IMG/VR virus record: IMGVR_UViG_3300042010_000106 | Coordinates: 124,001 to 188,000 of that record | Length of the DNA: 64,000 bases | Direction: 5' to 3' (one strand) | In this document: positions 1 through 64,000 of the stretch, piece by piece | How positions within the stretch are numbered: the stretch's first letter is position 1 | Layout of the letters: each line of letters starts with the position of its first letter | Made by a program: the position numbers and the translations under genes | Notes under the pieces: model-generated | What the model saw: only the letters and a program-made list of their open reading frames with translations | The model's database searches: none | Told to the model about the DNA's origin: nothing

Positions 1-1
1 C

Positions 2-190
2 ATGCCGCGTGCTGACGTGAAAAGCTACGACGCCGAAGATCGTTTCGCATATGTTGAAGAATTCTGGAAGCTTGTTGAACAAGTCGAAGGACTCAACAAA
101 GACACGATCAAAAAGATTGTGGAAAACAAAGTGTGTTCCATTGGCATGATTAACGGCAAGCCTGTCGCCATCGACTACGGGATTATCTAA
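2..190 (+). CDS. C-terminal part of a protein-kinase-like phage protein (probably begins upstream of the window)
   Basis: Ends ENKVCSIGMINGKPVAIDYG, resembling the catalytic-loop/DFG-like (DYG) region of small phage kinase-fold proteins. Confidence 0.4.
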   Translation: MPRADVKSYDAEDRFAYVEEFWKLVEQVEGLNKDTIKKIVENKVCSIGMINGKPVAIDYGII

Positions 191-838
191 ATGAATCGTC
201 CAACTCCTTACCGCCCACGTGTGCCGGATGACCTGTTTGAAGAGCTGAAAAAATTCAGCGACGGCACATTCAAAGGTTTGCATGAACTGACGCTGCGCTA
301 CATTCGCGAAGGCATTGAAAAAGATCGCGCTGTGCAGGCTGGCAAAGAACGTAAAGTTCCCGGCAACGGGTATTTCCCATTCAGTGATGTCACGATCAAC
401 AATTGGGCAAAGTATTACGGCATCGACGTGATGGAAGTTGCAGCCGCTTACCACGCAATGGAACATATCGCGCTCGATAGCGTTGATCGTGTGAACGGTG
501 AATTCAGTCTGGACGGCCACGACATCAAAGGTTTGAACAAATTCTTTTTCGGCGACAATTGGGAAAAAGACATGCTGTTGCGCCAACTGGCTGCAATCGA
601 CGCTGCTGCAAATCACGTTGTAGGTGCAGCGACAGAAGAGCGACCGGAAGAAAGATCAGATATTACCGTGGCGATTCTTGCGGAACGTTTGTCTGTTCGT
701 GCTGCTGAAATCATCAAGTTCATGTTCAAGCGCGGCACACCGGCCACCATGCACCAATTGCTGAGTGATGCAGAAGTCGAACTCGTTACCAACGCAATGC
801 AGGTCGTTCCAAAACTCGCCAAACGGACAAAGAAATGA
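191..838 (+). CDS. RHH/Arc-like protein with C-terminal IF2 N-terminal-like domain
   Basis: N-term YRPRVPDDLFEELKKFS..LHELTLRYIREGIE has an RHH pattern. C-term ITVAILAERLSVRAAEIIKFMFKRGTPATMHQLLSDAEVELV matches the IF2_N repeat pattern. Confidence 0.6.
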   Translation: MNRPTPYRPRVPDDLFEELKKFSDGTFKGLHELTLRYIREGIEKDRAVQAGKERKVPGNGYFPFSDVTINNWAKYYGIDVMEVAAAYHAMEHIALDSVDRVNGEFSLDGHDIKGLNKFFFGDNWEKDMLLRQLAAIDAAANHVVGAATEERPEERSDITVAILAERLSVRAAEIIKFMFKRGTPATMHQLLSDAEVELVTNAMQVVPKLAKRTKK

Positions 839-1263
839 AACCAGTTAAACAAGCCTTGTACAACAGCCGCACCGCTGACAAATTCGTTGTTCGTTTGCCG
901 GACGGCTGGCGTGAAAAGATTGAAGCTTTTGCGCGTGTAAATCACCGTAGCATGAACAGTCATTTGCTGACCTATATCGAAGCGTGCCTGAAGTTGGAAG
1001 AGGCGGAAAACTTCGGTTTGTTGGAAGCGTTGCTGTCTGATGAACCGGGCGGCGCAATCGTGGTTGCACAAGGCCCACGCGTTCCGTACGCAATCAATAT
1101 TCCGGTAATGTTTGAAGGCCACGTTTGGCTGGTGGTAAAACTCAACGTTGAAGACGGCGCTGTGTGGGCGGATTTGGAGCGTACCGATTCGGAATTCGAA
1201 TACGATAACGGACGCCGTTGTATCACTTGCCTGCATAAACATTTGGAGCCGTTCGGTGCGTGA
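835..1263 (+). CDS. amrZ: Phage AmrZ/AlgZ-like Arc-family transcription regulator with novel C-terminal domain
   Basis: MKPVKQALYNSRTADKFVVRLPDGWREKIEAFARVNHRSMNS closely matches the Pseudomonas AmrZ N-terminus (SRTADKFVVRLP...HRSMNS). Confidence 0.85.
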   Translation: MKPVKQALYNSRTADKFVVRLPDGWREKIEAFARVNHRSMNSHLLTYIEACLKLEEAENFGLLEALLSDEPGGAIVVAQGPRVPYAINIPVMFEGHVWLVVKLNVEDGAVWADLERTDSEFEYDNGRRCITCLHKHLEPFGA

Positions 1264-1264
1264 C

Positions 1265-1579
1265 ATGGCGCTGTATGTTATTTGTCCCGGCACCGTGACC
1301 AGTCGCACGGACGGGCAAGAACATTTCGTAGACGAACGTTCGTTGATTTCGTTGTACGGTGTTCACCCTGCACTGTGCGTTGTGTATCCGCGCACAGAAG
1401 CAAATGAACGTGGCTGGCGAAAGCCGCCGCATGCAATGTATTTAGAGCCGCAATACAGCGGTGATTATTCCCTACCAATTTACTACGGGCCAAAATTCCA
1501 ATGGAAACTCAAGTCGCATATACCGGTACTTGCCGCCAAACTGCTTTCGGCATCAACGTTCCTGAGTTTGTTCCAGTAG
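1265..1579 (+). CDS. Hypothetical phage protein
   Basis: ATG 1 nt after the previous stop; PGxVxSxxDGQxH..LxxLYGV motif familiar from small phage proteins. Confidence 0.65.
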   Translation: MALYVICPGTVTSRTDGQEHFVDERSLISLYGVHPALCVVYPRTEANERGWRKPPHAMYLEPQYSGDYSLPIYYGPKFQWKLKSHIPVLAAKLLSASTFLSLFQ

Positions 1580-2124
1580 CAGCCGCTCGCGTTTCGATGG
1601 ACGTAATCAATCTGCCGCATAACTGCGTGCCGTTGAAATACGAAGCCGGTAAAGATTTCTGCAAGGTTCTGCCCGAAGAAAGCATCGACACTTTGTGCTT
1701 TGTTTTCAAACTGGCTGGCGATTATCAGGACATCAACCTTGACGCCATTCGCGATTACATTGCGACTGTGGAAATCGACCACAACAAGTTTCACGTTTCG
1801 GAACGGGCGCTGCTGAACGAAGAAACGAAAATGATTCGGACTTTGTACGTTCGTTTCTACCGCAACGAAGATTTCAAATGCAAAGAACACCCGGAAATGC
1901 TGTTGGGTACGCCGTCCGGTATGTACCACTGCCCGTACTGCTGTGAAATGCAGTTGGCCGGTACTACGCACCTCGATCCAATGTTTGAAGCTGTTGTGGA
2001 ACCTTACACCGATGCAGAAGTTGCAGAAATCGGTGAACAAGATTTCAGCGAAGGTTTCCGTGAGCTGTGCGAAGACGCCGCTGCGTGGGACGATGCAGAC
2101 GGTCGCAAAATGGGTGACGAATGA
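1501..2124 (+). CDS. Hypothetical protein with CPYC motif (start may be 1597)
   Basis: ORF track; GMYHCPYC; acidic tail. Confidence 0.7.
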   Translation: METQVAYTGTCRQTAFGINVPEFVPVAAARVSMDVINLPHNCVPLKYEAGKDFCKVLPEESIDTLCFVFKLAGDYQDINLDAIRDYIATVEIDHNKFHVSERALLNEETKMIRTLYVRFYRNEDFKCKEHPEMLLGTPSGMYHCPYCCEMQLAGTTHLDPMFEAVVEPYTDAEVAEIGEQDFSEGFRELCEDAAAWDDADGRKMGDE

Positions 2125-2252
2125 AATATTTGCGTGAGCTGTTCCGCTGGAGCAGTGGCACAGTGAAGATTCGCGCAAACGGTGAATTAGTTCGTGATCG
2201 TGTGCGCTTCGCAATCGTTCGCGGGCGTTGGGTTTCTATTCCTGTTCGGTGA
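2121..2252 (+). CDS. Small basic hypothetical protein, 43 aa (not in ORF track)
   Basis: ATGA overlap with the upstream stop; MKYLRELFRWSSGTVKIRANGELVRDRVRFAIVRGRWVSIPVR; ends 3 nt before the next ATG. Confidence 0.6.
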   Translation: MKYLRELFRWSSGTVKIRANGELVRDRVRFAIVRGRWVSIPVR

Positions 2253-2255
2253 TTT

Positions 2256-2522
2256 ATGTCTGGATTGTTTCTCGAAACAACTGTTGAAAAACGCTTCGCT
2301 TCCGTAGAAGAGGCGCAAGCATTCGGAAAGCAGATGGACTGTTACGGCAGTGTAGCTGCGCGCCCTGACTGCATTACGAGCGACGGTGCAAAATTCAAAC
2401 TGCGTAAATATCACAAACACACCGTCGTAACCGACGTTGATACTTCCAACAAGATGCAACAAACGTTTACGCTGCCTGCGCTTTTCCCCAATCAAAAATT
2501 CGTATATATCTTGGAGGATTGA
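2256..2522 (+). CDS. Hypothetical protein
   Basis: Operon packing, RBS-like GGTGA. Confidence 0.65.
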   Translation: MSGLFLETTVEKRFASVEEAQAFGKQMDCYGSVAARPDCITSDGAKFKLRKYHKHTVVTDVDTSNKMQQTFTLPALFPNQKFVYILED

Positions 2523-2761
2523 TGTCGAAGGATTACGAAGCACCTGATTCAGATTTTTACAGCGCGCCGGAACACCGGTTGTGTGGTAGCCAAACCGATT
2601 TCAGTCCGCAAGAAATTGCAGGCATGAAATTCGTAGAACAACCACCGACTTGGCAAGGTACACAGACCGGGCGCAAGCAACGCACCATGGAAGATTTTAT
2701 CAAAGAAAACTTTCCAAACGGCATGTACATTCCCGGTTACATGCTGCACAAACGAGGCTGA
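2519..2761 (+). CDS. Hypothetical protein
   Basis: GGAGG RBS, overlaps the previous stop. Confidence 0.65.
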   Translation: MMSKDYEAPDSDFYSAPEHRLCGSQTDFSPQEIAGMKFVEQPPTWQGTQTGRKQRTMEDFIKENFPNGMYIPGYMLHKRG

Positions 2762-2763
2762 AA

Positions 2764-3042
2764 ATGAAATTCAGGGAACAACGAGGCAGTCTAGCGGATT
2801 CATTAGAAACAGAAGTCACGATTGATGCAACAAAAGAGGCGGTCGCTGCACACGCTAGGTCAATTCTCAAACGTTTTGGTTTTATTGACTCTGAAGAAAT
2901 TGATCGTGAAATGGTTGCTGGAAACATAAAGAGTGAATTCTATACCCACGATAGCCGGATTGGTTGGGATACGTACATAGCAACCAGTACGTACGAACAC
3001 ATGCCCGTTGTGGGCTGGCATGATTGCCCACTTGAGGATTGA
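2764..3042 (+). CDS. Hypothetical phage protein (MKFREQRGSLADS...)
   Basis: GAGG RBS, ATG 2 nt after the previous stop. Confidence 0.7.
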   Translation: MKFREQRGSLADSLETEVTIDATKEAVAAHARSILKRFGFIDSEEIDREMVAGNIKSEFYTHDSRIGWDTYIATSTYEHMPVVGWHDCPLED

Positions 3043-3046
3043 AAAA

Positions 3047-3367
3047 ATGCAAATGAAATACATCGTTGTTCGCGCAAACGATTTCCGTACAGGCACACAG
3101 CAGTTCGAATTCCCGATCATGTTCCCACATAACATCGTGCACAAAGACATGGCCGATATCACCACGTACGCAACAGGCGACGGTGGCGATTACCGCGTTA
3201 ATCAAGTATTGGGTGCGGGCTTCTGTTCGGTCGGTGTGGATGACAAGGGTAACGCAACTGTAAACTGTTGGGGTCAGAGCGAATCGCTCGAAATCAAATC
3301 GCGTGGCAAGGCAGACGAAGCCGCCTTTATGCGCTGCGCAAATCTGAATTCAACAAGGATTGAGTAA
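3047..3367 (+). CDS. Hypothetical phage protein
   Basis: GAGG RBS; FPIMFP..H..GAGFC..CWGQSESLEIKSR motif typical of a small phage family. Confidence 0.7.
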   Translation: MQMKYIVVRANDFRTGTQQFEFPIMFPHNIVHKDMADITTYATGDGGDYRVNQVLGAGFCSVGVDDKGNATVNCWGQSESLEIKSRGKADEAAFMRCANLNSTRIE

Positions 3368-4053
3368 TGTTCGAAAAGATTCTGGAAACGCAGGGTTTTA
3401 TCCTTGAAAACGAAATGTGGTATCACCCTAAGTTTCCATGGATTACGTGCACCGGTACACGCACCGATAAAACGGCTGCTATTCGTGGGTTCATGAATAA
3501 ACCGCGTACCGTTCGCGACGAAGAAAGTGCGATTGAAGCAATTGAGCGCTACAAGGTGTGCCCTGACCTAACACGGCAGTACACCTTTGCCGTCGCCACG
3601 TTGACAGAGATTTGCGACGAATTGAATTCGCATTATCCGAACGCTGAATTCAGTTACGTTACGGGCAACAACGGTGTGCCTCTGTTGCAGGTTCGCTATC
3701 CACGTTCCAATCTGACTTCGAATTTTTCGAACTACAACAAATTCATGAGCTTTATGCACAGGACGCGGGCGAAGAATTTCTCGATGTCTTACGTGGAGCT
3801 TGTGGAAGCGTACATGGCAGAGCAACCTGCTGTGACAACACCGTTCGTTAAATCCACTGCTGACACGATCAACATTTTTGCAGATATCAAATGCCTGCGA
3901 AATATCGACTTGTGGAAACTCCGCAACGTGTCCGAAGTGAAGGTTCACAAAATTGTTGCAACGTTCCCGACGTGCCCGCCGTTGCTGGCTTCGGAATTTG
4001 CAGACACTATGTCGCAGACCTTCGTTGAATTTATTTGCCCAAGAAAAGGCTAA
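3367..4053 (+). CDS. Hypothetical protein, paralogue array A (divergent member)
   Basis: TAATG coupling; similar size and N-terminus to its neighbours. Confidence 0.7.
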   Translation: MFEKILETQGFILENEMWYHPKFPWITCTGTRTDKTAAIRGFMNKPRTVRDEESAIEAIERYKVCPDLTRQYTFAVATLTEICDELNSHYPNAEFSYVTGNNGVPLLQVRYPRSNLTSNFSNYNKFMSFMHRTRAKNFSMSYVELVEAYMAEQPAVTTPFVKSTADTINIFADIKCLRNIDLWKLRNVSEVKVHKIVATFPTCPPLLASEFADTMSQTFVEFICPRKG

Positions 4054-4056
4054 GCT

Positions 4057-4809
4057 ATGAACACTGTTCTCTGTAATCGCGTTAAGGCTCTTTGCGAATC
4101 GCTCGGCGGTACATGGGCCATGAATGATTTGGATTGGCTGGAATGCAAGATTGAAGGTCTGCGCGTTTGCATTGGGCCGACTACGGGTATGGTCGAAGTG
4201 AACGAAATCTACGGCAGTAAAATGCCAAGTATTTTTCATCACGGCGATACAGACCTCGCGCTTATCAAGATTACAGAGGTTCATAAAATCGCGAAGGTTC
4301 AGGTTGAGCGCTTCCAACATCTGGTTAATGATGTCGCAGCATTCTTGCGCAGTAAAAAGATTCAGGTAGAAGTGCGCCGTGCCGATGGCGATTACGCAAA
4401 GTTCCTGCTGGGCGACCGCGAATTGTTTAGCCTCGATGCAGATTACTTGCTCGATGGTGGCCCGTACGAACTGCACTTAGGTATCGCTGTTTACGGCGTG
4501 GAAACACTCGACGAAGTTATTGAATGTTTGAACAAGACCACGCAGCAAGACGTGGAAGCGCCATGGATGGTGAAAGGCCCGTACAACAACATTTACTACA
4601 TCGGCGATATTGCCTATCTGATTCCGGCGATGATTCGTCACGGTGTGGAAAACGTTAACCAGCACATTGGCACGTACTGGACAACCAGTGGCGACACGAT
4701 TTTGAATATTTTGCTGGGCAATGAACTGCCGTGCAAAAAGAATTATTTTTCCATCCGTTTTGTTGACGGTGTAATCCCTACAGAGGTTGAGCAAGCATGC
4801 AACTCCTAA
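4057..4809 (+). CDS. Hypothetical protein, paralogue array A
   Basis: Shares the helix-strand-'LF' core with neighbours. Confidence 0.75.
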   Translation: MNTVLCNRVKALCESLGGTWAMNDLDWLECKIEGLRVCIGPTTGMVEVNEIYGSKMPSIFHHGDTDLALIKITEVHKIAKVQVERFQHLVNDVAAFLRSKKIQVEVRRADGDYAKFLLGDRELFSLDADYLLDGGPYELHLGIAVYGVETLDEVIECLNKTTQQDVEAPWMVKGPYNNIYYIGDIAYLIPAMIRHGVENVNQHIGTYWTTSGDTILNILLGNELPCKKNYFSIRFVDGVIPTEVEQACNS

Positions 4810-5540
4810 CCGAAAATGGTTTCATGTTCGACGCCGAAACACAACGCTGGTGGAAAGATCGCGTTAGCGTTCAAGTGTGCGAAATGTTCGCGACCGTTTA
4901 CAGCGACGACGTGTACTCCCCACGCAGAGAACACCTCGACGACAGCGCAGACATCCAGACGGCTATCGACCTCGCCATGGAAGCCAGCGCAGTTCGTCAC
5001 CAGAAAACAATTGATTATGCAGAAGGTGTGAAGGCCGTCTGCCTGCTGAATGCGTTCCCTGTGCTTTACCGCGTGCACAAAAACGAAGCCGTGTTTTTCT
5101 ACAACGGTACGCAAACGTGGCTGACTGACCCAATCTTTTTGTTCGCGCTGGGCATGAATCGCGCTGACGAAATGATGTTCAGAACGCCGGAGTGTATGGT
5201 TTACGCAGAAGAGAATCCGGTCAGTGTTGAACTGCCTGAAATTTTCGATGTGATGCACACGGAAACGAATTACGACATTCACTGCAAAGAAGGTGTGCGC
5301 ACGCATAACCGTGTGAAGGCTGAAGGCAAAACCGTCGTGTATTCCAACATGACCCACGCACTGGCGGAATGTCTGAAGTACGGCGTAGGCAGCATCGGCC
5401 ACCAAGTGGCGCAGATTCAAGTCGAAGACGCACACCACACACAACGCGTTATGCAGATTCTTCGCGAAACAAAATTCCCTGAAGTTCACGCGTTTGCCAT
5501 CACCTTTTTGTCGGAGAATTCCAATGGGACAGTTGCTTGA
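4797..5540 (+). CDS. Hypothetical protein, paralogue array A
   Basis: DYAEGV..PVLY..PIFLF aligns with EYADKV..PVQY..PIDLF of the next gene. Confidence 0.75.
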   Translation: MQLLTENGFMFDAETQRWWKDRVSVQVCEMFATVYSDDVYSPRREHLDDSADIQTAIDLAMEASAVRHQKTIDYAEGVKAVCLLNAFPVLYRVHKNEAVFFYNGTQTWLTDPIFLFALGMNRADEMMFRTPECMVYAEENPVSVELPEIFDVMHTETNYDIHCKEGVRTHNRVKAEGKTVVYSNMTHALAECLKYGVGSIGHQVAQIQVEDAHHTQRVMQILRETKFPEVHAFAITFLSENSNGTVA

Positions 5541-6330
5541 ACATGCCGCGTTGAAAGACGCGTTGCTCGCCTTGGGTATGACTGAAGGCACCGGTGACGA
5601 TTATTCGTTTTATTTCGGTGAAGTGATTGCCACAATTCAGGGGCGTGTCGCGGTTTTCGAATATTCGTACGAAGAGCTTTACGCTTCCCTTGATTGGGAG
5701 AATTTTGAACCGCGTGACCTGATGGAAAAATACTACCGTCAAAAGGGAGTAAAATCGCCGGAAGCTGTGTTCAAACTGATTTGCTCCAACGCAACAAAAC
5801 GTAAGTGTTTCCAGATGGAATACGCCGACAAAGTTGCAAAGCATTTCGATGCGTGCGGCGTTCCTGTTCAGTATTGCGAAATCGACGGCTATTCGCGGTT
5901 CCGTGTCGATCCTGAATTCGTACGCGGCCCTGAGCCTATTGATCTTTTCCGTATGCAAGTACGTCATGATTTCGGCATGGAATTTTTCTTCGGCGACAGC
6001 AGCATTGTCGTTGACGGTGAAGACGTTGATCGTAACATCAAAGAAGTTTTTTGCGTTGAATCGCTGGGCGACATTTCGCCAGAAAATCCTGTTGATCGTG
6101 TCGATTACTCTTCGACGTACCACTATCGACACATTGTAAATGCGCTGCCTGATATGCTGCGCGTTGGCATCAAAAAGGTTCGCAAAGAAACGGTTGAAAT
6201 CGTCACGGCACTACGCAAGCCAATCACCAATTGCAAAAAGCATTTCCGCCCTGATGTAATCGGCACCATCACCGACTACTGCGTGGATTTCAAAGCATCT
6301 ATTCACCCTCCTAAAAACTGGAACGAATAA
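5524..6330 (+). CDS. Hypothetical protein, paralogue array A
   Basis: GGAG RBS before ATG 5524; homology to neighbours. Confidence 0.75.
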   Translation: MGQLLEHAALKDALLALGMTEGTGDDYSFYFGEVIATIQGRVAVFEYSYEELYASLDWENFEPRDLMEKYYRQKGVKSPEAVFKLICSNATKRKCFQMEYADKVAKHFDACGVPVQYCEIDGYSRFRVDPEFVRGPEPIDLFRMQVRHDFGMEFFFGDSSIVVDGEDVDRNIKEVFCVESLGDISPENPVDRVDYSSTYHYRHIVNALPDMLRVGIKKVRKETVEIVTALRKPITNCKKHFRPDVIGTITDYCVDFKASIHPPKNWNE

Positions 6331-7127
6331 TGGATAACGGAATTAAAGAATTGTGCGCACAGGCAGAAGCATACCTGCTTGAAAAAGGTTTCTCGAAAGT
6401 CAACGGCACCACATTGGCGCTCGGCGATATCCGTGTGACCTTACCTGCTGTTGGTCTGCGCAATACATCACGTCGTTTTTCCGTAATGATTCGCGACAAC
6501 GTACAGCGCGGGAAACGCGTAGAAAATCTACGGTACATGCAAAAGCACGTTGAAACCTGCATCGAAATTCGTAACGACTGCATGGATAAATTCAAAGCGT
6601 TTTGCTTGAATGTACAAAGCATTCTGAGTCAGCGCGGGTTGGAGCTGGATCTTAAAATTGAGGCACGTACACGCGCTTCGTTTACGTTGCACGGCACCAG
6701 TCTTTTCGCGCTGCAAGCTTCTTTTGACCACGAAGGCCGTGACCAAAAATTGGTTATGGATATTTGGTGCCCTGACCTCGACGAAGAACTGGAAGTTCCA
6801 GAAGATATCGTCAAGGCTTGCCAGCACGCACATAAATATCGTCGTGGGCAATTGATCAGTGAAGGCACCAAGATTATCACCACTGAACAACCACACGTTT
6901 TCGCCGCAGTCATGCTGGAAAATCCGTGCATCGGTATCGAGAAAAAGTCGTGTGTAGTTCGTGAAGTTTGCGACGATGAAAACATGCAACTCATTCTGAA
7001 TTTCGAAGGTCGTTCGCGAAAGCAGGACATGGTCGTAATCAGCTTTGCAAACGATGTGACTTTGACGCCGCTTGTAGTACGTGAGCCGAAAGTGTTCCGT
7101 GTGCGTGAGGAAGATTGCGATGACTGA
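6330..7127 (+). CDS. Hypothetical protein, paralogue array A
   Basis: TAATG coupling; ASFTLHGTSLFALQA resembles AKFLLGDRELFSLDA of 4057. Confidence 0.75.
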   Translation: MDNGIKELCAQAEAYLLEKGFSKVNGTTLALGDIRVTLPAVGLRNTSRRFSVMIRDNVQRGKRVENLRYMQKHVETCIEIRNDCMDKFKAFCLNVQSILSQRGLELDLKIEARTRASFTLHGTSLFALQASFDHEGRDQKLVMDIWCPDLDEELEVPEDIVKACQHAHKYRRGQLISEGTKIITTEQPHVFAAVMLENPCIGIEKKSCVVREVCDDENMQLILNFEGRSRKQDMVVISFANDVTLTPLVVREPKVFRVREEDCDD

Positions 7128-8013
7128 GTTTGAAAAGTTCGTAGAATTGATGGGTGCCATCGGTGCTAAAAAGACCTACGATCAGTATTACGAAAAAGAT
7201 TTTGTAGAGCTTTCATTTGATGAAATGCGACTGGCTGGCGTCGTTGTACGTGTTGATGGTTATCACCGCACGGATGTTCACCCTATCGACATCGACCCTA
7301 CTGCCCTCGCGCTGTTGGTTAGCAAGGCAAACGAACACGCTGCAAAATACGTGGGCATTAACACCAAGCTGGCAAACCTCATTGTTGACCAGTACAAAGA
7401 CGCACCGTATGTCCTGCGCATTGAGCAGAAGGGTATTGAAACGAAAGTCGTTGTCAGTGTTCGTCAGAAAGATATGGAATTGAGCCTGCGTAATTCTGAA
7501 ATCTGGAACGACGTGGACGTGCTGAGTTTCCGCGTTCGTTTGCTAGATAACAACGAACTGTTTTTGATTGCCAAGCAAGGCCGTGTTACCCGTCGTCGTT
7601 CGTTCCGGTTGCCTTACGATCCCGTGGCTGAACCACAACGGTTCCTCGACGAAGTTATGCCGTGGTTTGAACATCGACACGAAGGCTGTTTGCGCAAAGC
7701 AACGGTCAGTTTTCCACACACGCTTACCGGCGAGCATCAAACCCGAACGGAATGGTACGAAGTTTACCCCGGTGACGAAGCTGACAAGGCAATCCTCGGT
7801 TTCAGAAACTGTAAAGTAATGATGATCGACACGCTGAAGATTCAACAAGTTGTTGCACGTGACTTGTTCGGCGTTGTGAATGGTTTGTACGACTATCACT
7901 TGTCCAAAGACATTACAGAAACAGTTTTCGCTTTCCGGTTGCCCGACGACTTCGAACCGAATGGACGTGAGTTTGCAGAAATCAGCATGCTTGCACCTAT
8001 GTGCGTAGGGTAA
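7120..8013 (+). CDS. Hypothetical protein, probable array A member
   Basis: GAGG RBS before ATG 7120. Confidence 0.7.
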   Translation: MTEFEKFVELMGAIGAKKTYDQYYEKDFVELSFDEMRLAGVVVRVDGYHRTDVHPIDIDPTALALLVSKANEHAAKYVGINTKLANLIVDQYKDAPYVLRIEQKGIETKVVVSVRQKDMELSLRNSEIWNDVDVLSFRVRLLDNNELFLIAKQGRVTRRRSFRLPYDPVAEPQRFLDEVMPWFEHRHEGCLRKATVSFPHTLTGEHQTRTEWYEVYPGDEADKAILGFRNCKVMMIDTLKIQQVVARDLFGVVNGLYDYHLSKDITETVFAFRLPDDFEPNGREFAEISMLAPMCVG

Positions 8014-8017
8014 TTTA
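8010..8017 (+). promoter_or_regulatory. GTAATTTA candidate late promoter
   Basis: Same motif precedes several late transcription units; about 50 nt upstream of the Nudix ATG. Confidence 0.45.
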
Positions 8018-8067
8018 AAAGGGAAGGGGAGACACAGAGTTTTCCCAACTTTTGCACAGGGTTTACA

Positions 8068-8499
8068 ATGCAAGTTCAAATCGCAATCGCTCGTAACATT
8101 CCAACCAAAACGCGTTTCCAATCTGGCTGCATTCCTTACCGTGATGTTGACGGCGTGCGCCAAGTGTTGTTGGTCAAGAAGCTGAAGAAAGGCGCGTGGT
8201 GGGGCTTCACAAAAGGTGGTGTTGAAAAAGGTATCACCAAGAAAGAAAACGCGGCAAAAGAGTGCATGGAAGAAGCGGGCGTGTACGGTAAAGTGACCAA
8301 GAAACTTGGGCAGTTCACCTACATCAAAGATTCTGCTTTCCAGATCGTCGATATGTACGCGATGGAATTCCGTGAAGAAGCAGAACATTGGGATGAAAAA
8401 ACCGTACGTAAACGCAAGTGGTTCACCCTTGCAGAAGCTCGCGACAAGTTGAGTCGTGAACATCACAACTTCCTGACTGAAATTCGCAAACTCGCGTAA
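8068..8499 (+). CDS. Nudix hydrolase (DIPP/Ap6A-hydrolase-like)
   Basis: Nudix box KGGVEKGITKKENAAKECMEEAGV; QSGCIPYR and W.E...RKRKWF motifs. Confidence 0.9.
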   Translation: MQVQIAIARNIPTKTRFQSGCIPYRDVDGVRQVLLVKKLKKGAWWGFTKGGVEKGITKKENAAKECMEEAGVYGKVTKKLGQFTYIKDSAFQIVDMYAMEFREEAEHWDEKTVRKRKWFTLAEARDKLSREHHNFLTEIRKLA

Positions 8500-8507
8500 G
8501 GTAAAAC

Positions 8508-8885
8508 ATGAACTGGATGACGCCCCACGATATTTATTTGAACAGTGCGCAGGTTGCTTTGCACGAAGCGGTAAAAGCGTCGGGCGCCACCAGTGTGCAT
8601 GTGGAAAGTACAACAAACGGAATCGGTAACGAACCAAACATCGCTAACGTAACGTGGGCCAGTGTTCGTGTGATAAATATTTCCCGGCGTGTCGCTGTTA
8701 TGGCACACTATTTCACGAACAACAAATTCAAAATTGAAACTGGTTGGGATAACTCGGAAAGTGAATTGATCGCTGACCGGATGCGTGCCCGCCTGTTGGA
8801 AATCCAGATAGGCTACGAAAATGAACGAAGACCTGATTACTCAATTTTGCCAGCTCCTGCCAACAAAGTTCTTGCGCCGATCTAA
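8508..8885 (+). CDS. Hypothetical protein
   Basis: AAGG RBS, operon packing. Confidence 0.65.
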   Translation: MNWMTPHDIYLNSAQVALHEAVKASGATSVHVESTTNGIGNEPNIANVTWASVRVINISRRVAVMAHYFTNNKFKIETGWDNSESELIADRMRARLLEIQIGYENERRPDYSILPAPANKVLAPI

Positions 8886-9312
8886 CGAAAACTTTGTGAT
8901 CATTTGTACGCCGTATCTGCGTGCGGAATTTGGTCGCAATGGTTTGGTTGACATCGCGTTCACTGGTTCGGAAAAGCTGCGTTTCTACGCAGATGATGAA
9001 ATTGATTTCAAAGAGCTGCGCCGCCGTGTTATCAATTCTCACGGTGACTATCGCGTGATGGCTACGGCGATTAAAGAGCGCTATGTTCTGATGCGTCCGC
9101 ACTTCCCAAAACGTTTCAAAACTTTTGCAGTGCATGGGACTGAAGGACAAAGCTTGACCATCACCATTGCCGACTTCGAAACGAAAGAAGCCATTGCACG
9201 GCTTTACGTGAACGATTGGAAATGCGAAATCGGTATCACGATGCTCGGCCCGCATTTAGACCTGCATACGCCAATGCGCGTGGCCTACAACAAATCGAGA
9301 GACGGTAAATGA
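8821..9312 (+). CDS. Hypothetical protein
   Basis: ORF track; ATGA overlap with the next gene. Confidence 0.65.
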   Translation: MNEDLITQFCQLLPTKFLRRSNENFVIICTPYLRAEFGRNGLVDIAFTGSEKLRFYADDEIDFKELRRRVINSHGDYRVMATAIKERYVLMRPHFPKRFKTFAVHGTEGQSLTITIADFETKEAIARLYVNDWKCEIGITMLGPHLDLHTPMRVAYNKSRDGK

Positions 9313-9998
9313 ATCGCGAAGAATTTCTGGTTAAGGCAAGCGCCTACATCGGCGTTGCAGTTGGCATGCGTGATAATGAAATGTGCATCGACGGCCCGCA
9401 CGTAATTATCGAAATGGCAAACAACGAAGACAGCCTGTTTATCCAGACGCCGGAACGCACTGACTTTCTGGAAACGGAAAATGGCGACTGGACGATTTGC
9501 TACGAAGAGCTGGTTAAACTGACTGACGAAGCACGAATTGACTTTGATAAAAATGTGCTTGCTTTGCGTGCTGAAATTGCAGAACATTTGGCCGCGATCA
9601 ATCCTGCGCTGCAAATCAGCGTGTTGGAAAGCGTAGAAAAATGTCACCCTAAAGCGACGTTCTTTTTGCATGACACTGGTGTGGCTTTGTACGCGTTCAC
9701 CATGTACGGCGAGCATGCACACCACGAGGCGCACAATTCCGGTGACGGCTGGTCGATTCGTCCTGAATACATTCATCGCCGCAAATGGCCTACGGGCGAA
9801 ACAGGCTCGATGGAAGTAGACGAAAACGGTTTCGCAATGTGTGACGATATTCAGGGTTTGTTGGGTAGCAATATCCGCTACAACATCAATGAATTCATCA
9901 CTACGATTATCACGAACAAGCCGTTGCCCAACAACGATACGTACCGTGAATTGACAACGCCCCGCTACCGCAAGTTTGTCGATTTCGAGGTGCTGTAA
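9309..9998 (+). CDS. Hypothetical protein, probable array A member
   Basis: KATFFLHDTGVALYAF core. Confidence 0.7.
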   Translation: MNREEFLVKASAYIGVAVGMRDNEMCIDGPHVIIEMANNEDSLFIQTPERTDFLETENGDWTICYEELVKLTDEARIDFDKNVLALRAEIAEHLAAINPALQISVLESVEKCHPKATFFLHDTGVALYAFTMYGEHAHHEAHNSGDGWSIRPEYIHRRKWPTGETGSMEVDENGFAMCDDIQGLLGSNIRYNINEFITTIITNKPLPNNDTYRELTTPRYRKFVDFEVL

Positions 9999-10735
9999 TG
10001 GATTTTGAAAAGCTGTTGGCTGCATTGGAATCTTTGTTGGGCGGCAAGTTTTATTTCCGTGAAGCAGAAGATGACAATCTGTACTGCGACGTTGGCCGAC
10101 ACTTCCTGAAAACACCGAACGGGAACGTGACCATTTACGGAAAGGCCCGCATCCGTTTTGAAGGTAATGGAAACTACCATGACAACATGGAGTTTTTGGA
10201 TTCTTTCGAAGACGTTTATGATTTCGTTGTACGCAACATGTTCGAACACAAGGTCAAGTTCGAAACAAAAGTTTTGCTGCTGCGCGAGGCTGTTGAAACG
10301 ATGCAGAAACTGAATTGCATCGGCGCTCGTTTCGTTGAAGAGTTTGACACAATCAGTCCTATTGTTCGCGTTGAAATTGGCGGCGTTCCGCTCTTCTGCT
10401 TGATTCCAAAATTCCGTACCATTTTCGCGCAGTTCAATGAAGACGATTCGTTCGATGATACGGGCAAAGCCTCTTACAATGGCTTTGACCTGCGTGTCTC
10501 CGTCGTTGCAGAGTCTGGCCGTCAACTGCCGTCCGGTTTTCATGTGTTCCCGAATGGTGTACGTGACTGTTACGCACCGTTTGGTTTGCGTGCGTTCCTC
10601 ACACCGGGTTGCATTGTCACAGCGCGTACACTCACACTGAAGAAAGCCATTCAGGAAGAGCATTCTGCACACGCTTTTTACGACAGTTTGTGCAGTGAAG
10701 AAACTGTAAAGGTTATCGAGTACACCGTACCCTAA
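9998..10735 (+). CDS. Hypothetical protein, probable array A member
   Basis: TAATG coupling; VRVEIGGVPLFCL core. Confidence 0.7.
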   Translation: MDFEKLLAALESLLGGKFYFREAEDDNLYCDVGRHFLKTPNGNVTIYGKARIRFEGNGNYHDNMEFLDSFEDVYDFVVRNMFEHKVKFETKVLLLREAVETMQKLNCIGARFVEEFDTISPIVRVEIGGVPLFCLIPKFRTIFAQFNEDDSFDDTGKASYNGFDLRVSVVAESGRQLPSGFHVFPNGVRDCYAPFGLRAFLTPGCIVTARTLTLKKAIQEEHSAHAFYDSLCSEETVKVIEYTVP

Positions 10736-10747
10736 CAGGCAATCAAA

Positions 10748-11017
10748 ATGATCTTTTCAGGTAAGAAGCTGTTTGAGCTGAAGGCCACGCACGGTATGCC
10801 ACTCGACGTAGCCATTCAGGAAATTGTCGATAGCGGCGCTCGCATTAGCTGGGGCGAATTTGTTGATCAGGCACGTTTGAACAAGTGGTGGGATTTTCAG
10901 ATTCTGGAGCTGGTGGAAACCGCGCTCGGCATGACGATTCTTGATCGCGATTATCGTGCTGAAGTTATCGCACGAATGAAGCTTTACATGTATACGAACA
11001 AACTTCAGCGAGACTAA
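10748..11017 (+). CDS. Small protein resembling a helical segment of alanyl-tRNA synthetase
   Basis: SGKKLFELKATHGMPLD..G.RISWGEF resembles AlaRS GxxAFxLYDTYGFPxD..VDxxGF. Confidence 0.55.
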   Translation: MIFSGKKLFELKATHGMPLDVAIQEIVDSGARISWGEFVDQARLNKWWDFQILELVETALGMTILDRDYRAEVIARMKLYMYTNKLQRD

Positions 11018-11018
11018 A

Positions 11019-11339
11019 ATGCAGATGAATAAGCATGAACAAGGTCAGTTCCTTTGTGACCGCATTGAAGCGGCGCGACCGCATATTGGTTTCCCGATTC
11101 AAACGTATTTGAGTGAAGTGTTTCCTGACAAACCTGTCATGATCGTACACCGCAAACATTCTGTACGTGGTGCAAGTAATTACCCGGCCACCACGCAGCT
11201 TGAATTGCTCGCCGTCATTTCCGTGACAGAGGAAAACAAGCTGTACATTTTCAACCATAGTGAAGACGCGACAGGTACTGATTTTCACATGCTGTCGTCG
11301 CCACTGATTTATCCCGAGCAATTCACGGCGTCTGCGTAA
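11019..11339 (+). CDS. Hypothetical protein
   Basis: Operon packing. Confidence 0.65.
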   Translation: MQMNKHEQGQFLCDRIEAARPHIGFPIQTYLSEVFPDKPVMIVHRKHSVRGASNYPATTQLELLAVISVTEENKLYIFNHSEDATGTDFHMLSSPLIYPEQFTASA

Positions 11340-11935
11340 TGAAAGAATCCCGACAAACGCAATTACTCAATGGCGTATCTACGCTAGCGCAGAAAACGTT
11401 TCCGTTTGTTCCCATTCAGGAATCGTGGTCGTGCACAGACATTCACCGCGCAATGACAAAAGGCGGTGCCACAAGTACAGCCTTTCGCGTTGTGCGTGCG
11501 TGCTTGGGTGAAATGAAAGATGCTGGTTTGATTCGTGAGCCAAAGCCTGATTTTTTCCAGCGCGAAGCCGTGAAACACAAGACTGTCGAACAGCCATATT
11601 TGCGTGATGCAACACCCGCAGGCTACACGCCTAACGGTATGATCATTCGCGAAGAAAAGTTTGTTCCAAAAAATCCCCCGCAAGGAAATAAAGACGTGTC
11701 CAATAAAGCCCCGGCTGTTGTTGCATCTGAAGCCAAAACGGTTAGCGCTGTCGAGCTGCTGACTGAACTGGCTGTAGACTTCGGTGACTTTGCCGAACAA
11801 GTTGCAAAAAGTCACAAAGCTTTCGCTTCACGTCTGGTTGATATCTCGGCACAGATCGAAAATGATTTGTCCTCGAATTCAGAAGAGCTGGAAAAACTGC
11901 GCTCCCTGAAATCCCTGCTGAAATCGCTTGGGTAA
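11339..11935 (+). CDS. Winged-helix-like N-terminus plus C-terminal coiled coil
   Basis: VPIQESWS..LGEMKDAGLIREP..FQR pattern; heptad-rich C-terminus. Confidence 0.6.
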   Translation: MKESRQTQLLNGVSTLAQKTFPFVPIQESWSCTDIHRAMTKGGATSTAFRVVRACLGEMKDAGLIREPKPDFFQREAVKHKTVEQPYLRDATPAGYTPNGMIIREEKFVPKNPPQGNKDVSNKAPAVVASEAKTVSAVELLTELAVDFGDFAEQVAKSHKAFASRLVDISAQIENDLSSNSEELEKLRSLKSLLKSLG

Positions 11936-12261
11936 TGGCAGGAATGTTTTCTACCGGCACAGTCATAATTGGCCGTGTCGGTGATGATCCGTTGCCCGGT
12001 GTGCTAGACGTTCGTGTTGATCGCAAAACGATTTTCGGCAACCCCAATCCGAAAGGCGTTAACGGTACACGGAAAGAAGTCTGCCAGATGTACAAGGTCT
12101 ACGCGGTTAAGCGTATGGCAAAACGTGGTAAGTATTTCCGGCGTATTGAAAAGCTACGGGCACTTTACAACGCCGGTCAAAACATTCGGTTACTTTGTCA
12201 TTGCTTTCCGAAGCAGTGCCACGGCCTAACTGTGAAGGATTTAATTGAGGGTCGTTTGTGA
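11935..12261 (+). CDS. DUF4326 family protein
   Basis: VDRKTIFGNP...LLCHCFPKQCHG signature. Confidence 0.8.
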   Translation: MAGMFSTGTVIIGRVGDDPLPGVLDVRVDRKTIFGNPNPKGVNGTRKEVCQMYKVYAVKRMAKRGKYFRRIEKLRALYNAGQNIRLLCHCFPKQCHGLTVKDLIEGRL

Positions 12262-12509
12262 AGAAGAAAATTAAAGCGATTCGTCACGCAGATGTTGGGC
12301 CGGGTAAATACTGGATGTTTGATTCAGATCCTGAGTACCAGCACGAAGACCCATCATCCGTTACGATTGTCGAGAAAGACGGCTGCACTTACGTAATCGG
12401 TGCAAATGCGGGCCTCGACGATTCAGACATTGCACACATTGACGACATTGTTGATACAGTCGTTTTCGTTCCCATCGTGCCACCTAAATATTCGGAGTTG
12501 GAATTTTGA
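12258..12509 (+). CDS. Small protein, paralogue array B
   Basis: GPGKYW...FVPIVPP. Confidence 0.7.
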   Translation: MKKKIKAIRHADVGPGKYWMFDSDPEYQHEDPSSVTIVEKDGCTYVIGANAGLDDSDIAHIDDIVDTVVFVPIVPPKYSELEF

Positions 12510-12736
12510 AAGGGTTTAAATTCGAAGAATGTCCGATGGGTTTTTACTGGTGTTTCAATATCCAACGCCCGGAAGACAGACCCAATCTGGTCGAGCTGTA
12601 TCAGGCCGTGAATGATGGCGCTGTTTACTTCGCTGCGATGGGCCGCGCATGGCGTGAACCAGCTAAAGCACTGAAGCTGGAAATTCTGCGTTTCGTTCCG
12701 GTGGTCGAGCCGATGTTTGGAGAACTGGATTTATGA
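12506..12736 (+). CDS. Small protein, paralogue array B
   Basis: PMGFYW...RFVPVVEP. Confidence 0.7.
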   Translation: MKGFKFEECPMGFYWCFNIQRPEDRPNLVELYQAVNDGAVYFAAMGRAWREPAKALKLEILRFVPVVEPMFGELDL

Positions 12737-13008
12737 GCGGCGCATTAACGTTCGAAGAAATCGAACACGGCCTTTACTGGATGACGCAAACGAATTTACC
12801 GGATGCACAAGCTTTGCGCGTTCGATACTTCGGTAATTATTTGCATTTCATAGACAACCGTAACACCGTGGCTGTTAGCGATGTGGAATTGCACCTGCTG
12901 CGTTTCGTGCCAATCACAGAACACAACGTCGGTCGGCCCGGTACAGGTTCTGGCCCCGGTGGTGCTGTGACCATCTGTGATGAACATTACGAATTGGGCG
13001 AGCAATGA
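12733..13008 (+). CDS. Small protein, paralogue array B
   Basis: EHGLYW...RFVPITE. Confidence 0.7.
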   Translation: MSGALTFEEIEHGLYWMTQTNLPDAQALRVRYFGNYLHFIDNRNTVAVSDVELHLLRFVPITEHNVGRPGTGSGPGGAVTICDEHYELGEQ

Positions 13009-13250
13009 ACGTTCTGAATTGGGATGAACTGGAAGACGGCAAAGCCTACCTGAAGCACGATATTGACGAAGGGTATACTTCAATGTGTCGCGCTCGGCAT
13101 ACGTGCGGTGGTCGCTATCAATACATTCTGGTCGAAGGCGATGTCGTTCCTAAATTCGCGATCAAATACAAAGACTGTGTTTTTGTCGAAGTTGAAATGC
13201 CTTCACGATCCGATTGGGCCTTGGCAATCCTGCAAAAAGATTCACAGTAA
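13005..13250 (+). CDS. Small protein, paralogue array B
   Basis: EDGKAYL...FVEVEMP. Confidence 0.7.
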   Translation: MNVLNWDELEDGKAYLKHDIDEGYTSMCRARHTCGGRYQYILVEGDVVPKFAIKYKDCVFVEVEMPSRSDWALAILQKDSQ

Positions 13251-13299
13251 TTTCTAGGTATCATCCACTACACAGGCCGGTCGTAAGATCGAGAAATGA

Positions 13300-13545
13300 A
13301 TGCTCTCACTAAATAAAAAACAAGCGCTTAAAATGCGCGGCGAACTGCTCTCACTTAGCGTTGTTGCACTTGATGGGAAAACGTACGGTTACGAATTGCT
13401 TCACCAGTCTGGAAAGATATTCACGCTGTGGCGGATTGATTCACCGAACCGCCTGACGTGTTCTCAATTGGATACTGCGAAAGCGCTCGCCGACTATTTG
13501 AAGTTTGACAGGTTCGCGATTCGCCTACAGGAAATCACTGCATGA
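13300..13545 (+). CDS. Hypothetical protein
   Basis: ORF downstream of GTAATTT at 13247. Confidence 0.6.
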   Translation: MLSLNKKQALKMRGELLSLSVVALDGKTYGYELLHQSGKIFTLWRIDSPNRLTCSQLDTAKALADYLKFDRFAIRLQEITA

Positions 13546-14135
13546 GATTGTTTTTATCCTTGTCGCAACTTGATCGCTTGTTGACTACCGGGCGAATTGA
13601 TTTGCTGCCTGCGTACATCGACAAAGGCGTTACGTATTACTCGCACAATTGCATGCTTCCTGTGGCGATTGCGGAATTGAATTGTCCTGAGCCTTTCATT
13701 GTGCACAATCAGCCATTTGTTGAAGCCGGTGCGTGGTTGACTGCTGTGCACACGTGCGTAATGCCGGAGACAACGAATTTTCACCCTATGTTCGTGTACC
13801 CGGATTTCGACACGATGGTGGCTCACGACATGCGTACGGTGGTCAACGCCTTACATCGTGCCATGAGTCGCCCTGTGGCGCGTTCTAACGACCTTCAGGC
13901 GCTCTCTGTGGCCTTCCTACAGGGTTGCACTGACGAAGAGGTGGCGACGTACCACGCGGTGTTCACTTCGTTCATTGAACTGAATCCGAAATTCGTACGC
14001 ATGGCGTGGAACGCAAACGATATTCCCAACGCCGACAAATTCAAAACGCTTTGCTTGCAGTTACCATCGTCCGGCATGGGCATTTGGGAATCCGCAGCAC
14101 AACACATTTTCAAGAAGTGGACGCTGTACACGTAG
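13542..14135 (+). CDS. Hypothetical protein
   Basis: ATGA overlap; followed by a terminator. Confidence 0.7.
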   Translation: MRLFLSLSQLDRLLTTGRIDLLPAYIDKGVTYYSHNCMLPVAIAELNCPEPFIVHNQPFVEAGAWLTAVHTCVMPETTNFHPMFVYPDFDTMVAHDMRTVVNALHRAMSRPVARSNDLQALSVAFLQGCTDEEVATYHAVFTSFIELNPKFVRMAWNANDIPNADKFKTLCLQLPSSGMGIWESAAQHIFKKWTLYT

Positions 14136-14143
14136 CGCAAACG

Positions 14144-14186
14144 AAAAAAGCCCCGAATCCAATTACGGAAACGGGGCTTTTTTTTT
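14144..14186. terminator. Bidirectional intrinsic terminator
   Basis: AAAAAAGCCCCG-16 nt-CGGGGCTTTTTTTTT between convergent genes. Confidence 0.9.
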
Positions 14187-14195
14187 GCTTCGAAT

Positions 14196-14639
14196 TTACT
14201 TCAGAATCAGGCGCCGATTGGCACCCTTCACAAACGATATGTGAATGTAGTTGTCACGCATCTGCAAAATGTCGAATTCTTCCGACTGCAAATATTCGTA
14301 AATCATTTCGAGGTCATTGGACACGATAGAAACTGCGTGCCCGGTGACGTGTTGTTTTTGCTGGATGTAATCAAACCAGTTTTTATCGCTGCATGTCAGT
14401 TTGTTCTGACGGCACCAATCGAAGAAACCCGGTTTGCTGTATTCGCGTTCCAGTGTAGGCGAGCGATACCAACTGACGATCCGAAAGTTGTAAGCGTTGC
14501 GCAATGGTTCCAGCACAAACTCTGCCATGTCCTCGGCAGCGCGCAGCACATTGCGGGGCGGCGTATTGTCGATTTTGTTTTTAATCGCAACGAGGTCGAA
14601 ACCCACGTCAAGATCGGTATAGTTTGGACTGATTTTCAT
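14196..14639 (-). CDS. Peptidase M15A-like protein (endolysin candidate; Zn-ligand Asp replaced)
   Basis: IDNTP..VLEPLR..SWYRSP..QHVTGHAVS..YIHISF follows the M15 pattern. Confidence 0.7.
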   Translation of the reverse strand: MKISPNYTDLDVGFDLVAIKNKIDNTPPRNVLRAAEDMAEFVLEPLRNAYNFRIVSWYRSPTLEREYSKPGFFDWCRQNKLTCSDKNWFDYIQQKQHVTGHAVSIVSNDLEMIYEYLQSEEFDILQMRDNYIHISFVKGANRRLILK

Positions 14640-14650
14640 AACGTTTTCCT

Positions 14651-15097
14651 TTACAACGCAAGGCCGATAATGGCAATCGCTTGCCAGAATACTTTTTCAA
14701 TTGCGAACCACGTTTTATCGCGTTCGTGTTCTTGCTGTTCCTTCAGATACAGCGCGTAATTTTCGTTGGCGCGTACCTCCTGTTTCAGCGCAATATCTAC
14801 GACCGTGTTGTGTTGCTGGATCGTTTGATTATGCGCTACCACAAGAAGATTTAAGCCTTCGGTATTTGCTTTCGATTGCCGTACATAATCCGTAAGCTTT
14901 CGCGTGTTATTCAGATCGAGTACGGCAACTTCTTTTCCGTCAACTTGCGCTTGGCTTATCGCTGGTTTGTCCGGCAGGGACGCTTCCAACGTAAGCTTTT
15001 CCAATTTCTGCAATGGCAGTGGCGGTGGTGGATTCCACTGTTGGGACGTTTGACATCCCGGCACCATGAGAATCAACAATAACAGGATTAGCCGCAT
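14651..15097 (-). CDS. Lipoprotein, spanin candidate with hydrophobic C-terminus
   Basis: MRLILLLLILMVPG|C lipobox-like sequence, Pro run, coiled coil, C-term VFWQAIAIIGLAL. Confidence 0.65.
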   Translation of the reverse strand: MRLILLLLILMVPGCQTSQQWNPPPPLPLQKLEKLTLEASLPDKPAISQAQVDGKEVAVLDLNNTRKLTDYVRQSKANTEGLNLLVVAHNQTIQQHNTVVDIALKQEVRANENYALYLKEQQEHERDKTWFAIEKVFWQAIAIIGLAL

Positions 15098-15443
15098 TTT
15101 CTGTACTCGCTTGTAAGCGTTCCAGCGCGGTGCGTACTGCCAATGGCATTGGTGGTTTACCAATCATGGAATCAGCAGCAATACCGATTGCGAAATAAGT
15201 AATCTTTCCCACACCCGGTTCGATGATCACAGTCGTCAGAAACGTTGCGAACGCACCAGCAAAAACCCAAAAGGTAGATTTAACATCGTCGAGCCAATAC
15301 GACGACAGTTTGATTCCCTCTTTCTTGCATTTCCAAATCCAGTTTACGATCACACCTGCAAGGGTGCAAAAGAAAAAACCGAACGCGTCATCGAGGGGAA
15401 TTTCGATGGCTTTTTCAATCGCTTTTACAAACCATTCCATCAT
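14940..15443 (-). CDS. Multi-pass membrane protein, holin candidate
   Basis: 2-3 hydrophobic segments; lysis-like context. Confidence 0.55.
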   Translation of the reverse strand: MMEWFVKAIEKAIEIPLDDAFGFFFCTLAGVIVNWIWKCKKEGIKLSSYWLDDVKSTFWVFAGAFATFLTTVIIEPGVGKITYFAIGIAADSMIGKPPMPLAVRTALERLQASTENAANPVIVDSHGAGMSNVPTVESTTATAIAEIGKAYVGSVPAGQTSDKPSAS

Positions 15444-15453
15444 CGCGCACTCA

Positions 15454-15708
15454 CTATTCTTTGTTGTATTCCTCTATCGCTGCGCTTATTGAAGCCGCAT
15501 CCGACTTCGGAACGGGTTTTGTTTTTTCGACGACGGCTACATGGGCCTCTTCGATTTTCTCGTTCTGCTCTGTGTAATCCGGTGGCAACTCTACTTCTGG
15601 TGCTGGCGGTTGTGGCTTTTCTTTAGTCCGACCTACAGCCGCAAAAAGAGTCAGCAAAAAGATTGCTGCGCCCACAATCCACAAACCCCATTTCTTTAGC
15701 GTTTCCAT
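15454..15708 (-). CDS. N-terminally anchored membrane protein, i-spanin candidate
   Basis: KKWGLWIVGAAIFLLTLFAAVG TM followed by a Pro/charged domain. Confidence 0.55.
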   Translation of the reverse strand: METLKKWGLWIVGAAIFLLTLFAAVGRTKEKPQPPAPEVELPPDYTEQNEKIEEAHVAVVEKTKPVPKSDAASISAAIEEYNKE

Positions 15709-15712
15709 ATAT

Positions 15713-15877
15713 TCACCGTGATGTGAAAGTGTGTTCCAGACCGCGATTCGAACCAACCTTTTCGCCTTCGTCGTCGATGGTGTCTTGACGGTTAAGCATT
15801 TTGCGTCGATTCAATCGCTGCATTTTCGAAATAACTTTCTTGTTTCTCACGGGTTTTGCATCAATCAAAATAAGCAT
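15713..15877 (-). CDS. Small basic protein, 54 aa (not in ORF track)
   Basis: MLILIDAKPVRNKKVISKMQRLNRRKMLNRQDTIDDEGEKVGSNRGLEHTFTSR; GGGGA RBS; downstream of CGTAATTTA. Confidence 0.6.
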   Translation of the reverse strand: MLILIDAKPVRNKKVISKMQRLNRRKMLNRQDTIDDEGEKVGSNRGLEHTFTSR

Positions 15878-15919
15878 TGCATTCCCCATATGCGAAAGAA
15901 CGTGTGTTCCTCATAGCAT

Positions 15920-15928
15920 TAAATTACG
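15920..15928 (-). promoter_or_regulatory. CGTAATTTA candidate late promoter
   Basis: Directly after a terminator; heads the lysis-like unit. Confidence 0.55.
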
Positions 15929-15930
15929 CA

Positions 15931-15961
15931 AAAGAAAAAGGGGAACCAAATGGCTCCCCTT
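15931..15961 (-). terminator. Intrinsic terminator
   Basis: AAGGGGAGCCATTTGGTTCCCCTTTTTCTTTT on the minus strand. Confidence 0.8.
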
Positions 15962-15980
15962 AATCTATACCACTATGTGC

Positions 15981-17111
15981 CTACGTGTTCAGCCAGCTCA
16001 CGCCACCTTTGATTGCCGCAGCAACGCCAAGGGTGATAACCAGTTCATTCACGGTGGTGAATTCAACGTCATCAGGAGTGATTTGTTTGTTGGTTGCAGC
16101 ATCAACGACAATCACGTTCGGCCAGCGATAGCCGAGGTTGTGAGTGATTGTGTGGGTGGTTGCAGAAGCACTGTCGATTGGAAAGAACAGACCAGCAACT
16201 TTCGTGTTCATTTCCGTTTCAGTTGGGTACGTATCCAGCGCAGTAGTCAATGCCGCAGGAGTAACGTAGGTGCCGGAAAGATCGCCAACTTTCAAACCCG
16301 CAGCGGATTTGGTCAGCGTGGCACCGTCCAGTTTAACGGAAACAACATCACCGGCAGTTTCAATACCGTCGCCGGGAGTGATGCCAGAAATGCCGCCGAA
16401 TTCTGCCCAATCAGTACCGTTCCAACGCAGCCACATACCATCAGCACGATCCCAAACGAGGGCGCCGGGGCCTTGTGCAGAAACGTCGTAAGCGAGAACG
16501 GTTGCTTCACCGCCTGCTGTAACTTCTACGATGTCATTTGCATTGCCGACTGTTGGAGTAATACCGCTCAAACCATCAGTCAGAATGTAACGACCTGCAA
16601 CGCCTGCGAAATCAGCTTCGCGACCGAGAACGTCGGCTTGGAAATCCAAACCGGCCAGCGCGTTGTCAATTGCGTTATTCAGTTGGGTAGTGTTTACCAA
16701 ACCGGTAACAGCAGTTGCGATTTCATCAGTTACATCGGTGCTTTGTGCATACGGTGCGAGCGCCGCAGTCAAAGCAGTTGTCAGCACGTACGAACTGAGG
16801 GCGGTTGTCAATTCGCCATCGGTTGTGTAACCGCCCAAAAGGGCAGTCAGTGCGGTGGTTGTGGTGTAATCCGCAAGCGCTGTATCCAGCTCTTCAGGAG
16901 TGACGCCGCCAGCACCAGCAGCGCCGAGGCTAACGGTTGTGGTGCCGTTGTAAAAACGCAGCGTGTCGGTGGTAGTGTTTACCCACAAACGCGGTGCAGT
17001 AAGATCACCGGCAATTGGATCTTCCACCAATTGTTCGATGCGCAAGTTTTTGATTTCGCCAGTCAGGGTAACGTCACCCTTGACTAACAGTGAACCATTA
17101 ATTTCTGCCAT
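15981..17111 (-). CDS. Virion structural/fibre protein
   Basis: Ala/Thr-rich YxTTTALTxAL repeats; C-term HTITHNLG..PNVIVVD module. Confidence 0.7.
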   Translation of the reverse strand: MAEINGSLLVKGDVTLTGEIKNLRIEQLVEDPIAGDLTAPRLWVNTTTDTLRFYNGTTTVSLGAAGAGGVTPEELDTALADYTTTTALTALLGGYTTDGELTTALSSYVLTTALTAALAPYAQSTDVTDEIATAVTGLVNTTQLNNAIDNALAGLDFQADVLGREADFAGVAGRYILTDGLSGITPTVGNANDIVEVTAGGEATVLAYDVSAQGPGALVWDRADGMWLRWNGTDWAEFGGISGITPGDGIETAGDVVSVKLDGATLTKSAAGLKVGDLSGTYVTPAALTTALDTYPTETEMNTKVAGLFFPIDSASATTHTITHNLGYRWPNVIVVDAATNKQITPDDVEFTTVNELVITLGVAAAIKGGVSWLNT

Positions 17112-17134
17112 GTTATGTGTATCCTTTGCTTATT

Positions 17135-17935
17135 TCATAGTGCTGGTGGGCACGAAATAACATCAACAATATCAACGTATTCCGTGCAGCGTTTCAGAAG
17201 AGACGCCAGCGGTTCGTCACCTTCGATTACGCCAGCAAAGCTAAGCCTGCTGGTCGAATAGTTCTTTATCAACACGGGGAAAGATCCACATGCGATTGTC
17301 AGGTAATATTTTATGCGTTCTTCACACATAAAAATCCCCGACTGGAAATAGTAATCAATGGTAAAATTGTCGATGTAGACAATCAGTCGATCAGCATTGG
17401 AACGATTTGTCGTGCACTGATTCGGAACGTAGTTGCTTCCTAACAGGCAGTCGATTTCGTATAACTCGTACAAGCACATTTGAAGCATTGAACTTAACCC
17501 GGCGACGATTATCGGGAAGGCTTCAAGGGTGTGCATTCCATTTGTACTTTTAATCATGGCTCTGAAAGCATTGCGCGTGTGCACGTTAACCGTATACCAC
17601 TGGTCAACGAAACCCTCACAAAACAGAGTCGGATAAAGCTCAAATATTTCAAGGTGATATGACTGCACCTTGTCGTCATCAGCTAACACCGCGTCAATTG
17701 TTGCTTCTGTCACGGTGCTATTGTTGAGGAAGGTATACTCGACCCGCTGCGCCCAATTCGTGTAGCTATTGAATAAAAGCAGCAGCGTTTCTCTAGCAAC
17801 CTCGCTGAATTGGTTGCGTTCCATCAACAAATCATTGAGGATAAATGCCTTGTTCCCGTAAAAGAGCGACATCGCTTTTGAACTGACGGAACGGAATCGA
17901 ATATTGTTCGGAACGAATGACATGAGTAACCTCAA
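17135..17935 (-). CDS. Hypothetical soluble protein (start may be ATG 17923)
   Basis: ORF track; coupled to the upstream gene. Confidence 0.7.
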   Translation of the reverse strand: MRLLMSFVPNNIRFRSVSSKAMSLFYGNKAFILNDLLMERNQFSEVARETLLLLFNSYTNWAQRVEYTFLNNSTVTEATIDAVLADDDKVQSYHLEIFELYPTLFCEGFVDQWYTVNVHTRNAFRAMIKSTNGMHTLEAFPIIVAGLSSMLQMCLYELYEIDCLLGSNYVPNQCTTNRSNADRLIVYIDNFTIDYYFQSGIFMCEERIKYYLTIACGSFPVLIKNYSTSRLSFAGVIEGDEPLASLLKRCTEYVDIVDVISCPPAL

Positions 17936-18417
17936 ACGCCTCTCGGCGCTTCACCACGGTGCATGTTGAGTCCTAGAATGATACCCGACACTTGGCTTTG
18001 TTTCTCACTGACTTCTGACAATGTGCGCAAAAGCCGCTCAGTGTTTCTGTCAATGGTGTTCATACAGTTCTGAAGTTCACGAACTGTCGTCGAATCCAAA
18101 TGGCGATTACCGTTTAGTGCCCCCGACATTGAATTTAGCAAACTGCGCAATTCTTCTAGGGCAGGAATACTGACGGGGCGTTCAACAATTGCTAAGATTT
18201 CGCTCAGCATTTGGCTCATTTTTTTAAGGTCATCAGTATGTGTTGTGCGAAGCTCCTTTATCTCTTCATCCTTATCCACAATCGTTGCCAGCGCTTCCTT
18301 GAGCTGCGCAGCCTGTGGAATTGCAAACCACCAGATAACAGCGCCGAAGGCTAGCGCCAGCATCATTGCAATAATCGTGGGGATAGGACTGGAGAATATT
18401 GTGTCAATCATCCCCAT
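17932..18417 (-). CDS. Single-TM coiled-coil membrane protein
   Basis: IIAMMLALAFGAVIWWFAI TM followed by heptads. Confidence 0.7.
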   Translation of the reverse strand: MGMIDTIFSSPIPTIIAMMLALAFGAVIWWFAIPQAAQLKEALATIVDKDEEIKELRTTHTDDLKKMSQMLSEILAIVERPVSIPALEELRSLLNSMSGALNGNRHLDSTTVRELQNCMNTIDRNTERLLRTLSEVSEKQSQVSGIILGLNMHRGEAPRGV

Positions 18418-18712
18418 ATTTGCACCTATCGTTTGTTGGAGTGAACTGGTATGTTTTTACGCCATCGTTATTGGTAACGACGATCTTTGTTATCAGGGGT
18501 TTCTGAATTGCGCACGCAAGTCCAGCACCCGGCAGATTTTTGCAAACGGCTTCTACACAATCTACGAATTCTGTCACAACTGGTTTAGGCCCAGCAGAAT
18601 CAAATTCCGTGACCGCCCACGATCCAAACATAATCGCTAGCAGAAGTAGCAGCAGTGCCCTACTCCCTTTTGTTTGTAATGACACGGTAGAAAGTCCCCG
18701 ACAGTTGGTCAT
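18404..18712 (-). CDS. Small exported/membrane-anchored Cys-containing protein
   Basis: ALLLLLLAIMFGSWA hydrophobic segment; four Cys in the mature part. Confidence 0.6.
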   Translation of the reverse strand: MTNCRGLSTVSLQTKGSRALLLLLLAIMFGSWAVTEFDSAGPKPVVTEFVDCVEAVCKNLPGAGLACAIQKPLITKIVVTNNDGVKTYQFTPTNDRCKYGDD

Positions 18713-19421
18713 ATATATCCATACTACCCAACTTTTTCAGTCGCTCTAACGAGGCGCAGATGCTTGTAGATTTTCCACCAGTCAAAACGATTATTGCATC
18801 GTCCGGCGTCGGCCCGATGGCTAATGCTGTGCGGAAATCTTTGTAGCAGATTCCCACGTCCACATGCGTTCTGTTAGCTTCAACCACAATTTCTTCGATG
18901 GCAGGGTAAGAGAGTTTGGCATTCCAATTATCACGTAAGTTAAATACATTGATGATTAGGAAGCCCTTATCTTTTCGTTTCAATTTGATCAGTGCTAAGC
19001 GCAAGTCGTGTTCTGTTTTCATTTCGAACACTTCTGTAACTGTCGTCTGTTCTTTGATCGCTGCCAATCGCTCGGTTTCCAATTCCCCCGTGCCTTGCAA
19101 CACGTACACTTTATCTTTTATGACTTTGTTCAGCGTGAACTGAGACACAATCGAAAAGCGCTTACTGGATTCAATTGGGTAGAGCTGCCCAAGCACCGTA
19201 ACTTCCTTGTATTTCTCTGTTTGGGCATATTGATTTAGGATGTGGGTTACGTCCTTTGGCCGTGCGCGTCGATCCAACATTACCACTTGACTGCTAAGCT
19301 CTTCGGCGAATGTTGTGCCGTAAAGATCAGTAATCACGTGGCTTTGCACAACCAACGTTTCCGCACTGGCAATGCCTATCAGGCTATACAAGTAAATTAA
19401 CGAGGCTAGGATTAATCGCAT
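18660..19421 (-). CDS. Secreted protein resembling an ABC-type periplasmic binding/sensor domain
   Basis: Signal peptide ..IASA|E; TLVVQSH..MLDRR and FLIINVFNLRD..SY..IEEIV patterns. Confidence 0.5.
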   Translation of the reverse strand: MRLILASLIYLYSLIGIASAETLVVQSHVITDLYGTTFAEELSSQVVMLDRRARPKDVTHILNQYAQTEKYKEVTVLGQLYPIESSKRFSIVSQFTLNKVIKDKVYVLQGTGELETERLAAIKEQTTVTEVFEMKTEHDLRLALIKLKRKDKGFLIINVFNLRDNWNAKLSYPAIEEIVVEANRTHVDVGICYKDFRTALAIGPTPDDAIIVLTGGKSTSICASLERLKKLGSMDIYDQLSGTFYRVITNKRE

Positions 19422-19439
19422 TTTTACAAACCTTTTTAT

Positions 19440-22019
19440 CTACGGCGTTTGGTCAATAACACCTATGCTAAAGTTTTTAACAGTCCAATCACCGTACCAG
19501 AATACGTTTCCGGTTGAACCACCAATGCGACGACCAATATAGAACGGTGAAGAAACATCGTTCAAAAGGTTTTCGGTGTACGGAGATTCGCCAATTTTAG
19601 TTCCGTTTACAAAGCAGGCCAATACACCAGCGGTTCGGATAAACTTCACCAAATACTGAGTATTGAATGCCAATGCAAACGGGAAAACAACGAACGTTCC
19701 AGCAGTGCCATCATGGGATGCAGAAATCACGAACTGTTGCGCTGTGTGGCTGTATTGGATTTCGTAGTTGACGAGTTTTCCCGGTGCTGCCCACGTGCCC
19801 CAATAAACCATTGGAGTAATTGCGCTGCCAGAAACGGTTGTCGCCGTTTGCACACTGAAATCAACTTCACACACAAAGTCTTTCGAACCCGGACACAATT
19901 CAGGCGCGTTTGGCATTGTCAAATACGCGTTGAATGGCATGCGCCAAGATCCAGCAGAAGCAGAACCGCCAGTTGCTGTAATACCTTTTGCAACCACACC
20001 TTCTTTGATCAAAGATGTAGGAATTGCTTTAACTTTCGGCGGTGCAGCGAGTGGTTTAATCACGCCGTTATACATCGCACGTTTTGCAATTCGAATCCAT
20101 TTGATCGACAGCGGGTTAGTGCTGGCGGTGTAGTTCCAGTTGTTGCGCATTGGAACCGTATCGGTGTTATCCATGAGTGGGAACGTGTGAGCTTGTGTGC
20201 CCACTAATACACCATCCATATAAGCATTCAAAACATTGTTAACTTTCTCAACAACTAGGTGAACGTCTCTGTTTAATGGAACCAGATTCGAACCCAAAGA
20301 CAGAGATTGCAAAGCCGTGCCGCCACTGGCTTGCGATGCGGTATAAATAATCATCCCGCCACCGCTGCTGTACCAGAGCAACCAACTGTTTGGATTTCCG
20401 GGATCTATGTACTGACCCAACACGCAGTTTTCCGCTGTGCCGGGATACGCAGGCAAACGGAATAACAATTCAATTGTGAAATCGCCAGCACCGAAATACT
20501 TACATGGCGCACTGAATCGCGAAGTTGTTGCTGCCGTGGTTTGCAAACGACCATTCGCAACCGAAGTTGGGCCAGCCATAACGATTTGCCGACCGCCCAC
20601 AAAATCCATTTCGTTTAGCAGCGAATTGTTTCGGAATGCAGCTTGGAAAACAATGTCGTCACGTACAGCAGGTTCGTAGTATTGAGGCGTCAACGCAGGC
20701 AATGTAGCCAACGGTTCAAACGCATCCGTGTACGCAGATTTACCGCGACAAATACGCATGCCCCAACGACGACCAATTGCACCGTTACGAATGTTCAAAA
20801 ATTCCGTACTTTTGAACGTCGCGGTGTTGTTTGCCGCCGAATAAATCTGTGCACCGTTGAGGTAAATTTTCAATACACCACTAACACGACACACCGCGAT
20901 ATGGTGATCATTGTTCAGAGTCAAACCAGCGGCGCTTACGTTGATTCGTCCGGTGCTAGAATTCGAACCGTCTGCGTTGACGATTACAAGCACGTTGCCA
21001 ATTTGCGCACCCACAAAGAACGCGAAGTTTGTAGAGCCAGAAGGTGCATACATCGACAACAATGCAGCCGCATCAGGAATTGCAGACATATTCAACCAAC
21101 CTTCGATACTGAAATCTTCGGAGGCTGAAAAGTAAACCGGTGTGGCGCGGTCTAATGGATATCCTGTTGCAGAAGTGTTCACCAATTTGTTGCTGGAAAC
21201 GGTGGCGTTCGTCAGCAACACTGCTGCTTCGGTTACGTCTTCAATCGCTTGGTTATTTTGGAAACTGAATTGCGACCAAACATATGGCGTCATGTCTTCA
21301 GAGGCTGGAATCTCCATTACATTTGCACGCAGTTTATCCGGATTGCTTTGCGGGTACAGCCGCTGGTACGCCCAATCAAATGCACCGTCATTCGCCACAA
21401 TAAAGTTGCCAACGTTGCGATGGTAGTAAAGCTTCGGCATTCCTGTACGCGTAAGGCCGTTGTATTGAACGCTGCCGTTTTCGAAAAAGAATGCGAATTT
21501 GTCACCCGTTGCAGCGATTACAAATGCTGCTGAATATGCAAAGACGTTTTGTGCTACAGTCGATCCGATAAAGGAACCGGAAAGATAACGCGATTTGTTG
21601 TAGACGATGAACGTGCTTGAGCCAATTGCAATCTTGTCATTTGCTGTGACAGCCACACTGAAATTTCGGGTCAGTGTTTGCACCACGCTAATCTGTTGTG
21701 CAGTCACGCTGACGATAACAATTGTGCCATTGCTCGCTACGTCGAACGCGCCAACAATGTCGATTGGGGTTTGTACACCACCGGTCAGGCGATACGTTTT
21801 ATCTACTGTTTGTGCAGCGATTACGGTTCCGTCATTCGACATTTTCAATGCGAGAACGTCAGCCAGCGCATACGTGGTTGGCTGAAGAGTTAGCGTATTG
21901 TTTGCTTCGTCTTTTGCGTAGGTTGAAACCACGCCATTCTGATAGACAGCGACGTGGTTTTTCCCGTGAGCAAGCAAAACGTTTGGCAGCGCGACTGTGT
22001 TTAAAAGTGCCATGCTCAT
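19440..22019 (-). CDS. Tail fibre/receptor-binding protein with about three LamG/ConA-like domains
   Basis: DFSIEGW..HHIAVCR..IYLNG..RICRG; DFTIE..HLVVEK..AYMDG..IRIAK; DFVCE..CFVNG. Confidence 0.8.
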   Translation of the reverse strand: MSMALLNTVALPNVLLAHGKNHVAVYQNGVVSTYAKDEANNTLTLQPTTYALADVLALKMSNDGTVIAAQTVDKTYRLTGGVQTPIDIVGAFDVASNGTIVIVSVTAQQISVVQTLTRNFSVAVTANDKIAIGSSTFIVYNKSRYLSGSFIGSTVAQNVFAYSAAFVIAATGDKFAFFFENGSVQYNGLTRTGMPKLYYHRNVGNFIVANDGAFDWAYQRLYPQSNPDKLRANVMEIPASEDMTPYVWSQFSFQNNQAIEDVTEAAVLLTNATVSSNKLVNTSATGYPLDRATPVYFSASEDFSIEGWLNMSAIPDAAALLSMYAPSGSTNFAFFVGAQIGNVLVIVNADGSNSSTGRINVSAAGLTLNNDHHIAVCRVSGVLKIYLNGAQIYSAANNTATFKSTEFLNIRNGAIGRRWGMRICRGKSAYTDAFEPLATLPALTPQYYEPAVRDDIVFQAAFRNNSLLNEMDFVGGRQIVMAGPTSVANGRLQTTAATTSRFSAPCKYFGAGDFTIELLFRLPAYPGTAENCVLGQYIDPGNPNSWLLWYSSGGGMIIYTASQASGGTALQSLSLGSNLVPLNRDVHLVVEKVNNVLNAYMDGVLVGTQAHTFPLMDNTDTVPMRNNWNYTASTNPLSIKWIRIAKRAMYNGVIKPLAAPPKVKAIPTSLIKEGVVAKGITATGGSASAGSWRMPFNAYLTMPNAPELCPGSKDFVCEVDFSVQTATTVSGSAITPMVYWGTWAAPGKLVNYEIQYSHTAQQFVISASHDGTAGTFVVFPFALAFNTQYLVKFIRTAGVLACFVNGTKIGESPYTENLLNDVSSPFYIGRRIGGSTGNVFWYGDWTVKNFSIGVIDQTP

Positions 22020-22029
22020 AAATGATTAC

Positions 22030-23406
22030 TCATGCTTTTACGGTGATAACACCGAGTTTGTCTGCGCCCGCCGCGCCCTCTCTGAAACAGCCAATGACCC
22101 AAAAGGCTGTGTCATTAATCCTGTGAATCATTGCACCACGATTGTAGAAATCTTTTGTGAAATATGGTGTGGAAACAGGATCGAATGGGCCTACGTACAA
22201 ACCGCCGCCGACAATCTTTTTGAAAGCGATACTTAAACGCCGCACACTGCTGCCCGTGTTGTATGGCGTAGCGTGATACAGAGGATTCAAACTCAGTGCC
22301 GCGTCATGGTCGTAAACCGGCGTTGGAAATGTCGCAGGGTTTTCACCAGCACTTATTTCACCCGCCATACCAATAACAGCAGCGACATCGTTTGTAACCC
22401 ACGCTGAATCTAATGGGTTGACAATTTGTGCACCAGCGTTCAGCAGGTTGTTATTTAGATAGCAGTTACCACCCAAATTCAATTGACGCCCGCCTGTGTA
22501 CAGAAACGTTTTCGCCACAATATCAATTGGTAAATACGCATTCAAATTCAGGAAGTTTCCGGTGGCGTTTGCCCCGGCAGCGGGCCACGAATCCAATGCA
22601 GCAGGGTTGAAATATTCACGCGCAAGGATAGCCGTTGCTGCGTTGTAAACTGCAACCCACGGCTGTGCAAAGTTCGGTGCTACCGAATATATTTTGAGTG
22701 GCACAAGTTGGGGAGTTAAAACCTCACGCACGGCAGTTGCTAATGTTGCTTGTGGTTGCGTTGAAAACGCTTGTTCTACCACGACAGCCTGTGCTGTGAG
22801 TTTGCCCGCTGCAAGTGTCAGTGTATTTTTCATCACCAAACGTTGTGCAACGTTGTTCGCACCTACAGGTTGACGCAGAAGAATTTGCAAACCGTTTGGA
22901 TTCACGTCGATATCAATTGGTGCACCATACGTTGGGTACGAGTTACCCTCGGCAATGTTTTGTGTGCGTGTGTCAATTTGTGAATCGACTGTATACGTAC
23001 CGTCCGCATTACGCACAGCAACAATGCACGTATGCGTAAGCGGAATATCCAGTGTTGCATTCAATGCTGTGTAATCTGCTGTCCCTACGTTGCGTATGGT
23101 GCCAGCGGCTGTTGGAGTCTGAGCAAACGACGCAGGAACCATTATGAAAAGTCTGTCATTCCCCAAACTTTTAATTCGTGGTTTAAAATACGTGTAGTTG
23201 GTCTGACTACGCAATGTCACTTGTTTCAGAAACGATGCAGGGCCTAATTCCGTGGCGCCTGCGTTGTAGTTTACTTCCTGCACCAACGCTTTGTTATCAG
23301 CCGTGAAAGTCACGATTGCTACGCGTGTAGGAGAAATGCGGCACCAATCCATTTGGCCGCCGTGGTGCTGAATGCCAGCCGGGTTATCTATGGATACGAA
23401 GGCCAT
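22030..23406 (-). CDS. Virion structural protein
   Basis: Late operon; beta-rich composition. Confidence 0.7.
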   Translation of the reverse strand: MAFVSIDNPAGIQHHGGQMDWCRISPTRVAIVTFTADNKALVQEVNYNAGATELGPASFLKQVTLRSQTNYTYFKPRIKSLGNDRLFIMVPASFAQTPTAAGTIRNVGTADYTALNATLDIPLTHTCIVAVRNADGTYTVDSQIDTRTQNIAEGNSYPTYGAPIDIDVNPNGLQILLRQPVGANNVAQRLVMKNTLTLAAGKLTAQAVVVEQAFSTQPQATLATAVREVLTPQLVPLKIYSVAPNFAQPWVAVYNAATAILAREYFNPAALDSWPAAGANATGNFLNLNAYLPIDIVAKTFLYTGGRQLNLGGNCYLNNNLLNAGAQIVNPLDSAWVTNDVAAVIGMAGEISAGENPATFPTPVYDHDAALSLNPLYHATPYNTGSSVRRLSIAFKKIVGGGLYVGPFDPVSTPYFTKDFYNRGAMIHRINDTAFWVIGCFREGAAGADKLGVITVKA

Positions 23407-24759
23407 TTAGGATTCCTGCAAATAAGTCAGGTTGTTGATTGTCGTGTTGGCAATGTCCAAACTCGATTTCGCGTAGTCGAACACATATGCGCTATATGCC
23501 GCAGTTTGCAAAGTCACTTGAGTTTGTGTCGGCTCACGATCTTGATAAGGCAAGCTTGGATTGTACGCTGGTGTTACGTTTTCACCATACACTTCAACTT
23601 TCGCACGATCATCGACATAGACTTTCGCAGTCGATGCAGGGAAATCGTTTTGGAAACCGAATTCGAAAGTGTCCACTGTTAAATCTGGCGTGATCGCCAT
23701 CGGCATACAAGATGCTTTCCAGCGTGCACGTGGTGTGTACGTACCGCCGTATTCTTCAGTGGTCGCAAGTTTGATGTACGGCAAAAGGGTCATGCCATCT
23801 GCCGCCAATTCACGACGTTTTGCCTGAATGTTTATCGCCGCTGCATAAATCTTTTTCGGTGTGCCAATCGACCCGATAAGAGACGTGCGGGCAAAAGGAA
23901 CGGCGGAATAAACGTTGCCGTAACCGAGCGCTGCCGTGGTGTTCAAATCTGGTGTTTGCATAGGCGTTTGCAACGTCTGCGCAAATGTTACGCCACCCAA
24001 TTGTTCAAACGAATGCTGCGTGCTTGGAACACTGGAAAGCGCAATGGATTTCGGAAGCTTTCGACCAATGCGTGTATTCAACGCTGTGCCGGAACTGTCC
24101 GAAACGATGATCCCTAACAATTTGAATCCGCTTGCCGTGCTGTTAAATGTGATTGCGCGAGGCATGCGAATTTGGAAATTCTTGATTGGAACTGTTGTCG
24201 TGGTTTGGCGAGTAATCAGGTTATCACCGTTCCACAATTCCGCGTAGCCGGGGCCGACAATGATTTCCAGAAACTGAGTTATTTCTACATCAAATACAGC
24301 ATCGTATCCGGTGTCCACGCCATTGAAAATGTACGTGTAGTTTGTAGAAATTTCTACAGAAAACAAACCATCATTCAAGCGCAGGAATGGGCCGGGGTAC
24401 GTAGCAGGTAAATAGCCGCTTTGCTGACAGGCCCACTGAATGCTTAGGAAAAACGTGTCGCCTTTTTGCACAACGTCGCGTTTCAATCCGTCTACTGTTG
24501 TTGACGTAGCAAGGTACGGGTTATTGGCCTGTGCGCGGTCTATGAAAAACAGACTACCTGTTGCGGTGTTATACGCAACCGAAGACCAATACTGCAAAAC
24601 GGTGCCCCAAACAAAAGCGGAGGGGCGGTAAAACCCCATCGCTTCTATGGCATCACTGATTGCAATTGATTGTCCCGCAGACACAGAGTTTGAAGTGTTC
24701 GCTGCGTTGTTTTGGTTTTTTGCAAACTGTTGAAAATCGTCTGCGTAAATCAGGGCCAT
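23407..24759 (-). CDS. Virion structural protein (distant paralogue of the next gene)
   Basis: LIYADDF resembles LLQHDGF; RIGRK resembles RIGKC. Confidence 0.7.
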   Translation of the reverse strand: MALIYADDFQQFAKNQNNAANTSNSVSAGQSIAISDAIEAMGFYRPSAFVWGTVLQYWSSVAYNTATGSLFFIDRAQANNPYLATSTTVDGLKRDVVQKGDTFFLSIQWACQQSGYLPATYPGPFLRLNDGLFSVEISTNYTYIFNGVDTGYDAVFDVEITQFLEIIVGPGYAELWNGDNLITRQTTTTVPIKNFQIRMPRAITFNSTASGFKLLGIIVSDSSGTALNTRIGRKLPKSIALSSVPSTQHSFEQLGGVTFAQTLQTPMQTPDLNTTAALGYGNVYSAVPFARTSLIGSIGTPKKIYAAAINIQAKRRELAADGMTLLPYIKLATTEEYGGTYTPRARWKASCMPMAITPDLTVDTFEFGFQNDFPASTAKVYVDDRAKVEVYGENVTPAYNPSLPYQDREPTQTQVTLQTAAYSAYVFDYAKSSLDIANTTINNLTYLQES

Positions 24760-24776
24760 AAATCACCTACCGTATT

Positions 24777-25868
24777 TTAGGTTGGTTTAGGCAGAAGGCG
24801 CTGACCAAATTTCACGTTCTGTGCTTCGGTTGGAGTCCACTGCACACCGGTCGCCGGGTTGACTTCGAAGATGTGGTTTTCAGCAGTGTAAGAACCTGCT
24901 TTCAACTTCATTCGGTGCCCTTCTTTAATCGTCGCACCAACTTGCACAACTGCCGTCAAGCTCATGGAATCCGGTTCAAGCATACGGGCGACCGGGCAGA
25001 TAGTAACTGCGCGAATTGCCGCATCATCAACCGTTGGAAATGCAGTTGGGTTGACGTAGAAATCGGTTGTACCGGGAACGTTTGTGCTGACATAAGTGGT
25101 ATCGCCATCGTGCGTCGGTTGGTTAACTTTCGAGAAGTTGTTTGCAGGCGAAGCAGGAAACGGTGTCATTGCAACGGCGCTATCCGCAGTTGGATATTGC
25201 GTGATCGTGTTGCATTTTCCGATACGTTCAATGTTCGTAGTTGCCGAACCATTCGGGCTAGTCGGGTTACTGTCCAGCAAATAATGATCGTCAACGTGCA
25301 TGTAAATGCTGGTGTTGCCGCCGCTGGTGAATTGCGAACGAATTTCCCAAAAATCGAGAACTGGTGTACCGGTCAAAACTTTGGTGGCAACAAGCGTGTC
25401 AGTCATGTAAACGCGCATTGTTTTTGTAGCAATTTCGTATTCCAGTTCAACGAAGTTCCAGATGTTCAATTCGCATTGATAATCTGTGACCACGCCGTCT
25501 GCGTAAATGAACCAGTCCGAACCAATGTTCAGATTGAATCCGGCCAGACGAGCAAAGTTCAGCGAACCGGTTGGCTGCAAAACAAAACGAACTGCAAAAG
25601 CGTGAACCAATTTCCCTTGTGGAGTAAAGGCTGCGCCAGTGTTATTCGATTCGTGACGAATTGGACGTTTGATCCAAGTTTGATCAGTGGTAGCACCGTT
25701 CAAACCGAGGCCAAAACTACCAGAGTTTTTACCGTATGCAGTGGCGGGAGTTACACCGGCTGTAGGCAAAACATAACCACGACTAACCCATTGCTTCGAC
25801 GATTCGTTCGTGGCCGTTTGCAGGGCAGTGGTTCCGTAGTTATCGAAGCCATCGTGTTGTAAAAGCAT
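24777..25868 (-). CDS. Virion structural protein
   Basis: GGAG RBS; DGFDNY..VDDHYLLD..DGDTTYV..NPATGVQWT family motifs. Confidence 0.75.
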   Translation of the reverse strand: MLLQHDGFDNYGTTALQTATNESSKQWVSRGYVLPTAGVTPATAYGKNSGSFGLGLNGATTDQTWIKRPIRHESNNTGAAFTPQGKLVHAFAVRFVLQPTGSLNFARLAGFNLNIGSDWFIYADGVVTDYQCELNIWNFVELEYEIATKTMRVYMTDTLVATKVLTGTPVLDFWEIRSQFTSGGNTSIYMHVDDHYLLDSNPTSPNGSATTNIERIGKCNTITQYPTADSAVAMTPFPASPANNFSKVNQPTHDGDTTYVSTNVPGTTDFYVNPTAFPTVDDAAIRAVTICPVARMLEPDSMSLTAVVQVGATIKEGHRMKLKAGSYTAENHIFEVNPATGVQWTPTEAQNVKFGQRLLPKPT

Positions 25869-25881
25869 AAATATTTCTCCG

Positions 25882-25914
25882 AAAAATGGAAAAGGGGGAA
25901 TAAATCCCCCTTCC
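25882..25914 (-). terminator. Intrinsic terminator
   Basis: AAGGGGGATTTATTCCCCCTTTTCCATTTTT on the minus strand. Confidence 0.7.
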
Positions 25915-25937
25915 AAGGGAACGCGTCCCGGTGTTGC

Positions 25938-26984
25938 TTACGGTGCTGTGATACCGCCGCCAGATTTCAGTGCGACAATACGCATGCCGGTGTTATTCGG
26001 CCCGTTCGCCAGAAGCGAAACGTAATTGCGTGGTGGATCAGCTTCGTTGTAAACCTTCAGTGGAACGTCGGTGTTTTCCGAAACAACGTCACCACTGGTG
26101 TAACCGAGCAAATCCAGTTCGTAGGTGTATGCGTAACGAGTGGTGTTCAAACGCGACGGGAACGAAACCACATAGCGGTTGCCTTCGGAAATTGCTACCT
26201 GTTCCGCAATGTTGATAATTGCGTTGTTGTATTCGGTATCAATGCCCGCATCCACTGCATCGGAAGGACGCATAACGTCAGATTCACGAACGGTGAAACG
26301 TTGAATCTTTTCAGCGGTGGAAAACATTGCAAATACTGGTGCTTTACCAGTGATAACAACGGCACCGGAAACACGATCAACCGGACGCTGTGCAACAACC
26401 CACGAAACCGATTTCGCGCCGAGGTCAGAAGTGAAGTCTTCCCAAACGCACAGAACAAAACCACGTTCTGCAATGCAGAGGTAGTAGGTCATTGGTGCAG
26501 AATCGGAAATGTCAGCGGAACCGACAACTACACGCGAAGTACGGTTAATAAAACCGTCTTCTGGTTTGGTTGGATCAGGAGCTTTATCCGCTGGCGTAGT
26601 GCCTTTGGTGTAGCGACCGCCGACAACGCCGATGGGGCCAGCCAGAACCTTTGTGGTGGTGCCTGTGGTAGTCCAAGAAAGCGAACCATCGGTACGCAAA
26701 CTTTGGTTAGAACCGAGAACCATACCGGCAGTGTGCTTATCGAAAACTTCGATTTGTACGCGCCATGGTTGCTTTGCAGGAAGTGCAGGGTTATTCAACG
26801 GGTCAACCGCAATACCTGCTTCCAACATCACTTTGAATTTGGCGCGCCCGGTTGCATCTACAGGCGGAACCCAAGGCACCGGATTGATTACAGAAAAACC
26901 GTTGTCCGTAAGGTCGGCAACAACGGCGAGCATCAGTTCACCCACGTGGGTATAACCGCTGCGACGGATGGAAATTCCAGCCAT
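25938..26984 (-). CDS. Virion structural protein, tandem paralogue 1
   Basis: High similarity to 27001..28170 (PSRLNTxRYAYTYELD). Confidence 0.8.
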   Translation of the reverse strand: MAGISIRRSGYTHVGELMLAVVADLTDNGFSVINPVPWVPPVDATGRAKFKVMLEAGIAVDPLNNPALPAKQPWRVQIEVFDKHTAGMVLGSNQSLRTDGSLSWTTTGTTTKVLAGPIGVVGGRYTKGTTPADKAPDPTKPEDGFINRTSRVVVGSADISDSAPMTYYLCIAERGFVLCVWEDFTSDLGAKSVSWVVAQRPVDRVSGAVVITGKAPVFAMFSTAEKIQRFTVRESDVMRPSDAVDAGIDTEYNNAIINIAEQVAISEGNRYVVSFPSRLNTTRYAYTYELDLLGYTSGDVVSENTDVPLKVYNEADPPRNYVSLLANGPNNTGMRIVALKSGGGITAP

Positions 26985-27000
26985 GATTTATTCCCCTTGA

Positions 27001-28170
27001 TTAAGGTGCAGGAGCAGCAATGCCGCCGCCTTCTTTGAGCGCAACAATTCGCATGCCGTTGTTGTTCAGAATGTTCGCGTGCATACCAATGTATTTACGC
27101 GGAGTTTCTTCACCGTACAGAGTTTGCGGAACTTCTGTGGTGCCACCGACAACGGTTGCAGACGTGTAGCCGATCATGTCCAGTTCGTAGGTGTATGCGT
27201 AACGCGGAGTGTTCAGGCGCGACGGATAGTTAACGATGTACTGGTTGTTTTCGGAAACACCGATTTGTTTTTTGTCGTTGATGATTGCGGTTGTATCTTT
27301 GGTATCCAGAACAGCCGAAGTAATTGTGGAAGCGTCAACCAAATCGGCTTCACGAACCACGAAACGGTTGATTTGGTTGCCCACTGCGTTAACGCAAAAT
27401 ACAGGAGCTTTACCTTCAACAACAACGATGCCTGTATCGCGATGCACAGGACGTTGAACCAGAACCCACGAAAAATCTGTACCGCTTACGTTTGTGCCGG
27501 CGCCTTGCCAAATCGACAAGTAGAAACCACGTGGAGTGATTGCCAGATAGTACGACATTGGGTAGGTCGCGCTAACGTCTTTGGTTGGATCAGTCGGGAA
27601 AACTGGTGGTGTTTCGATTTGCGATTGGGAGTTACCAACAATCGAATCAACCCAAACTTTGGTACGACGGTTGATGAAACCTTCTGTTTTGTTTTTCCAA
27701 TGCGGCTGGAAAAGACCAGCATTTTGGAAATACGGTTTGTCAGCGGTTTGCGTCAAACGATACGGGGTGTAATCTTCACCGACAATCCCGCGTGCACCGA
27801 TAATACGAACGGTGGTCGTGGTGATTTCAGTAACGGAATCGGTTGTGTAAGGCAGCGAACCGTCGTTAGGCAATGCAGTCGGCGAACCTGCAAACATACC
27901 CATTGTGGCGTTGTCAGTTACGGAAAACGCAACGCGCCACGGTTGATTCGGAGTAGCGCCGGGAATCAATGGATTCAATGGGTCAACGCTTGGCCCAGCT
28001 TCCAAAGTAACGCTGAATTTTTCAGCAGTTGCGCCAACAGGTTTTACGTAGGCGCCAGTTCCATCGACAGGGAAAATGGCTTTGAAACCATTCGCCAACA
28101 TGTCGTCAATTACAGCGAGAGTGATTTTACCGGCTGTGGTAAAACCCTCTTTGCGGATTGCAATACCCAT
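27001..28170 (-). CDS. Virion structural protein, tandem paralogue 2
   Basis: High similarity to 25938..26984. Confidence 0.8.
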   Translation of the reverse strand: MGIAIRKEGFTTAGKITLAVIDDMLANGFKAIFPVDGTGAYVKPVGATAEKFSVTLEAGPSVDPLNPLIPGATPNQPWRVAFSVTDNATMGMFAGSPTALPNDGSLPYTTDSVTEITTTTVRIIGARGIVGEDYTPYRLTQTADKPYFQNAGLFQPHWKNKTEGFINRRTKVWVDSIVGNSQSQIETPPVFPTDPTKDVSATYPMSYYLAITPRGFYLSIWQGAGTNVSGTDFSWVLVQRPVHRDTGIVVVEGKAPVFCVNAVGNQINRFVVREADLVDASTITSAVLDTKDTTAIINDKKQIGVSENNQYIVNYPSRLNTPRYAYTYELDMIGYTSATVVGGTTEVPQTLYGEETPRKYIGMHANILNNNGMRIVALKEGGGIAAPAP

Positions 28171-28599
28171 TTAGAAATCCTCAACGGTCAGGTATGTGAG
28201 TGTAAGTTTAATCGCGACACTTTGCGCGGTTGTGTTTGTGATAACGCCGTACATTTGGGGCTTCAAAGGCGTGTCCAAATTTACGAACATCGAATACTGT
28301 CGAGTTTTGATAATTGTCCCGTCCCGCATAACGGTAGAACCATCATCAAATAAGTGGTCAGCGGTTGCCAAAAACTTGTACGGCGTCGGGTCAATGATTG
28401 GGCTATGATCCGCTACGCCGTACACTTCCACCATACAAGGGGCGGAAACTCTGAGCCTTTGCACTATCGCGGTTGCGCCGCAAGGAATGACAAAAGACTC
28501 AGAGGCATTTGGGGCCAACAAAAGAGTTGTTATTTCAAACAATTTTCTTGGCCGATTGCCGACTTCACTTAACTTCTTGCGAGGTATAAGTGCAGCCAT
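28171..28599 (-). CDS. Hypothetical structural protein
   Basis: GGAG RBS; abuts the next gene. Confidence 0.7.
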   Translation of the reverse strand: MAALIPRKKLSEVGNRPRKLFEITTLLLAPNASESFVIPCGATAIVQRLRVSAPCMVEVYGVADHSPIIDPTPYKFLATADHLFDDGSTVMRDGTIIKTRQYSMFVNLDTPLKPQMYGVITNTTAQSVAIKLTLTYLTVEDF

Positions 28600-28626
28600 T
28601 GTTTTTTCTCCGGGGTTTCCATTAAA

Positions 28627-31600
28627 TTAACCACCTTGCAGCAACCATTTGACCGGGCCATTGTTGAATATTTCACAAATAAACGATTTGTCTACATCCA
28701 ATGTGTAAACGTAACCGTTGTATTTCATGCCAATGTGAACACCAGCAAAATTCTCTGTGAAAGCTTCAATGTCTGACAACGAATCAAACCCTTTGTACAA
28801 CGAAGCAGGGCCGATTTGGTTAACCGATTGCATATCAAGGAATGGTTTCAGATTATAGACACCGTTTTTCGCAGTGGTTTTAATCGGCGTTACGTCAAAC
28901 AGTGCGGTTTTTTCCGAACGTTTAATGGTTGGGCTTCGTTCAGCATATGCGGAATAGTTTTGCATCCACAAAGAAGTCGTGCCGAAATAACCCTGTTGCG
29001 GGCCGTTGATTGCCAGCGTTTCCCGTTCTGTATATTCGCTATGGCCGGAATTTGCATCCACGCCGTCAGCACCAAACATTCCGTAATACGTTTGAGTGTG
29101 CAAAGCAACATCCGTTGGAATTACCCAATGGCCGGTGCCCTGTGCCACGCTACGTTCCCACAACATTCCCGAAAGAACGCTATAGGCTTTGGTACTCATT
29201 GGTTCCATATCAAACAGAATGGTTGTGCTGCTACTTGGAACAGCGACATAAACCACTGTGTAATGGACTGAATGATCGACAGCGTAATACACATATTCAG
29301 TATCAACGTTTCCGTAACCCGCCTTTTGATCGACGAATTCAGCAGCGTTGTAATCCCCGTAATAAGCTTGGGTGAATGTGGTATCCAATTCGAAATGTGC
29401 GTAATTCGTTGACAGCAATGTAACGCCGCTGCTTGCAAAGTACGACAGACCCGAACCACTGCGAACATCGTAGGAAGTTTCAACATTTCCATACAAAGCT
29501 TTTGTGTCAATGAAATCAGCTTGTTTGAAATCGCTGGTTTGTGCTTTCAGTGTGCCCCAAGTCACAACGTTTTTCACGTCGGTACTCAATGCCTGCACGT
29601 AATCCCAAACGACAGTATCGGAAACTTTCGACAACGCTTTCGACATGTCCCAACCAATTGTTACTTCTGCAATCCGTGTGTTAACACTCGTTTTTTCCTG
29701 AATCAAATCAACGAGACTACCGAACAGGTTATGCACCGCCTCTGTAGTGAGTTGCACAAGTGACATCAAAGCTTTCGTCACAAAGGATTGCAATGCAGCC
29801 GCGCTAAACCCTGTGCGCGATTGCAGCCACGACGGTGTGATTTTCGAACCGTAGTAAGCTTGTGTATGTTTCGGCACCAATACAGGCTGGTTGATATTCC
29901 AGCTACCAACCAACAAACGCGCTGTCTCGCCGTTCTCTTCGTAGTAGGCATAAACCGGCATTGTTTTCTGCCAGTAGTTTGTCACGCCGCCATGAATGTA
30001 AACGCGATCATTGTTTTGCACGTTTGCAACAATGCCACTTGGAACACCGTTGATTACCAGATGCGTCCCTTCTGCGAAATAACCCTCAATTTGAATCTTG
30101 CAATTCGGCGGAACCGAAGATGCACGACCAATTGCAGAATCATACAGTTGGAAACGAATCGGATTATCCAGTGTACCGAAATTCAACCAGAAAATGGTCG
30201 GTGTTTCTGCGACCAAAAACAGTTCCGAAACCTGCGTCAAACGATACGGGCTACGTGCTGTTTTCTGGAGAACCAATTGTGCAGTTTGTGTGGTTGCCGT
30301 TCCGCCAATCTTTTCCTTCTGCAAAACCAATTCAGAAGTTTGTGTGATGTTCATGCCTGTAGGCGGCGCATCATAGACCAGCGTTGCGTAAACGTTCGCT
30401 ACCTGCATATCAGGAACGGACGTATCTTTCACCAGAACCAATTCAGCAACTTGTGAGGTGCGAATAGGGCCGAGTGCACTTTTCTGCAAAACAAGTTCAG
30501 CAGTTTGTGTAACGGTTGTTGCAGCAATAGCCGATTTGGTCAGAAGTAATTCAGACAATTGCGTTGTGGCAAATCCGAAACCAGATTCAGTTTCGAAAAT
30601 AAACACGGCGCCGGGATTACCTACGTCGTATTGTCCAGTTGCAGGCGCGCGACCACCACCGGGAACCTGAATATCAATTGTGCCGCTCGCAATATCGTCA
30701 CCAGAAAGGATGAACATTGCAGTAGAACCTGCACCACCCGGCCACGCAGAGTTGTTAATGCCGTCACCAGCACCTTGAACACCACCACCAGACCAACCGT
30801 AATTGCCCACAACACCAGAACTATTTGGACTGGCAAAGTTTGAACCACCGGGGCCGTTTGTTTGGTAAATCGTTTCGGCATTACTTGTGAAAATACCACC
30901 ATCACCAGCATTACACGGATACTGACCAGACGTACCAGACATAATCCGATAACTAGAAGAACCAGAACCAGCAGTGAACGTTTTCGCGCCTATGCTGACA
31001 ATTGCAGGATCGTTCGGAACCGATGCTGAAGGGCCTGTGTACGTGTTTACCGTACCACCGCCTGCACCAGTCATAATCACGTAAACGTATTTGGTACGCG
31101 GACGCAATTTGTGCACATAGTTTTGCTTTGTTCCCAACCCTTGACCGATAAAATTTGTGCGGTAAATACCGACAAGTTCAGCCGTCAAATTGTTGTAGTT
31201 TGGAAACAGTGGAACGATGGGCCTTTCAAAAACTACAGAGCCTTTGAATTCGTAAATGACGACAACGCCGTCACCACCTTTACCGCCCGGTGCACCACCA
31301 GAACCACGCAAACCATTTTGTGCAGCCGCTACAGTTTGGCCACCGGCTTGACCAATACCACCAGCACCAACGTGAACGTTTAAAACTTTTGGAATTATGT
31401 AGGCTTGTGCAAGGCGACCAGAACCACCAGAAATAGAACCTGCTTGGCCGAAGTTGCCGAACGTAATCGACGCGATACCCAACGTTCCGACAGAGCTATC
31501 AACTTTAGTTAAAACGAGAGTTTGATCACCTGTAGTTGCGAGGGTGTATGTGCGCGAAAAACCACCTGAAGAAGCGGTAGCACCGTCAATGGCATTACCA

Positions 31601-33285
31601 TTGAGTGTAACTGTGAATTGCGTTGTGCCTGTGCTGTTATACGGAACCGTTAATTGCTGTCCTGCAAAACCTTTGAAGTTGAGCGTTACGGAATCATTTG
31701 CAGCAGAAACAGACAAACCATAAGTCGCGTTTCGTGCCGCATTACCCGTATAAATCGGCGTCAGTTGTAACGCGCCTGCGCCAGTAAATGTATTGAGTGC
31801 TGCTGTAGCTGGCAGGTTTGTTTGTTGCGCAACCATTGTGAAAGCCGCACCAACCGTTCCCGTAAGGAAAGATTGCGCACCAGCCACGGTATTTGCACTC
31901 GCGCTTGTACCGCCTGCGCGTGAGCCTGTATCAACTTCACGTAGCCAATCAATACCTTTATTGAAAGTTGCAACACCGCCGCCTGATACGCCTGTACCAC
32001 CGGGAGCAGTTAAAAACAAACCTTCTGTTGTAGCAATTGTGGAAGCGCCGCCATTCAACGTGGAATCGTTCTGTGTAACGGTTCCGTTTACGTTCATGTT
32101 GGTGCGGCCACCAGAACCAGCCGCTTGAACGATTGCTAAAACTAACGTTGTGTCAGCAGCCGGGGTGAAAACAAAATCACCGGGCGTATTGTATTCAGTA
32201 CGTACCCAACTTGCGGGCGTTGCACTGAATGGCAAAACAGGAACGATTGCAGGAGGTTTAGGGTTCAAACCGTCTGCACTTGTTTGCACTGGCCCGTAAA
32301 CACTTAATTCCATCAAACGTGTACGATCAAGCCCGCCATTGTTGTAACCCATGATGCTGGCGCCGAAATCGTTTGTCCACGTACCCCAAACAGAACCAGA
32401 AGGCCCATCGGCTGGAATCAAAAGTGTGTTTACTTTGCCGCGACCCCACGGAACGCCGAGGTCATCGGTTGGTGTAACCGTAACGTCAATCAAACGGTGA
32501 ACAGTGAAATCGCCTTTTACCGTTGGCGTACCGTTTGAATAACCGAGTGCAATTGTTTTACCCCACGAATAAAAATAGAACTCAACTTTTCGTGGTTTTA
32601 TTGGGCTTGGAAATTGAAGCGCAACCCAATCAATAATAGCGTTTGCACCAACGTTACCACCAGACCAGCCGCTTGCAGTGTTGCCATCGTTTACCGCTGC
32701 AACTGTACCGAAATCGTTGTATTGCGAAGAGCAAATAGCTGTGCCAATTTGCTTAGCCCATTCAGGTTCTAATGCGTTGACGCCTCTGACAACTACTTCG
32801 TTGATACTGAGGTTTGTGTTAGCACTGCCCGGTGTATTCGTAAGCGCACTGAAACTGTTGCTGTCACTGTACAGAACTATGCCGGGAATTTGTGAAGCGT
32901 TAACAAGAAAACGTAAATTCGTGCTGACGTTGATTACGCTGCCATCTGCATCAGTCTGTCCGTTTACGGTGTAGCTTTGCAGCGGAATAATATCTGCCTT
33001 TGTAAAACTTGCAGACGCAGGATCGGCACCTTGTGCCCACGTACCAATGCGAATGCTGTTACCCCAAGACGCGAAGTTGATTACGATGTCTTCTACGTTT
33101 TTCGGGCCTACAAATTTGATACCAACAAAGTTTAAAAGCGATGTTGTTGCGTCTACGTTCGAACCAATCCAGCGCCGACCATCCGCCAAACCATCATTGA
33201 TTGACGATGGCGCATAGTTCACGTTGTTACTGGAGTACCATACGTTTTTATCGCAAAACGCTGTCCCAATTATTTCTGTTGCCAT
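28627..33285 (-). CDS. Large fibre protein: two discoidin/F5-8C-like domains, Gly-rich domains, TQxxELxL repeats
   Basis: CSSQY..VNDGN..W..DWVALQF; GAGG/GGKGGDGVVVIYE; six ~17-aa repeats. Confidence 0.75.
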   Translation of the reverse strand: MATEIIGTAFCDKNVWYSSNNVNYAPSSINDGLADGRRWIGSNVDATTSLLNFVGIKFVGPKNVEDIVINFASWGNSIRIGTWAQGADPASASFTKADIIPLQSYTVNGQTDADGSVINVSTNLRFLVNASQIPGIVLYSDSNSFSALTNTPGSANTNLSINEVVVRGVNALEPEWAKQIGTAICSSQYNDFGTVAAVNDGNTASGWSGGNVGANAIIDWVALQFPSPIKPRKVEFYFYSWGKTIALGYSNGTPTVKGDFTVHRLIDVTVTPTDDLGVPWGRGKVNTLLIPADGPSGSVWGTWTNDFGASIMGYNNGGLDRTRLMELSVYGPVQTSADGLNPKPPAIVPVLPFSATPASWVRTEYNTPGDFVFTPAADTTLVLAIVQAAGSGGRTNMNVNGTVTQNDSTLNGGASTIATTEGLFLTAPGGTGVSGGGVATFNKGIDWLREVDTGSRAGGTSASANTVAGAQSFLTGTVGAAFTMVAQQTNLPATAALNTFTGAGALQLTPIYTGNAARNATYGLSVSAANDSVTLNFKGFAGQQLTVPYNSTGTTQFTVTLNGNAIDGATASSGGFSRTYTLATTGDQTLVLTKVDSSVGTLGIASITFGNFGQAGSISGGSGRLAQAYIIPKVLNVHVGAGGIGQAGGQTVAAAQNGLRGSGGAPGGKGGDGVVVIYEFKGSVVFERPIVPLFPNYNNLTAELVGIYRTNFIGQGLGTKQNYVHKLRPRTKYVYVIMTGAGGGTVNTYTGPSASVPNDPAIVSIGAKTFTAGSGSSSYRIMSGTSGQYPCNAGDGGIFTSNAETIYQTNGPGGSNFASPNSSGVVGNYGWSGGGVQGAGDGINNSAWPGGAGSTAMFILSGDDIASGTIDIQVPGGGRAPATGQYDVGNPGAVFIFETESGFGFATTQLSELLLTKSAIAATTVTQTAELVLQKSALGPIRTSQVAELVLVKDTSVPDMQVANVYATLVYDAPPTGMNITQTSELVLQKEKIGGTATTQTAQLVLQKTARSPYRLTQVSELFLVAETPTIFWLNFGTLDNPIRFQLYDSAIGRASSVPPNCKIQIEGYFAEGTHLVINGVPSGIVANVQNNDRVYIHGGVTNYWQKTMPVYAYYEENGETARLLVGSWNINQPVLVPKHTQAYYGSKITPSWLQSRTGFSAAALQSFVTKALMSLVQLTTEAVHNLFGSLVDLIQEKTSVNTRIAEVTIGWDMSKALSKVSDTVVWDYVQALSTDVKNVVTWGTLKAQTSDFKQADFIDTKALYGNVETSYDVRSGSGLSYFASSGVTLLSTNYAHFELDTTFTQAYYGDYNAAEFVDQKAGYGNVDTEYVYYAVDHSVHYTVVYVAVPSSSTTILFDMEPMSTKAYSVLSGMLWERSVAQGTGHWVIPTDVALHTQTYYGMFGADGVDANSGHSEYTERETLAINGPQQGYFGTTSLWMQNYSAYAERSPTIKRSEKTALFDVTPIKTTAKNGVYNLKPFLDMQSVNQIGPASLYKGFDSLSDIEAFTENFAGVHIGMKYNGYVYTLDVDKSFICEIFNNGPVKWLLQGG

Positions 33286-33330
33286 ACGAACTCCGAAGGC
33301 GGGAAGTTTTTACGCTCCCCGCCATTTTAT

Positions 33331-35346
33331 TTAGAACGTACCGTTTGCAGTACCCGGAGGTGTAATGGTTACGCCACGCGGATTCGACAGCCGAATTTGT
33401 ACCGTTTTCTGTGGCGGATTTGGAACGTCTGTGCCGATGATCGTTACGGGGATTTGTTTCTCAGATTCGCCCGCTTCAAACATCATTGTGCCGCTCGCTG
33501 TTTCGTAATCTGGTTCGCCGAAATCGAACACCATATCGGTGAATGCAGAACTTGCTTGCGAGTAAGTGAAGAAGCCGAAATTGCAGCTTGTGTTAAACAC
33601 TGCCAAATCAGGATCGGTACTCACGTTGCAAGTAAGCGGCGTTGCGTCCAGAACATCAGAACCGAACGGCGTTGCAAACGCACGCAGAACAGGGCCGTCA
33701 CGATCAATTTTCACCGTGGAATATGCGCCCGACCATGCGTGACCAGTTGCACCGATATCAACTTCAGAAATCACTTTGATTACGACATTGTTTCTTACGT
33801 AAGAAAGTTGGAAGTTTTTCGATGTCGAACCAGCAGCCATACCACCTTGGTTACGGTTTGCAACGATCATGTGGTTTGCGCCAGCATCACGAACAAATGC
33901 CAACACCAGACCCATTGCATCGTCGTCCGCATCGGTAGAACTGAGTTTCGCTTGTGCCGAGAAGAAGTTGAAAGCATTCGGACTCAACAACGAAACGTAA
34001 TTACCGCTGTTTTTAATCGACTCAATATGATCGCCAGTCAGCACCATATTGTTCGCGTCATCGGCGGCAGGAATTTGCATACCCGGCAGATAAAGCGCTG
34101 CACCAGAAGCATGCGACCAGTTCTGATAATTGTCGTAGGTATTTGGAATCGGAATTCCTGAACCTTTCGCATCATTCGAAACGGTTTCCCAATCAACCAA
34201 ACATGTGCGTTTTGCAGCAGTGTTCAACACAAGATCATAGAACATGACGTTGGTTGTTGCAGGATCATCAGGACGCACAGCAGTTGTATCGTAAACCTGT
34301 ACAGCGGAGAACGGTTCGGTATCCAGCAAAACTACGCGCCAGTTGAAATCTACATCCGCAACCGCTTCACCAAATGTCACAGTAAACGAACCGGTTGTTG
34401 TGCCTTGATCGGTGCTAGTTGCAAGCACGTACGATTGTGCGCCGGAATATTTGTTGAAACTGATATACACGCGTGGAAGCCGTGCAGTTTCACCGTCAAA
34501 TTCATAGGTAATTGTCAGCGCTTGAACAGGCGCAACCGATTTGAATTCGCCGTAAACTTCCAACGTTGCATCATTCGTTTCGAGCGTGTGATATTCACCT
34601 ACACGCGGATCAGCATTTTGTCGCGGGTTATTTGTGAACAATGCAGAAACACCGGGCGGGCCTTGAATACCTTGACCGGGTGCGCCTGTTTCGCCTTGCG
34701 GGCCTTGTTGACCTTGCAAACCGCGTTCGCCTTGTGGGCCAGTCGGGCCTATTGGGCCATTCAAACCAGTTTCACCGATTTGACCTTGTGGGCCTGTTGC
34801 GCCTGTCAAACCTTGCAAACCTTGTGGGCCGGTTGGGCCTTGTTGTCCGGGTGTTCCTTGTGGGCCTAATTGACCTTGTGGGCCAGTCGGGCCGGTTGGG
34901 CCAATGCTACCGGGCAAGCCTTGTGCGCCTTGCGGGCCTGTAGGGCCAACGGGGCCACGCGGGCCGATACCACCATAACCACCGGCAGGGCCAGCGGGGC
35001 CGACATCACCTTTAGGGCCAATACATCCCATCGGGCCGTCGCGTCCGTCTTTGCCGTTGCGACCATTTAAACCTTGCGCACCTTCAGGGCCAGTCGGGCC
35101 AGTTGCACCAACACCAATATTATTTACTGTTGGAAAACCTTCGGAACGAATTACAGTTCCGTCAGTATTTGTAATTGTGAAAACGCCAGTTTCTTTATCG
35201 TAAACCGCAGTTTTTACGCCACCTTGTGCCGCCGTTTCGTCGGTACTCGGTTCAAATTCAACGCCCGTATCTTTCAGCACTGCGCCCGGTACAGAGCGAG
35301 ACGTGCTAATCATCGACGGTGGTACTTTTGTTAATCCGCCAGCCAT
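33331..35346 (-). CDS. Collagen-like fibre protein with Calx-beta and thrombospondin-C-like lectin domains
   Basis: 48 contiguous Gly-X-Y triplets; [26 protein letters not shown] (Calx-beta); [11 protein letters not shown]. Confidence 0.85.
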
Positions 35347-35392
35347 AAAAATATTCCTTAAAATTGCCCTCCATTTCTGAAGGGCGAATTGA

Positions 35393-38300
35393 TTAGCTCA
35401 TGCCGGAAAAATCGAGGTCAGACCATTTCCCTTTCCAGCCAGCAGCGGCAGTGCTATAAATAACCTGTCCTGCTTGGTTGTAAAGTGTGAACCAGCAATA
35501 GTTCGGATTCTTCGATTTCAGGTTGTAGCAACGAATGTGCATTTTTTGCGGGCCTGCTTCCAATGCAAACAATCCGCCAGCAGTGGAAACAGCTTGGCAG
35601 CCTACATAAACGCCGAGCTGGTCATCTGCACCGCCTACAACGTAATACAAACCATCCGCTGGAATGTTGATATCACGTTCTGCACTCCACCAATTGTAAT
35701 TCGGGCCACCACTTCCGATGCTTGGGGAAATGTGAATCACTGTGCGACCGCCGTAAAACGATTGATAAAGTGGAACACCTACAGTGCCCGCAACAACATC
35801 ACCAATTGCAGAAGCTTGTCCCGGCAGACCCGGCAACGAAACAGAAACGGCTTGACCTGCGCCATTCAAAATTGCCCAGTTACACCACGCAACGTTACCG
35901 CCTGTGTTGCGATAAATAACTGTGATTGGAACTGCACCGCCCGGATGCGCAAAAGTGAATGTATCAATATCTCGCCAGTTCGAATTTTTATCGCGAATGT
36001 GATTACAGTTGACGTAGAAACTTGCAACGTCGTCCGCAGTCCATTTAACGGTGTATGTTCCGGCTGGAAGGTTTGGTGTGTACTGCAACGAATAATTGAT
36101 TCCGTTTGGCTGGCTTCCGTTTCCGTGCAAAGAAGTCCGCACTTGTACGCTGCCATAACCAACCGTGTAGTTTGTAGAACCACCACCGCCACTTTGTTGC
36201 TTCTCAATTGTGTTGCCACTAATCAAGCAAGAAGTAGCGAATTGATTACACGTTGGTTTCACACCGCCGTTGATAATACGTCCGCGCCAATCCGCAGCAT
36301 TCGACGAATAAATAATCTGATTCGAAGGATCGAGAACACACATTGAAGCATATGCGTTCCGACGACCACCGCCCGCCGATTGATAATTGATGAACAAATG
36401 ACGTGTGCCACGATTCACCGCTGTACGCACACGGGTTGCACGTGCGACAGAACCACCACTCGACTGCGCGATCAGATTACAATCCATGTAAAGCTGTGCA
36501 CCATCTTTGCCGAAGAAAATGAACGTATAAATACCCGAAACCGGGAACGTCATTTCTCTTTCCATCACGTACGAAGCACCGCCGTAAGAAGCGAGCGCTT
36601 TTTGTACGAACATTCGGCGAGACAAACGGTTTACGAATTCACACGCGCCACCATCGTTAACCGCTACCAAAGTCGCTTGATCACACTGGTAATTGTTTTC
36701 GTTGATGATTGTTCCGATTGCCGCAGGACGTTCAGCTTTCACACCAGTCAGGTTATAAATCTCAACCTTGAACTGTACGTTCGGCCCCATCAAATCCGTG
36801 CCGCAAATTGGAACGCAAATATCAATGCCATTTTCAGAGCATGCAGGAATGTGCCCGGTGCTTTGAGTTTTGTTGTAATCGGCGCCGTAGTTCAGCGGTT
36901 CTGGTACAGGTTCCGAAGTCAGCGAGCCTGTTTTAGAACGCCATTGATATGCGGATGCGTTCGTTGCAAATACAACCTGTCCGTTTCCGAGGATCGCACA
37001 CTTAACCCAACCCGGTGTGCAATGCGGAACGTTTTGATACATGATCGAAAGTGTTTGCAGACCTTTACGACCGACAAAGTTTGTTTGCTGGTTTGCTTCC
37101 CACGTCGAAGATTTTTGCACCTTCAATTCGCAATCCAGATAGATGTAGCAGTTATCGTCCGCTGTTCCGATCCACGTATAAACGCCGTCGTAAGGCAGAT
37201 TGATTTCTGTTTCCATCACGTAATACTGACCACCTTGCGCGCAGTTGTAGCCGTGAGCTTGCGAGCAAATTCGATAAGCACCATAACCGCCAATGTTTAC
37301 GTCGTTTGTCGAGTAGGCAAATTGCACACCAGTTTCAGACAAAATGTCGCAATAAAGCGAAGGTGTAATCGAGCCGGGAATAATGCAATCACCCTGCGCT
37401 TCAATTGCATCGAGTGGCGTTGTTTTGAAACTGAAATTCACGTCACGCGGAGTGCGGTGATTCAAACGTGCGCGGAAACACAGGTAATTCACTTGACCTT
37501 TCTTCAGACGAACTTTCGAACCGTCGTCGATGATCAAACGTGCAAAAGGAACCGGGCAACTAACTGTCATTGCCCAATCAGGGCAGCACGGGCCGAGAAC
37601 ACGCACGTGAATTGTCGTACCGTTTTTCGGATAGAATTCAAAGTAGAAACGCTGGTGGCCACTTACAAATCCATCAGTACCACCGACCACGATATCATTC
37701 GGGTAGGTGCCTTGATAAAAGATCATTTGCACAGGATCAGCAGCAAAGAATTCTACGACGACATCGCCTTCTGCTTTGCCTGAATAATCGTAGTAAATGT
37801 CGTTGTATTGCGCGCCCTGTCCGACTTGTGCGTAAACAGGATCGAGCGTTGGATTCAACGGCAAACACAAAACGTCGTCCGGCACTGGCATGCAGAACAT
37901 TGGAAACACCCGGCTACCGCGTTGCTCAGGGCAGTAGATCGAATATTGCCATTTGTTGTAATTGCGTGGTGCATCGTAACGAACAATAATGAAATCATCG
38001 CCGCCGACGCTAGTGAAATTGAACGGAATGGAAATCGCCGAATATTGATTCGTACCAGAATTCAAACTGGCTGCTTGTGCAATCATTCCGCCGTTGTAAA
38101 ACACAGAAACGGTAACAGGCGCCACGCCCTGAACAGTCAGGTCAATGTGCATGATACCGTTGGCGGGAATTCGATGTACCATTTCGTAACTTGCTGCACC
38201 GGGAACAACGCGATGATCTTCATTTACGCGGCATGGCAGGTTAGGGCCAAATGTTCCGAAGCATGGTGCTGGGCGTTCATAGTTCGTCAATTGAACGACG

Positions 38301-39004
38301 TTTACTTCGCCCAATTTGATTCGCCACCGCGCATTCGCAGGAGCATCAACACGAACGGTTAGGAAATTGTTTGCAGGACGCGGAACACCGCAATCAACTT
38401 CACGCAATTCAGGTGGTTCGGCATTGTAGAAAATGTTGAAGTAATTGCCGCTGGTTTTGCTATCACCAAGCAATTCGCAACCGTGATAAATACGGAAACG
38501 AACACCGGGATCTAATTCAAGTGCGCTAACGTCAATTGCACCCGATGCAGAACCAGCCCAAACCAACATTTCATTTATTTCTGCTGTTTCACCATACAAC
38601 GTAACGGGCAATGCCTCGGCTACAGCGTTTGGCAGCAATGGTGCGGTTGCAAAGAAACGACCGCCAGCCACATCAAAATTTGGTGTGTGTCCTGTATATG
38701 TTTTCGGTGCCAATCCGTCGCAGGTTGAAACCAAATAGCCAGTTGGGCCACCGGTTTTAAATTCCCCGCTATCAAAATCTCCCGCGTAACCCGGCCAGCA
38801 TTCAACCATTTCTTCAGGTGGGCAATAGTCAACGCCGCTATCACATTCAATCGTTAACCAATATTCATTTGAACCATGGCGAACGCGCAAATCGTTAACC
38901 GGATCAATTCGAAACCACGTCCCATCATCCTGATAAACATTCCATTCACTTTCACAAATGTCCAGATTGGCATCTTGTGGAGTGCGTATGGTCAACTGAC
39001 TCAT
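35393..39004 (-). CDS. Cys-rich adhesin-like protein with Calx-beta and four PA14-like domains
   Basis: AAGGA RBS before ATG 39004; [36 protein letters not shown] repeats. Confidence 0.8.
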
Positions 39005-39031
39005 AGCAATTTCCTTCGGTTTTAATATGTT

Positions 39032-39040
39032 TAAATTACC
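39032..39040 (-). promoter_or_regulatory. GGTAATTTA candidate late promoter
   Basis: Follows a terminator hairpin; 28 nt upstream of the ATG. Confidence 0.55.
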
Positions 39041-39041
39041 G

Positions 39042-39073
39042 AAAAACAACGAAAGGGGCGCAAAGGCCCCTTT
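39042..39073 (-). terminator. Intrinsic terminator
   Basis: AAGGGGCCTTTGCGCCCCTTTCGTTGTTTTT on the minus strand. Confidence 0.7.
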
Positions 39074-39100
39074 AATTGTGTAGCTTTTTACAAACGTTTA

Positions 39101-39619
39101 TTACGGTTTCACCCACAATGTTCCGGGTTTTACGTAACTGCCTTCCGCTTGGCTTGGGTCTTCGCTTTGAATAAAGATTTGAACAAATCCGTCTTCGCCA
39201 CGTGGCCCCGGTGTTCCTTGTGGCCCCGGTGGGCCTTGAATACCTTGTGGCCCGCGTGGGCCTTCAGGGCCGACATCACCGCGAGGGCCTGCTGGGCCTT
39301 GGCAACCGGTTGGCCCTTGTTCACCATCACGACCATCTGCACCGTCAACACCATTCATTCCGCTTAAACCACGTGGGCCAGCGGGGCCTTGCACAATGCT
39401 ATTCGTTGTAAAAAATCCATCAACTTTAATGAATGTGTTATCACTCAATGTCAGTTGAAGAACGCCTGTCAATTGTTCCAAATGCCCGCTAACCAAAACA
39501 GGACTTTGTGATTCATCCTGTTCGGCAACTTGCAAACTTGTACCCGTGTTTTTCAGGTTTGCACCAACGCGACCGCGTGCACGAACCATTTCCACGGGCA
39601 CCCGTGTTAACTCACCCAT
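39101..39619 (-). CDS. Collagen-like protein (about 22 triplets)
   Basis: Gly-X-Y run; C-term [10 protein letters not shown]. Confidence 0.85.
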
Positions 39620-39631
39620 AAAAATGCTCCT

Positions 39632-40258
39632 TTAACCGCAGTTATAATCGGCGTTTGGATTTACCCAAAGCATTCCGTGCACGCGTGCTTCTTCTGCCGG
39701 TTCAACCGTTGAAACAACGATATTCATAAAACCTTCAGGGCCACGCGGGCCGGGTTTACCTTGTGGGCCTTGATCACCACGCGGGCCTTTCGGGCCTTGT
39801 GGCCCTTGTGGGCCGGTGGGGCCTATTGGGCCTTGCAAACCTGTTGGGCCGACAGGGCCAGTTGGGCCGATTGGCCCCGGTTGACCAGTGCGACCGGTTT
39901 CACCTTTCGGGCCTGTTTGTCCAATTGCACCTTGAGGGCCAGCACAACCGGGGCCACCGGCTGCACCATCGCGACCATCTTTTCCAATTTTCCCATCCTT
40001 TCCCGCTAAACCTTGTGGCCCCGTAGGGCCTGCTGGAATTTTGTCTGGAGTAGGAAAACCCGAAGTGCGAATTTCTTGGCCGTTCGCGAAACGCAGAGTT
40101 AAAACACCCTGCGAAGCGTCGAACAACATTGAAGCAACTTCTGAAACTTCCGTATCTTTCGGCGAAGTGGCGGCAAGTCGTTCGTTCTTAACTTCAAGAA
40201 CGCTCGAATCTTTTTCACCCTTTGCACGAATCATCGGCGTTGGGATTTTCGTTAGCAT
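39632..40258 (-). CDS. Collagen-like protein (about 33 triplets)
   Basis: Gly-X-Y run; C-term VEP..GMLWVNP. Confidence 0.85.
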
Positions 40259-40270
40259 TTCTGCATTCCT

Positions 40271-42757
40271 TTAGACTTTGTACTTAACCGTGTACGATTC
40301 GCTCAGCGTTCCGCCTTGCAGTGCTGTGTCTTCCTTCTTACGAATCAGCCAATCACGTTCGCCTGTACCGTCATCGTAACGAACAGTAAGAATTTCAGGA
40401 AGATTTGGATCGTATTCAGGGTAGTCCGGGCCGTTAGGGATAATGTCATTACGCAACGCAACACCTTTCCACGTAACAGGAAGGTCTAAAGGCAACACAC
40501 GCAATTCAACGTCTGGCCCTGCGCGCTTATCCCACATCAAATAGATGTAATCGTCTGCTGGTGCAACCGTATCTATTTGAATAGTCGTCGTGCTATTTGG
40601 GACGATTGTGTTTGTCATTACCTTATCGGCAAAGTCCTGAATGCCTGTCCAACGCGTGTAAGGTTTTCCGTATGGTGTTATGTTCGAATTCACGCCGTAA
40701 TCGCGTTCTTCTTGCGTAATTTCCGATTCAATCGGGCCACCAGTGAACAAACGGTTAGCAAACATTGCAACGCCCCAACGCGCAGGACGAATAGGAACTT
40801 CAGTCACTGGCATACACACACCGTCGTAAACTTTCTCTGACGTTGTTGTGGTGCCATCGCTCCATTCTGTGACTGTCCAAGACGCTGTGACAAACGTATC
40901 ACCGCCCGGAACACCACCACTCGTTTGACCCGGTTGGCAATTCACTACTTCAGTAAATGGCGTAACTGTTACAGGTACGATCGGTGTTGCACAATACACT
41001 TTGATTTTAAATGTTCCTGTGCCAGAACTAACAGCACGCAGGCCATCAACTGTACGCAGAATCAATTCAAAATTTTCAGTGGCCGTGGACGTTTTGACAG
41101 TGGTGTTACCCACACGCCACGCAATGGAAACGGAACCGGTTATTTCTACTTCGAATTTCACGTGACCGCGAATGTTTGGAATCGCAAAATCTACGATTAC
41201 GCTATCGCCGCCGTTGAATTGTGTCAGTGGATCGTTGCACGGCAAATGGTTGATTGCCGGACATGTCGCGTTAATCGTCAACTGTTGGTCAGTTGTTAAC
41301 GAAACGATTTTAACCACGCCAGTGCCTGCGTAAAAGAACGTGATGTTTTGGCCCATGCCTTGGAGAACACCGTCTCGATATACAGATACGTCGAGGTTTG
41401 TTGTAATCGTTGTATTTCCCGGCGAGCTGCCGTAACGAACGACCGTATTTGAGAAACTATCAACTGTTTTTTGAGTGCCACAATCCATTACCTCTTCGGT
41501 CGGAATTCGTACCGGGCAAGATGCGCGCATACGGTAATCATTGCCGCGACTTTTGATCACGAAAGAAACGTCTTTATCTACAGCGAATTCGTACGAACCG
41601 GATTCAGTAATTGTTTGAACCACTGTGTGTTCGACAGTTACAGGCGTTCCAGTTAACACGATATCCAGAATCGTCGTGCCATTTACGCCGCCCATGTCGA
41701 GCGTAACGTTTGACCAGCCGGGGAATGTTTCGAGTGTTGTTCCGCAGCTATCCAAAACGTCAGTCGGATCAGGATCGGGCGCGTTGTACGGGCATTTCAC
41801 TTTGACGCTGATTGCACCGTAACCCGTGGTTTCAATTGTCACTTTCCCTTTATCGGGATCGAAGTCATACGAGAATGTCACAGTGCCCGCGTGATTCGAA
41901 AGGACGTAAAAAGGAACGTTGTTTTGACGGAATTCAACACGCACCGTTTCAACTAGCGTTACTTCAATATCAATCGTACCAATTTCTACAGGCAGTTTAA
42001 CTTCCACGCTGCGCGGTGCTTCGTACGCGTATGGTTCTGCACCACACGTGAATTCATACACCGGAACTTCTGGATCAACTGGAATGTATGGGCAAGTGAA
42101 AATGTAATCGACAGAGCCGGTGCCCTGCGTGGTTGCATAAACATCGCCCAATGCCGGATCGTAGAAAAAACTAAACGTTCCGTCACGGTTGGAAGTAATC
42201 GTTTTCAGCAAAGTTTTGTCTTGGAAGAAACGAACTTCTGCTGTGCCAATCACTTCCCAAATAACTTCAACAAAACCCGGTTCATCGCCGAGCAAAATTG
42301 TGTTCTTTTTTACGTATCCTGCTTGGTGCCATTGCTTCCCGCATTTGATCGACGTTTCTTGCAGCGGTGGCGGCTTAACGTTGTTGGGAAGACACAAACT
42401 TTCAGGACAATCCACACGGACATGCACGCGACTGTTAACGCTGTTGCCTTCGTGCGTGATAATGATTTCGTCATTACCGGGTTTTTTATCCAGTGGCGCA
42501 TATTGAAACGTGAACGAACCAACGGCATCGTCCAACGGCGCAGCGGCCACAATTTCATCGAATTGGTGAACGTATAAAGCGTCTTCCGGCGTGTCCCGTT
42601 CATACCAAATAACAACGGGGGCCTGAATCGTTCCCAAAAATAATGAAACTGAGTGCTTTCCCTTACCGCAAAACGTAATCCATTTGCCGCATTCAGCAAT
42701 TGTTTTCGCTACGGGTACGGGGGATTTCGCTACGACTGGAATAGTCGTACAAAGCAT
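40271..42757 (-). CDS. Structural protein with about six Cys-bracketed beta-sandwich repeats
   Basis: Repeats begin xCG and end xCP. Confidence 0.75.
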   Translation of the reverse strand: MLCTTIPVVAKSPVPVAKTIAECGKWITFCGKGKHSVSLFLGTIQAPVVIWYERDTPEDALYVHQFDEIVAAAPLDDAVGSFTFQYAPLDKKPGNDEIIITHEGNSVNSRVHVRVDCPESLCLPNNVKPPPLQETSIKCGKQWHQAGYVKKNTILLGDEPGFVEVIWEVIGTAEVRFFQDKTLLKTITSNRDGTFSFFYDPALGDVYATTQGTGSVDYIFTCPYIPVDPEVPVYEFTCGAEPYAYEAPRSVEVKLPVEIGTIDIEVTLVETVRVEFRQNNVPFYVLSNHAGTVTFSYDFDPDKGKVTIETTGYGAISVKVKCPYNAPDPDPTDVLDSCGTTLETFPGWSNVTLDMGGVNGTTILDIVLTGTPVTVEHTVVQTITESGSYEFAVDKDVSFVIKSRGNDYRMRASCPVRIPTEEVMDCGTQKTVDSFSNTVVRYGSSPGNTTITTNLDVSVYRDGVLQGMGQNITFFYAGTGVVKIVSLTTDQQLTINATCPAINHLPCNDPLTQFNGGDSVIVDFAIPNIRGHVKFEVEITGSVSIAWRVGNTTVKTSTATENFELILRTVDGLRAVSSGTGTFKIKVYCATPIVPVTVTPFTEVVNCQPGQTSGGVPGGDTFVTASWTVTEWSDGTTTTSEKVYDGVCMPVTEVPIRPARWGVAMFANRLFTGGPIESEITQEERDYGVNSNITPYGKPYTRWTGIQDFADKVMTNTIVPNSTTTIQIDTVAPADDYIYLMWDKRAGPDVELRVLPLDLPVTWKGVALRNDIIPNGPDYPEYDPNLPEILTVRYDDGTGERDWLIRKKEDTALQGGTLSESYTVKYKV

Positions 42758-42767
42758 TCAATTCCCC

Positions 42768-43565
42768 TTATGCAAAAATAACAAGTTTCCTGACGTACTC
42801 AGGATAAACTTCGTTCGGACGAATTGGGCAAACACAATCTTCAGCAGCGGCCCAAATCAATTCATCCGGTTGAGGATGTTCTAACAGGGAAACTTCTTTC
42901 TTCATTGTCATGCCTTCAGGGCCGCACGGGCCTTGGCTTGTGGTTGGGCAACTAGGGCCGCACAAACCGCGTTTGCCTTCGAATCCGGGAGGGCCAGCGG
43001 GGCCACGATCACCACGCGGGCCGGTAGGGCCTAATGGCCCGAACATTCCTTGCTGACCTACAGGGCCTTCAATACCGAAATCGCCCATTGGCCCCGGACG
43101 ACCTTCTGCACCATTTGGCCCCGCGCAACCTGTTACACCGTCCGCACCGTCGCGACCGTCTACGCCGTCTTCTTGATCTTTTCCAGAATCACCGCGTGGG
43201 CCTTGTGGGCCAACACCGAAATCTATTTGCCGGAGAAAACTAGAAGCAGTAATTACTTCACCATTCTTTCGAACTATTGTGAAAAGCCCTTTGTCATTGT
43301 CGAAACTGCATTCAGCAATTTGGCGACTTTCACGATCCAAAGGCTTATCGAAATAAACTTCGTCAATGTTCGAACGATACGCCTGTTCACCATCGTAGCC
43401 GGGGGCTTCAATGAGTTGATACGTAGGCGCTTTTAGTTCTTCGCCAGTCTGTGCGGCTTGCACGACTTTTGAGTTCTGTTTCTTTGTGTTCGTAAATACC
43501 GTGCGGCCAATTGGAACCGTCACAGAGTTATTGTCTAACTGCGCAATCGTTAGGGCGTTTGACAT
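42768..43565 (-). CDS. Collagen-like protein (about 29 triplets, Cys-rich C-terminus)
   Basis: Gly-X-Y run with one Q-for-G break. Confidence 0.85.
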   Translation of the reverse strand: MSNALTIAQLDNNSVTVPIGRTVFTNTKKQNSKVVQAAQTGEELKAPTYQLIEAPGYDGEQAYRSNIDEVYFDKPLDRESRQIAECSFDNDKGLFTIVRKNGEVITASSFLRQIDFGVGPQGPRGDSGKDQEDGVDGRDGADGVTGCAGPNGAEGRPGPMGDFGIEGPVGQQGMFGPLGPTGPRGDRGPAGPPGFEGKRGLCGPSCPTTSQGPCGPEGMTMKKEVSLLEHPQPDELIWAAAEDCVCPIRPNEVYPEYVRKLVIFA

Positions 43566-43972
43566 AGATACCCCTCAATCTCTTCAGGTGTTCGCGCACT
43601 GTTTATGCCGCTACGTTTGTATGCGAATAACCGATTCCTTTCGGTCACTTTATCAATCATTTGTTTCTGACTGAGAACGCACGGATACCCACTACGTGTT
43701 ATGTACGTGGCACTCAAGTAGCCGAGTTCATCGTCATAATATTTCACGTTGTTGTGCACGATATAATCAACGTTAACCAATTTCGATAATGCTGTTGCGC
43801 GAAACGCAGGCATGTCGATTGTGATATGCAGTTGATTATCCCGTACAAAAATATCCAGTAATTCGTAGTTGTCACGGCAGTGCGCGAAGGTAGCTTCGTC
43901 GAGTGGAAATGCACGGCCTTCTGGCTCAACGTTTCCTGAAACGAGTCCTCTACCTTCGACGTACCAGTACAT
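43550..43972 (-). CDS. Possible tail-fibre assembly chaperone
   Basis: C-term KRSGINSARTPEEIE resembles fibre-assembly proteins; located next to fibre genes. Confidence 0.45.
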   Translation of the reverse strand: MYWYVEGRGLVSGNVEPEGRAFPLDEATFAHCRDNYELLDIFVRDNQLHITIDMPAFRATALSKLVNVDYIVHNNVKYYDDELGYLSATYITRSGYPCVLSQKQMIDKVTERNRLFAYKRSGINSARTPEEIEGYLCQTP

Positions 43973-46275
43973 TATTTCGGAATCTCAAGTGCGTTAAAAT
44001 TGAGTGTCAGCAATGACGTGAACTGCGAAGTGTTTGCGTTGTTAATCCGCATTTTTGCAACCAGTTCCACATAACCTGTGTTGTGGTTCGACGGATCAAG
44101 TTCAAACATTTGCGTCATGCTGGCGTTGGCATAACCAATTGTGGATTTCGATTGCGAGCCAGTGAACAAACCGGCTGTATTCGTACCACGAATTGCACGA
44201 CCAAAATCAGGCTCTTTCGATTGTGAAGAACGAATCCCCACAACGTATTCCATGTTTTCCGCGCCTTCTGTTGAAACGTAACCCGGCCCGAGTTTCGCGG
44301 CGAAGTCACAAGTCACAAAAATGATGCACGGTTTCGTCAGGTCGATTCGTTGGGTAACGATAATCGTGGCCTGATTCTTTTCAATCTGGTCGATACTCCA
44401 TTTCGTGAACACTGGCGCATTCGGGAAACTTGCGGCGTCAATGCTGATTAGAGCTTGGCCGCTGGACGCATCAATTTGCAGACCTTTACCAACGCTGATT
44501 GCTGGCGCTGGAATTGGAAGCATTACAGCCGGTGCACCGTGGCGCAGCAATGTGATGTTTTTATTCGTCACATAGCCGTCAATAACAATGCCGTTCAAAC
44601 CAGTTGCTTCACTACCCTGCGCTTGAATGTTTTCGAAGATCATTACTTCCACTTCGACGCCTTTTTCAAGCGACTCCGTGAACACCAGACCGTCTTCAAT
44701 CAAAGAGTAGTTTTCTTGGTGTACATGCGCACCAGATTGCGAAACAAATACCTGTTCGATGCTTTGCGGTGTGGTCGGCAACTTCAGGAAGAACGTATCG
44801 CTATCGGTGTTATACAGGCGTGTCACAATCCGCGTGCTGTAGCCGGTATCGTTAACGTATGTCAGACAACGGAATTCAATTGGCAGACCCGCAGCCGGTG
44901 GAGAAATGAAACGAATCTTTTTGGTGATTGCGTCAAACGTGTACGTGGAAACTGGTTGCAGCATGCTCGAAATAAATGCGAAAACATGCGCGGCGCTATC
45001 GACTGCGAAACCGATATCGAATTCAACTGTTTCACCATCGCCAACTGCGTCAATGGTTTTGAACAGTACACGTGTGCCAGTCGAGGGCGAGCGCGTGAAC
45101 ACACGCAAATCAACTGGAATGGTGGACGGCAAAACTTCGGCGAATTCCAATTCAGAACCGTTCAATTCGAAAGCTGTACGGTGCTGCGTTGCCATACCGA
45201 GTGCAGGGTAAATATAGTTTGCGTTTTCCGCAATCAATTCACCGGTGCTGTAACGAGATTGATCACCAGTACCCATAAACGTCAGAGCATTTACTTCAAG
45301 GCGAGTCGGTTTCGTGTACAGCGTTGCAATGATTTTCGATGCTGCTTTCGGCGGTTGCCATGTACCTGTTCCGTCAGGGCCGGGAGTTAATACCCAATCG
45401 TTCGGAATGTTATCGGTAGGTGGCAAACCAGCGCCCGGTGCGCCCGAACCTGTAGAAGTTCCAACCATGCGCCATACAGCAATTGTGCATGTTTGCAGAT
45501 TCGGAATCGGTTGGTTATCAACGTCGCGGAATTCAGCCGCAGCAGTGTTGTAGCGATAACGCCGCGTTTTACCTTCACCGCTACCGGAAACAACGTGAAC
45601 AATTACCTGTTCGTTCGCTGCCCACGATTGGTTAGGGATTTTGAAAGATGTTGCAGTGGCCGACGTTGGAACACCGTTAAAGACGCGTTGGTGTTCGCTA
45701 AAAGCCCATTGAAACGCACCAGCCCCGTAACGCTGAGCGAGTACAGGGCCGTTTGTTCCATCAAAGTGACGCATACCATTCAGAACAGAAATGGCATTGA
45801 ATTCGGAGTTACCCGGTGGTGGCAGACGATACAAAAACGGCGTGGCCGGAATCGAATCATGCTCGCCGATAATCACACTGATTGTAGTCAGGTCGGCGCG
45901 ACTTGTACCGAGAACGACGCTCAAACGCAGCGGTTCATCAGGTTGCAGAATGTATGGCTTTGCAAATACACAACGTGCAAAAGCAATGTTGCCTTCGAAG
46001 AAAATCACCACTTCTTTAACAGTGGTTGGCCCCGCCAGCGAACGGGTATCAACACTCAATACAAAGCGAGCTGTTTTAGCGCTCAAAACTTCGACGTGGT
46101 GAATCTCGCCACCGGTTACGAAATTTCCGACAATGTTCGTGTGCTGTGTGGACGACGGATAAAGGTCTGAATCGCCCATGCGAAAACTTGCAGGGTTAAT
46201 TAAAAGCCCGCCAGCATTCGCATTGTTAATTGCGGATTCGCCCGCATCAAGTAATACCAGCTTATCAACCATCAC
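43972..46275 (-). CDS. Tail-collar/fibre attachment protein
   Basis: N-term LLDAGESAI..FRMGD..VKEVVIF resembles the fibre-attachment domain; GDG..F/VxxQ..Y repeats. Confidence 0.65.
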   Translation of the reverse strand: MMVDKLVLLDAGESAINNANAGGLLINPASFRMGDSDLYPSSTQHTNIVGNFVTGGEIHHVEVLSAKTARFVLSVDTRSLAGPTTVKEVVIFFEGNIAFARCVFAKPYILQPDEPLRLSVVLGTSRADLTTISVIIGEHDSIPATPFLYRLPPPGNSEFNAISVLNGMRHFDGTNGPVLAQRYGAGAFQWAFSEHQRVFNGVPTSATATSFKIPNQSWAANEQVIVHVVSGSGEGKTRRYRYNTAAAEFRDVDNQPIPNLQTCTIAVWRMVGTSTGSGAPGAGLPPTDNIPNDWVLTPGPDGTGTWQPPKAASKIIATLYTKPTRLEVNALTFMGTGDQSRYSTGELIAENANYIYPALGMATQHRTAFELNGSELEFAEVLPSTIPVDLRVFTRSPSTGTRVLFKTIDAVGDGETVEFDIGFAVDSAAHVFAFISSMLQPVSTYTFDAITKKIRFISPPAAGLPIEFRCLTYVNDTGYSTRIVTRLYNTDSDTFFLKLPTTPQSIEQVFVSQSGAHVHQENYSLIEDGLVFTESLEKGVEVEVMIFENIQAQGSEATGLNGIVIDGYVTNKNITLLRHGAPAVMLPIPAPAISVGKGLQIDASSGQALISIDAASFPNAPVFTKWSIDQIEKNQATIIVTQRIDLTKPCIIFVTCDFAAKLGPGYVSTEGAENMEYVVGIRSSQSKEPDFGRAIRGTNTAGLFTGSQSKSTIGYANASMTQMFELDPSNHNTGYVELVAKMRINNANTSQFTSLLTLNFNALEIPK

Positions 46276-46276
46276 T

Positions 46277-46498
46277 TTATTCCTTTGGGTGTGTTACACG
46301 GCACGCGTCACAGTAGTAAACCTGTCGGCGATCATAGATCATTGCCGTGGACATTTTCGCCGGACACTTCGGGCATTGAGAAGGATCAACGTTGGTAAGA
46401 GCGGACGCCGTTGCAACTTCTTGGTTTTCTACTTTTGGTGCAGCCTCAACCTTTTTAGGTGCGGCATTGAACGGGTTAAAAATCTTGCGCTCTGTCAT
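46277..46498 (-). CDS. Small zinc-ribbon protein
   Basis: CPKC...CDAC. Confidence 0.75.
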   Translation of the reverse strand: MTERKIFNPFNAAPKKVEAAPKVENQEVATASALTNVDPSQCPKCPAKMSTAMIYDRRQVYYCDACRVTHPKE

Positions 46499-46554
46499 GT
46501 TTCCCTCTCAAATCAATTGGTTAAACGGCGCAAACATCACGCCGTTTCTATTAG

Positions 46555-46563
46555 TAAATTACG
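46555..46563 (-). promoter_or_regulatory. CGTAATTTA candidate late promoter
   Basis: Overlaps the upstream stop codon; 57 nt before the next ATG. Confidence 0.5.
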
Positions 46564-48028
46564 GTATGCTCCATTTGTTTGTGTATGTGAACGTTAAAGG
46601 TTCGTAAACATACATGTCCGACCATATGTCTGCATTACGCCAGAGCATGGTTTTCGGCAACAAGACAATGGAACTATTAGGCGCAATCACATTGTTTTCT
46701 AATGGATCTTCAGCAGTAATGAAACGCCCGCTGATAACCCGGCTCACATCGAATTCAGCCTGCGTAAATGCGGCTGCTACTGGATCGTACAATGGTTCGG
46801 TAAACGTAACCGTTCCTTTGAAATCCAATTCAACGCGATGATCCTCAAACAAATCATTTGCAAAGCTTGTGGTTGTGGTAATTCCGTACGGGCCAAACTC
46901 TTCGGAATCAACATCCCATATAACGTCTGCATTTGTTCCGTCTGGATCTTTGTTGTATGTGAATTCCGTATCCGTAATCTCGCGTGGGACATCCAGCACA
47001 GCCAACACTTCAGGGCCGCGACCGACAATGCTCACATCGAATATGGATTTGCTATCCACACGCAGGCTAATGTTCAGCGGAGACGTTGCAGTTTGTTTGC
47101 ACATTACCGATAAACGTTCGCCGTTTTCAAAGCCCCATTCAGTTGTGGAACCTTGCTGAGTAATCACGAAATCATCGTTGTGTTCCAGAACGATTTCATA
47201 TTCACCAACGTCGAAATATTCCTGAAGTTCGAACCATTTCCCCTCTTCGTCACGGCCTTGGATAACGAAGTGGTATTCGTGCATTTCTTCTAGGGTTGCT
47301 TTGTTCGGCAATTCAATCGTGCCGGTCATTGCTTCCCCGTACATCTGCCATTCACCCGGCGTTTCAATGTTCACCACCGTTCCGTTTACACGCAGCGGTT
47401 TAGAGGTTGCAGAGATTGCTTGAATGCGAATTGGCGGAATGTAATTCGGGTCACGAATACGAATGTCGATACAGCGATAATCAGACAATTGCCCTGCGTC
47501 TGTCATCAATGCGTACGTGATTGTGTCCCGACCGAAACGCCCATACAAAGAGCTAAACAAAAGCTTTGAATTGTCTGCACTAGGGCGGCAGAAACCTAGA
47601 CCGCCTTGGCTAATACAAATGGGCTTTGTGAACGTTGCAACTTGGTGCTGTTCCGTTCGATCTGTGCCGTATGCAGTTGTAGAAAAGTCGTCGCTTTGAA
47701 TCAGATTCTGCGTTGGTATTTCCAACCATTTCAGGCCGGGGTCAACCAATTGCGTATCCGAGATAAAGAACAGACGACCATTCTTTGGTGCAGTGAAAGT
47801 CACCACGCTTTTGTTGATTGTGTAACCGCCCACCACACGAACGTCATCCAGATAAATTTCGAGATTTTCTGGTGCGTCCGGGGTGAATGGAAGACTCACG
47901 TTTACCTGATTGTTTCCGCTGACTTCGTATTCAAGGGCGAGCCGTTGTCGCCCAATCATTCGAACTTTCAAGTCCATGTATTTGCTTAATGGCTTGACGG
48001 CGCGCAGGTTTGGATTTTGTGCCATCAT
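46559..48028 (-). CDS. Baseplate-associated structural protein
   Basis: Baseplate operon position. Confidence 0.7.
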   Translation of the reverse strand: MMAQNPNLRAVKPLSKYMDLKVRMIGRQRLALEYEVSGNNQVNVSLPFTPDAPENLEIYLDDVRVVGGYTINKSVVTFTAPKNGRLFFISDTQLVDPGLKWLEIPTQNLIQSDDFSTTAYGTDRTEQHQVATFTKPICISQGGLGFCRPSADNSKLLFSSLYGRFGRDTITYALMTDAGQLSDYRCIDIRIRDPNYIPPIRIQAISATSKPLRVNGTVVNIETPGEWQMYGEAMTGTIELPNKATLEEMHEYHFVIQGRDEEGKWFELQEYFDVGEYEIVLEHNDDFVITQQGSTTEWGFENGERLSVMCKQTATSPLNISLRVDSKSIFDVSIVGRGPEVLAVLDVPREITDTEFTYNKDPDGTNADVIWDVDSEEFGPYGITTTTSFANDLFEDHRVELDFKGTVTFTEPLYDPVAAAFTQAEFDVSRVISGRFITAEDPLENNVIAPNSSIVLLPKTMLWRNADIWSDMYVYEPLTFTYTNKWSIP

Positions 48029-51000
48029 GAGAATACAACCTCATAAACTTTCGGGCCGAGTGCCGCTGTTTTAGTGCGATACACGTACCAGTCAAAAGAA
48101 ATGCCGTTTGTTTCGCGACGGATAACCTGTGGATCACCGCTTTCTGTATTCCCTTGCCAATCCCCTTCGGAACCGTTGGACAGCACTTTCGCAGGCCCGA
48201 AGACTGCCGGATAAACAAGCCATCCGTATTCCTCAAAGTTTTCTGTAATTGTGTTATTCACAATCATCAATTGCGATGCAAACAGGTTGTCGATTGGAAC
48301 GTTTAACGGTGCGTCACCATAGAACGGACTGGAACCGAGTACACGAATTTGTTTCGTGCCTTCTACACGTTCGTTATCGACTGTGTACGTTGCTGCAAGT
48401 GTGATGGTTTGGTTTACAACCGGGCCACCTACGCGCAAATCACCGTTGTCGCCGATTTGAACATTGTTCAGGTCTGTCAGCACTTGCCATTGTGCGGTTA
48501 CGATCTTTCCTTGACCGGGATTAATGCCGACATCGGACGTATAAACTTCGGCGCTAAAGCGTTGTGTTTCGCCGAGGTTAATTGTGTCTACGCCAATGAT
48601 TCCAAGGCCGATGTATTGCGCGTCAAGCGGAATAACTGTCACCACCATAGAATCCGTTACGGTGTAGCCTCCGCACGACCAAACAGCAGTCAAAACGAAT
48701 GTGATATCGCCATTTACAAGCGCGGTAACAAAACCGTTTTCGTCAACGCGTACGTCTTCGTTATCAACAGTCCAATCCGAGGAAACCAGCAATTCAGCGG
48801 TGCATTGTTTGAAAAGAATTGCCTGCGAGAAAGAAGCGATTTGTGTGCTGTACATTACCGCGTTACCGATAATGCGACTGGACACAGGAACATCAGGGCC
48901 TTTCTGCATTACGTATTTCACGGTGATTGGATATTCTGCAACTTCTTGGAAGTAAGTTGCTTTCACAATCACTTTCATATCTTCGTCAACGCTTCGGCCT
49001 TGAATCACACCATAACCGGCTACGTCAGCAGCAATGAATTCTGCGTTTGCATCTTCGGTGTAAACTTCCCAAACCGGGTTAACAGTTGCGAAACTTCCGT
49101 CCTCATAAACAGCGGTTGCAGTGAGGATAATTCGTTCGCGGGAATTGACTTCGTTTGCACCAGTGATGAACAGGCCGGTGATGTTATTCGAAGCGCCAAC
49201 AACCACAACTGTTTTAGCTTGTGAAATTGTGCGCCCGCTAACGTCGTATTTGGCGAGTACAGAAACGGTGCTGTCTTGTGGATTGGAAACAACCAATTCA
49301 CCGTCAACAATTGTCGCCCAATCTACAGGCGTTTCAAGATCCCACGTCGGTTCAACTTTCAACACATTGCCATTCGAATATTGCACGTAGGCATCGTATT
49401 GCGCGGCTGTACCTTCGCGTACGGTGTTTTGTCCTGAAACCATTAACGATTGCAGCACGACCGGTGCACGACGAACAGTGACAGGATAAACAACGATTTG
49501 ATCTTCAAATGTTGCGCGAATTTCAATGTCGAGGAAATCCATTACAAGGCCGGTATTCAGCAAACCATTTTCGGAAATGCTGTAGGCCGTGGTAAACCAT
49601 GCCGGGGTGATAACCGTTTTCTGTCCGTTGGAGAATGTTGCAATGCACGTGTACTGGCCTTTCTGTTCCTCAAGCAATTCCTGTGGGCCGAGGATTTCCA
49701 GCGCAGCAACAGTAAGGAATTTCGGACTAACTTTCACGTCTTTGTAAGCCGTCATTGTCAGACCGCGATAGCTATGCGTTGCTTTGATTTCAACATCCGT
49801 TACACCGTGCACAATCTTGGTGTAAACGTCGCCGTTATCAACGATCACAGCAGGACTATTGGTTTCCCAAACAGCGAGAACTTGTGCACTGGTATTGTCC
49901 GAATAAAACGCTGTCGCTGTGAAAGGATAATGACTCGATTCTTCCAAGTCGGTATCGCCTCCAATTACAAAGCCGGTCAGATGGGTGTTAGGATCAACCC
50001 AAATCAGTTTAACCAGTTTCGCACCAACGTATTTCACACCGCCGATTTTGATTTCAACATACAAACCGGCTTCCTGATTCGAAGGCAAAGTTTTAACAAC
50101 CAATTGCCCGCCAATCATCGACGCATAAGGACTCGTTACTTTGATATCGCCTTTGATTTCCACGGCGCCATCTGCTGTGTGAGCGATCAACATGTAATCG
50201 CCAGCTTCACCGCCTTTCAGCGAATCAGGGCCGTGAATTTCAACCAGCGAAACGTCAACCATGCCACGGCGAACAGTAACGTTTTTGGTGTAAATCAAAC
50301 CTTTCACTGTCGCGTTAATTGTCACCAGTGTATCGGTGTCGAATCCGCTAAACGAAATGGTATTTCCGTTGAATACAACTTGCTGCGGATGGCTGGTAGT
50401 CCATTTGGAAACAACGGCTACCGCACCCTTTGCAGTCATTACGCCGAAGTCAGCCGATTCGTTATTGTCGATTTCATCAGGGCCGACAATGTGCATATCC
50501 ACGTTTTCGAAAACGTATTCAGGGTCTGCAATCAACCGGCGTACAGGCTGCTTGTAAACGAACCCGTAAATGCCGAAGTCTTCCGTGTTTTCAACTTCAA
50601 TCAAAAAGAAGAATTGATCGACCACGATATTGATTGGAGCAAGCTGATAAAACGCAGAAAGGAACCGGTCTTTCAACGTGGTTCCTTCCGGTAGGCTCAT
50701 TTCCTGATCGTCTGCAACCTTCTGCATTTCCAAAACAATGTGCGTGGTTTTGTACCACGTACCACCGTCGATGCGCAGGGCACCGAACGGGGTTTCGTAG
50801 AAGTCTGCATAATCCTCGGTGTAAAGGTCGCGCACAACAACTCGACGACCCAACACAAAAGAGATTGCACGGTAAGCGCTTTCCAATCCTAACACTTGAT
50901 GCAGCAGCGGAATCATGTAAACGGAATTAAACAAACGTTCCGGTTCCACAATCATATCTTGAGGAATGGTGATACCCATATCCTGCAAAGCTTGCTGCAC

Positions 51001-51168
51001 AAAGATTGCCGGTGTGCTTGCCTTGATATCGCGAATTTCTTGCAGTTCTTTCAGCGGGGCGCGCACGTCCTGTGTGTAGAATTCTTCCAACGCATGCAGA
51101 AAAGATCCCCACAAAGGTTCCTGACGAATGAACTCTACGTCCAAATCGTCAAATGTGATTCTATTCAT
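48025..51168 (-). CDS. Baseplate wedge protein with tandem Ig-like repeats
   Basis: GGAG RBS before ATG 51168; about seven LxIxG..YxATAxYSxG..PxW repeats; N-term LWT/YKTTH..APIN wedge motifs. Confidence 0.75.
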   Translation of the reverse strand: MNRITFDDLDVEFIRQEPLWGSFLHALEEFYTQDVRAPLKELQEIRDIKASTPAIFVQQALQDMGITIPQDMIVEPERLFNSVYMIPLLHQVLGLESAYRAISFVLGRRVVVRDLYTEDYADFYETPFGALRIDGGTWYKTTHIVLEMQKVADDQEMSLPEGTTLKDRFLSAFYQLAPINIVVDQFFFLIEVENTEDFGIYGFVYKQPVRRLIADPEYVFENVDMHIVGPDEIDNNESADFGVMTAKGAVAVVSKWTTSHPQQVVFNGNTISFSGFDTDTLVTINATVKGLIYTKNVTVRRGMVDVSLVEIHGPDSLKGGEAGDYMLIAHTADGAVEIKGDIKVTSPYASMIGGQLVVKTLPSNQEAGLYVEIKIGGVKYVGAKLVKLIWVDPNTHLTGFVIGGDTDLEESSHYPFTATAFYSDNTSAQVLAVWETNSPAVIVDNGDVYTKIVHGVTDVEIKATHSYRGLTMTAYKDVKVSPKFLTVAALEILGPQELLEEQKGQYTCIATFSNGQKTVITPAWFTTAYSISENGLLNTGLVMDFLDIEIRATFEDQIVVYPVTVRRAPVVLQSLMVSGQNTVREGTAAQYDAYVQYSNGNVLKVEPTWDLETPVDWATIVDGELVVSNPQDSTVSVLAKYDVSGRTISQAKTVVVVGASNNITGLFITGANEVNSRERIILTATAVYEDGSFATVNPVWEVYTEDANAEFIAADVAGYGVIQGRSVDEDMKVIVKATYFQEVAEYPITVKYVMQKGPDVPVSSRIIGNAVMYSTQIASFSQAILFKQCTAELLVSSDWTVDNEDVRVDENGFVTALVNGDITFVLTAVWSCGGYTVTDSMVVTVIPLDAQYIGLGIIGVDTINLGETQRFSAEVYTSDVGINPGQGKIVTAQWQVLTDLNNVQIGDNGDLRVGGPVVNQTITLAATYTVDNERVEGTKQIRVLGSSPFYGDAPLNVPIDNLFASQLMIVNNTITENFEEYGWLVYPAVFGPAKVLSNGSEGDWQGNTESGDPQVIRRETNGISFDWYVYRTKTAALGPKVYEVVFS

Positions 51169-52621
51169 CAGAACGCTCCGAAATAACGGTGTCAATTTGC
51201 GGTGCAGATTGCAGAGCGCAATAAGTCGTCGGGTCATCCAGCACAACCGACGTTTCCAACGGACTCAAAACTTCTACGTAATCGACGCCTTCAACCTGAC
51301 ATGCTTTCCAGATATCCGACTTGGAAATACGGCGCTTCAGAACACCCGGACGCTTCTTGAAAAGCTTCAGAATATTCTCGTTAATCTGCGCTTTGATTTC
51401 CCCTTCCTTGTGTGCAGCCCAACCGAAGATCGCAATGGAAACACGCACGTAAACGAATACCTTTTCAGCGTTCCACGTTTGGATTTCAAGACGGTCATGC
51501 AGTTGTGGGTGAATCCATTCGCGGAATTGTTCCCACGTTGCAGACTTCGGATTAGGATTGCGGGAACCCCACGTGTCTGTCTTTTCAGGCAGCACGCAAA
51601 GACGCGTTGTGTTCATCCAAGTTTTGTCGTCTGGCGCGATATCACGTTGGCCTAATACAGCACAGTCAGCCACACCCGGATAACCGAGAATTGCAGCGCG
51701 AATTTCTTCACCAGAAATCTTTTTGTTGCGACTGCGAAACATCACAGGGCCGTACTGGCGATAATACGAAGCTTCTTTCTGTGCAGCGCCGCCCGTGGTG
51801 GTTTCAGCCGTTTGGCCTTGCACCAATGGATAATCGACATAAACGGTTTTAACACCGGTCAGAATGTCGTTGTGCAAATCGCCTTCAGAGTAAATATAAC
51901 GAACTGTCAGCGTGGCTTTGCGTGGCAGTGCAGCACCATAATTCCCGTCACCGAAAATCAACGACGCATCGCCATTTGCAGTGGTGCCGTGGAAGAACAC
52001 ACGATCATCTGCATTGCTTTCGAAAAGGCCGTCCGTGGTTGGGTGCCATTCGGTTACGTTGCCAGTGTTTTTGTCGGTTGTGTAAACCAGCAAATCAGAG
52101 GTAACGACGAAACCCGGCTCGCCCAAAATGAATTCGAAAAGCGCGGTGTTTGCAATCAAATCAAGGTCGAATGTTTTGGTGCGCACTTCACCTTGCAGCA
52201 TGTCAGCAGCAGTCGTGCCACCGGGCGTAACGAAATACTGTTTCGGGTTGTAGAAACTTACGCTATCCACTTTGTGCTGCGAATACGGCGGAACAAAAAT
52301 CGTGGTCGGATAATTGTTGTTCATGTTGACGGTACAGGCAGCAGATTTGCGGCGCTCAAGGAAAATGCCTTGGCCGCGTGCGATTGCAAAGATTGCAGAA
52401 TCGCGACGTGCTGTTTTGTAGAAGGCGTTCCGTGCACTCACTTGAATATTATGCTGGTGCCCGATTGCCATACCGGCAAAAATACGTTTGATGAACGCGC
52501 CAACCGTAGTCGGCAGCATGTCATTCCAAGTACCTTCTTCGCGCAGCTTTTCATCGAAATGTTGAGCCGCTTCGCTGAGGTCGGAAATCGTTATTGGGAA
52601 TTCTTCACGCATCGAATTCAT
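51161..52621 (-). CDS. Baseplate wedge subunit (T4 gp6/baseplate-J-like)
   Basis: TARRDSAIFAIA, LIFGDGNYG..P, TVRYIYSEG, TTGGA. Confidence 0.85.
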   Translation of the reverse strand: MNSMREEFPITISDLSEAAQHFDEKLREEGTWNDMLPTTVGAFIKRIFAGMAIGHQHNIQVSARNAFYKTARRDSAIFAIARGQGIFLERRKSAACTVNMNNNYPTTIFVPPYSQHKVDSVSFYNPKQYFVTPGGTTAADMLQGEVRTKTFDLDLIANTALFEFILGEPGFVVTSDLLVYTTDKNTGNVTEWHPTTDGLFESNADDRVFFHGTTANGDASLIFGDGNYGAALPRKATLTVRYIYSEGDLHNDILTGVKTVYVDYPLVQGQTAETTTGGAAQKEASYYRQYGPVMFRSRNKKISGEEIRAAILGYPGVADCAVLGQRDIAPDDKTWMNTTRLCVLPEKTDTWGSRNPNPKSATWEQFREWIHPQLHDRLEIQTWNAEKVFVYVRVSIAIFGWAAHKEGEIKAQINENILKLFKKRPGVLKRRISKSDIWKACQVEGVDYVEVLSPLETSVVLDDPTTYCALQSAPQIDTVISERSDE

Positions 52622-53001
52622 GGCCCCATATTAAAAATAAAGTGAATTTTACGCCCGTCTAATCCCGGCGCTTCGTACCCGATGTCAACGTAATAGTCTT
52701 GTGCATCAGGGTTTGCCAATACGCGGCAGCTTGTTACCTTCACGCGCAATTCACCGTGACGCGGCAGAATTGTCATGATTTCTCGCTGAATTTTCAACGC
52801 TGTTAAATCGTCAATTGGATCGAACAGCAATTGCATGATGATGCAACCAATACCCGGATCAAACCACGCAGAACGAATCGGCGTCATCATGATCAACAGA
52901 ATGTTTTGGTTAATTGCATCCTCTTCGTAAACGAGTGCGCTAGGCAAACGGCCAGCGTTTAGATTGATGTCGCTGTACCGATATGTTTTAACCGTTGCCA
53001 T
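52618..53001 (-). CDS. Baseplate wedge protein gp25-like
   Basis: YSDINL..AINQNI..T..FDPGIGC..LLFDP. Confidence 0.85.
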   Translation of the reverse strand: MATVKTYRYSDINLNAGRLPSALVYEEDAINQNILLIMMTPIRSAWFDPGIGCIIMQLLFDPIDDLTALKIQREIMTILPRHGELRVKVTSCRVLANPDAQDYYVDIGYEAPGLDGRKIHFIFNMGP

Positions 53002-53004
53002 GAT

Positions 53005-53298
53005 TTACCCCGAAAATGTATCAGGACTGCCATTGCTCGCGAAGTCGCCGCAATCAATCGAACCGCCCGCCGTGTGAACCAATCGTTTATTTGTGTATGT
53101 CTTTGTCGCACCGGTTAAAGCCATTCCGGTATGCGCGCCTTTGCCGGGGCACAGGTGGGGAATGTAATTGTCGCCTACCCGAACCTCTGCCTTGCCATTG
53201 CAAAACACGTTGATAGACGCAGCAGCGGGCAACGTAGGAGGCCAGCAGCCGTGGCCGGTGGTTTGGTCGGTACTCAAGCGAATGTTAGGTGCGCCCAT
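53005..53298 (-). CDS. PAAR-like spike tip protein
   Basis: DQTTGHGCWPP..VFCNG..RVGD..H.C..H..IDCG..GS; GGAG RBS. Confidence 0.85.
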   Translation of the reverse strand: MGAPNIRLSTDQTTGHGCWPPTLPAAASINVFCNGKAEVRVGDNYIPHLCPGKGAHTGMALTGATKTYTNKRLVHTAGGSIDCGDFASNGSPDTFSG

Positions 53299-53341
53299 GA
53301 CAGCTCCGAAAACTGTAAAGTGAGTGTGAGGTTCATACCAG

Positions 53342-53350
53342 TAAATTACG
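53342..53350 (-). promoter_or_regulatory. CGTAATTTA candidate late promoter
   Basis: In the 73-bp divergent gap heading the entire baseplate operon. Confidence 0.6.
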
Positions 53351-53371
53351 CTGTTCTTTAGGTGATTATTC

Positions 53372-55159
53372 ATGACTGATTCAAAAGTAAACATTCCAGC
53401 CGACTATTTCCGTACTGAAGGCGAAGTACCAAATGCGGAAAGCAAACAAAGTTTTGCATCGTTGTTCGAACAGGTTGTGGGCGAAGGTGCTATTCCGCCT
53501 AGTCTCGAAATGCCTGATCACGTTGTCGTTGGTACTGAATACGCTATCGACTTGGGCGACCAAACGTTGGCAGACGGCACACCTTTGAAGGTGGTGCGTA
53601 CAACGGTTGATACGATGCTGGCGAAAAGCAGTTTGAGTCCGGGCATTTCGATTGCGGAAAACCACGACAATGTTCAAGGTATGCGCCGTCTTTCACATAG
53701 TGCGCGTATCAACATGCTGAATGAAAAGGATCGCGAAAACTTCGACGAAGTTATGACGTATATGCGCGAAGACAATCGCACACAAAGCCACATTCAACGT
53801 GTGCAAGAATCGTTGCTGGATAAAGCAGGCATTCCAACTTTCTATTCCGTCGAAGAACGTCCGCAACCGATGGAAATGTGGGGCCATTGGTTCAATCCAG
53901 TTACAGGCGAACGTGTTGATAATCCGAACGTTACCTATCGTCGGCATGAATTGGTGAACAATCAGTTTGATCGTCAATACAATGCGAACCTGCTCGACAT
54001 TTTGCAGACAGGTGAACCACGTTTGGATCGTACCGGCATCGGCACATTGATGAAGTTCGGTACGGTTCAACACCACATTGATTTGCGTGAAGGTTTCCCG
54101 GCAACTACCGGCAAGAAATTCGCGTTTGAAACAATGAAAAAAGAAACGATCAAATGGATGCTTGAAGGCAAGTTTGATTTGAAGTCCCTGAAGGATATGG
54201 GCGTCCGCATTTGGGATCAAAACGTAAAGGCTGGCACCGAAGTTTACGGTGAAATGCTCACGTGGGCGGATCGCATTCGCATGCTGACGCCGGGTCAATT
54301 GAAATCGTTCACCGATTACAAAGAAACATACTTTGAACGCGACGATGCAACCGAAAGCGGCTGGCTCGATTACGCAGAAATGAAACTGAACAATTGGGGC
54401 GTTCCTGACCGCGCTTTGATTGACGGTGATTTGGGGCCAATCTACGGTAAGCAATGGCGCGCATGGGAAGACATTCGCATTGTTGATATTGAGGATTGGG
54501 CAGAGAATTGGAAATCGTACCGCGACCGTGGCTTCGATGCGTTTCCAGAAGGCTATTTCGAATACGATGATCGACAGCATGATCGTCCTGTTCGTACACA
54601 CGCAATCATCAAACGTGAAATTGATCAGATTGCAAACATCGAAATCGCCATTCAAAACGAACTGAAATTTCACAATGGCGAAATCTACAAGCACAGCGAA
54701 GGCCGTCGAATTATTCTGACCGGGTGGAACGTTGCGCAGCTCGACGAAATGTCTTTGCCTCCTTGCCACACACTGGCGCAATGGTCGGTATCGCAAACCA
54801 AAGACGAAAACGGTCGCAATTATCTGGATTGTGAATTGTACCAACGCAGCAACGATATGTTTTTGGGTTGCCCGTTCAACGTTGCACAATACGCATTGAT
54901 TACCGAAATGCTCGCACACGCTCACGGCATGACAGCGCGTTGGTTGCACCACACAATCGGTGATGCGCACATTTACCAGAATCACATTGAAGGCGATGAT
55001 GGCGTGAAAGCTTTGCTGCAACGTCCAATCATTCACAACAGTCCGCGTCTGCATATTGCCGGTGAACACACGTCGATTCTCGATATCAAAATTGAGGATG
55101 TCACCATGTCCGGCTACGAAAGCCATCCGCCGTTTGTAGGCGTCCCAATCGCCAAGTGA
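53372..55159 (+). CDS. thyA: Thymidylate synthase with N-terminal extension and insertions
   Basis: DRTGIGT, DLGPIYGKQWR, LPPCH, YQRSNDMFLGCPFN, GDAHIYQNH. Confidence 0.95.
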   Translation: MTDSKVNIPADYFRTEGEVPNAESKQSFASLFEQVVGEGAIPPSLEMPDHVVVGTEYAIDLGDQTLADGTPLKVVRTTVDTMLAKSSLSPGISIAENHDNVQGMRRLSHSARINMLNEKDRENFDEVMTYMREDNRTQSHIQRVQESLLDKAGIPTFYSVEERPQPMEMWGHWFNPVTGERVDNPNVTYRRHELVNNQFDRQYNANLLDILQTGEPRLDRTGIGTLMKFGTVQHHIDLREGFPATTGKKFAFETMKKETIKWMLEGKFDLKSLKDMGVRIWDQNVKAGTEVYGEMLTWADRIRMLTPGQLKSFTDYKETYFERDDATESGWLDYAEMKLNNWGVPDRALIDGDLGPIYGKQWRAWEDIRIVDIEDWAENWKSYRDRGFDAFPEGYFEYDDRQHDRPVRTHAIIKREIDQIANIEIAIQNELKFHNGEIYKHSEGRRIILTGWNVAQLDEMSLPPCHTLAQWSVSQTKDENGRNYLDCELYQRSNDMFLGCPFNVAQYALITEMLAHAHGMTARWLHHTIGDAHIYQNHIEGDDGVKALLQRPIIHNSPRLHIAGEHTSILDIKIEDVTMSGYESHPPFVGVPIAK

Positions 55160-55552
55160 GTGCCTATGCAATTCCCAAAAGAAATCGCTTTTGCTGACAT
55201 TGTGACCGCACTATATTCGCATATGATGGCGGAAGCAGACTTTAGCCATCGTGGTAGTCACGGCAGATTCCACAACATGCACGAAGCAATGAAAGCCAGT
55301 AATCACGACGAAGTTTGGGAAATTGCTAAAGCCTTTGCAGACGCCGACCCATTCGCTTTGTGGACTGAACGTAAAACCATTCGTGATCTTTTTGAAATCG
55401 GTGAAAAGTGCTTCGGTTTGTGCGAGCTTGGTTTCGCACAAATCACGCGAAAAGGTTACATATTCAAGTCGTTCGAATATACCGAACACATGGACAAGGA
55501 AATGATCGTTGTTAAAAGTGGGAAGCACGTAAATGAAAAAGCTACTGCTTAG
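55160..55552 (+). CDS. Hypothetical protein
   Basis: Operon packing. Confidence 0.65.
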   Translation: MPMQFPKEIAFADIVTALYSHMMAEADFSHRGSHGRFHNMHEAMKASNHDEVWEIAKAFADADPFALWTERKTIRDLFEIGEKCFGLCELGFAQITRKGYIFKSFEYTEHMDKEMIVVKSGKHVNEKATA

Positions 55553-55946
55553 GTGGTGGCCGTTGTGGGTATGGGTCGCTTCGGTGGCCCTTATCCTTTT
55601 GGCAGCTCCATACGTTCCGTTCAAACTGTTTCAATTTCTGTTCCTGTTTTGGATATGTGTTTCTATCGTCGGTTTCATTCCTGTAGGTGCAAGCCTGCTA
55701 ACTGACATCGAAGACACGCTGCGCAGAAAGCAGGTTGAACCGCCGTTCATAGGCCCGCGTATCCGTCGAGAATTCGATTGGAAACGCATGCGTATGGTCG
55801 AGATAGACACGCAGCCGGAAATCTGTAAAGGACTACAAGACATCCACAAAACATTAGATGATTGCCACGCCAGCCTTGATCGTACGATTGAGTTAGTGCG
55901 TGAAACCAATCGTATTAAAAGGGAATTGTATGACAGCAACCCATGA
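55533..55946 (+). CDS. Membrane protein (2 TM) with coiled-coil tail
   Basis: Two hydrophobic segments. Confidence 0.65.
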   Translation: MKKLLLRWWPLWVWVASVALILLAAPYVPFKLFQFLFLFWICVSIVGFIPVGASLLTDIEDTLRRKQVEPPFIGPRIRREFDWKRMRMVEIDTQPEICKGLQDIHKTLDDCHASLDRTIELVRETNRIKRELYDSNP

Positions 55947-56274
55947 AACGTACATGTTTTCTAGCCTGAAAGGAAAGCGTGAAGAATGGTCGCCACCGCT
56001 CACGCTAACCGTTGCTGAATTTTGGGAACGTGTGCGCGTTTGCCATGCAGTGTTTATTCCAATTGCTTACTGGCGTGTGCTGATTCGACAGGACAATATT
56101 ATTCACATGGTTGCAGGCGGTGTTATGCGTGCGTCTTGCGAATACCCTGTCGGCGTGAAGAATGGCGTTCACATTTATTCCGATGCTTTCACCGGCGTTG
56201 ACGTTAAAGGCTTCGGCAATCCAATTATTTTGGTACATCCATACCAGTCACCAGCTTTCGAGGATATTACATGA
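55930..56274 (+). CDS. Small protein resembling an HK97-fold capsid A-domain
   Basis: AVFIPIAYWRVLI..VGVKNGVHIYSDAF. Confidence 0.5.
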   Translation: MTATHETYMFSSLKGKREEWSPPLTLTVAEFWERVRVCHAVFIPIAYWRVLIRQDNIIHMVAGGVMRASCEYPVGVKNGVHIYSDAFTGVDVKGFGNPIILVHPYQSPAFEDIT

Positions 56275-56987
56275 GCCTCACAACCGATTTAGAAATCTTC
56301 AGCCCCACCGATTTGGTGCGTTTGTCTGAAGGTGCTGAAAAGATTTTCATGCCGCGTGTGCAGTTCGACGTTTACATAAAAGTTGATTCAATTCGCGGTT
56401 TGTTCGAACCGTACCAGCATGAAACCATTCCCGGCCCATCGTGGAAATTCAACGGTGTGCATATCGCAATTGACGACGTATTTCTCGACGAAGGTGAACC
56501 AATCATCACGTCGTTTAAATACCCGAACTTTGTGGAGCCGAAACGCGATTATCCGTACAGCATTCACAAGCAAACGATTCCACACGTGCCGAGCATGGGC
56601 CTGTATGGCGATTGCCACCGCGTTGTAATTGCGTGCATGCTGAATAAGCGTCCTGAAGAGGTTCCGCATTTCCACGAAGGTTTACCGCCTGTGCCTGAAA
56701 GCGGTGAAGAATTCGAACGTCGTGTGGATGAATACCTTGCCACGCAAAACCTTCAGCAATTTCAGGTTCGCTATCAAGACAATTTGCGTGTGCGTGATGT
56801 TCTGCGCGAAAGCCGTGGTGCGCTCTGCATTCTCAGTGGCACCAGCGTTGGCAAAGTTGACCATAGCGTTCTGGTTCACGACAGCAAAATTGTTGTCGAT
56901 CCGAGTCCGAGCAATGTTGGTATTAACGGGCCAATGTCAAACAACTATTACAGCCTCACTTTCCTGATCCCCAAACGGTACAGCTAA
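56271..56987 (+). CDS. Capsid-A-domain-like module fused to a papain/C39-like peptidase domain
   Basis: KIFMP..FNGVHIAIDD, then KQT..GDCHRVVIACML..EVPHF..DHSVL..VDPSP. Confidence 0.55.
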   Translation: MSLTTDLEIFSPTDLVRLSEGAEKIFMPRVQFDVYIKVDSIRGLFEPYQHETIPGPSWKFNGVHIAIDDVFLDEGEPIITSFKYPNFVEPKRDYPYSIHKQTIPHVPSMGLYGDCHRVVIACMLNKRPEEVPHFHEGLPPVPESGEEFERRVDEYLATQNLQQFQVRYQDNLRVRDVLRESRGALCILSGTSVGKVDHSVLVHDSKIVVDPSPSNVGINGPMSNNYYSLTFLIPKRYS

Positions 56988-57371
56988 ATGGAACAATTCG
57001 ATACTGATTCGTTGAACCGTGCGTATATGAGTACGCTGCGTGCGCTGTTTCGAATTGAAGTCCCATCGTTTGTTGCACCGGGTAAAGGTATCGAAACACT
57101 GCGTGAAAATCTCGGCTGTTTTCTTCGTGCCCAAGGTATCGAAGCGCGCCGGGTTGAAATGCCCAACCTGAAGAAAGCTTTGCGTTATACAAAGCATGGT
57201 GCAGGCGTTTTGGAATGCACAATGGTTAACGATTTAACCTATGGCGCTATCAGCTTTGACGGGCAATTCTATGAGCATGGCAGCGCCGCAGGTTTCCACA
57301 AATACGCCGCACGCAAATACACGTGCGTTACCTTCCACAAGCAAGCAACGACAGGCACATACAATGCGTGA
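56988..57371 (+). CDS. Hypothetical protein, possible degenerate C39-like paralogue
   Basis: EVPSF and similar strand order, but no catalytic Cys/His. Confidence 0.55.
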   Translation: MEQFDTDSLNRAYMSTLRALFRIEVPSFVAPGKGIETLRENLGCFLRAQGIEARRVEMPNLKKALRYTKHGAGVLECTMVNDLTYGAISFDGQFYEHGSAAGFHKYAARKYTCVTFHKQATTGTYNA

Positions 57372-57780
57372 ATTTCATCGTGTTATTTCGGCATTCCCCG
57401 GCGTAGGTAAATCCAAAGCTGTAGAGATTGTGCCGAACCTGATCGACCTCGATTTGCCGGGTATTCCAATGGGTGAATACATCGACAAAATCAACGATCA
57501 TTTGAGCAACGATATGCGTGTGCTGGTGCCATCGTGGGAAACTCTGCGCGTGGCTATGCGTGACGCTGGGATTATCTATTCCCTCGTTTATCCGCAGCGT
57601 GATTTAAAAGCCGATTACATGATGCGTTACATTCGTCGCGGTTCGGATGAAAAGTTTCTGAATACTTTGAACAATCGTTGGGATGCGTTCATTGATTCCT
57701 GCATTGCCGATCCAATCGACGACCATTTGGTTCTCAAACAATCGCAAGCCTACCTTTCGGACTTCTTCATCTATGAATGA
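57364..57780 (+). CDS. Small P-loop NTPase/nucleotide-kinase-like protein
   Basis: VISAFPGVGKS, IDLD, LVYP..Y..RY..RG. Confidence 0.75.
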   Translation: MREFHRVISAFPGVGKSKAVEIVPNLIDLDLPGIPMGEYIDKINDHLSNDMRVLVPSWETLRVAMRDAGIIYSLVYPQRDLKADYMMRYIRRGSDEKFLNTLNNRWDAFIDSCIADPIDDHLVLKQSQAYLSDFFIYE

Positions 57781-58279
57781 CATTAGCGCAATTGCTTTTC
57801 CAACCGCAGAAGAACGGGCGCAGCGCGTGCGCGACGAATTCAACGCTGATTTCAAAAAGCGTTGGAAAGCCAAAGGCGATTGCGGCGAATTCACCAGCGA
57901 TATTTGGGCATGGCAGGAAATGCTTGAACAATCGGGTTGGGAAATCCAACTGTACGCACGGCACATTGCAGTGTTCACAACGTTCGTGGATTTCGATGCA
58001 AAGTTGATCGTCAATAACAATCCGAAAGCGTTCCATGCGCAGGGTGCGTTGCGCGAAATCGTTGATTGTATCTTTGCCGATGCAAAAGGCCGGTGGCTGT
58101 TCTATTGGGAAGAGGTTCACGACGATGCACACCGCCACGTGCGTGATGGCGACGAATACAAAGACTCCCCGTATTACATGACTGTTTGGTACAGCATGGA
58201 ATTGCGCGTGCGTGAAATGGCTGAAGGCGAAGACCTTCCGTTACCGTCCGCTGAAGAAATTGCGCCGGTGATGCTATGA
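57773..58279 (+). CDS. Hypothetical protein
   Basis: Operon packing. Confidence 0.65.
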   Translation: MNDISAIAFPTAEERAQRVRDEFNADFKKRWKAKGDCGEFTSDIWAWQEMLEQSGWEIQLYARHIAVFTTFVDFDAKLIVNNNPKAFHAQGALREIVDCIFADAKGRWLFYWEEVHDDAHRHVRDGDEYKDSPYYMTVWYSMELRVREMAEGEDLPLPSAEEIAPVML

Positions 58280-58560
58280 GTAGCCGCGACCGCAGGTCAG
58301 TGTTCCTTCTGCACTTCATTTTCAACCCGGCTGAAGTTGATTTGCCGGACGGTTTCGACGACGTGTTGATTAGCCTGAACATCTGGCCCAAACACATTGG
58401 CGGAATTGAACAGAAAAAGGCGATTCTGAATCAACAGGAATTCAACATTCGCGGCACCACGTTCTATCGGAACCCACCGAACCGGAAAGAAAGTGGCACC
58501 ATCACATTTCGTTATGCACAGGGCAACAAAACCCGTGTGACAAGGGAAGAATATGATTGA
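58276..58560 (+). CDS. Hypothetical protein
   Basis: ATGA overlap. Confidence 0.6.
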   Translation: MSSRDRRSVFLLHFIFNPAEVDLPDGFDDVLISLNIWPKHIGGIEQKKAILNQQEFNIRGTTFYRNPPNRKESGTITFRYAQGNKTRVTREEYD

Positions 58561-58909
58561 TCCTCTGATCAAAGCAGCGTTGAAAGAAATGGATCGCCAA
58601 GAAATGGATTTGTTTTCGCGCCTGCATAACACCATTACCGATAACAGCTTCGCGTACAACACAATTGAGTACGTGATTCACCGCATGGAAAATGCAAAGG
58701 TAATGTTGGTGCCACATAACCATCCGCTGCGCAGGCTGATTGAAAAGCACGTGTATTTCATGCCGCTGATTCAGCCAGAAGATCCCGGCCACATTGGTAA
58801 TTGGGATGGTGTGCCTGTCGTTGTGAATGTTCACCCTACAAAACAAACCCGGTTGGCAACTGTCTACGGTTTGAATCCTGTCGGCCACCACATTTTGGGC
58901 ACGCTATGA
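58553..58909 (+). CDS. Small protein resembling a capsid spine-helix end plus A-domain
   Basis: EMDRQEMDLF..KVMLVP..GHIGNWDGVPVVV. Confidence 0.5.
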   Translation: MIDPLIKAALKEMDRQEMDLFSRLHNTITDNSFAYNTIEYVIHRMENAKVMLVPHNHPLRRLIEKHVYFMPLIQPEDPGHIGNWDGVPVVVNVHPTKQTRLATVYGLNPVGHHILGTL

Positions 58910-59229
58910 ATATCTATATCGTTAACAGTAGGGTAAACAAAGCCATTCTGTGTGGATATCTTTATGCAATTACAGACTCTACGCAATTCTCTGAATACAT
59001 AGGGCAAGAACTGCGTGGGCATCTGACCAATATCGGCGATTTTGAAACGATGGCATTTAACGGTGCTGTAGCTGCTATCGGTTGCACCAATCCGAAACGC
59101 ATTTTTAACGACCGTGATTACTACATAGATCGCGGTGATGAATACGGCGATACATCTGGCGATTTCCGTTTCTACTGTGAAGACGATTTGCCAAGCGCCT
59201 ACGATATCATTAAACCGGAGCCTATGTGA
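58906..59229 (+). CDS. Hypothetical protein (paralogue of the next gene)
   Basis: IYIVNSRVNKAILCG; TNPK. Confidence 0.6.
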   Translation: MNIYIVNSRVNKAILCGYLYAITDSTQFSEYIGQELRGHLTNIGDFETMAFNGAVAAIGCTNPKRIFNDRDYYIDRGDEYGDTSGDFRFYCEDDLPSAYDIIKPEPM

Positions 59230-59486
59230 TGCTCGTTTATGCACTCAATAAATCGGCAAACAAAGCGCTGACCATTGGCTGTCTGTTCTGGTTCGGCGCA
59301 CGTGAAATCAAAGACATGACCAATGAAGAAATTCTTCAGGTCTGCCGTCCAACTAATCCGAAATGCCGTGAAGCTTTCGACATGATGTACACCAATTTCA
59401 AATCGGATGAAATCGTGTTGAAAAACTGGTTGCCTGAGAATTGCAAAGTGATCAAAGGTTATTGGGAGACTGAACATGCTCGATAA
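59226..59486 (+). CDS. Hypothetical protein
   Basis: VYALNKSANKALTIG; TNPK. Confidence 0.6.
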   Translation: MMLVYALNKSANKALTIGCLFWFGAREIKDMTNEEILQVCRPTNPKCREAFDMMYTNFKSDEIVLKNWLPENCKVIKGYWETEHAR

Positions 59487-59763
59487 GAATTTGACGATTT
59501 ACGAAATGCACGACAAGAAACGCCCGAAAGCTCCAATGGCAGAAATGCTTATGGGGTTTATGAAAAACCCGGCGTACAAAGTCAGCTTCTACGCGACTCC
59601 GCAAATGCTGCAAAAGATCATTGATGTCTACGGCCCGGTTGAGGATTTGACGCACATTCCTAAACACTATGTGCCGTCGATGATCTTCGTTCAGATTGAA
59701 CAAACGCGCTTTGTTAAAAAGCTCATGTTCGGCAACTTCTCAAAGGAAATGATTCTGCCATGA
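59476..59763 (+). CDS. Hypothetical protein
   Basis: GGAG RBS. Confidence 0.65.
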   Translation: MLDKNLTIYEMHDKKRPKAPMAEMLMGFMKNPAYKVSFYATPQMLQKIIDVYGPVEDLTHIPKHYVPSMIFVQIEQTRFVKKLMFGNFSKEMILP

Positions 59764-60269
59764 CATTTAAAGTCGGCGTTATCTTTGCGTGTGACAAAAA
59801 CGGCGGTATTGGTTTCGAAGGCCATATGCCTTGGCACGCGCCCGAGGATTTGAAGCAATTCAAAATCCGCACAATGGGCAAACCAATTATCATGGGGCGT
59901 AAGACGTGGGAAAGTTTCGAAGGCCGCATGCTTCCCGGTCGTCCGCACATTGTAATCACGTCGCAGAACATTTCGATTCCGTTGACGGGTTTGCAACAAA
60001 TGCACATTGCACGTGATTATGCCGAAGCGCTTTATCAGGCTATGCAGTACGGTGACGAAGCGTGGGTAATTGGCGGCGCGTCATTGATTGAACAGGCAAT
60101 GCGTAGTGCTTCAATGATTCGTATCACGCATATGAAACATGAATACAAAACCGATGTCCGTGTGAATAAGAAAGCGTTGGAACGCGTTTATGCAAACCGT
60201 GTTTCTGCGCATGAAATCTGGTCGTTGGAAACTGAACAGTTCACAGTCACTGAATACCAGATGAACTAA
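59760..60269 (+). CDS. folA: Dihydrofolate reductase
   Basis: GIGFEGHMPWHAPEDLKQFK..T..IIMGRKTWES..LPGR..WVIGG. Confidence 0.95.
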   Translation: MTFKVGVIFACDKNGGIGFEGHMPWHAPEDLKQFKIRTMGKPIIMGRKTWESFEGRMLPGRPHIVITSQNISIPLTGLQQMHIARDYAEALYQAMQYGDEAWVIGGASLIEQAMRSASMIRITHMKHEYKTDVRVNKKALERVYANRVSAHEIWSLETEQFTVTEYQMN

Positions 60270-60273
60270 GCCG

Positions 60274-60309
60274 AAGCCCGCATTCCTTAACTGGTCTGGC
60301 GGGCTTTTT
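60274..60309 (+). terminator. Intrinsic terminator (long loop)
   Basis: AAGCCCG..CGGGCTTTTT. Confidence 0.75.
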
Positions 60310-60317
60310 AGTTTGTG

Positions 60318-60347
60318 TTGACAGGCACTTATGCGTTCTGGCATAGT
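60318..60347 (+). promoter_or_regulatory. Sigma70-type promoter
   Basis: TTGACA-18 nt-CATAGT with extended -10 TG. Confidence 0.65.
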
Positions 60348-60377
60348 ACGGCTTCCTTTAACTAGGTAGGACGCAAG

Positions 60378-60608
60378 ATGAAAGCAATTAAGGAAACCGC
60401 TGTAGTGTTCGAACATGTTGTTGTAGTCGAGTACATAGCACCGCAGAACTTCTACAGCATCACGATTGACGATGTTTGTTATACGGACTTGAAGGGCAGC
60501 GGCGCTCTTAACGATGTACACCGCCGAGCCGCACGCAAGGTTCTGGACATGATCGAAGAGCGCACCGGCTACACCGCAGCAATACAGACGGCCTACAAGC
60601 TCCTGTAA
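60378..60608 (+). CDS. Monocistronic small hypothetical protein
   Basis: AGGA RBS, own promoter and terminator. Confidence 0.7.
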   Translation: MKAIKETAVVFEHVVVVEYIAPQNFYSITIDDVCYTDLKGSGALNDVHRRAARKVLDMIEERTGYTAAIQTAYKLL

Positions 60609-60622
60609 CAGTCCTAGAAACG

Positions 60623-60664
60623 AAAAAGCCCCCGAATCCATGACAGAGACGGGGGCTTTTCTTT
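60623..60664. terminator. Bidirectional intrinsic terminator
   Basis: AAAAAGCCCCCG-15 nt-CGGGGGCTTTTCTTT. Confidence 0.85.
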
Positions 60665-60681
60665 GCGCGGCGTATACGCGA

Positions 60682-60945
60682 TTAGGCGTAGTGCTGTTTC
60701 AGTATGGCGAGCTTGCGTTGCGTCATGCGTAACTGAGTCATTAGCGCACGGGTGTTAGGCGAATCATCGTCTGTAGCTTCCAATTGCTTTTTAAGTCTCA
60801 GAATTTCATCACGAAGGGCCTGAACTTGTTCCCGGTATCCTGAAGCCATTGCAGCGCGAGCGCCCGCATAAATCGACTTCGGGTGTTTCTTTAGATACTT
60901 TCTTTTTGCAGATGATGCCTTACCGTGAAACCAATGCTTAGCCAT
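60682..60945 (-). CDS. Basic protein with YLKxHPxSxY motif and coiled coil
   Basis: WF..AS..KYLKKHPKSIY. Confidence 0.7.
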   Translation of the reverse strand: MAKHWFHGKASSAKRKYLKKHPKSIYAGARAAMASGYREQVQALRDEILRLKKQLEATDDDSPNTRALMTQLRMTQRKLAILKQHYA

Positions 60946-60947
60946 GA

Positions 60948-61406
60948 TTACGCTGCCTTACGTTTCGCGCCAAGTTTGACGGAACGGTCGTGGGCTTTCT
61001 GGCCCTCTTTCCGCACTTTCTCATATACGGATGTCAGATGCTTAACTTGCGCATCGTCACCGCGTCCCTTAGCCTTTTGAATGGCTGTTTTTACTTTGAC
61101 CATTTTCAACGCATATTGCGCTTTGAGTTTGGTCAATGCCGTGTCGGCTTTAACTTTCCCATCCCGCGACATTTTGCGATTGTGCTTACTGTCCTTAACT
61201 TCGGTCAGTTTGCCACCTTTAGTGCTGTGCGTGATACGGCCCATCTTACCCCAACGTCCGTACCCCATACTTTCCAAACCGAGTTTACGCGCACGGTTTG
61301 CAACTGCACTAACCTTTGGCTTTTTCTTGCCAGATTTCTTTGCAACTTTTTTCACAGCAGGTTTAGGCTTTGCACTAGCGACCCGCTTCGGTTTGGTCGT
61401 GGCCAT
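60948..61406 (-). CDS. Very Lys-rich, histone-H1-like protein
   Basis: K/R/A-rich; ARKLGLESMGYGRWGK..ITH..GGKL module. Confidence 0.7.
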   Translation of the reverse strand: MATTKPKRVASAKPKPAVKKVAKKSGKKKPKVSAVANRARKLGLESMGYGRWGKMGRITHSTKGGKLTEVKDSKHNRKMSRDGKVKADTALTKLKAQYALKMVKVKTAIQKAKGRGDDAQVKHLTSVYEKVRKEGQKAHDRSVKLGAKRKAA

Positions 61407-61764
61407 TTAGGAATCCTGTTAATTCAGTTGTGATTACGTGGAGCAGATTAATACTGTCCGCAATTGCTACCGTGTACAAACGTCGCACAACCACTTTCGT
61501 GTTCACGCGCTGAATGACGTATATTTCGGTAGTGTCTTTGAAGTCAATGTGCACAAACAATTCCAATCCATATTTCTGAATTGAGAACGTCGCACGTGTA
61601 TACGCGTCTGCTTCCAAAAAGAAGTCGCGAAGTTCCCCGCGTGGAACCAGTGTGCACGTGTAATTCACACACCAGCCGGGGAACTCCTGTTCAATCAGGC
61701 GCGATATATTGTGCATTGAATTCGTGATCAATATATCGGGTTGAGCGGTTACGTTGACAAGCAT
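61375..61764 (-). CDS. Hypothetical protein
   Basis: TAATG coupling, GAGG RBS. Confidence 0.65.
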   Translation of the reverse strand: MLVNVTAQPDILITNSMHNISRLIEQEFPGWCVNYTCTLVPRGELRDFFLEADAYTRATFSIQKYGLELFVHIDFKDTTEIYVIQRVNTKVVVRRLYTVAIADSINLLHVITTELTGFLNGHDQTEAGR

Positions 61765-62189
61765 TAGCTGCGCCTCAAATTCATAACACGTTGAGTTGTG
61801 GCGCGCATACTGTCGCGTACCCCTTTGATCCTGTCCTGCAATGCTTTCTTGCGTGCGGCCCACGTTACAGCTTTCTTTGGATCTTTTGGCCGTGGTGGAA
61901 ACGTTGCCAACTGAGAACGAAGTTTAGACATTTGCTGTCCTTTTTTCATCTTCGCATCAGTCGTGCTTTTAATCGTTCGATTTGTCTTCACGTCTGCACG
62001 ATGTTCCGCGTGTTGACGTTTGGACGGCGGGGCAGTTTTCGTGCTGGCACCATCGAGACTCAAGCCCGCTTTCTTGTAGCGTGAATTCGGGTGACTCTTC
62101 AGGTATTTCGCTTGCTGATTCTTACTCGCACGATTCAGAAACCAATTGCCTTTCGGTTTGGTCTTAGCTTTCTTCGGTTTTAGGGCCAT
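61764..62189 (-). CDS. Basic protein with YLKxHPxSxY motif
   Basis: WF..AS..QAKYLKSHPNSRY; GGAGG RBS. Confidence 0.7.
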   Translation of the reverse strand: MALKPKKAKTKPKGNWFLNRASKNQQAKYLKSHPNSRYKKAGLSLDGASTKTAPPSKRQHAEHRADVKTNRTIKSTTDAKMKKGQQMSKLRSQLATFPPRPKDPKKAVTWAARKKALQDRIKGVRDSMRATTQRVMNLRRS

Positions 62190-62472
62190 CTGGCGTCCCT
62201 CCCCGCGCACGTTCGTTATCCAGAATACGTGCAAACGATTCACCAAAGAATCCGTATTTTGGATCGCGATATTTGCTAACGTCGATACGATTCCTTTGAT
62301 TCGGAATCAATTCGTCAGCAGTGAAATCTGGTTCCGTATCAGGCATTACAAACGGCGGGAACATCTTGGCTGTGCGGCGTTCCGCAATGGCCTGCAATTC
62401 CTGTGTGGCACCTTTGAAAATGTCTTTGAAATCTTTTGGTTCCTCGCTGGCAAGGCAGAGCATGATTTTCAT
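62164..62472 (-). CDS. Hypothetical protein
   Basis: ATGA overlap. Confidence 0.65.
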   Translation of the reverse strand: MKIMLCLASEEPKDFKDIFKGATQELQAIAERRTAKMFPPFVMPDTEPDFTADELIPNQRNRIDVSKYRDPKYGFFGESFARILDNERARGGTPDGPKTEES

Positions 62473-62732
62473 CGGGCTTCACCTTGTCGATTCATACGGC
62501 CCAACCAATTCGATTTGGACACGTGCATTTTGTCGATGTAATCGTGAGGCATTGTCGCCCCTTGATCTTGAACCTGTGATTCGTTGGCAAGCAGGCTTTT
62601 CTTCTTTGACCGTGGAATGTCACCGATCAATTCGTCATCGTCTGCCCAGCGTGCAATACGGGCGCCGCCGCGTTGGTCACTGTCGGTACTCTTTGATTCA
62701 CGGCCTTGGATTTTAAGCGAGATTTTTGCCAT
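62469..62732 (-). CDS. Small charged hypothetical protein
   Basis: Operon packing. Confidence 0.65.
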   Translation of the reverse strand: MAKISLKIQGRESKSTDSDQRGGARIARWADDDELIGDIPRSKKKSLLANESQVQDQGATMPHDYIDKMHVSKSNWLGRMNRQGEAR

Positions 62733-62738
62733 TTGTTT

Positions 62739-62969
62739 TTACTGGAAGCGCACGGTATCCACTATATCAATCCGCGTACGTTCCGCTCCTTTCGTATTGG
62801 TGTCGATAATTCCCTTACGTTTCCGTTTGGGGATTTTCTTTGTCTTTTTGCCTTTCGTTTTGTAAACAGGTGGCTTACCTTCTTTCGCATTGTCGAAACT
62901 GATATAGGGCAATGCGTCCCAACGGTCAGCACTTCGACTAGTACGAGCCAATGACAATTCAATTTCCAT
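62739..62969 (-). CDS. Small basic protein
   Basis: GAGGA RBS; downstream of CGTAATTTT. Confidence 0.65.
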   Translation of the reverse strand: MEIELSLARTSRSADRWDALPYISFDNAKEGKPPVYKTKGKKTKKIPKRKRKGIIDTNTKGAERTRIDIVDTVRFQ

Positions 62970-62986
62970 TTGCGTTCCTCTGCTAC

Positions 62987-62995
62987 AAAATTACG
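62987..62995 (-). promoter_or_regulatory. CGTAATTTT candidate late promoter
   Basis: Immediately after a terminator hairpin. Confidence 0.5.
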
Positions 62996-63021
62996 AAAAG
63001 AGCGGGGTTTTTAGGCCCCGC
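62996..63021 (-). terminator. Intrinsic terminator
   Basis: GCGGGGCCTAAAAACCCCGCTCTTTT on the minus strand. Confidence 0.7.
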
Positions 63022-63029
63022 CCATTCGC

Positions 63030-64000
63030 TTAGTTGTAGCCTGCTGTATTGCGGTACTCTTCTGCGTTCTCAATCAAACCACGCAAAAGATCCGCAATGT
63101 TCTGCCCACTGTTCGCGAGGTTGTCTTCGTAATCTTCCAATTCATCTTCAGGGAAGTTATCGAAGAACTGACGCAAATCAGCCAGTTGTGAATCATCATC
63201 GTAACCAATCATCGACAGAATTTCTTCTGCAACCCGAACGATTTTGCTATTCAAATCAACCTTGGCATAGTTGCGATCTTCAATGATCTTTTTCGCTTCG
63301 TCTAAAACTTCAGCGTATTGTTCATCGTAGTTGTCGTCATCTGGATTGAGTGCAACACCCATTTCCTCGGTGTAAACCAATTCGCGGGCGGCTTCGTCTT
63401 CGTCCTGTGTTTCTTCGACTTCCAAAGATTCACAATAGTTTTCGAATTGCGTAATGGCTGTGCCCAGCATTGGCAACGACTTGATTGTACGAATGATTTG
63501 ACGATTGGAACGCGCCACTTCTTTCATACTGAAACGCGAAAATGCCAAGGTGTCTTCTTCCATACCACTGGCGTTTGCTGCATCTACGAGCAGGGGCAAG
63601 ATCGAAAGCATTTCAACTTTACGTGCGTTTTCATCCGTGCCGAAAACTACGTGACCGAACAGTTTGCCGAGTGGTGGGAAATCGTGTTCCTTATTCTCGT
63701 TGTACCATTCGTAGAACGCATCGTTATCCATGTCTTCCAGCGCGACTTTATGGCTGAGTGTCATTGGTGGATCGAGCAAGCGCCCGGTTGCCACACAAAG
63801 ACGCAGAACCAATTCAATAAAATCGTTTTCGTCTGGATCAATTGGATCGCCTTTCCATTCGTTAAGCTTGTCTGCAATGAATGGAACCATGTCGCTCAAG
63901 TTATTCGCAACGCTAGGCACGTTACGGTTTACGTACTTGAGCAAAGGCAGATGGAAGTGCGCCAGCATTTTGATGTTCCAATGCGTCCAGCGAGTCGAAT
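63030..64000 (-). CDS. Acidic hypothetical protein, C-terminal part (frame open to the window edge)
   Basis: ORF 63030..63968 continues without a stop to the end of the window; D/E-rich. Confidence 0.7.
   Translation of the reverse strand, partial: STRWTHWNIKMLAHFHLPLLKYVNRNVPSVANNLSDMVPFIADKLNEWKGDPIDPDENDFIELVLRLCVATGRLLDPPMTLSHKVALEDMDNDAFYEWYNENKEHDFPPLGKLFGHVVFGTDENARKVEMLSILPLLVDAANASGMEEDTLAFSRFSMKEVARSNRQIIRTIKSLPMLGTAITQFENYCESLEVEETQDEDEAARELVYTEEMGVALNPDDDNYDEQYAEVLDEAKKIIEDRNYAKVDLNSKIVRVAEEILSMIGYDDDSQLADLRQFFDNFPEDELEDYEDNLANSGQNIADLLRGLIENAEEYRNTAGYN

What the first reader, a model, noticed from the sequence alone, without database searches (positions are those of the whole stretch)
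17135..19421. Four-gene periplasm-to-cytoplasm cluster with an orphan periplasmic sensor domain near the lysis genes
Seen: four overlapping genes encode a signal-peptide protein (253 aa), a small exported 4-Cys protein, a single-TM coiled-coil protein and a soluble 266-aa protein. They use codons that look uncommon in the flanking virion genes (the first begins ATG CGA TTA ATC CTA) and lie one gene upstream of the lysis-like unit. Known: the 253-aa pattern (LVVQSH..LDRR; VYVL; T..DL..AL..L; FNLRD..SY..I) resembles ABC-type periplasmic binding domains that normally front histidine kinases and diguanylate cyclases. T4 lysis inhibition uses a periplasmic antiholin plus a holin and a cytoplasmic partner. 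Inference: a phage-encoded envelope or ligand-sensing relay, with no kinase or cyclase, that may tune lysis timing or superinfection response.
Basis: partly seen in the sequence, partly recalled or inferred. Interest (0 to 1): 0.7.

Follow-up and report, generated by a model that had tools for sequence, protein, structure and literature searches.

The report
Envelope-spanning four-gene module in jumbo phages
A soil jumbo phage and its whole clade carry four adjacent genes that place an exported nutrient-sensor-like binding protein, two single-pass membrane proteins and an unknown cytoplasmic protein across the host cell envelope; what they do is unknown, and it is probably not tied to the neighbouring lysis genes.

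Summary
The four genes are real. They lie on the minus strand, packed inside a late tail-fibre operon of a 312-kb phage related to Lu11, PaBG and HRDY3.

- **P2** (93 aa from a GTG start) is a membrane-anchored protein with four invariant cysteines facing the periplasm.
- **P3** has an acidic N-tail predicted to face out, one transmembrane helix and a helical domain predicted to be cytoplasmic.
- **P4** (262 aa) is a soluble helical bundle plus an α/β domain with no informative fold match. Its database label "ABC transporter" has no support.

All four genes co-occur in order in every locus examined from the Pseudomonas, Erwinia, Dickeya and Yersinia jumbo phages and their metagenomic relatives. 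Vibrio and Ralstonia phages keep only the P3–P4 pair.

The phage genome has no kinase, cyclase or ABC parts. The link to lysis does not hold: a terminator-like hairpin separates the units, and in PaBG the lysis cassette lies 24 kb away.

A sensing relay is plausible but unproven. Superinfection or entry control is about as likely.

The parts
18660..19421 (-). P1: exported 253-aa protein. Residues 1-20 are a Sec signal peptide and the mature part (about 233 aa) has a type I periplasmic-binding-protein fold. Cys192 and Cys222 are invariant among close relatives.
18404..18685 (-). P2: 93-aa bitopic protein from a GTG start (the alternative ATG is at 18712). It has a basic N-terminus, one TM helix and a periplasmic domain of about 60 aa with the invariant pattern C-x4-C...G-x2-C...P...C.
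   Evidence: Sequence. Present in all 25 related loci, 11 of them with a GTG as the best candidate start. Alignment A4 shows invariant C43, C48, G55, C58, P63 and C88. The N-flank has 22 K/R against 2 D/E.
17932..18417 (-). P3: 161-aa bitopic protein. It has a short acidic N-tail with an SSPxP motif, a TM helix (..YWFFVIP type), a heptad-rich helical domain and a conserved C-terminal SDKQSQVxG...RG[VIL] motif.
   Evidence: phrog_28931 at E 1.5e-22. Alignments. The N-tail has 0 K/R and 15 D/E across 16 sequences, which predicts N-out/C-in. Heptad count.
17135..17923 (-). P4: 262-aa soluble, Cys-rich protein from an ATG start. Residues 8-162 form a long helical bundle and residues 180-257 a small α/β domain. 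It is the most conserved of the four and is mislabelled 'ABC transporter' in databases.
   Evidence: phrog_19088 at E 4.6e-83. The AF2 model has pLDDT 90.6. No significant fold match was found; the only match is one uncharacterised AFDB cluster. There is no Pfam or NCBIfam hit.
19440..22019 (-). Upstream neighbour in the same operon: an 859-aa fibre-like protein with three Laminin_G_3 stretches. It ends 18 nt before P1.
   Evidence: Pfam PF13385 at E 9.8e-25 and phrog_13163 baseplate wedge.
15981..17111 (-). Downstream neighbour: a 376-aa virion structural protein that starts 23 nt after P4.
   Evidence: phrog_16122 at E 9.9e-63. A homologue follows the module in HRDY3, Lu11, PaBG, Y3, JA29 and fHe-Yen9-02.
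15938..15961 (-). Terminator-like hairpin (10-bp stem with 6 G-C pairs, followed by a T-run). It closes the fibre/module operon ahead of the lysis cassette.
14196..15756 (-). Lysis cassette. This is a separate unit and not part of the module: a 100-aa single-TM protein, a 167-aa TM protein, a lipoprotein with a C-terminal hydrophobic tail, and a 147-aa M15-type endolysin.
   Evidence: The homologous cassette in PaBG lies 24 kb from the module.

Best explanation
The four genes encode a conserved, phage-specific set of proteins that together span the host inner membrane. They are made late, from the same transcript as tail-fibre genes.

**Anatomy (supported by evidence here):**
- P1 is exported to the periplasm. 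It is a slimmed-down type I periplasmic-binding protein of the PF04392 kind.
- P2 is anchored N-in/C-out and presents a small disulfide-type 4-Cys domain to the periplasm.
- P3 is anchored N-out/C-in. A 13-residue conserved tail faces the periplasm and a helical coiled-coil-like domain faces the cytoplasm.
- P4 is a cytoplasmic protein of unknown fold.

**Mechanism (inferred):**
- P1, probably with P2, acts as a periplasmic input. It binds a small molecule or an envelope component in its inter-lobe cleft.
- That state passes through the P2 and P3 membrane helices to the P3-P4 pair. This pair is the evolutionary core and acts on a cytoplasmic or inner-membrane target late in infection.
- In effect this would be a sensor protein of the 'binding domain - membrane helix - signalling helix - output' type, split into four polypeptides with a novel output.

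The process it controls is not established. Synteny argues against a dedicated lysis-timing role.

For: **Export.** Signal peptides are present in the 18 family members I read. The Y3, JA29 and Yen9-02 forms have an in-frame upstream start that gives a signal-like N-terminus.

**Conserved sites.** The family-wide conserved residues (Q26, Y34, G78, R118, N158, G190, G203) sit at the ends of β-strands and the starts of helices, where PBP-I proteins bind ligand (the mapping is inference).

**Topology.** Charge statistics give P2 as N-in and P3 as N-out. P2 has 4 invariant Cys, while P4 has 8 Cys.

**Co-conservation.** All four genes occur in the same order in 33 of the 35 distinct loci scanned, down to 18-25% identity.

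**Core and accessory parts.** Vibrio and Ralstonia phages keep P3-like and P4-like genes but have no P1 anywhere in their genomes.

**No conventional partner.** The genome has no GGDEF, histidine kinase, ABC ATPase or permease.

**Selection.** Strain variants fall mostly at third codon positions.
Against: - No binding among the four proteins has been shown; the complex prediction gave no verdict.
- No ligand is known, and the cleft could not be inspected residue by residue.
- P1 has no sequence-level membership in any PBP family.
- P4 has no recognisable output domain.
- The topologies are predictions from charge bias only.
- There are no expression data; the one RNA-labelled run is probably DNA.
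- The constant position inside fibre gene clusters is not explained by a pure sensing role.
Confidence: 0.35

Rival explanations
1. Superinfection exclusion or entry/receptor control linked to the fibre genes. Late in infection the module would alter or occupy a host envelope component. One route is P1 mimicking a host binding protein and docking on a host transporter, sensor or inner-membrane entry factor. This would block DNA entry by secondary phages or spare progeny from debris, in the manner of T5 Llp, Cor, or T4 Imm/Sp.
For: - The module always sits within or next to tail-fibre or fibre-like genes. From general knowledge, that is where receptor-blocking genes such as llp and cor are found.
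- P1 and P2 are exported or periplasm-facing.
- P1 diverges faster than P4: 30% against 44% identity to PaBG. This is what one expects of a host-contacting part.
- The Erwinia, Dickeya and Yersinia forms of P1 may be lipoproteins.
Against: - There is no homology to any known exclusion protein or defence model.
- Known Llp, Cor and Sp systems are single small proteins and do not include a highly conserved cytoplasmic partner.
- The P3-P4 core occurs away from fibre genes in Vibrio and Ralstonia phages.
- The lipobox-like string is the +1 reading of a conserved motif in the overlapping gene, so it may be fortuitous.
Confidence: 0.28
2. Lysis-timing control. The module would be a lysis-inhibition-like system in which the periplasmic P1/P2 and the cytoplasmic P4 modulate a holin, analogous to T4 RI/RIII acting on T.
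For: - In the window, HRDY3 and Lu11 the lysis cassette follows one gene downstream.
- The periplasm, membrane and cytoplasm layout resembles RI-T-RIII (general knowledge).
- P3's language-model look-alikes include holin-like and Mu releasin-like clusters. These score only 0.82-0.86, which counts as a lead and not as evidence.
Against: - A strong terminator-like hairpin separates the units.
- Adjacency is lost in PaBG, Y3, JA29 and fHe-Yen9-02.
- PaBG has a complete lysis cassette 24 kb away.
- No PHROG lysis family matches P1-P4.
Confidence: 0.12
3. Nutrient-uptake auxiliary gene. P1 would be an extra substrate-binding protein that feeds a host ABC importer, as cyanophage PstS does, with the other three genes unrelated or acting as helpers.
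For: The PBP fold is closest to ABC substrate-binding proteins that bind aromatic amino acids. P1 is exported.
Against: - P1 is strictly co-conserved with P2-P4 across hosts.
- It is about 60-70 residues shorter than the cellular binders and shares no detectable sequence similarity with them.
- It is expressed with late fibre genes, when uptake matters least.
- No relatives occur in bacterial genomes.
Confidence: 0.07
4. Virion or fibre-assembly components. The four proteins would be structural parts or assembly chaperones of the fibre apparatus.
For: They are embedded in, and co-transcribed with, fibre and virion genes.
Against: - Signal peptides and membrane anchors put P1-P3 outside the cytoplasm, where tails assemble.
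- Their codon adaptation is lower than that of the flanking virion genes.
- They are not among the 14 PaBG virion bands, though that is a shallow survey and its gene numbering differs.
Confidence: 0.06

Closest known systems
PF04392 (ABC_sub_bind) substrate-binding proteins, e.g. S. pneumoniae 3lft (L-Trp bound), V. cholerae 3lkv and C. difficile CD0873 (6hni/6hnj), and the same domain at the N-terminus of histidine kinases and diguanylate cyclases
   Different: P1 has about 233 mature residues against about 300. No sequence profile connects them. The phage has no ABC permease or ATPase and no fused kinase or cyclase. No ligand is known.
Binding-protein-dependent sensors: LuxP-LuxQ, TorT-TorS, ChvE-VirA (general knowledge)
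   Same: In each, a free periplasmic type I binding protein reports through a membrane protein to a cytoplasmic output. LuxP is among the Foldseek matches (TMq 0.51).
   Different: Here the membrane part consists of two single-pass proteins, and the output (P4) has no kinase or other known domain. The interaction itself is unproven.
T4 lysis inhibition: RI (periplasmic antiholin), T (holin), RIII (cytoplasmic)
   Same: Phage-encoded parts on both sides of the inner membrane, made late in infection.
   Different: There is no homology. Linkage to the lysis genes is not conserved. A terminator-like site lies between the two units.
Receptor-blocking and exclusion proteins encoded beside fibre genes: T5 Llp, Cor of phi80/N15/T1, T4 Sp and Imm (general knowledge)
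   Same: Small exported or membrane proteins that are genetically linked to the adsorption apparatus.
   Different: Those are single proteins with no conserved cytoplasmic partner. None has a PBP fold and none shows homology to P1-P4.
Cyanophage PstS (phage-encoded phosphate-binding protein; general knowledge)
   Same: A phage-encoded periplasmic binding protein.
   Different: PstS is a type II binder that closely resembles the host gene and works with the host Pst transporter. P1 is type I, has no cellular sequence relatives, and travels with three phage-only partners.

Membership tests
Type I periplasmic binding protein fold (PF04392-like) | Two α/β lobes joined by a hinge, with significant structural similarity over the whole domain | tested here: met
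Type I periplasmic binding protein fold (PF04392-like) | Match to the Pfam PF04392 profile, or any Peripla_BP profile, above threshold | tested here: not met
   No such hit for P1 or for any of 13 family members, even at E 10. The PDB profile searches found no binder.
Type I periplasmic binding protein fold (PF04392-like) | Export signal | tested here: met
   The window protein has the Sec signal ...ASA|E, and all 18 remote members I inspected carry one.
Type I periplasmic binding protein fold (PF04392-like) | Binds a small ligand in the inter-lobe cleft | not testable with these tools
   The only evidence is that conserved residues sit at β-strand ends.
ABC importer system | Cognate permease and ATPase | tested here: not met
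   PF00005 and PF02653 are absent from the whole 312-kb genome, and the positive controls were detected.
PBP-fronted histidine kinase or diguanylate cyclase | Kinase or GGDEF output, fused or encoded alongside | tested here: not met
   No GGDEF was found. The only HATPase_c hit is a GyrB/Toprim topoisomerase subunit.
ABC transporter (the database label on P4, phrog_19088 and RefSeq) | ABC ATPase domain (Walker A, signature motif) or a transporter membrane domain | tested here: not met
   There is no Pfam or NCBIfam hit. The sequence has no GxxGxGK[ST] or LSGGQ motif. There is no TM helix and no fold match to any ABC component.
T4-type lysis inhibition (RI/RIII/T) | Homology to RI, RIII or T, or conserved linkage to the holin and endolysin | tested here: not met
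   No lysis PHROG matches P1-P4. Linkage is lost in PaBG, Y3, JA29 and Yen9-02.
Two-component spanin (Rz/Rz1), considered for P3/P2 | An outer-membrane lipoprotein with a lipobox, plus an N-in/C-out inner-membrane partner | tested here: not met
   P2 has no lipobox, since its first Cys lies about 15 residues beyond the TM helix. P3 is predicted N-out/C-in. The lysis cassette has its own lipoprotein candidate.
Fibre-linked exclusion lipoproteins (Llp/Cor type) | Outer-membrane lipoprotein encoded next to the receptor-binding gene | tested here: inconclusive
   The fibre linkage is met. However, the window P1 has a type I signal and not a lipobox. The lipobox-like string in Y3 and JA29 may be a by-product of the overlapping gene.

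The most novel reading that the evidence does not exclude
Lytic jumbo phages may carry their own split transmembrane sensor. A periplasmic binding protein (P1), helped by a 4-Cys partner (P2), would read a small molecule or envelope state. It would signal through a single-pass coiled-coil protein (P3) to a cytoplasmic effector of a previously unseen fold (P4). The phage could then adjust a late decision, such as release, exclusion or entry control, according to conditions outside the cytoplasm.
Probability: 0.2. Interest if true: 0.8.

Novelty: new variant of a known kind. Interest (0 to 1): 0.6.

Why it matters
Phage systems known to sense small molecules, such as arbitrium and VqmA-Phi, use cytoplasmic receptors. 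A phage-encoded periplasmic binding protein wired to phage-only membrane and cytoplasmic partners would be a different way for a virus to read its surroundings.

Whatever the function turns out to be, this is a four-gene module conserved across a whole clade of jumbo phages, including isolates that infect Pseudomonas, Erwinia, Dickeya and Yersinia. In public records it is either unannotated (P2 is missing from the HRDY3, Lu11 and Y3 annotations) or mislabelled (P4 as "ABC transporter"; P1 starts that are probably too short in Y3 and JA29).

Several of these relatives are cultured. The question can therefore be tested directly by deletion and binding experiments.

Tried and rejected
- **Complex prediction.** I ran all four chains with my own alignments and P1 as the partner. 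The score was 0.27 against a mark of 0.32, so there was no verdict. I do not count this for or against binding.
- **DNA search.** A nucleotide search of the phage collection found nothing.
- **Sequence profiles.** Pfam, NCBIfam and PADLOC gave no meaningful hit for any of the four proteins. PDB sequence-profile searches with the close alignment (A1) and the wide alignment (A6) of P1 found no binding protein.
- **P4 fold.**
  - Foldseek against the PDB found nothing at E <= 0.001.
  - The ESM Atlas gave TM <= 0.41.
  - The only real match is one uncharacterised AFDB cluster.
- **Language-model look-alikes.** Nothing usable came back for P4 or P1. For P3 there were only sub-threshold leads.
- **Bacterial genomes.** A scan for P4 relatives found none.
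- **Transcription.** The single RNA-labelled run holds a few short contigs and is flagged as probably DNA.
- **Literature.** I found no paper in the held library that describes the module. The PaBG virion survey covers only 14 bands.
- **Spanin idea for P2/P3.** Rejected, because P2 has no lipobox and P3's predicted topology is the wrong way round.
- **Lipoprotein reading of P1 in Y3 and JA29.** Kept only as a possibility. The 'GACLW' string is the +1 frame of the conserved 'FLEPVSG' in the overlapping gene.
Full report
**Where the window comes from.** The window is bases 124,001-188,000 of a 312,325-bp viral contig with direct terminal repeats. Nearly identical DNA occurs in several independent rhizosphere and soil metagenomes. 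Protein-level searches place the phage with Pseudomonas jumbo phages HRDY3, Lu11 and PaBG. More distant relatives are jumbo phages of Erwinia (Y3, Alexandra and the pEa_SNUABM series), Dickeya (the JA phages) and Yersinia (fHe-Yen9-02). A nucleotide search found nothing.

**The observation.** All four ORFs are on the minus strand.

- **P1** runs 19421..18660 and is 253 aa.
- **P2** is listed from ATG 18712 (102 aa). A GTG at 18685, behind GGGGA, gives a 93-aa protein with a short basic N-terminus and one hydrophobic helix. The equivalent GTG is the best candidate start in 11 of 25 related loci.
- **P3** runs 18417..17932 and is 161 aa.
- **P4** is listed from TTG 17935 (266 aa). The ATG at 17923 behind GAGG gives 262 aa and matches the homologues.

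The genes are tightly packed. P1/P2 overlap by 26 nt, P2/P3 overlap by 14 nt, and P3/P4 are 8 nt apart. P1 starts 18 nt after an 859-aa Laminin_G_3 fibre-like gene. P4 ends 23 nt before a 376-aa virion structural gene.

The four genes use less-preferred codons than their neighbours. Their adaptation index is 0.61-0.63, against a window mean of 0.72 and 0.75-0.78 for the flanking virion genes (z -1.6 to -2.0). That fits lower expression and need not mean foreign origin.

Strain variants in other metagenomes fall mostly at third codon positions. In one 40x sample P2 and P3 are identical, while the neighbouring 376-aa gene carries about 20 changes.

**P1 is a type I periplasmic-binding-protein fold.** I built an alignment of 13 relatives. 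It gave an AlphaFold2 model with pLDDT 83 and pTM 0.81, in which only the signal peptide and the last 11 residues are uncertain.

- **Foldseek, PDB.** The top matches are CD0873 (6hnj/6hni), 3lft and 3lkv, followed by ribose-binding and LacI-type domains.
- **AlphaFold DB clusters.** The best matches are the N-terminal domains of diguanylate cyclases and histidine kinases.
- **ESM Atlas.** The best match is a PF04392 cluster at TM 0.75 over 235 residues, followed by sensor kinases that carry that domain.

The relation exists only at fold level. No Pfam, NCBIfam or PDB sequence profile links P1 to any binder, even with a 41-member family profile.

Among viral models the fold is confined to this phage family, apart from weak giant-virus matches.

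**The P1 family.** An exhaustive profile search found 51 cluster representatives. All 18 members I read carry N-terminal signal peptides.

Across 41 representatives Y34 is invariant. Q26, G78, R118, N158, G190 and G203 are at least 90% conserved. In the model these residues lie at the C-terminal ends of β-strands or the starts of the following helices. That is where type I binders hold their ligands. This mapping is my inference, because I could not inspect model coordinates.

The Cys192/Cys222 pair is invariant only in the Lu11/PaBG-like subgroup.

In Y3 and JA29 the annotated P1 homologues start at the mature domain with no signal. However, the frame stays open for 57-83 codons upstream. A start there, with a good ribosome-binding site, gives a basic N-region and a lipobox-like "GAC". 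The Yersinia phage is annotated with this long form. One caveat applies: the "FLGACLW" string is the +1 reading of a conserved "FLEPVSG" in the overlapping upstream gene, so it may be fortuitous.

**P2, P3 and P4.**

*P2.* It is present in every locus of the clade, including HRDY3, Lu11 and Y3, where it is not annotated. The pattern C-x4-C…G-x2-C…P…C is invariant. Its N-flank holds 22 K/R against 2 D/E. This predicts an N-in/C-out anchor with a periplasmic domain of about 60 residues that probably forms disulfides.

*P3.* The N-tail has no K/R and 15 D/E across 16 sequences, while the flank after the helix is rich in K/R. This predicts N-out/C-in. Only a conserved 13-residue tail (SSPxP) would then face the periplasm, and the heptad-rich helical domain would be cytoplasmic. 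That domain carries a strongly conserved C-terminal motif, SDKQSQVxG…RG[VIL].

*P4.* It models at pLDDT 90.6 as a long helical bundle (residues 8-162) plus a small α/β domain.

- It has no TM helix and 8 Cys.
- It has no Walker A or ABC signature motif.
- It has no Pfam or NCBIfam hit.
- It has no significant match in the PDB by Foldseek, in an exhaustive VIA-align search, or in the ESM Atlas.
- Its only match is one uncharacterised AlphaFold DB cluster, at TM 0.77/0.86.

The "ABC transporter" label on phrog_19088 and in the RefSeq records is therefore unsupported.

**Co-conservation.** The order P1-P2-P3-P4-virion structural protein is kept in HRDY3, Lu11 and PaBG. It is also kept in Y3, JA29 and fHe-Yen9-02, in metagenomic contigs reached from remote P1 homologues, and in 21 IMG/VR loci reached from P4.

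Local profile searches confirm P1 and P4 in 33 of the 35 distinct loci scanned. P2 and P3 are confirmed wherever I looked. P4 is the most conserved: 44% identity to PaBG, against 30% for P1.

The two exceptions are informative. Vibrio phage TDDLMA and Ralstonia phage RsoM2USA have a P4-like gene next to a P3-like gene, in either order and in a different context. The P3-like match is E 2.5e-8 in TDDLMA but only a borderline 0.0019 in RsoM2USA. Neither genome has P1 or P2 anywhere. So P3-P4 looks like the core, and P1-P2 looks like an added periplasmic part.

No relatives occur in bacterial genomes.

**Orphan status.** The whole phage genome has no GGDEF, ABC ATPase or BPD_transp_2 permease. The positive controls for these searches were detected. 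The only HATPase_c hit is a GyrB/Toprim topoisomerase subunit.

**Context and the lysis idea.** In the window, the operon that runs through the fibre genes, P1-P4 and the 376-aa gene ends at a strong terminator-like hairpin. The hairpin sits at 15961-15938 and has a 10-bp stem followed by a T-run. No comparable site lies inside the operon.

The lysis cassette follows. It comprises a 100-aa single-TM protein, a 167-aa TM protein, a lipoprotein with a hydrophobic C-terminus, and an M15 endolysin. HRDY3 and Lu11 share this arrangement.

In PaBG, Y3, JA29 and fHe-Yen9-02 the module is instead flanked on both sides by fibre-like genes. These share a C-terminal domain of about 60 residues, and they include the gene labelled "HNH endonuclease". 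PaBG's lysis cassette (two small proteins, a lipoprotein and an endolysin) lies about 24 kb away.

The conserved neighbourhood is therefore the adsorption apparatus and not lysis.

**What it most likely is.** The anatomy is well supported: an exported binding-protein-like subunit, two oppositely oriented single-pass membrane proteins, and a cytoplasmic protein, inherited as a unit and made late. The function is inferred.

My preferred reading (0.35) is a split transmembrane relay. P1, with P2, binds a ligand or envelope component, and the signal reaches the P3-P4 core. This mirrors the architecture of the cellular proteins P1 most resembles, and it fits P1-P2 being an optional input to a conserved core.

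Nearly as likely (0.28) is an exclusion or entry-control device tied to the fibre genes, with P1 possibly acting as a binding-protein mimic on a host envelope target.

The remaining readings are less likely:
- Lysis-timing control: 0.12.
- A nutrient-uptake auxiliary role: 0.07.
- A virion or assembly role: 0.06.

The single complex prediction I could run returned no verdict and is not used as evidence. I found no paper describing the module.

**Novelty and verdict.** The fold of P1 is a known kind. Its setting is not: a phage-only family, orphaned from any transporter or kinase, locked to three phage-only partners, one of which has an unrecognised fold. I rate it a new variant of a known kind, with interest 0.6. 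It is testable in cultured relatives.

Noticed in passing
window 14651-15163 (-), likely start near 15097: The lipoprotein of the lysis cassette (phrog_23384) has an N-terminal lipobox-like ...LMVPGC and a hydrophobic C-terminal tail (...FWQAIAIIGLAL). This is the layout of a unimolecular spanin. It overlaps the end of the 167-aa TM gene by about 150 nt.
   Followed up: partly
window 15938-15961 (-): A strong intrinsic-terminator-like hairpin (10-bp stem, 6 G-C pairs, T-run) lies directly after the 376-aa virion gene. It marks the end of the fibre operon.
   Followed up: partly
L003:3461-4282, L005:3421-4248, L006:3653-4450: The genes labelled 'HNH endonuclease' next to the module in PaBG, Y3 and JA29 share a C-terminal domain of about 60 residues with fibre-like and 'virion structural' proteins (phrog_21918, phrog_16122, phrog_28944). 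They sit among fibre genes, so the nuclease label looks doubtful.
   Followed up: partly
L005:4119-5144 and L006:4336-5199: The P1 homologues of Y3 and JA29 are probably annotated too short. Their frame is open 57-83 codons upstream, with a start, a ribosome-binding site and a signal-like N-terminus. This extension overlaps the preceding gene by about 115-130 nt.
   Followed up: yes
L001:5200-5524, L002:5170-5492, L005:5172-5492: The small 4-Cys gene (P2) is not annotated in the HRDY3, Lu11 and Y3 records, although the ORF and its invariant cysteines are present.
   Followed up: yes
window 15981-17111 compared with 17932-18712: In a 40x rhizosphere sample of a sister strain, the 376-aa virion gene carries about 20 substitutions, nearly all at third codon positions. 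P2 and P3 are identical in the same sample.
   Followed up: partly
G000:C1:246779-248773 (outside the window): The phage encodes a GyrB/Toprim-type topoisomerase subunit. This is the only GHKL ATPase hit in the genome.
   Followed up: yes
L034:4534-5771 and L035:5001-6311: Vibrio phage TDDLMA has a P3-like/P4-like gene pair without P1 or P2. Ralstonia phage RsoM2USA has the pair in reversed order and outside fibre clusters; its P3-like match is only borderline (E 0.0019).
   Followed up: partly

What the first reader, a model, noticed from the sequence alone, without database searches (positions are those of the whole stretch)
33331..43565. Four collagen paralogues with a Cys at the same position, the tenth Gly-X-Y triplet
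Seen: genes 33331, 39101, 39632 and 42768 have about 48, 22, 33 and 29 triplets. Each helix is preceded by a homologous beta domain (e.g. D..GVxTL..G..I...GF.T). Each has a charged GxD GRD patch and a Gly-Cys-Y as triplet 10 (GCI, GCQ, GCA, GCA). Three also share an N-terminal LT[KR][VI]PxxM[IV] peptide. Inference: either a register-locking cysteine ring that allows homo- or heterotrimeric collagen, reminiscent of animal collagen cystine knots, or a set of interchangeable fibres of graded length that dock at a common site.
Basis: partly seen in the sequence, partly recalled or inferred. Interest (0 to 1): 0.65.

Follow-up and report, generated by a model that had tools for sequence, protein, structure and literature searches.

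The report
Jumbo-phage collagen fibres, fixed cysteine
Four collagen-like tail-fibre genes of a 312-kb "hairy" jumbo phage keep an outward-facing cysteine exactly ten Gly-X-Y triplets from the start of the helix, a position conserved across the whole phage lineage that most likely ties fibres to each other or to the baseplate rather than locking one helix internally.

Summary
The window belongs to a complete 312,325-bp jumbo phage of the Lu11/PaBG/Y3 "hairy myovirus" lineage. Its baseplate-fibre module holds the genome's only four collagen paralogues. They share an N-terminal peptide, a small beta domain and a proline-poor, charged stalk of ten triplets that ends in Gly-Cys-Y. This Cys is present in 98 of 99 such genes in 26 related phages and in 122 of 124 metagenomic homologues. 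It is the only invariant non-glycine residue of the module. TGT and TGC are used equally. Cys is otherwise very rare at X in collagen-like proteins (0.06%). Triplet numbers are also fixed: 23, 34 and 29 in three types, variable only in the fibre with a lectin-like head. A built triple helix puts same-level X side chains 8.4 Å apart, pointing outward, so an internal locking ring is unlikely. A second Cys at triplet 20 occurs in both the 29- and 34-triplet types or in neither (28 of 28 phages, at least four independent switches). That points to coupling between fibres. I favour lateral bridging or docking. A heterotrimer and a transient folding disulfide remain rivals. Whether a disulfide forms is untested.

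The parts
33331..35346 (-). g1: long collagen fibre, 671 aa. N-peptide and beta domain (aa 1-79), about 49 triplets (aa 80-226), then a 440-aa beta-sandwich head.
   Evidence: The head model has pLDDT 88.9. Foldseek matches concanavalin-A-like lectin and GH43 C-terminal sandwiches. Weak Calx-beta hit.
35023..35025 (-). g1 Cys108 codon (TGT), X position of triplet 10.
39101..39619 (-). g2: shortest fibre, 172 aa. N-module, 23 triplets and a 26-aa C-terminal cap ending L-W-V-K-P.
   Evidence: Homotrimer model ipSAE 0.50 against a best control of 0.00. 23 triplets in 26 of 26 phages.
39302..39304 (-). g2 Cys106 codon (TGC), X position of triplet 10.
   Evidence: Replaced by Phe or Pro in three relatives.
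39632..40258 (-). g3: 208 aa. N-module, 34 triplets, the same cap motif, and a Cys near the C-terminus.
   Evidence: 34 triplets in 24 of 26 phages, and the cap at offset 103 in 26 of 26.
39944..39946 (-). g3 Cys105 codon (TGT), X position of triplet 10.
42768..43565 (-). g4: 265 aa. A 46-aa extra N-terminus, a diverged N-peptide, the beta domain, 29 triplets (Gly replaced by Gln at triplet 5), and a Cys-rich C-terminal part.
43125..43127 (-). g4 Cys147 codon (TGC), X position of triplet 10.
42948..42950 (-). g4 Cys206: a Cys in the Gly position directly after triplet 29, where the regular helix ends.
   Evidence: Present in 26 of 26 g4-type genes.
43972..46275 (-). p767: conserved fibre-module protein immediately upstream. 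Candidate scaffold or socket, used here as the phylogenetic marker.
   Evidence: phrog_21488 full length. 32-66% identical in 64 jumbo phages. Trees. No invariant Cys.
43550..43972 (-). p140: small, poorly conserved protein always found just upstream of g4.
40271..42757 (-). p828: protein between g4 and g3 (Lu11 subgroup only) made of tandem Cys-bracketed repeats.
35393..39049 (-). p1218: giant Cys-rich (38 Cys) protein with a PA14-like domain, between g2 and g1.
51161..52621 (-). Baseplate wedge subunit gene that opens the module.
   Evidence: phrog_219, E = 8e-59.

Best explanation
The four genes encode trimeric collagen-like fibres of the baseplate periphery of a Lu11/PaBG/Y3-type jumbo myovirus. 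All four use one attachment module: an N-terminal peptide, a small trimeric beta domain, and a proline-poor, charged stalk of exactly ten triplets. The Cys at X of triplet 10 lies on the outer surface of the helix, about 86 Å from the beta domain (10 triplets x 8.6 Å). That distance is one full supercoil turn of a 10/3 helix. I propose the Cys is an external contact point that fixes neighbouring molecules in axial register. Most likely it forms a disulfide, after lysis, to a Cys at the same height on an adjacent fibre, or to a baseplate protein. Otherwise it is a thiol or hydrophobic contact in a partner's pocket. The 34-triplet (g3) and 29-triplet (g4) types are an equal-length, co-evolving pair that run side by side. 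In many relatives they carry a second such site ten triplets further on. g2 is a short strut of invariant length. g1 is the variable, lectin-headed, probable receptor-binding fibre. What is shown: paralogy, conservation, fixed lengths, the outward geometry and the covariation. What is inferred: the lateral bridging, the disulfide chemistry, virion location and copy number.
For: Genome context: the genes lie between the baseplate wedge and sheath-like genes. Synteny is conserved in Lu11, HRDY3, PaBG, Yoloswag and NCTB. Conservation of Cys10: 98 of 99 module genes in 26 phages and 122 of 124 metagenomic homologues. It is the only invariant non-Gly column. Both codons are used. Background Cys at X is 0.06%. 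There are no indels between the beta domain and the Cys in any gene, even where a Gly is replaced in g4. Geometry: X-position C-beta lies at radius 5.07 Å. The same-level interchain C-beta distance is 8.4 Å, too far for an internal bond. Two helices about 14 Å apart could be bridged. Covariation: Cys at triplet 20 is present in both g4 and g3 or in neither, in 26 of 26 phages plus L046 and L053, and never in g2 or g1. The label needs 5 changes on the p767 tree, at least 4 of them on well-supported branches. Four of 4 independent contrasts are concordant. g3 and g4 have the same residue count from helix start to C-cap. Dispensability for folding: outgroup L055 has the same module without Cys. 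g2 lost the Cys three times (to Phe, Phe and Pro) while its neighbours kept theirs. Disulfide plausibility: neighbouring fibre-module proteins are unusually Cys-rich, with domain-bracketing Cys pairs. Trimer: the g2 homotrimer model scores ipSAE 0.50 against a best control of 0.00. In the calibration 21 of 30 solved pairs and 0 of 23 single chains reached the mark. The runs agree in at least 82% of contacts and pLDDT is about 70.
Against: No structure or proteomics shows where these proteins sit or whether the Cys is oxidised. The published PaBG virion gel bands did not include them. The sign test on the covariation is underpowered (p = 0.125 with 4 contrasts). g4 and g3 are neighbouring genes, so co-inheritance as a block could inflate concordance, although the gene trees do not show a single origin. 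Phage assembly takes place in a reducing cytoplasm. No invariant partner Cys was found in p767. A trimer offers three Cys per level, so the pairing stoichiometry is unclear. Cys to Phe in two g2 genes fits a non-covalent contact better than a disulfide.
Confidence: 0.45

Rival explanations
1. Non-covalent docking motif only. The Cys, together with the upstream K/R-D patch, is a surface residue recognised by a common adaptor or socket protein, as exposed hydrophobic residues are in collagen-binding motifs. No disulfide ever forms.
For: Cys is replaced by Phe in two g2-type genes. A conserved block spans triplets 5-12 around the Cys in g2 orthologues. The residue faces outward. No invariant partner Cys was found in p767. 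Assembly is cytoplasmic.
Against: Cys is an unusual choice for a purely hydrophobic contact and is kept in 98-99% of genes, although Phe or Pro is tolerated. The second site at triplet 20 is again Cys, in two different paralogues. The neighbouring proteins look disulfide-stabilised.
Confidence: 0.2
2. The g3 and g4 chains co-assemble into one heterotrimeric triple helix. The Cys at a given triplet must then be present in every chain to complete a functional ring.
For: g3 and g4 have the same residue count from helix start to C-cap (cap offset 103 against 103-106). The Cys at triplet 20 co-varies perfectly. The Gly replacements in g4 (triplets 5-8 and 30) would be easier to accommodate if only one or two chains carried them. 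The genes are adjacent in most relatives.
Against: g4 has a diverged N-peptide, an extra N-terminal extension and different C-terminal domains. In the Lu11 subgroup the genes are separated by a 2.5-kb gene. The closely related g2 is predicted to homotrimerise.
Confidence: 0.15
3. Intra-trimer register lock or folding aid. The three Cys form a transient or permanent interchain disulfide during assembly, like the 'cysteine annulus' of the P22 tailspike or the cystine knots of animal collagens.
For: There is a ring of three Cys at one level of a trimeric phage fibre. The P22 tailspike uses transient disulfides without native disulfides (PMC3357383). The Cys lies in the least proline-rich part of the helix, where stabilisation would help.
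Against: The C-beta to C-beta distance is 8.4 Å in a regular helix. Three Cys is an odd number. Outgroup L055 folds the same module without Cys. g2 can lose the Cys. This idea does not explain why two different paralogues gain and lose the triplet-20 Cys together.
Confidence: 0.12
4. No special function. The Cys is an ancestral residue kept by phylogenetic inertia.
For: All carriers belong to one phage lineage. Paralogues share ancestry.
Against: The module is only 31-60% identical among sequences, yet this is its only invariant non-Gly residue. Synonymous codons are mixed. The spacing is indel-free. A second Cys recurs at exactly +10 triplets.
Confidence: 0.03

Closest known systems
Collagen-like tail-fibre proteins of prophages and phages, such as EHEC prophage EPclA-D (PMC3368898)
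   Same: A trimeric Gly-X-Y stalk between an N-terminal phage-attachment domain and a small C-terminal trimerising domain. They are annotated as tail fibres and occur as several paralogues per genome.
   Different: EPcl collagen lengths vary by multiples of three, and these proteins have a coiled-coil segment. Here three lengths are invariant, there is no coiled coil, the beta domain differs, and an exposed Cys is fixed at triplet 10.
Staphylococcus phage 80alpha FibU (gp68), collagen-like upper baseplate fibre (PMC7048315; PDB 6V8I)
   Same: An accessory collagen-like fibre that radiates from the baseplate. There is a weak profile match to the junction region (E = 3e-5).
   Different: FibU has a BppU-type Ig-like N-domain, and its collagen part is unresolved in the map. 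There is no match with the beta domain alone. No conserved Cys has been described.
C1q, collectins and adiponectin: 'bouquets' of collagen stalks tied by N-terminal cysteines (from general knowledge)
   Same: Several triple helices are held side by side, in register, by inter-helix disulfides near the N-terminus, with globular heads at the far end. This is the working analogy for the mechanism I propose.
   Different: Their Cys lie in the non-collagen N-terminal segment, not inside the helix. They are secreted through an oxidising pathway. There is no homology beyond the Gly-X-Y repeat.
Cystine knots of animal collagens (type III C-terminus, FACIT COL1/NC1 junction) (from general knowledge)
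   Same: Cys are associated with the end of a triple helix and covalently fix the chains.
   Different: The knots use two close Cys per chain at the C-terminal helix end. The triplet-10 Cys is single, N-proximal and outward-facing. Only the C-terminal Cys cluster of g4 (Cys at Y of triplet 28 and in the Gly position after triplet 29) resembles a knot.
P22 tailspike C-terminal 'cysteine annulus' (PMC3357383)
   Same: A ring of cysteines in a trimeric phage adhesin assembled in the cytoplasm, involved in chain alignment.
   Different: That ring is in a beta-helix and caudal-fin domain, not in collagen. Its disulfides are transient. No paralogue covariation is known.

Membership tests
Collagen triple-helix repeat proteins (Pfam PF01391) / phage collagen-like tail fibres | Uninterrupted Gly-X-Y repeats long enough to form a triple helix | tested here: met
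   23-49 triplets. PF01391 E-values run from 5.8e-11 to 4.5e-20, above the gathering score.
Collagen triple-helix repeat proteins (Pfam PF01391) / phage collagen-like tail fibres | Trimeric assembly | tested here: met
   The model supports a g2 homotrimer: ipSAE 0.50 against a best control of 0.00. In the calibration 21 of 30 solved pairs and 0 of 23 single chains reached the mark. This is a prediction, not a measurement.
Collagen triple-helix repeat proteins (Pfam PF01391) / phage collagen-like tail fibres | Encoded in the tail/baseplate module and related to annotated tail fibres | tested here: met
   phrog_8745 tail fiber, E from 1e-28 to 1e-53. The genes lie between the baseplate wedge and sheath-like genes. 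Synteny is conserved in five named phages.
Collagen triple-helix repeat proteins (Pfam PF01391) / phage collagen-like tail fibres | Physical presence in the virion | not testable with these tools
   The 14 PaBG gel bands identified by MALDI did not include these proteins. No proteome of this phage is available.
Collagen cystine knot (type III / FACIT type) | Two closely spaced Cys per chain at the C-terminal end of the helix | tested here: not met
   The triplet-10 site is one Cys per chain, at X, 10 triplets from the N-terminal end. Only the C-terminal end of g4 has a C-x3-C arrangement.
Collagen cystine knot (type III / FACIT type) | Geometry that allows interchain disulfides within one helix | tested here: not met
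   C-beta to C-beta distances are 8.4 and 11.5 Å in a helix that reproduces the known rise and twist.
C1q/collectin-like laterally cross-linked collagen bundles | Cys-mediated links between separate triple helices held in register | tested here: inconclusive
   The Cys faces outward and the spacing from the N-domain is identical in all paralogues. The g3 and g4 second Cys co-vary. There is no direct evidence of a bond.
P22-type cysteine annulus (transient folding disulfide) | Cys reactive only in folding intermediates and required for productive trimerisation | not testable with these tools
   This needs refolding and alkylation experiments. The Cys-free outgroup L055 argues against necessity.

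The most novel reading that the evidence does not exclude
Exposed cysteines spaced every ten triplets (levels 10 and 20, and 30 in g4) stitch different collagen triple helices together. The result would be a covalently cross-linked, in-register collagen bundle or cage around the baseplate of the 'hairy' jumbo myoviruses. That would be a viral, cytoplasm-assembled counterpart of the C1q/collectin bouquet, with fibre lengths used as fixed rulers. It might also be the molecular basis of the unexplained hairs of this lineage.
Probability: 0.25. Interest if true: 0.75.

Novelty: new variant of a known kind. Interest (0 to 1): 0.6.

Why it matters
Collagen-like phage fibres are usually treated as floppy spacers of arbitrary length. 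In this lineage three of the four paralogues keep an exact triplet count. All four keep a surface Cys at an exact distance from the anchor, and two paralogues gain and lose a second site together. Collagen therefore seems to be used here as a precise structural ruler with defined cross-link or contact points. The proteins that make the 'hairs' and peripheral baseplate of the Lu11/PaBG/Y3 lineage are still unknown (PMC6143709; the 2026 review PMC13282480 reports nothing further). These genes give concrete, testable candidates. The site would also be a natural design rule for register-specific bundling of recombinant bacterial collagens.

Tried and rejected
1. The profile search of 1.84 billion representatives with the whole N-module was swamped by generic collagens. 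It was useful only for showing that the beta-hairpin motif occurs in unrelated collagen proteins without the Cys.
2. PDB sequence searches found nothing with the C-terminal cap or with the beta domain alone. An idea that the cap resembles the T4 fibritin foldon rests only on a hairpin motif I recalled from memory and is not supported by any search.
3. The 80alpha FibU hit covers a part that is not resolved in the map.
4. I looked for a partner Cys. p767 has no invariant Cys. One p767 column has Cys in 8 of 10 phages with the triplet-20 Cys and in 1 of 16 without, but the independent contrasts are weak. It is kept only as a lead.
5. The proximal stalks show no clear charge complementarity between paralogue types.
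6. Pfam on the longer g3- and g4-type relatives found no intein or other domain, despite 'intein' notes in GenBank records.
7. Literature searches found no paper that links PaBG, Lu11 or Y3 to collagen or to this Cys. One search was wasted on a word-start match to 'fibulin'.
8. The first two DNA searches failed on a service error.
9. The alignment of p140, the small protein upstream of g4, is too poor to fold.

Full report
WHAT THE WINDOW IS. The window is bases 124001-188000 of a complete 312,325-bp virus record with direct terminal repeats. Its proteins are 66-76% identical to those of Pseudomonas phages Lu11 and HRDY3. They are 32-47% identical to those of PaBG, phage NCTB, and the Erwinia and Dickeya jumbo phages Y3, Yoloswag and AD1. 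This lineage has been called the second lineage of 'hairy Myoviridae'. The proteins that make its hairs are unknown, and its 'tail fiber' genes have been named as candidates (PMC6143709). A 2026 review adds nothing further. The finding lies in a long minus-strand operon. It starts at a baseplate wedge gene (51161-52621, phrog_219) and runs into two sheath-like genes (25938-28170).

THE OBSERVATION. All four ORFs are real, and each has a significant Pfam Collagen match. The Gly-X-Y counts are 49, 23, 34 and 29. The fourth gene has Gln in place of Gly at triplet 5. In each gene the X residue of triplet 10 is Cys. An alignment of the four with 14 distant homologues gives 37% mean column identity. 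It confirms the shared N-terminal peptide, the small beta domain and the charged patch. The Cys is the only invariant residue of the module that is not Gly. A search of the whole genome finds exactly these four paralogues.

CONSERVATION. The same four genes, in the same order, occur in Lu11, HRDY3, PaBG, Yoloswag and NCTB, and each has Cys at triplet 10. Among metagenomic homologues of three of the types, 122 of 124 have the Cys. The two exceptions are g2-type genes with Phe, and their neighbouring g3-type genes keep Cys. In 26 distinct phage loci fetched around the conserved upstream gene p767, 98 of 99 module genes have the Cys. The exception is again a g2-type gene, this time with Pro. TGT and TGC are used 14:14, and they differ between orthologues. 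In 282 unrelated collagen-like proteins, Cys occupies X in 0.06% of triplets. There is never an insertion or deletion between the beta domain and the Cys. This holds even in g4-type genes, where a Gly in triplets 5-8 is often replaced. A more distant phage (L055; p767 30% identical) has five paralogues with the same N-peptide, beta domain and K/R-D patch but no Cys. The Cys is therefore a derived addition to a module that works without it.

FIXED LENGTHS. The g2-type has 23 triplets in 26 of 26 phages. The g3-type has 34 in 24 of 26, and its cap starts at residue offset 103 in 26 of 26. The g4-type has 29 regular triplets followed in 26 of 26 by a Cys in the Gly position. Where g4 has a canonical cap, the cap sits at offset 103-106, so g4 has the same overall residue count as g3. 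Only the g1-type varies: 24-31 triplets in PaBG-like phages and 44-49 in the Lu11 group. g2 and g3 share a roughly 26-aa C-terminal cap. In some relatives g3 carries extra C-terminal domains. The 440-residue head of g1 folds confidently (pLDDT 88.9). It resembles concanavalin-A-like lectin sandwiches and has a Calx-beta-like end. That fits a carbohydrate-binding distal tip.

GEOMETRY. I built a collagen chain from standard backbone torsions, recalled from memory for the Pro-Pro-Gly peptide. The model reproduces the known rise (8.68 Å per triplet), twist (52.6 degrees) and glycine radius. This check is what I rely on. X-position C-beta atoms lie 5.07 Å from the axis and point outward. Same-triplet X residues of neighbouring chains are 8.4 Å apart at C-beta, and the third pair is 11.5 Å apart. 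A disulfide needs about 4 Å, so a locking ring inside a regular helix is not feasible. Two parallel helices about 14 Å apart could be bridged. Ten triplets is about 86 Å. In the 10/3 description of proline-poor collagen this is one full turn of each chain (established helix geometry; inference). The proximal ten triplets hold only about 2.8 Pro in 20 X/Y positions. The g2 homotrimer prediction passed its controls: ipSAE 0.50 against a best control of 0.00. In the calibration, 21 of 30 solved pairs and 0 of 23 single chains reached the mark. The runs agree in at least 82% of contacts and pLDDT is about 70. The interface covers the helix, the beta domain and the cap.

COVARIATION BETWEEN PARALOGUES. 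A subset of relatives carries a second Cys at X of triplet 20, exactly ten triplets further along. In all 26 phages, and in two more from metagenomes, it is present in both the g4-type and the g3-type or in neither. It never occurs in g2 or g1. On a tree of p767 the joint state needs five changes, at least four of them on well-supported branches. Four of four independent contrasts go the same way. The sign test cannot go below p = 0.125 with so few contrasts. Trees of the g3 and g4 N-modules are weakly resolved but congruent. NCTB, which lacks the second Cys, is sister to L038, which has it in both genes. A single transferred cassette therefore does not explain the pattern. An internal lock in each homotrimer gives no reason for two different proteins to change together. 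Contact between g3 and g4, a shared partner, or a mixed trimer would each explain it.

CONTEXT FOR DISULFIDES. Within the module, p1218 (3.1% Cys), p828 (2.1%) and g4 (2.6%) are much richer in Cys than the other tail proteins (0.3-1.0%). p828 consists of tandem repeats of about 85 residues, each opening with x-C-G and closing with x-C-P. All 17 of its Cys are invariant in Lu11 and HRDY3. This pattern is typical of disulfide-clasped extracellular domains (inference). It makes oxidation of the released virion plausible, but it has not been shown.

VERDICT. The best reading is that the triplet-10 Cys is an outward-facing bridging or docking point that sets the axial register between fibres, or between fibre and baseplate. 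g3 and g4 form a coupled, equal-length pair. g2 is a fixed strut. g1 is the variable receptor-binding fibre. My confidence is 0.45, and the disulfide chemistry itself is less certain. The rivals are a purely non-covalent docking residue (0.2), a g3/g4 heterotrimer (0.15), a transient or permanent intra-trimer lock (0.12) and inertia (0.03). Collagen-like phage fibres are a known kind (PMC3368898; PMC7048315). The fixed exposed Cys, the 10-triplet periodicity, the invariant triplet counts and the paralogue covariation were not found described in the searched library. I therefore rate this a new variant of a known kind.

Noticed in passing
window 40271-42757 (-): The 828-aa protein between g4 and g3 is built of six to seven tandem repeats of about 85 residues. 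Each repeat is bracketed by a Cys (x-C-G at the start, x-C-P at the end). All 17 Cys are invariant in Lu11 and HRDY3. The gene is absent from PaBG-like relatives, where g4 carries a long C-terminal domain instead.
   Followed up: partly
window 42948-42950 (-) and 42954-42956 (-): g4-type proteins have an invariant Cys in the Gly position directly after triplet 29 (26 of 26 phages). In the Lu11 subgroup there is also a Cys at Y of triplet 28. Together they form a C-x3-C at the helix end that resembles a collagen cystine knot more closely than the triplet-10 Cys does.
   Followed up: partly
window 35393-39049 (-): This 1218-aa protein has 38 Cys (3.1%) and a PA14-like domain. Two Cys columns are invariant across five phages.
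   Followed up: partly
L055:8000-14000: A distant phage on a 364-kb contig carries five collagen paralogues with the same N-peptide, beta domain and K/R-D patch but no Cys at triplet 10 and different triplet counts (51, 45, 29, 29, 29). It is a natural Cys-free comparison.
   Followed up: partly
window 43972-46275 (-), residue about 125 (the R-A-D-L-T stretch): The aligned column of p767 is Cys in 8 of 10 phages that have the triplet-20 Cys and in 1 of 16 that lack it. The independent contrasts are too few to say more.
   Followed up: partly
L037:13900-15100 (= L051): One relative has a fifth paralogue, a duplicated g3-like gene (33 and 34 triplets). Both copies have Cys at triplet 10.
   Followed up: no
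L039:10001-13228: The p767 homologue of this phage is 1084 aa, about 300 aa longer than all the others. It may hold an inserted element. GenBank records of relatives mention inteins in this module.
   Followed up: no
window 25938-26984 and 27001-28170 (-): Two adjacent paralogues (348 and 389 aa) both match the same 'tail sheath' PHROG (phrog_12249) over their full length.
   Followed up: no
P0147, P0205, P0228 (unrelated collagen-like proteins): The short beta-hairpin motif (D..G.LT...NG...) that precedes the helix here also sits between collagen segments in unrelated long collagen-like proteins. It seems to be a widespread collagen-flanking mini-domain with no solved structure.
   Followed up: partly
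window 53372-55159 (+): A 595-aa thymidylate-synthase-like protein. The family match starts only at residue 191, so it has an unexplained N-terminal extension.
   Followed up: no

What the first reader, a model, noticed from the sequence alone, without database searches (positions are those of the whole stretch)
33334..37540. Two adjacent genes insert different lectin domains into the same loop of a Calx-beta domain
Seen: in 33331 the Calx-beta N-half (..[13 protein letters not shown]) is separated from its C-half ([16 protein letters not shown]..) by about 210 aa containing [11 protein letters not shown], which resembles the thrombospondin C-terminal L-lectin. In 35393 the N-half (..[15 protein letters not shown]) and C-half ([20 protein letters not shown]) flank a PA14-like domain. 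In canonical Calx-beta the 'T.dgtA..g.DY' segment is contiguous. Inference: Calx-beta serves as a display scaffold for swappable glycan-binding cassettes.
Basis: partly seen in the sequence, partly recalled or inferred. Interest (0 to 1): 0.6.

Follow-up and report, generated by a model that had tools for sequence, protein, structure and literature searches.

The report
Split Calx-beta domains displaying lectin cassettes
Two neighbouring tail-fibre genes of a 312-kb jumbo phage each interrupt a Calx-beta beta-sandwich at the same loop with a sugar-binding-type domain, and related phages carry different domains at that same spot, so the loop seems to act as a swap-in socket for host-recognition modules.

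Summary
Gene A (33331-35346, minus strand, 671 aa) is a collagen-like fibre. Gene B (35393-39049, minus strand, 1218 aa as listed) is a large tail-module protein. Each holds one Calx-beta domain whose chain is broken between strand C and the DY motif.

- **Fold.** In AlphaFold2 models the two halves close into one sandwich. It superposes on NCX1 CBD1 at Z 15.2 (A) and 15.3 (B), with 106 and 110 of 116 residues aligned.
- **Sequence.** With the inserts removed in silico, the halves match a canonical Calx-beta profile end to end: 61.6 bits (A) and 32.1 bits (B).
- **Insert A** (216 aa) has a concanavalin-A-like fold. The best matches are the thrombospondin C-terminal domain and CBM66, both Z 16.4.
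- **Insert B** (172 aa) is PA14/CBM67-like and keeps the Asp-Asp calcium/sugar motif. Three further PA14-like domains follow it.
- **Swapping.** In syntenic gene-B orthologues the same loop holds PA14, a ThuA/GIFT-like domain, ConA, or ConA plus ThuA-like (the last in phage PaBG gp248). Homology breaks exactly at the loop.
- **Beyond phages.** A bacterial type-1-secreted adhesin also has two Calx-beta repeats split at this loop.

The principle is the "split domain" of RTX adhesins. What is new is the Calx-beta scaffold, the split site and the phage setting. Glycan binding is inferred, not shown.

The parts
33331..35346 (-). Gene A: 671-aa collagen-like tail fibre protein (P0001). Orthologue of Lu11 gp243, annotated 'tail fiber protein'.
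   Evidence: ORF. Pfam Collagen 4.5e-20 and PHROG tail-fibre families. 36.6% identity to Lu11 and 40.9% to HRDY3. Lu11 annotation.
35116..35346 (-). Gene A N-terminal domain, aa 1-77. It is shared with three small collagen-like proteins encoded upstream and is presumably the attachment end.
   Evidence: The same PHROG tail-fibre family (8745, about profile 1300 onward) matches the N-terminal region plus collagen repeats of 33331-35346, 39101-39619, 39632-40258 and 42768-43565. The attachment role is inferred.
34651..35115 (-). Gene A collagen Gly-X-Y repeats, aa 78-232. Predicted triple helix, hence a trimer.
   Evidence: Pfam Collagen, 3 stretches. The family profile matches collagen chains in the PDB.
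34315..34650 (-). Gene A middle region, aa 233-344, between the collagen repeats and the Calx-beta. Not modelled here.
   Evidence: Conserved in the 14 homologues of alignment A1. No family assigned.
34168..34314 (-). Gene A Calx-beta N-half, aa 345-393 (strands A, A', B, C).
   Evidence: AF2 strands at fragment 14-17, 31-40 and 48-55, block pLDDT about 90. Canonical HMM positions 8-58: weak in P0001, up to 18.8 bits in homologues.
33520..34167 (-). Gene A insert, aa 394-609: concanavalin-A-like (thrombospondin-C / CBM66-like) jelly-roll domain nested in the C-D loop.
   Evidence: VIA-align 2rhp_A Z 16.4 (186 aligned) and 4b1m_A CBM66 Z 16.4 (155 of 165, rmsd 2.5); legume lectins and ERGIC-53 at Z about 12.6-12.8. 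Foldseek agrees. Sub-threshold Pfam TSP_C hit in relative P0078.
33334..33519 (-). Gene A Calx-beta C-half, aa 610-671 (strands D, E, F, G). The protein ends with strand G.
   Evidence: Pfam Calx-beta profile 54-100. Canonical HMM 62-118, 42.0 bits. AF2 strands at fragment 284-289, 295-303, 314-323 and 332-336.
35393..39049 (-). Gene B: large tail-module protein (P0002, 1218 aa from the listed TTG). The true start is probably the ATG at 39004. Orthologue of Lu11 gp242 and homologue of PaBG gp248.
   Evidence: ORF. Homologues begin at MSxLTIR, which is aa 16. 46-52% identity to Lu11 and HRDY3. Annotations.
37562..39004 (-). Gene B N-terminal region, aa 16-496. Cysteine-rich, no assigned family, conserved across orthologues whatever insert they carry.
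   Evidence: 31% identity to P0082 (E 2e-59) and 34% to the L013 orthologue (E 3e-86) up to the Calx N-half. Invariant Cys columns.
37406..37561 (-). Gene B Calx-beta N-half, aa 497-548.
   Evidence: AF2 strands at fragment 20-23, 26-29, 36-45 and 53-61. Canonical HMM positions 14-63 in orthologues, up to 15.2 bits; not detected in P0002 alone.
36890..37405 (-). Gene B insert, aa 549-720: PA14/CBM67-like beta-sandwich nested in the same C-D loop. It keeps the Asp-Asp (TADD) motif.
   Evidence: VIA-align 8vjh_B Z 12.8, 2okx_B Z 11.3, 6kbj_A Z 11.2, 3w5n_A Z 11.1. The family profile hits PA14 protein 6qdi at E 0.0085 in this stretch. 47% identity to the non-nested third PA14-like domain of the L013 orthologue.
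36692..36889 (-). Gene B Calx-beta C-half, aa 721-786.
   Evidence: Canonical HMM 61-122, 11.7 bits in P0002 and up to 33.7 bits in orthologues. AF2 strands at fragment 245-250, 258-265, 274-284 and 292-298.
35426..36589 (-). Gene B: three further, non-nested PA14-like domains (aa 821-928, 956-1071, 1119-1208). The first has KD in place of the Asp-Asp motif.
   Evidence: The HMM of the nested insert hits these at 42.1, 47.5 and 36.3 bits. Pfam PA14 29.4 bits at 833-876. The family profile matches phage Chi Dit (E 7e-7) and MpPA14 (E 0.004).

Best explanation
Genes A and B encode virion tail-fibre or baseplate-fibre proteins of a Lu11-like jumbo phage. In each, a Calx-beta beta-sandwich acts as a 'split domain'. 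The chain makes strands A-C, leaves through the C-D loop to fold a complete ligand-binding-type domain, then returns to make strands D-G.

The inserted domain is ConA-like in A and PA14-like in B. The C-D loop lies at the end of the sandwich opposite its N-terminus, so the inserted domain should project from the distal end of the stalk with its own termini tucked together.

Gene A is a collagen trimer and would present three ConA-like heads at the fibre tip. Gene B presents one nested and three tandem PA14-like domains. Three of the four keep the Asp-Asp motif that in PA14 lectins holds the sugar-binding Ca2+.

The most likely function is multivalent, low-affinity binding of host surface polysaccharide during adsorption. 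Because the two half-domains are conserved while the loop content is not, the loop behaves as a recombination socket. Among orthologues its content has been replaced by PA14, by a ThuA/GIFT-like domain, by ConA, or by ConA plus ThuA-like.

Shown here: the split fold (in models and by profile), the insert folds, and the replacement of inserts among orthologues. Inferred: glycan binding, Ca2+ dependence, projection geometry, and a role in host range.
For: Fold of the halves:
- Model 1 has pLDDT 83 and pTM 0.82. It matches Calx-beta structures 3gin_A (Z 15.2), 3fq4_A (15.0), 3ead_A (14.9) and 8sgi_A (14.7), each with 103-106 residues aligned at rmsd 1.6-1.7 A across model range 11/13..337.
- Model 2 matches 3gin_A (Z 15.3), 8sgi_A (15.0), 3ead_A (14.6) and 3fq4_A (14.4) across range 17..302.

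Sequence:
- N- and C-half hits to a canonical Calx-beta HMM are colinear in 30 or more homologues.
- Insert-deleted constructs score 32-112 bits end to end.

Insert folds. The DcisD motif and its Ca2+/sugar role are described in PMC8092209. The motif TADD aligns with that of MpPA14.

Swapping:
- Orthology of the flanks comes: P0002 aa 16-549 aligns to P0192 aa 1-523, and aa 724-1217 to aa 755-1261. The insert has no colinear partner.
- P0002's insert is 47% identical (E 5e-37) to the non-nested third PA14-like domain of that orthologue.
- Synteny with upstream collagen genes holds in L002, L003 and L020.
- In a tree of the scaffolds, A, B, P0082 and L013/L014 lie on one side of a 96/90 branch against bacterial repeats.

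Context: two tail sheath paralogues, a baseplate-wedge-like protein, a tail protein and collagen fibre genes surround the pair. Lu11 gp243 and PaBG gp248 are annotated as tail fibres.

Precedent: ligand-binding domains, PA14 included, project from split Ig-like domains in RTX adhesins (PMC12077191, PMC10865825).
Against: - No experiment shows that these proteins are in the virion or bind sugar.
- All structural evidence is predicted. Model 2 is only moderate (pLDDT 68, pTM 0.42), so the orientation of its insert is unknown.
- I could not inspect coordinates. The projection geometry rests on general beta-sandwich topology.
- The ConA-like fold also houses glycanases; GH16, PL7 and GH43 C-domains appear among the matches.
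- ConA-like and PA14-like folds can mediate protein-protein contacts.
- The ThuA-like assignment rests on sub-threshold Pfam scores (15.9-30 bits against a cut-off of 33.4).
- The scaffold tree has only 114 columns, and four split scaffolds (P0083, P0139, P0087, P0187) are not resolved from canonical repeats.
Confidence: 0.72

Rival explanations
1. The inserts are enzymes rather than lectins. The ConA-like insert of gene A would be a glycanase or lyase (GH16, PL7 or 3-keto-disaccharide-hydrolase type) that degrades capsule or EPS, and the Calx-beta merely holds it.
For: GH16 carrageenases and laminarinases, PL7 alginate lyase and DUF1080 'glycosyl hydrolase' structures match insert A at Z 11-13. 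There is a weak Pfam GH16 hit in gene B at aa 963-1025, E 0.013.
Against: The best matches are non-catalytic modules: thrombospondin C-terminal domain and CBM66 at Z 16.4, lectins at Z about 12.6-12.8. No glycoside-hydrolase family reaches its Pfam cut-off. I saw no GH16-type ExDxxE motif around the conserved DADDDA segment, but I did not examine this in detail.
Confidence: 0.1
2. The inserted domains make protein-protein contacts within the virion, such as fibre-to-baseplate or fibre-to-fibre docking, and do not touch host glycans.
For: Close structural relatives sit in phage baseplates or tail tips: phage Chi distal tail protein (Z 12.8), mycobacteriophage Douge baseplate (Z 12.2) and TM4 gp23 (Z 11.7). 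Gene B has a large N-terminal region of unknown function.
Against: Several of those baseplate domains are themselves receptor-binding or carbohydrate-binding modules, for example TM4 gp23 and the phage J-1 evolved Dit CBM2. Three of four PA14-like domains keep the sugar/Ca2+ Asp-Asp motif. Rapid replacement of the loop content among orthologues fits a host-facing role better than a conserved assembly interface.
Confidence: 0.13
3. The different inserts are independent insertion events into unrelated Calx-beta domains (convergence on a permissive loop), not replacement of cassettes within one inherited split scaffold.
For: A bacterial T1SS adhesin (P0119) has two Calx-beta repeats split at the same loop by a different ConA-like subfamily, so the loop is permissive in general. 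The scaffolds of P0083, P0139, P0087 and P0187 do not group firmly with A and B.
Against: Gene-B orthologues are colinear and syntenic on both sides of the loop while the loop content differs. The PA14 insert has its closest relative in a tandem domain of an orthologue of the same protein. Scaffolds A, B, P0082 and L013/L014 share a 96/90 branch.
Confidence: 0.15
4. The split Calx-beta is a modelling or alignment artefact. The N-side strands belong to another beta domain, and the C-half is a degenerate remnant.
For: In P0001 and P0002 themselves the N-half is barely or not detected by the HMM: 0.9 bits and none. Pfam reports only half a domain below its cut-off.
Against: Two independent models give near-complete superposition on five or six solved Calx-beta structures at rmsd 1.6-2.1 A. 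N-halves score up to 39.5 bits in relatives. Insert-deleted constructs give single full-length hits. The pattern recurs in 30 or more sequences.
Confidence: 0.03

Closest known systems
Split Ig-like domains of RTX (type-1-secreted) adhesins: MpIBP, FrhA, AhLap (Davies laboratory; PMC12077191, PMC10865825; Graham et al. 2024 Proteins, cited there)
   Same: A discontinuous beta-sandwich from which a complete ligand-binding domain buds and to which the chain returns. The guests include PA14-type sugar-binding domains, which the gene-B family profile matches weakly by sequence (MpPA14 E 0.004, Lap 6m8m E 0.027). The proposed role is to project the binding domain away from the stalk. A T1SS adhesin found here (P0119) uses Calx-beta repeats split at this very loop.
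   Different: The described RTX split domains are BIg-like and split after the first strand (12 aa, then 106 aa). Here the scaffold is a Calx-beta split 3(+A')/4 in the C-D loop. The proteins are phage virion fibres, one of them on a collagen triple helix, not secreted bacterial adhesins. Replacement of guests among orthologues is documented here.
'Evolved' distal tail proteins of lactic-acid-bacteria siphophages, with carbohydrate-binding modules inserted into a Dit domain (e.g. phage J-1 Dit CBM2, PDB 5ly8)
   Same: A phage host-recognition protein that carries a nested carbohydrate-binding module. 5ly8 matches insert A structurally (Z 10.9; Foldseek E 1.5e-5).
   Different: The host domain is different (the Dit galectin-like domain, from my own knowledge of that literature, not tested here). 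The protein, the phage group and the insertion site also differ.
Calx-beta domains of Na+/Ca2+ exchangers and integrin beta4 (PF03160; 3gin, 3ead, 3fq4, 2lt9)
   Same: The same seven-strand sandwich (Z 13.7-15.3, rmsd 1.6-2.4 A). The ...TA / DY... signature flanks the C-D loop.
   Different: Those domains are contiguous and bind Ca2+ through acidic residues of the A-B, C-D and E-F loops and a C-terminal DDD (established knowledge of NCX CBD1). Scaffolds A and B lack most of these residues and carry a 172-216 aa domain in the C-D loop.
PA14 domains as inserts in other proteins, and CBM67 within GH78 rhamnosidases (3w5n, 2okx)
   Same: PA14/CBM67-type sandwiches often occur as insertions in a host domain (my own knowledge of the PA14 and CBM67 literature). 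CBM67-bearing chains match insert B at Z 11.1-11.3 over chain residues 132-267 and 3-156.
   Different: The host domains there are glycoside-hydrolase domains, not Calx-beta, and the proteins are enzymes.
ConA-fold lectin domains (Laminin G3, SPRY) on jumbo-phage tail fibres, noted by Iyer et al. 2021 (PMC7824862)
   Same: That survey reports concanavalin-fold lectin domains associated with tail fibres of jumbo phages. The ConA-like module of gene A also occurs un-nested in AR9 g012, PhiPA3 gp235 and Phosso gp121.
   Different: The paper contains no mention of Calx-beta or PA14, so it does not describe the nesting.

Membership tests
Calx-beta (PF03160) | Seven-strand Greek-key beta-sandwich superposable on solved Calx-beta domains | tested here: met
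   Gene A: 3gin_A Z 15.2, rmsd 1.6, 106/116 aligned; 3fq4_A Z 15.0. Gene B: 3gin_A Z 15.3, rmsd 1.9, 110/116 aligned. These are predicted models, not experimental structures.
Calx-beta (PF03160) | Sequence match to the family profile above the curated cut-off | tested here: inconclusive
   Intact proteins: gene A 21.4 bits against a cut-off of 27, C-half only; gene B no hit. The genome search finds only gene A, below cut-off. Against a canonical HMM built here, insert-deleted constructs score 61.6 and 32.1 bits over nearly the whole profile. The Pfam model itself could not be run on those constructs.
Calx-beta (PF03160) | Contiguous domain with an uninterrupted ...TA..G.DY... C-D loop | tested here: not met
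   216-aa and 172-aa domains interrupt the loop. This is the variant feature.
Calx-beta (PF03160) | Acidic Ca2+-binding residues (A-B loop Glu, E-F loop Asp/Glu cluster, C-terminal DDD) | tested here: not met
   In the alignment to the canonical consensus, P0001 and P0002 have GTD plus non-acidic residues in the E-F loop and no terminal DDD. P0083, P0139, P0087 and P0187 keep DDD. The identity of the Ca2+ ligands is from established knowledge of NCX1 CBD1.
PA14 (PF07691) | Profile match above the curated cut-off | tested here: inconclusive
   The whole protein scores 29.4 bits against a cut-off of 24, but through the domain at aa 833-876. The nested domain alone scores 13.1 bits, E 0.084. The nested domain's HMM hits the three later domains at 36-48 bits, so all four are paralogous.
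PA14 (PF07691) | Two consecutive Asp residues (DcisD) that hold the sugar-binding Ca2+ | tested here: met
   TADD, TADD and GADD are present in the nested, third and fourth domains; the second has KD (sequence). The motif aligns with that of MpPA14. Its role is described in PMC8092209. The cis peptide itself cannot be tested here.
PA14 (PF07691) | PA14-type beta-sandwich fold | tested here: inconclusive
   The best structural matches are phage Chi Dit (Z 12.8), CBM67-bearing rhamnosidases and a fungal lectin (Z about 11). Classical PA14 structures are not among the 50 listed rows. They are reached only by sequence profile at E 0.004-0.03.
Concanavalin-A-like lectin/glucanase fold (TSP_C, Laminin_G_3, CBM66) | Jelly-roll sandwich superposable on members | tested here: met
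   2rhp_A Z 16.4 (186 aligned), 4b1m_A Z 16.4 (155/165), 1ux6_A Z 15.1, 1ciw_A Z 12.8.
Thrombospondin C-terminal region (PF05735) | Profile match above the curated cut-off | tested here: not met
   No hit for P0001 aa 394-611. Only relative P0078 gives TSP_C at E 1.6e-4, 21.9 bits against a cut-off of 25.6. The resemblance is at fold and motif level only.
RTX-adhesin split domain plus ligand-binding domain unit | Discontinuous beta-sandwich from which a ligand-binding domain buds | tested here: met
   for the phage proteins. The definition comes from PMC12077191 and PMC10865825.
RTX-adhesin split domain plus ligand-binding domain unit | Part of a type-1-secreted RTX adhesin, split after the first strand of a BIg-like domain | tested here: not met
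   The genes lie in a phage tail module. The split lies after strand C of a Calx-beta. P0119, by contrast, is followed by OEP, ABC-transporter and AprE-type genes.

The most novel reading that the evidence does not exclude
The Calx-beta C-D loop is a conserved, general-purpose docking port for ligand-binding domains. It is shared by jumbo-phage fibres and bacterial type-1-secreted adhesins. Recombination within the conserved half-domains exchanges whole binding cassettes, including copying a domain out of a tandem array into the loop, and possibly exchanging cassettes between phages and host adhesins. If so, the half-domains are natural homology arms, and the scaffold could be used to re-target phage receptor-binding proteins.
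Probability: 0.3. Interest if true: 0.7.

Novelty: new variant of a known kind. Interest (0 to 1): 0.55.

Why it matters
Host recognition by jumbo phages is poorly understood. Lu11 gp242 is annotated 'hypothetical protein'. Standard annotation misses the architecture because a split domain scores as half a domain: Pfam gives 21 bits for gene A and nothing for gene B's Calx-beta.

Reading these genes as split Calx-beta plus guest domain has three uses:
- It gives exact domain boundaries for expression constructs.
- It marks the nested domains as the likely host-binding parts.
- It shows a natural site where binding modules have been exchanged among related phages, which bears on host-range evolution and on rational swapping of receptor-binding modules.

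It also extends the 'split domain marks a ligand-binding domain' rule from RTX adhesins to phage fibres and to Calx-beta repeats.

Tried and rejected
- Megablast of the two genes against 50,697 phage records found nothing. Protein-level search was needed.
- Pfam on the intact proteins does not see either N-half and gives no Calx-beta hit for gene B.
- PF03160 over the whole 312-kb genome finds only gene A's C-half. My own HMMs over all six frames of the genome find these domains only in the two genes.
- The exhaustive representative search was swamped by giant proteins with tandem Calx-beta repeats that match only the C-half. It was useful mainly as a source of canonical repeats and of the few insert-bearing relatives.
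- P0018 and P0020, listed as covering 53% of the query, turned out to be ordinary tandem Calx-beta repeats aligned spuriously over the insert.
- Sequence search of insert A against the PDB gave no lectin hit. Only fold comparison identified it.
- The protein-atlas feature search for the ThuA-like insert gave leads only, with GATase-like/GIFT clusters at score 0.90 and unrelated top rows.
- The atlas shape search found clusters covering both domains at TM 0.55-0.61, but I could not tell whether they are nested.
- Literature searches for Calx-beta with 'inserted' and PA14, or with phage tail fibres, found nothing relevant.
- AR9 g012, PhiPA3 gp235 and Phosso gp121 carry the ConA-like module without detectable Calx halves, so they are not filed as nested.
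- Not used: complex prediction (the halves already superpose at Z 15, so a pass would not have changed my odds), the look-up of sequencing runs and read laying, and any alternative genetic code.
- The insert-deleted constructs were made only inside scripts for HMM scoring and a tree. They were not sent to any other tool.

Full report
**1. What the window is**

The window is bases 124001-188000 of a 312,325-bp viral record with direct terminal repeats. It has no near-identical phage in GenBank by megablast. At protein level its nearest isolates are Pseudomonas jumbo phages HRDY3 and Lu11, at 37-52% identity for the two genes.

The two genes lie on the minus strand in a tail module.
- Two tail-sheath paralogues lie at 25938-28170 and a baseplate-wedge-like protein at 19440-22019.
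- A tail protein lies at 48025-51246.
- There are four collagen-like fibre genes, gene A among them.
- In Lu11 the syntenic genes are gp242 ('hypothetical protein', = gene B) and gp243 ('tail fiber protein', = gene A).

**2. The observation**

All residue numbers for gene B count from the listed TTG start.

Gene A (33331-35346, 671 aa, P0001) has an N-terminal domain (aa 1-77), Gly-X-Y repeats (aa 78-232), a middle region, and then the region in question.
- Pfam reports only profile positions 54-100 of 119 of Calx-beta, at aa 612-659. The score is 21.4 bits, below the 27-bit cut-off.

Gene B (35393-39049, 1218 aa from the listed TTG, P0002) probably starts at the ATG at 39004, because all homologues begin MSxLTIR.
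- Pfam reports PA14 at aa 833-876 and no Calx-beta.

I built a canonical Calx-beta HMM from 250 contiguous repeats taken from giant repeat proteins found by the exhaustive search. Its consensus contains the uninterrupted ...YATADGTATAGSDY... segment.
- Against the two gene families it gives an N-half hit (profile about 8-59) and a C-half hit (about 60-120), in order, separated by 210-219 aa in family A and 170-177 aa in family B.
- The N-half is weak in P0001 (0.9 bits) and undetected in P0002. It reaches 18.8 bits (P0047) and 15.2 bits (P0039) in their homologues.
- With the insert removed in silico, each construct gives a single end-to-end hit: P0001 61.6 bits (profile 9-118), P0002 32.1 bits (26-122), others up to 111.9 bits.

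**3. Fold**

AlphaFold2 used 15- and 19-sequence alignments.
- P0001 aa 335-671: pLDDT 83.1, pTM 0.82.
- P0002 aa 485-830: pLDDT 68.1, pTM 0.42, with the Calx halves and the insert mostly at 70-90.
- Both models have strands A, A', B and C before the insert and D, E, F and G after it.

VIA-align against 48,161 PDB representatives superposes the split sandwich on solved Calx-beta domains across the gap.

| Model | 3gin_A (NCX1 CBD1) | 3fq4_A | 3ead_A | 8sgi_A |
|---|---|---|---|---|
| Gene A | Z 15.2, rmsd 1.6 A, 106/116, range 11..337 | Z 15.0 | Z 14.9 | Z 14.7 |
| Gene B | Z 15.3, rmsd 1.9 A, 110/116, range 17..302 | Z 14.4 | Z 14.6 | Z 15.0 |

**4. The guests**

Insert A (aa 394-609) is a concanavalin-A-like jelly roll.
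- Thrombospondin-1 C-terminal domain Z 16.4 and CBM66 Z 16.4.
- Legume lectins and ERGIC-53 at Z about 12.6-12.8; phage J-1 Dit CBM2 at Z 10.9.
Pfam TSP_C is reached only by a relative, and below cut-off.

Insert B (aa 549-720) matches the phage Chi distal tail protein N-domain (Z 12.8), GH78 rhamnosidase chains over their CBM67-type region (Z 11.1-11.3) and a Pleurotus lectin (Z 11.2).
- An HMM of this insert finds three more copies downstream in the same protein, at aa 821-928, 956-1071 and 1119-1208.
- A profile of the family reaches phage Chi Dit (E 7e-7), the MpPA14 lectin of the Marinomonas RTX adhesin (E about 0.004), PA14 protein 6qdi (E 0.0085, in the nested domain) and a Lap adhesin sugar-binding domain (E 0.027).
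- The nested, third and fourth domains keep two consecutive aspartates aligned with the DcisD motif. In PA14 lectins this motif holds the sugar-binding Ca2+ (PMC8092209). The second domain has KD.

**5. Are the guests swappable?**

Relatives of gene B were collected from protein searches and from IMG/VR and mapped with the three HMMs. In every one of them the Calx-beta is split at the same profile position.

| Loop content | Insert length | Where found |
|---|---|---|
| PA14-like | 170-177 aa | Lu11-like clade (ten IMG/VR loci, Lu11 among them) |
| ThuA/GIFT-like alpha/beta domain | 228-234 aa | L013, L014, P0187 |
| ConA-like | 242 aa | P0082 |
| ConA-like plus ThuA-like | 442-452 aa | P0083, P0139, P0087, and PaBG gp248 ('putative tail fiber protein') |

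- The ThuA-like assignment rests on Pfam ThuA at E 7.6e-7 to 0.016, all below cut-off.

These are true orthologues or close homologues of gene B.
- The N-terminal 480-540 aa align at 24-34% identity (E down to 3e-86).
- The loci share the upstream small collagen genes.

The alignment of P0002 with the L013 protein (P0192) shows where homology breaks.
- It runs aa 16-549 to aa 1-523 and stops at the end of the N-half.
- It resumes at aa 724-1217 to aa 755-1261, at the DY of the C-half.
- P0002's insert instead finds its best partner in the non-nested third PA14-like domain of P0192: 47% identity, E 5e-37, higher than the flanks.
- A domain that stands in the tandem array in one phage therefore sits inside the loop in another.

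A maximum-likelihood tree of the insert-deleted scaffolds is short, at 114 columns.
- It puts scaffolds A, B, P0082 and L013/L014 on one side of a 96/90 branch against 40 bacterial repeats.
- The other four split scaffolds are unresolved near the base.
- This is compatible with one inherited split scaffold whose guest was replaced. It does not prove it.

**6. Beyond phages**

- Among 1,862 full-length canonical Calx-beta hits in 170 proteins, one giant protein (P0119, 3346 aa, about 20 tandem repeats) has two repeats split at the same loop by 182- and 197-aa inserts.
- The inserts give sub-threshold Laminin_G_3 and 3-keto-disaccharide-hydrolase (ConA-fold) matches.
- Its gene is followed by OEP, ABC-transporter and AprE-type membrane-fusion genes, so it is a type-1-secreted adhesin.
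- The loop is thus a permissive site in general.
- The ConA-like module of gene A also occurs un-nested after Ig-like domains in many proteins, and in AR9 g012, PhiPA3 gp235 and Phosso gp121.

**7. Mechanism (inference)**

In a seven-strand sandwich the A-B, C-D and E-F loops and the C-terminus lie at the end opposite the N-terminus. This is general topology; the same end binds Ca2+ in NCX CBD1.
- A guest in the C-D loop therefore sits at the distal end of the stalk.
- In gene A the Calx-beta is the last domain, so a collagen trimer would carry three ConA-like heads at its tip.
- In gene B the nested PA14-like domain lies beside the exit to three more.
- I propose multivalent binding of host surface polysaccharide during adsorption. 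Ca2+ dependence would come from the PA14 Asp-Asp motifs and not from the scaffold, which has lost most canonical acidic ligands in A and B.
- Nothing here shows binding. The enzyme and protein-contact rivals remain open.

**8. Comparison with what is known**

- RTX adhesins project ligand-binding domains, PA14 included, from split Ig-like domains. The split is used as a marker of ligand-binding domains (PMC12077191, PMC10865825). There the split follows the first strand of a BIg-like domain.
- Phage 'evolved Dit' proteins carry nested carbohydrate-binding modules (5ly8 among the matches).
- A survey of jumbo phages notes ConA-fold lectins on tail fibres but does not mention Calx-beta or PA14 (PMC7824862).
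- Searches for Calx-beta with 'inserted' and PA14, or with phage tail fibres, found no description of this arrangement.
- I therefore rate it a new variant of a known kind. The new elements are the scaffold, the split site, the setting, and direct comparative evidence of guest replacement.

**9. Limits**

- All structures are predictions, and I could not inspect coordinates.
- The ThuA-like guest is not folded.
- The survey covers only what the capped searches returned.
- The insert-deleted constructs were used only inside scripts.

Noticed in passing
window 39004-39049 (minus strand): The listed TTG start of gene B at 39049 is probably too far upstream. All homologues begin at MSxLTIR, which corresponds to the ATG at 39004 (aa 16 of P0002).
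   Followed up: partly
window 33331-35346, 39101-39619, 39632-40258, 42768-43565 (minus strand): Four collagen-like proteins (671, 172, 208 and 265 aa) share the same N-terminal region (the same PHROG tail-fibre family from about profile position 1300). Only gene A carries a large C-terminal head. They may attach to one site or form mixed trimers.
   Followed up: no
window 35393-39049 (minus strand), whole of gene B: Gene B and its orthologues have many invariant cysteines, in the N-terminal region, in the Calx C-half (ICVPICGTD) and in the PA14-like domains. This hints at disulfides or metal sites in a virion protein. Unexplained.
   Followed up: no
window 36266-36589 (minus strand), aa 821-928 of gene B: The second PA14-like domain has KD where the other three have the Asp-Asp (DcisD) motif. 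It may not bind Ca2+/sugar.
   Followed up: partly
window 28627-33285 (minus strand): A 1552-aa protein lies just downstream of gene A. It has weak discoidin (F5/8 type C) matches at its N-terminus, Gly-rich stretches and a run of short repeats of the form TQ.AELVLQK. There is no PHROG hit. It is probably another fibre or baseplate protein.
   Followed up: no
window 40271-42757 and 48025-51246 (minus strand): The 828-aa protein upstream of the collagen genes looks built of repeated beta-rich units. Its C-terminus (aa 658-811) matches phrog_13325, which also matches aa 508-750 of the 1073-aa tail protein.
   Followed up: no
window 25938-26984 and 27001-28170 (minus strand): Two adjacent paralogous tail-sheath genes (phrog_12249, E 1e-104 and 1e-119). 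Lu11 has the same pair (gp246, gp247).
   Followed up: no
L019:7406-17446 (P0119): A 3346-aa adhesin followed by type-1-secretion genes, on a contig that also carries a Rep3 replication gene. It has about 20 tandem Calx-beta repeats, two of them split at the C-D loop by ConA-like inserts of 182 and 197 aa.
   Followed up: partly
L013:6001-9792 (P0192 aa 524-751), L003:8001-12395 (P0187 aa 601-832), L021:644-4297 (PaBG gp248): A roughly 190-230-aa ThuA/GIFT-like (glutamine-amidotransferase-like) domain occupies the Calx-beta loop, alone or after a ConA-like domain. All Pfam scores are below cut-off. Its fold and role are untested.
   Followed up: partly
L002, L003, L020 (loci of P0083, P0187, P0082): In the phages whose gene-B orthologue carries a ConA-like domain, whether nested in the loop (P0082, P0083) or separate near the C-terminus (P0187), no gene-A-like 670-aa collagen-Calx[ConA] gene follows it (L020 ends about 0.8 kb downstream). 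In the Lu11-like clade, including L013 and L014, both genes are present. The gene-A head may derive from a gene-B-like ancestor.
   Followed up: no
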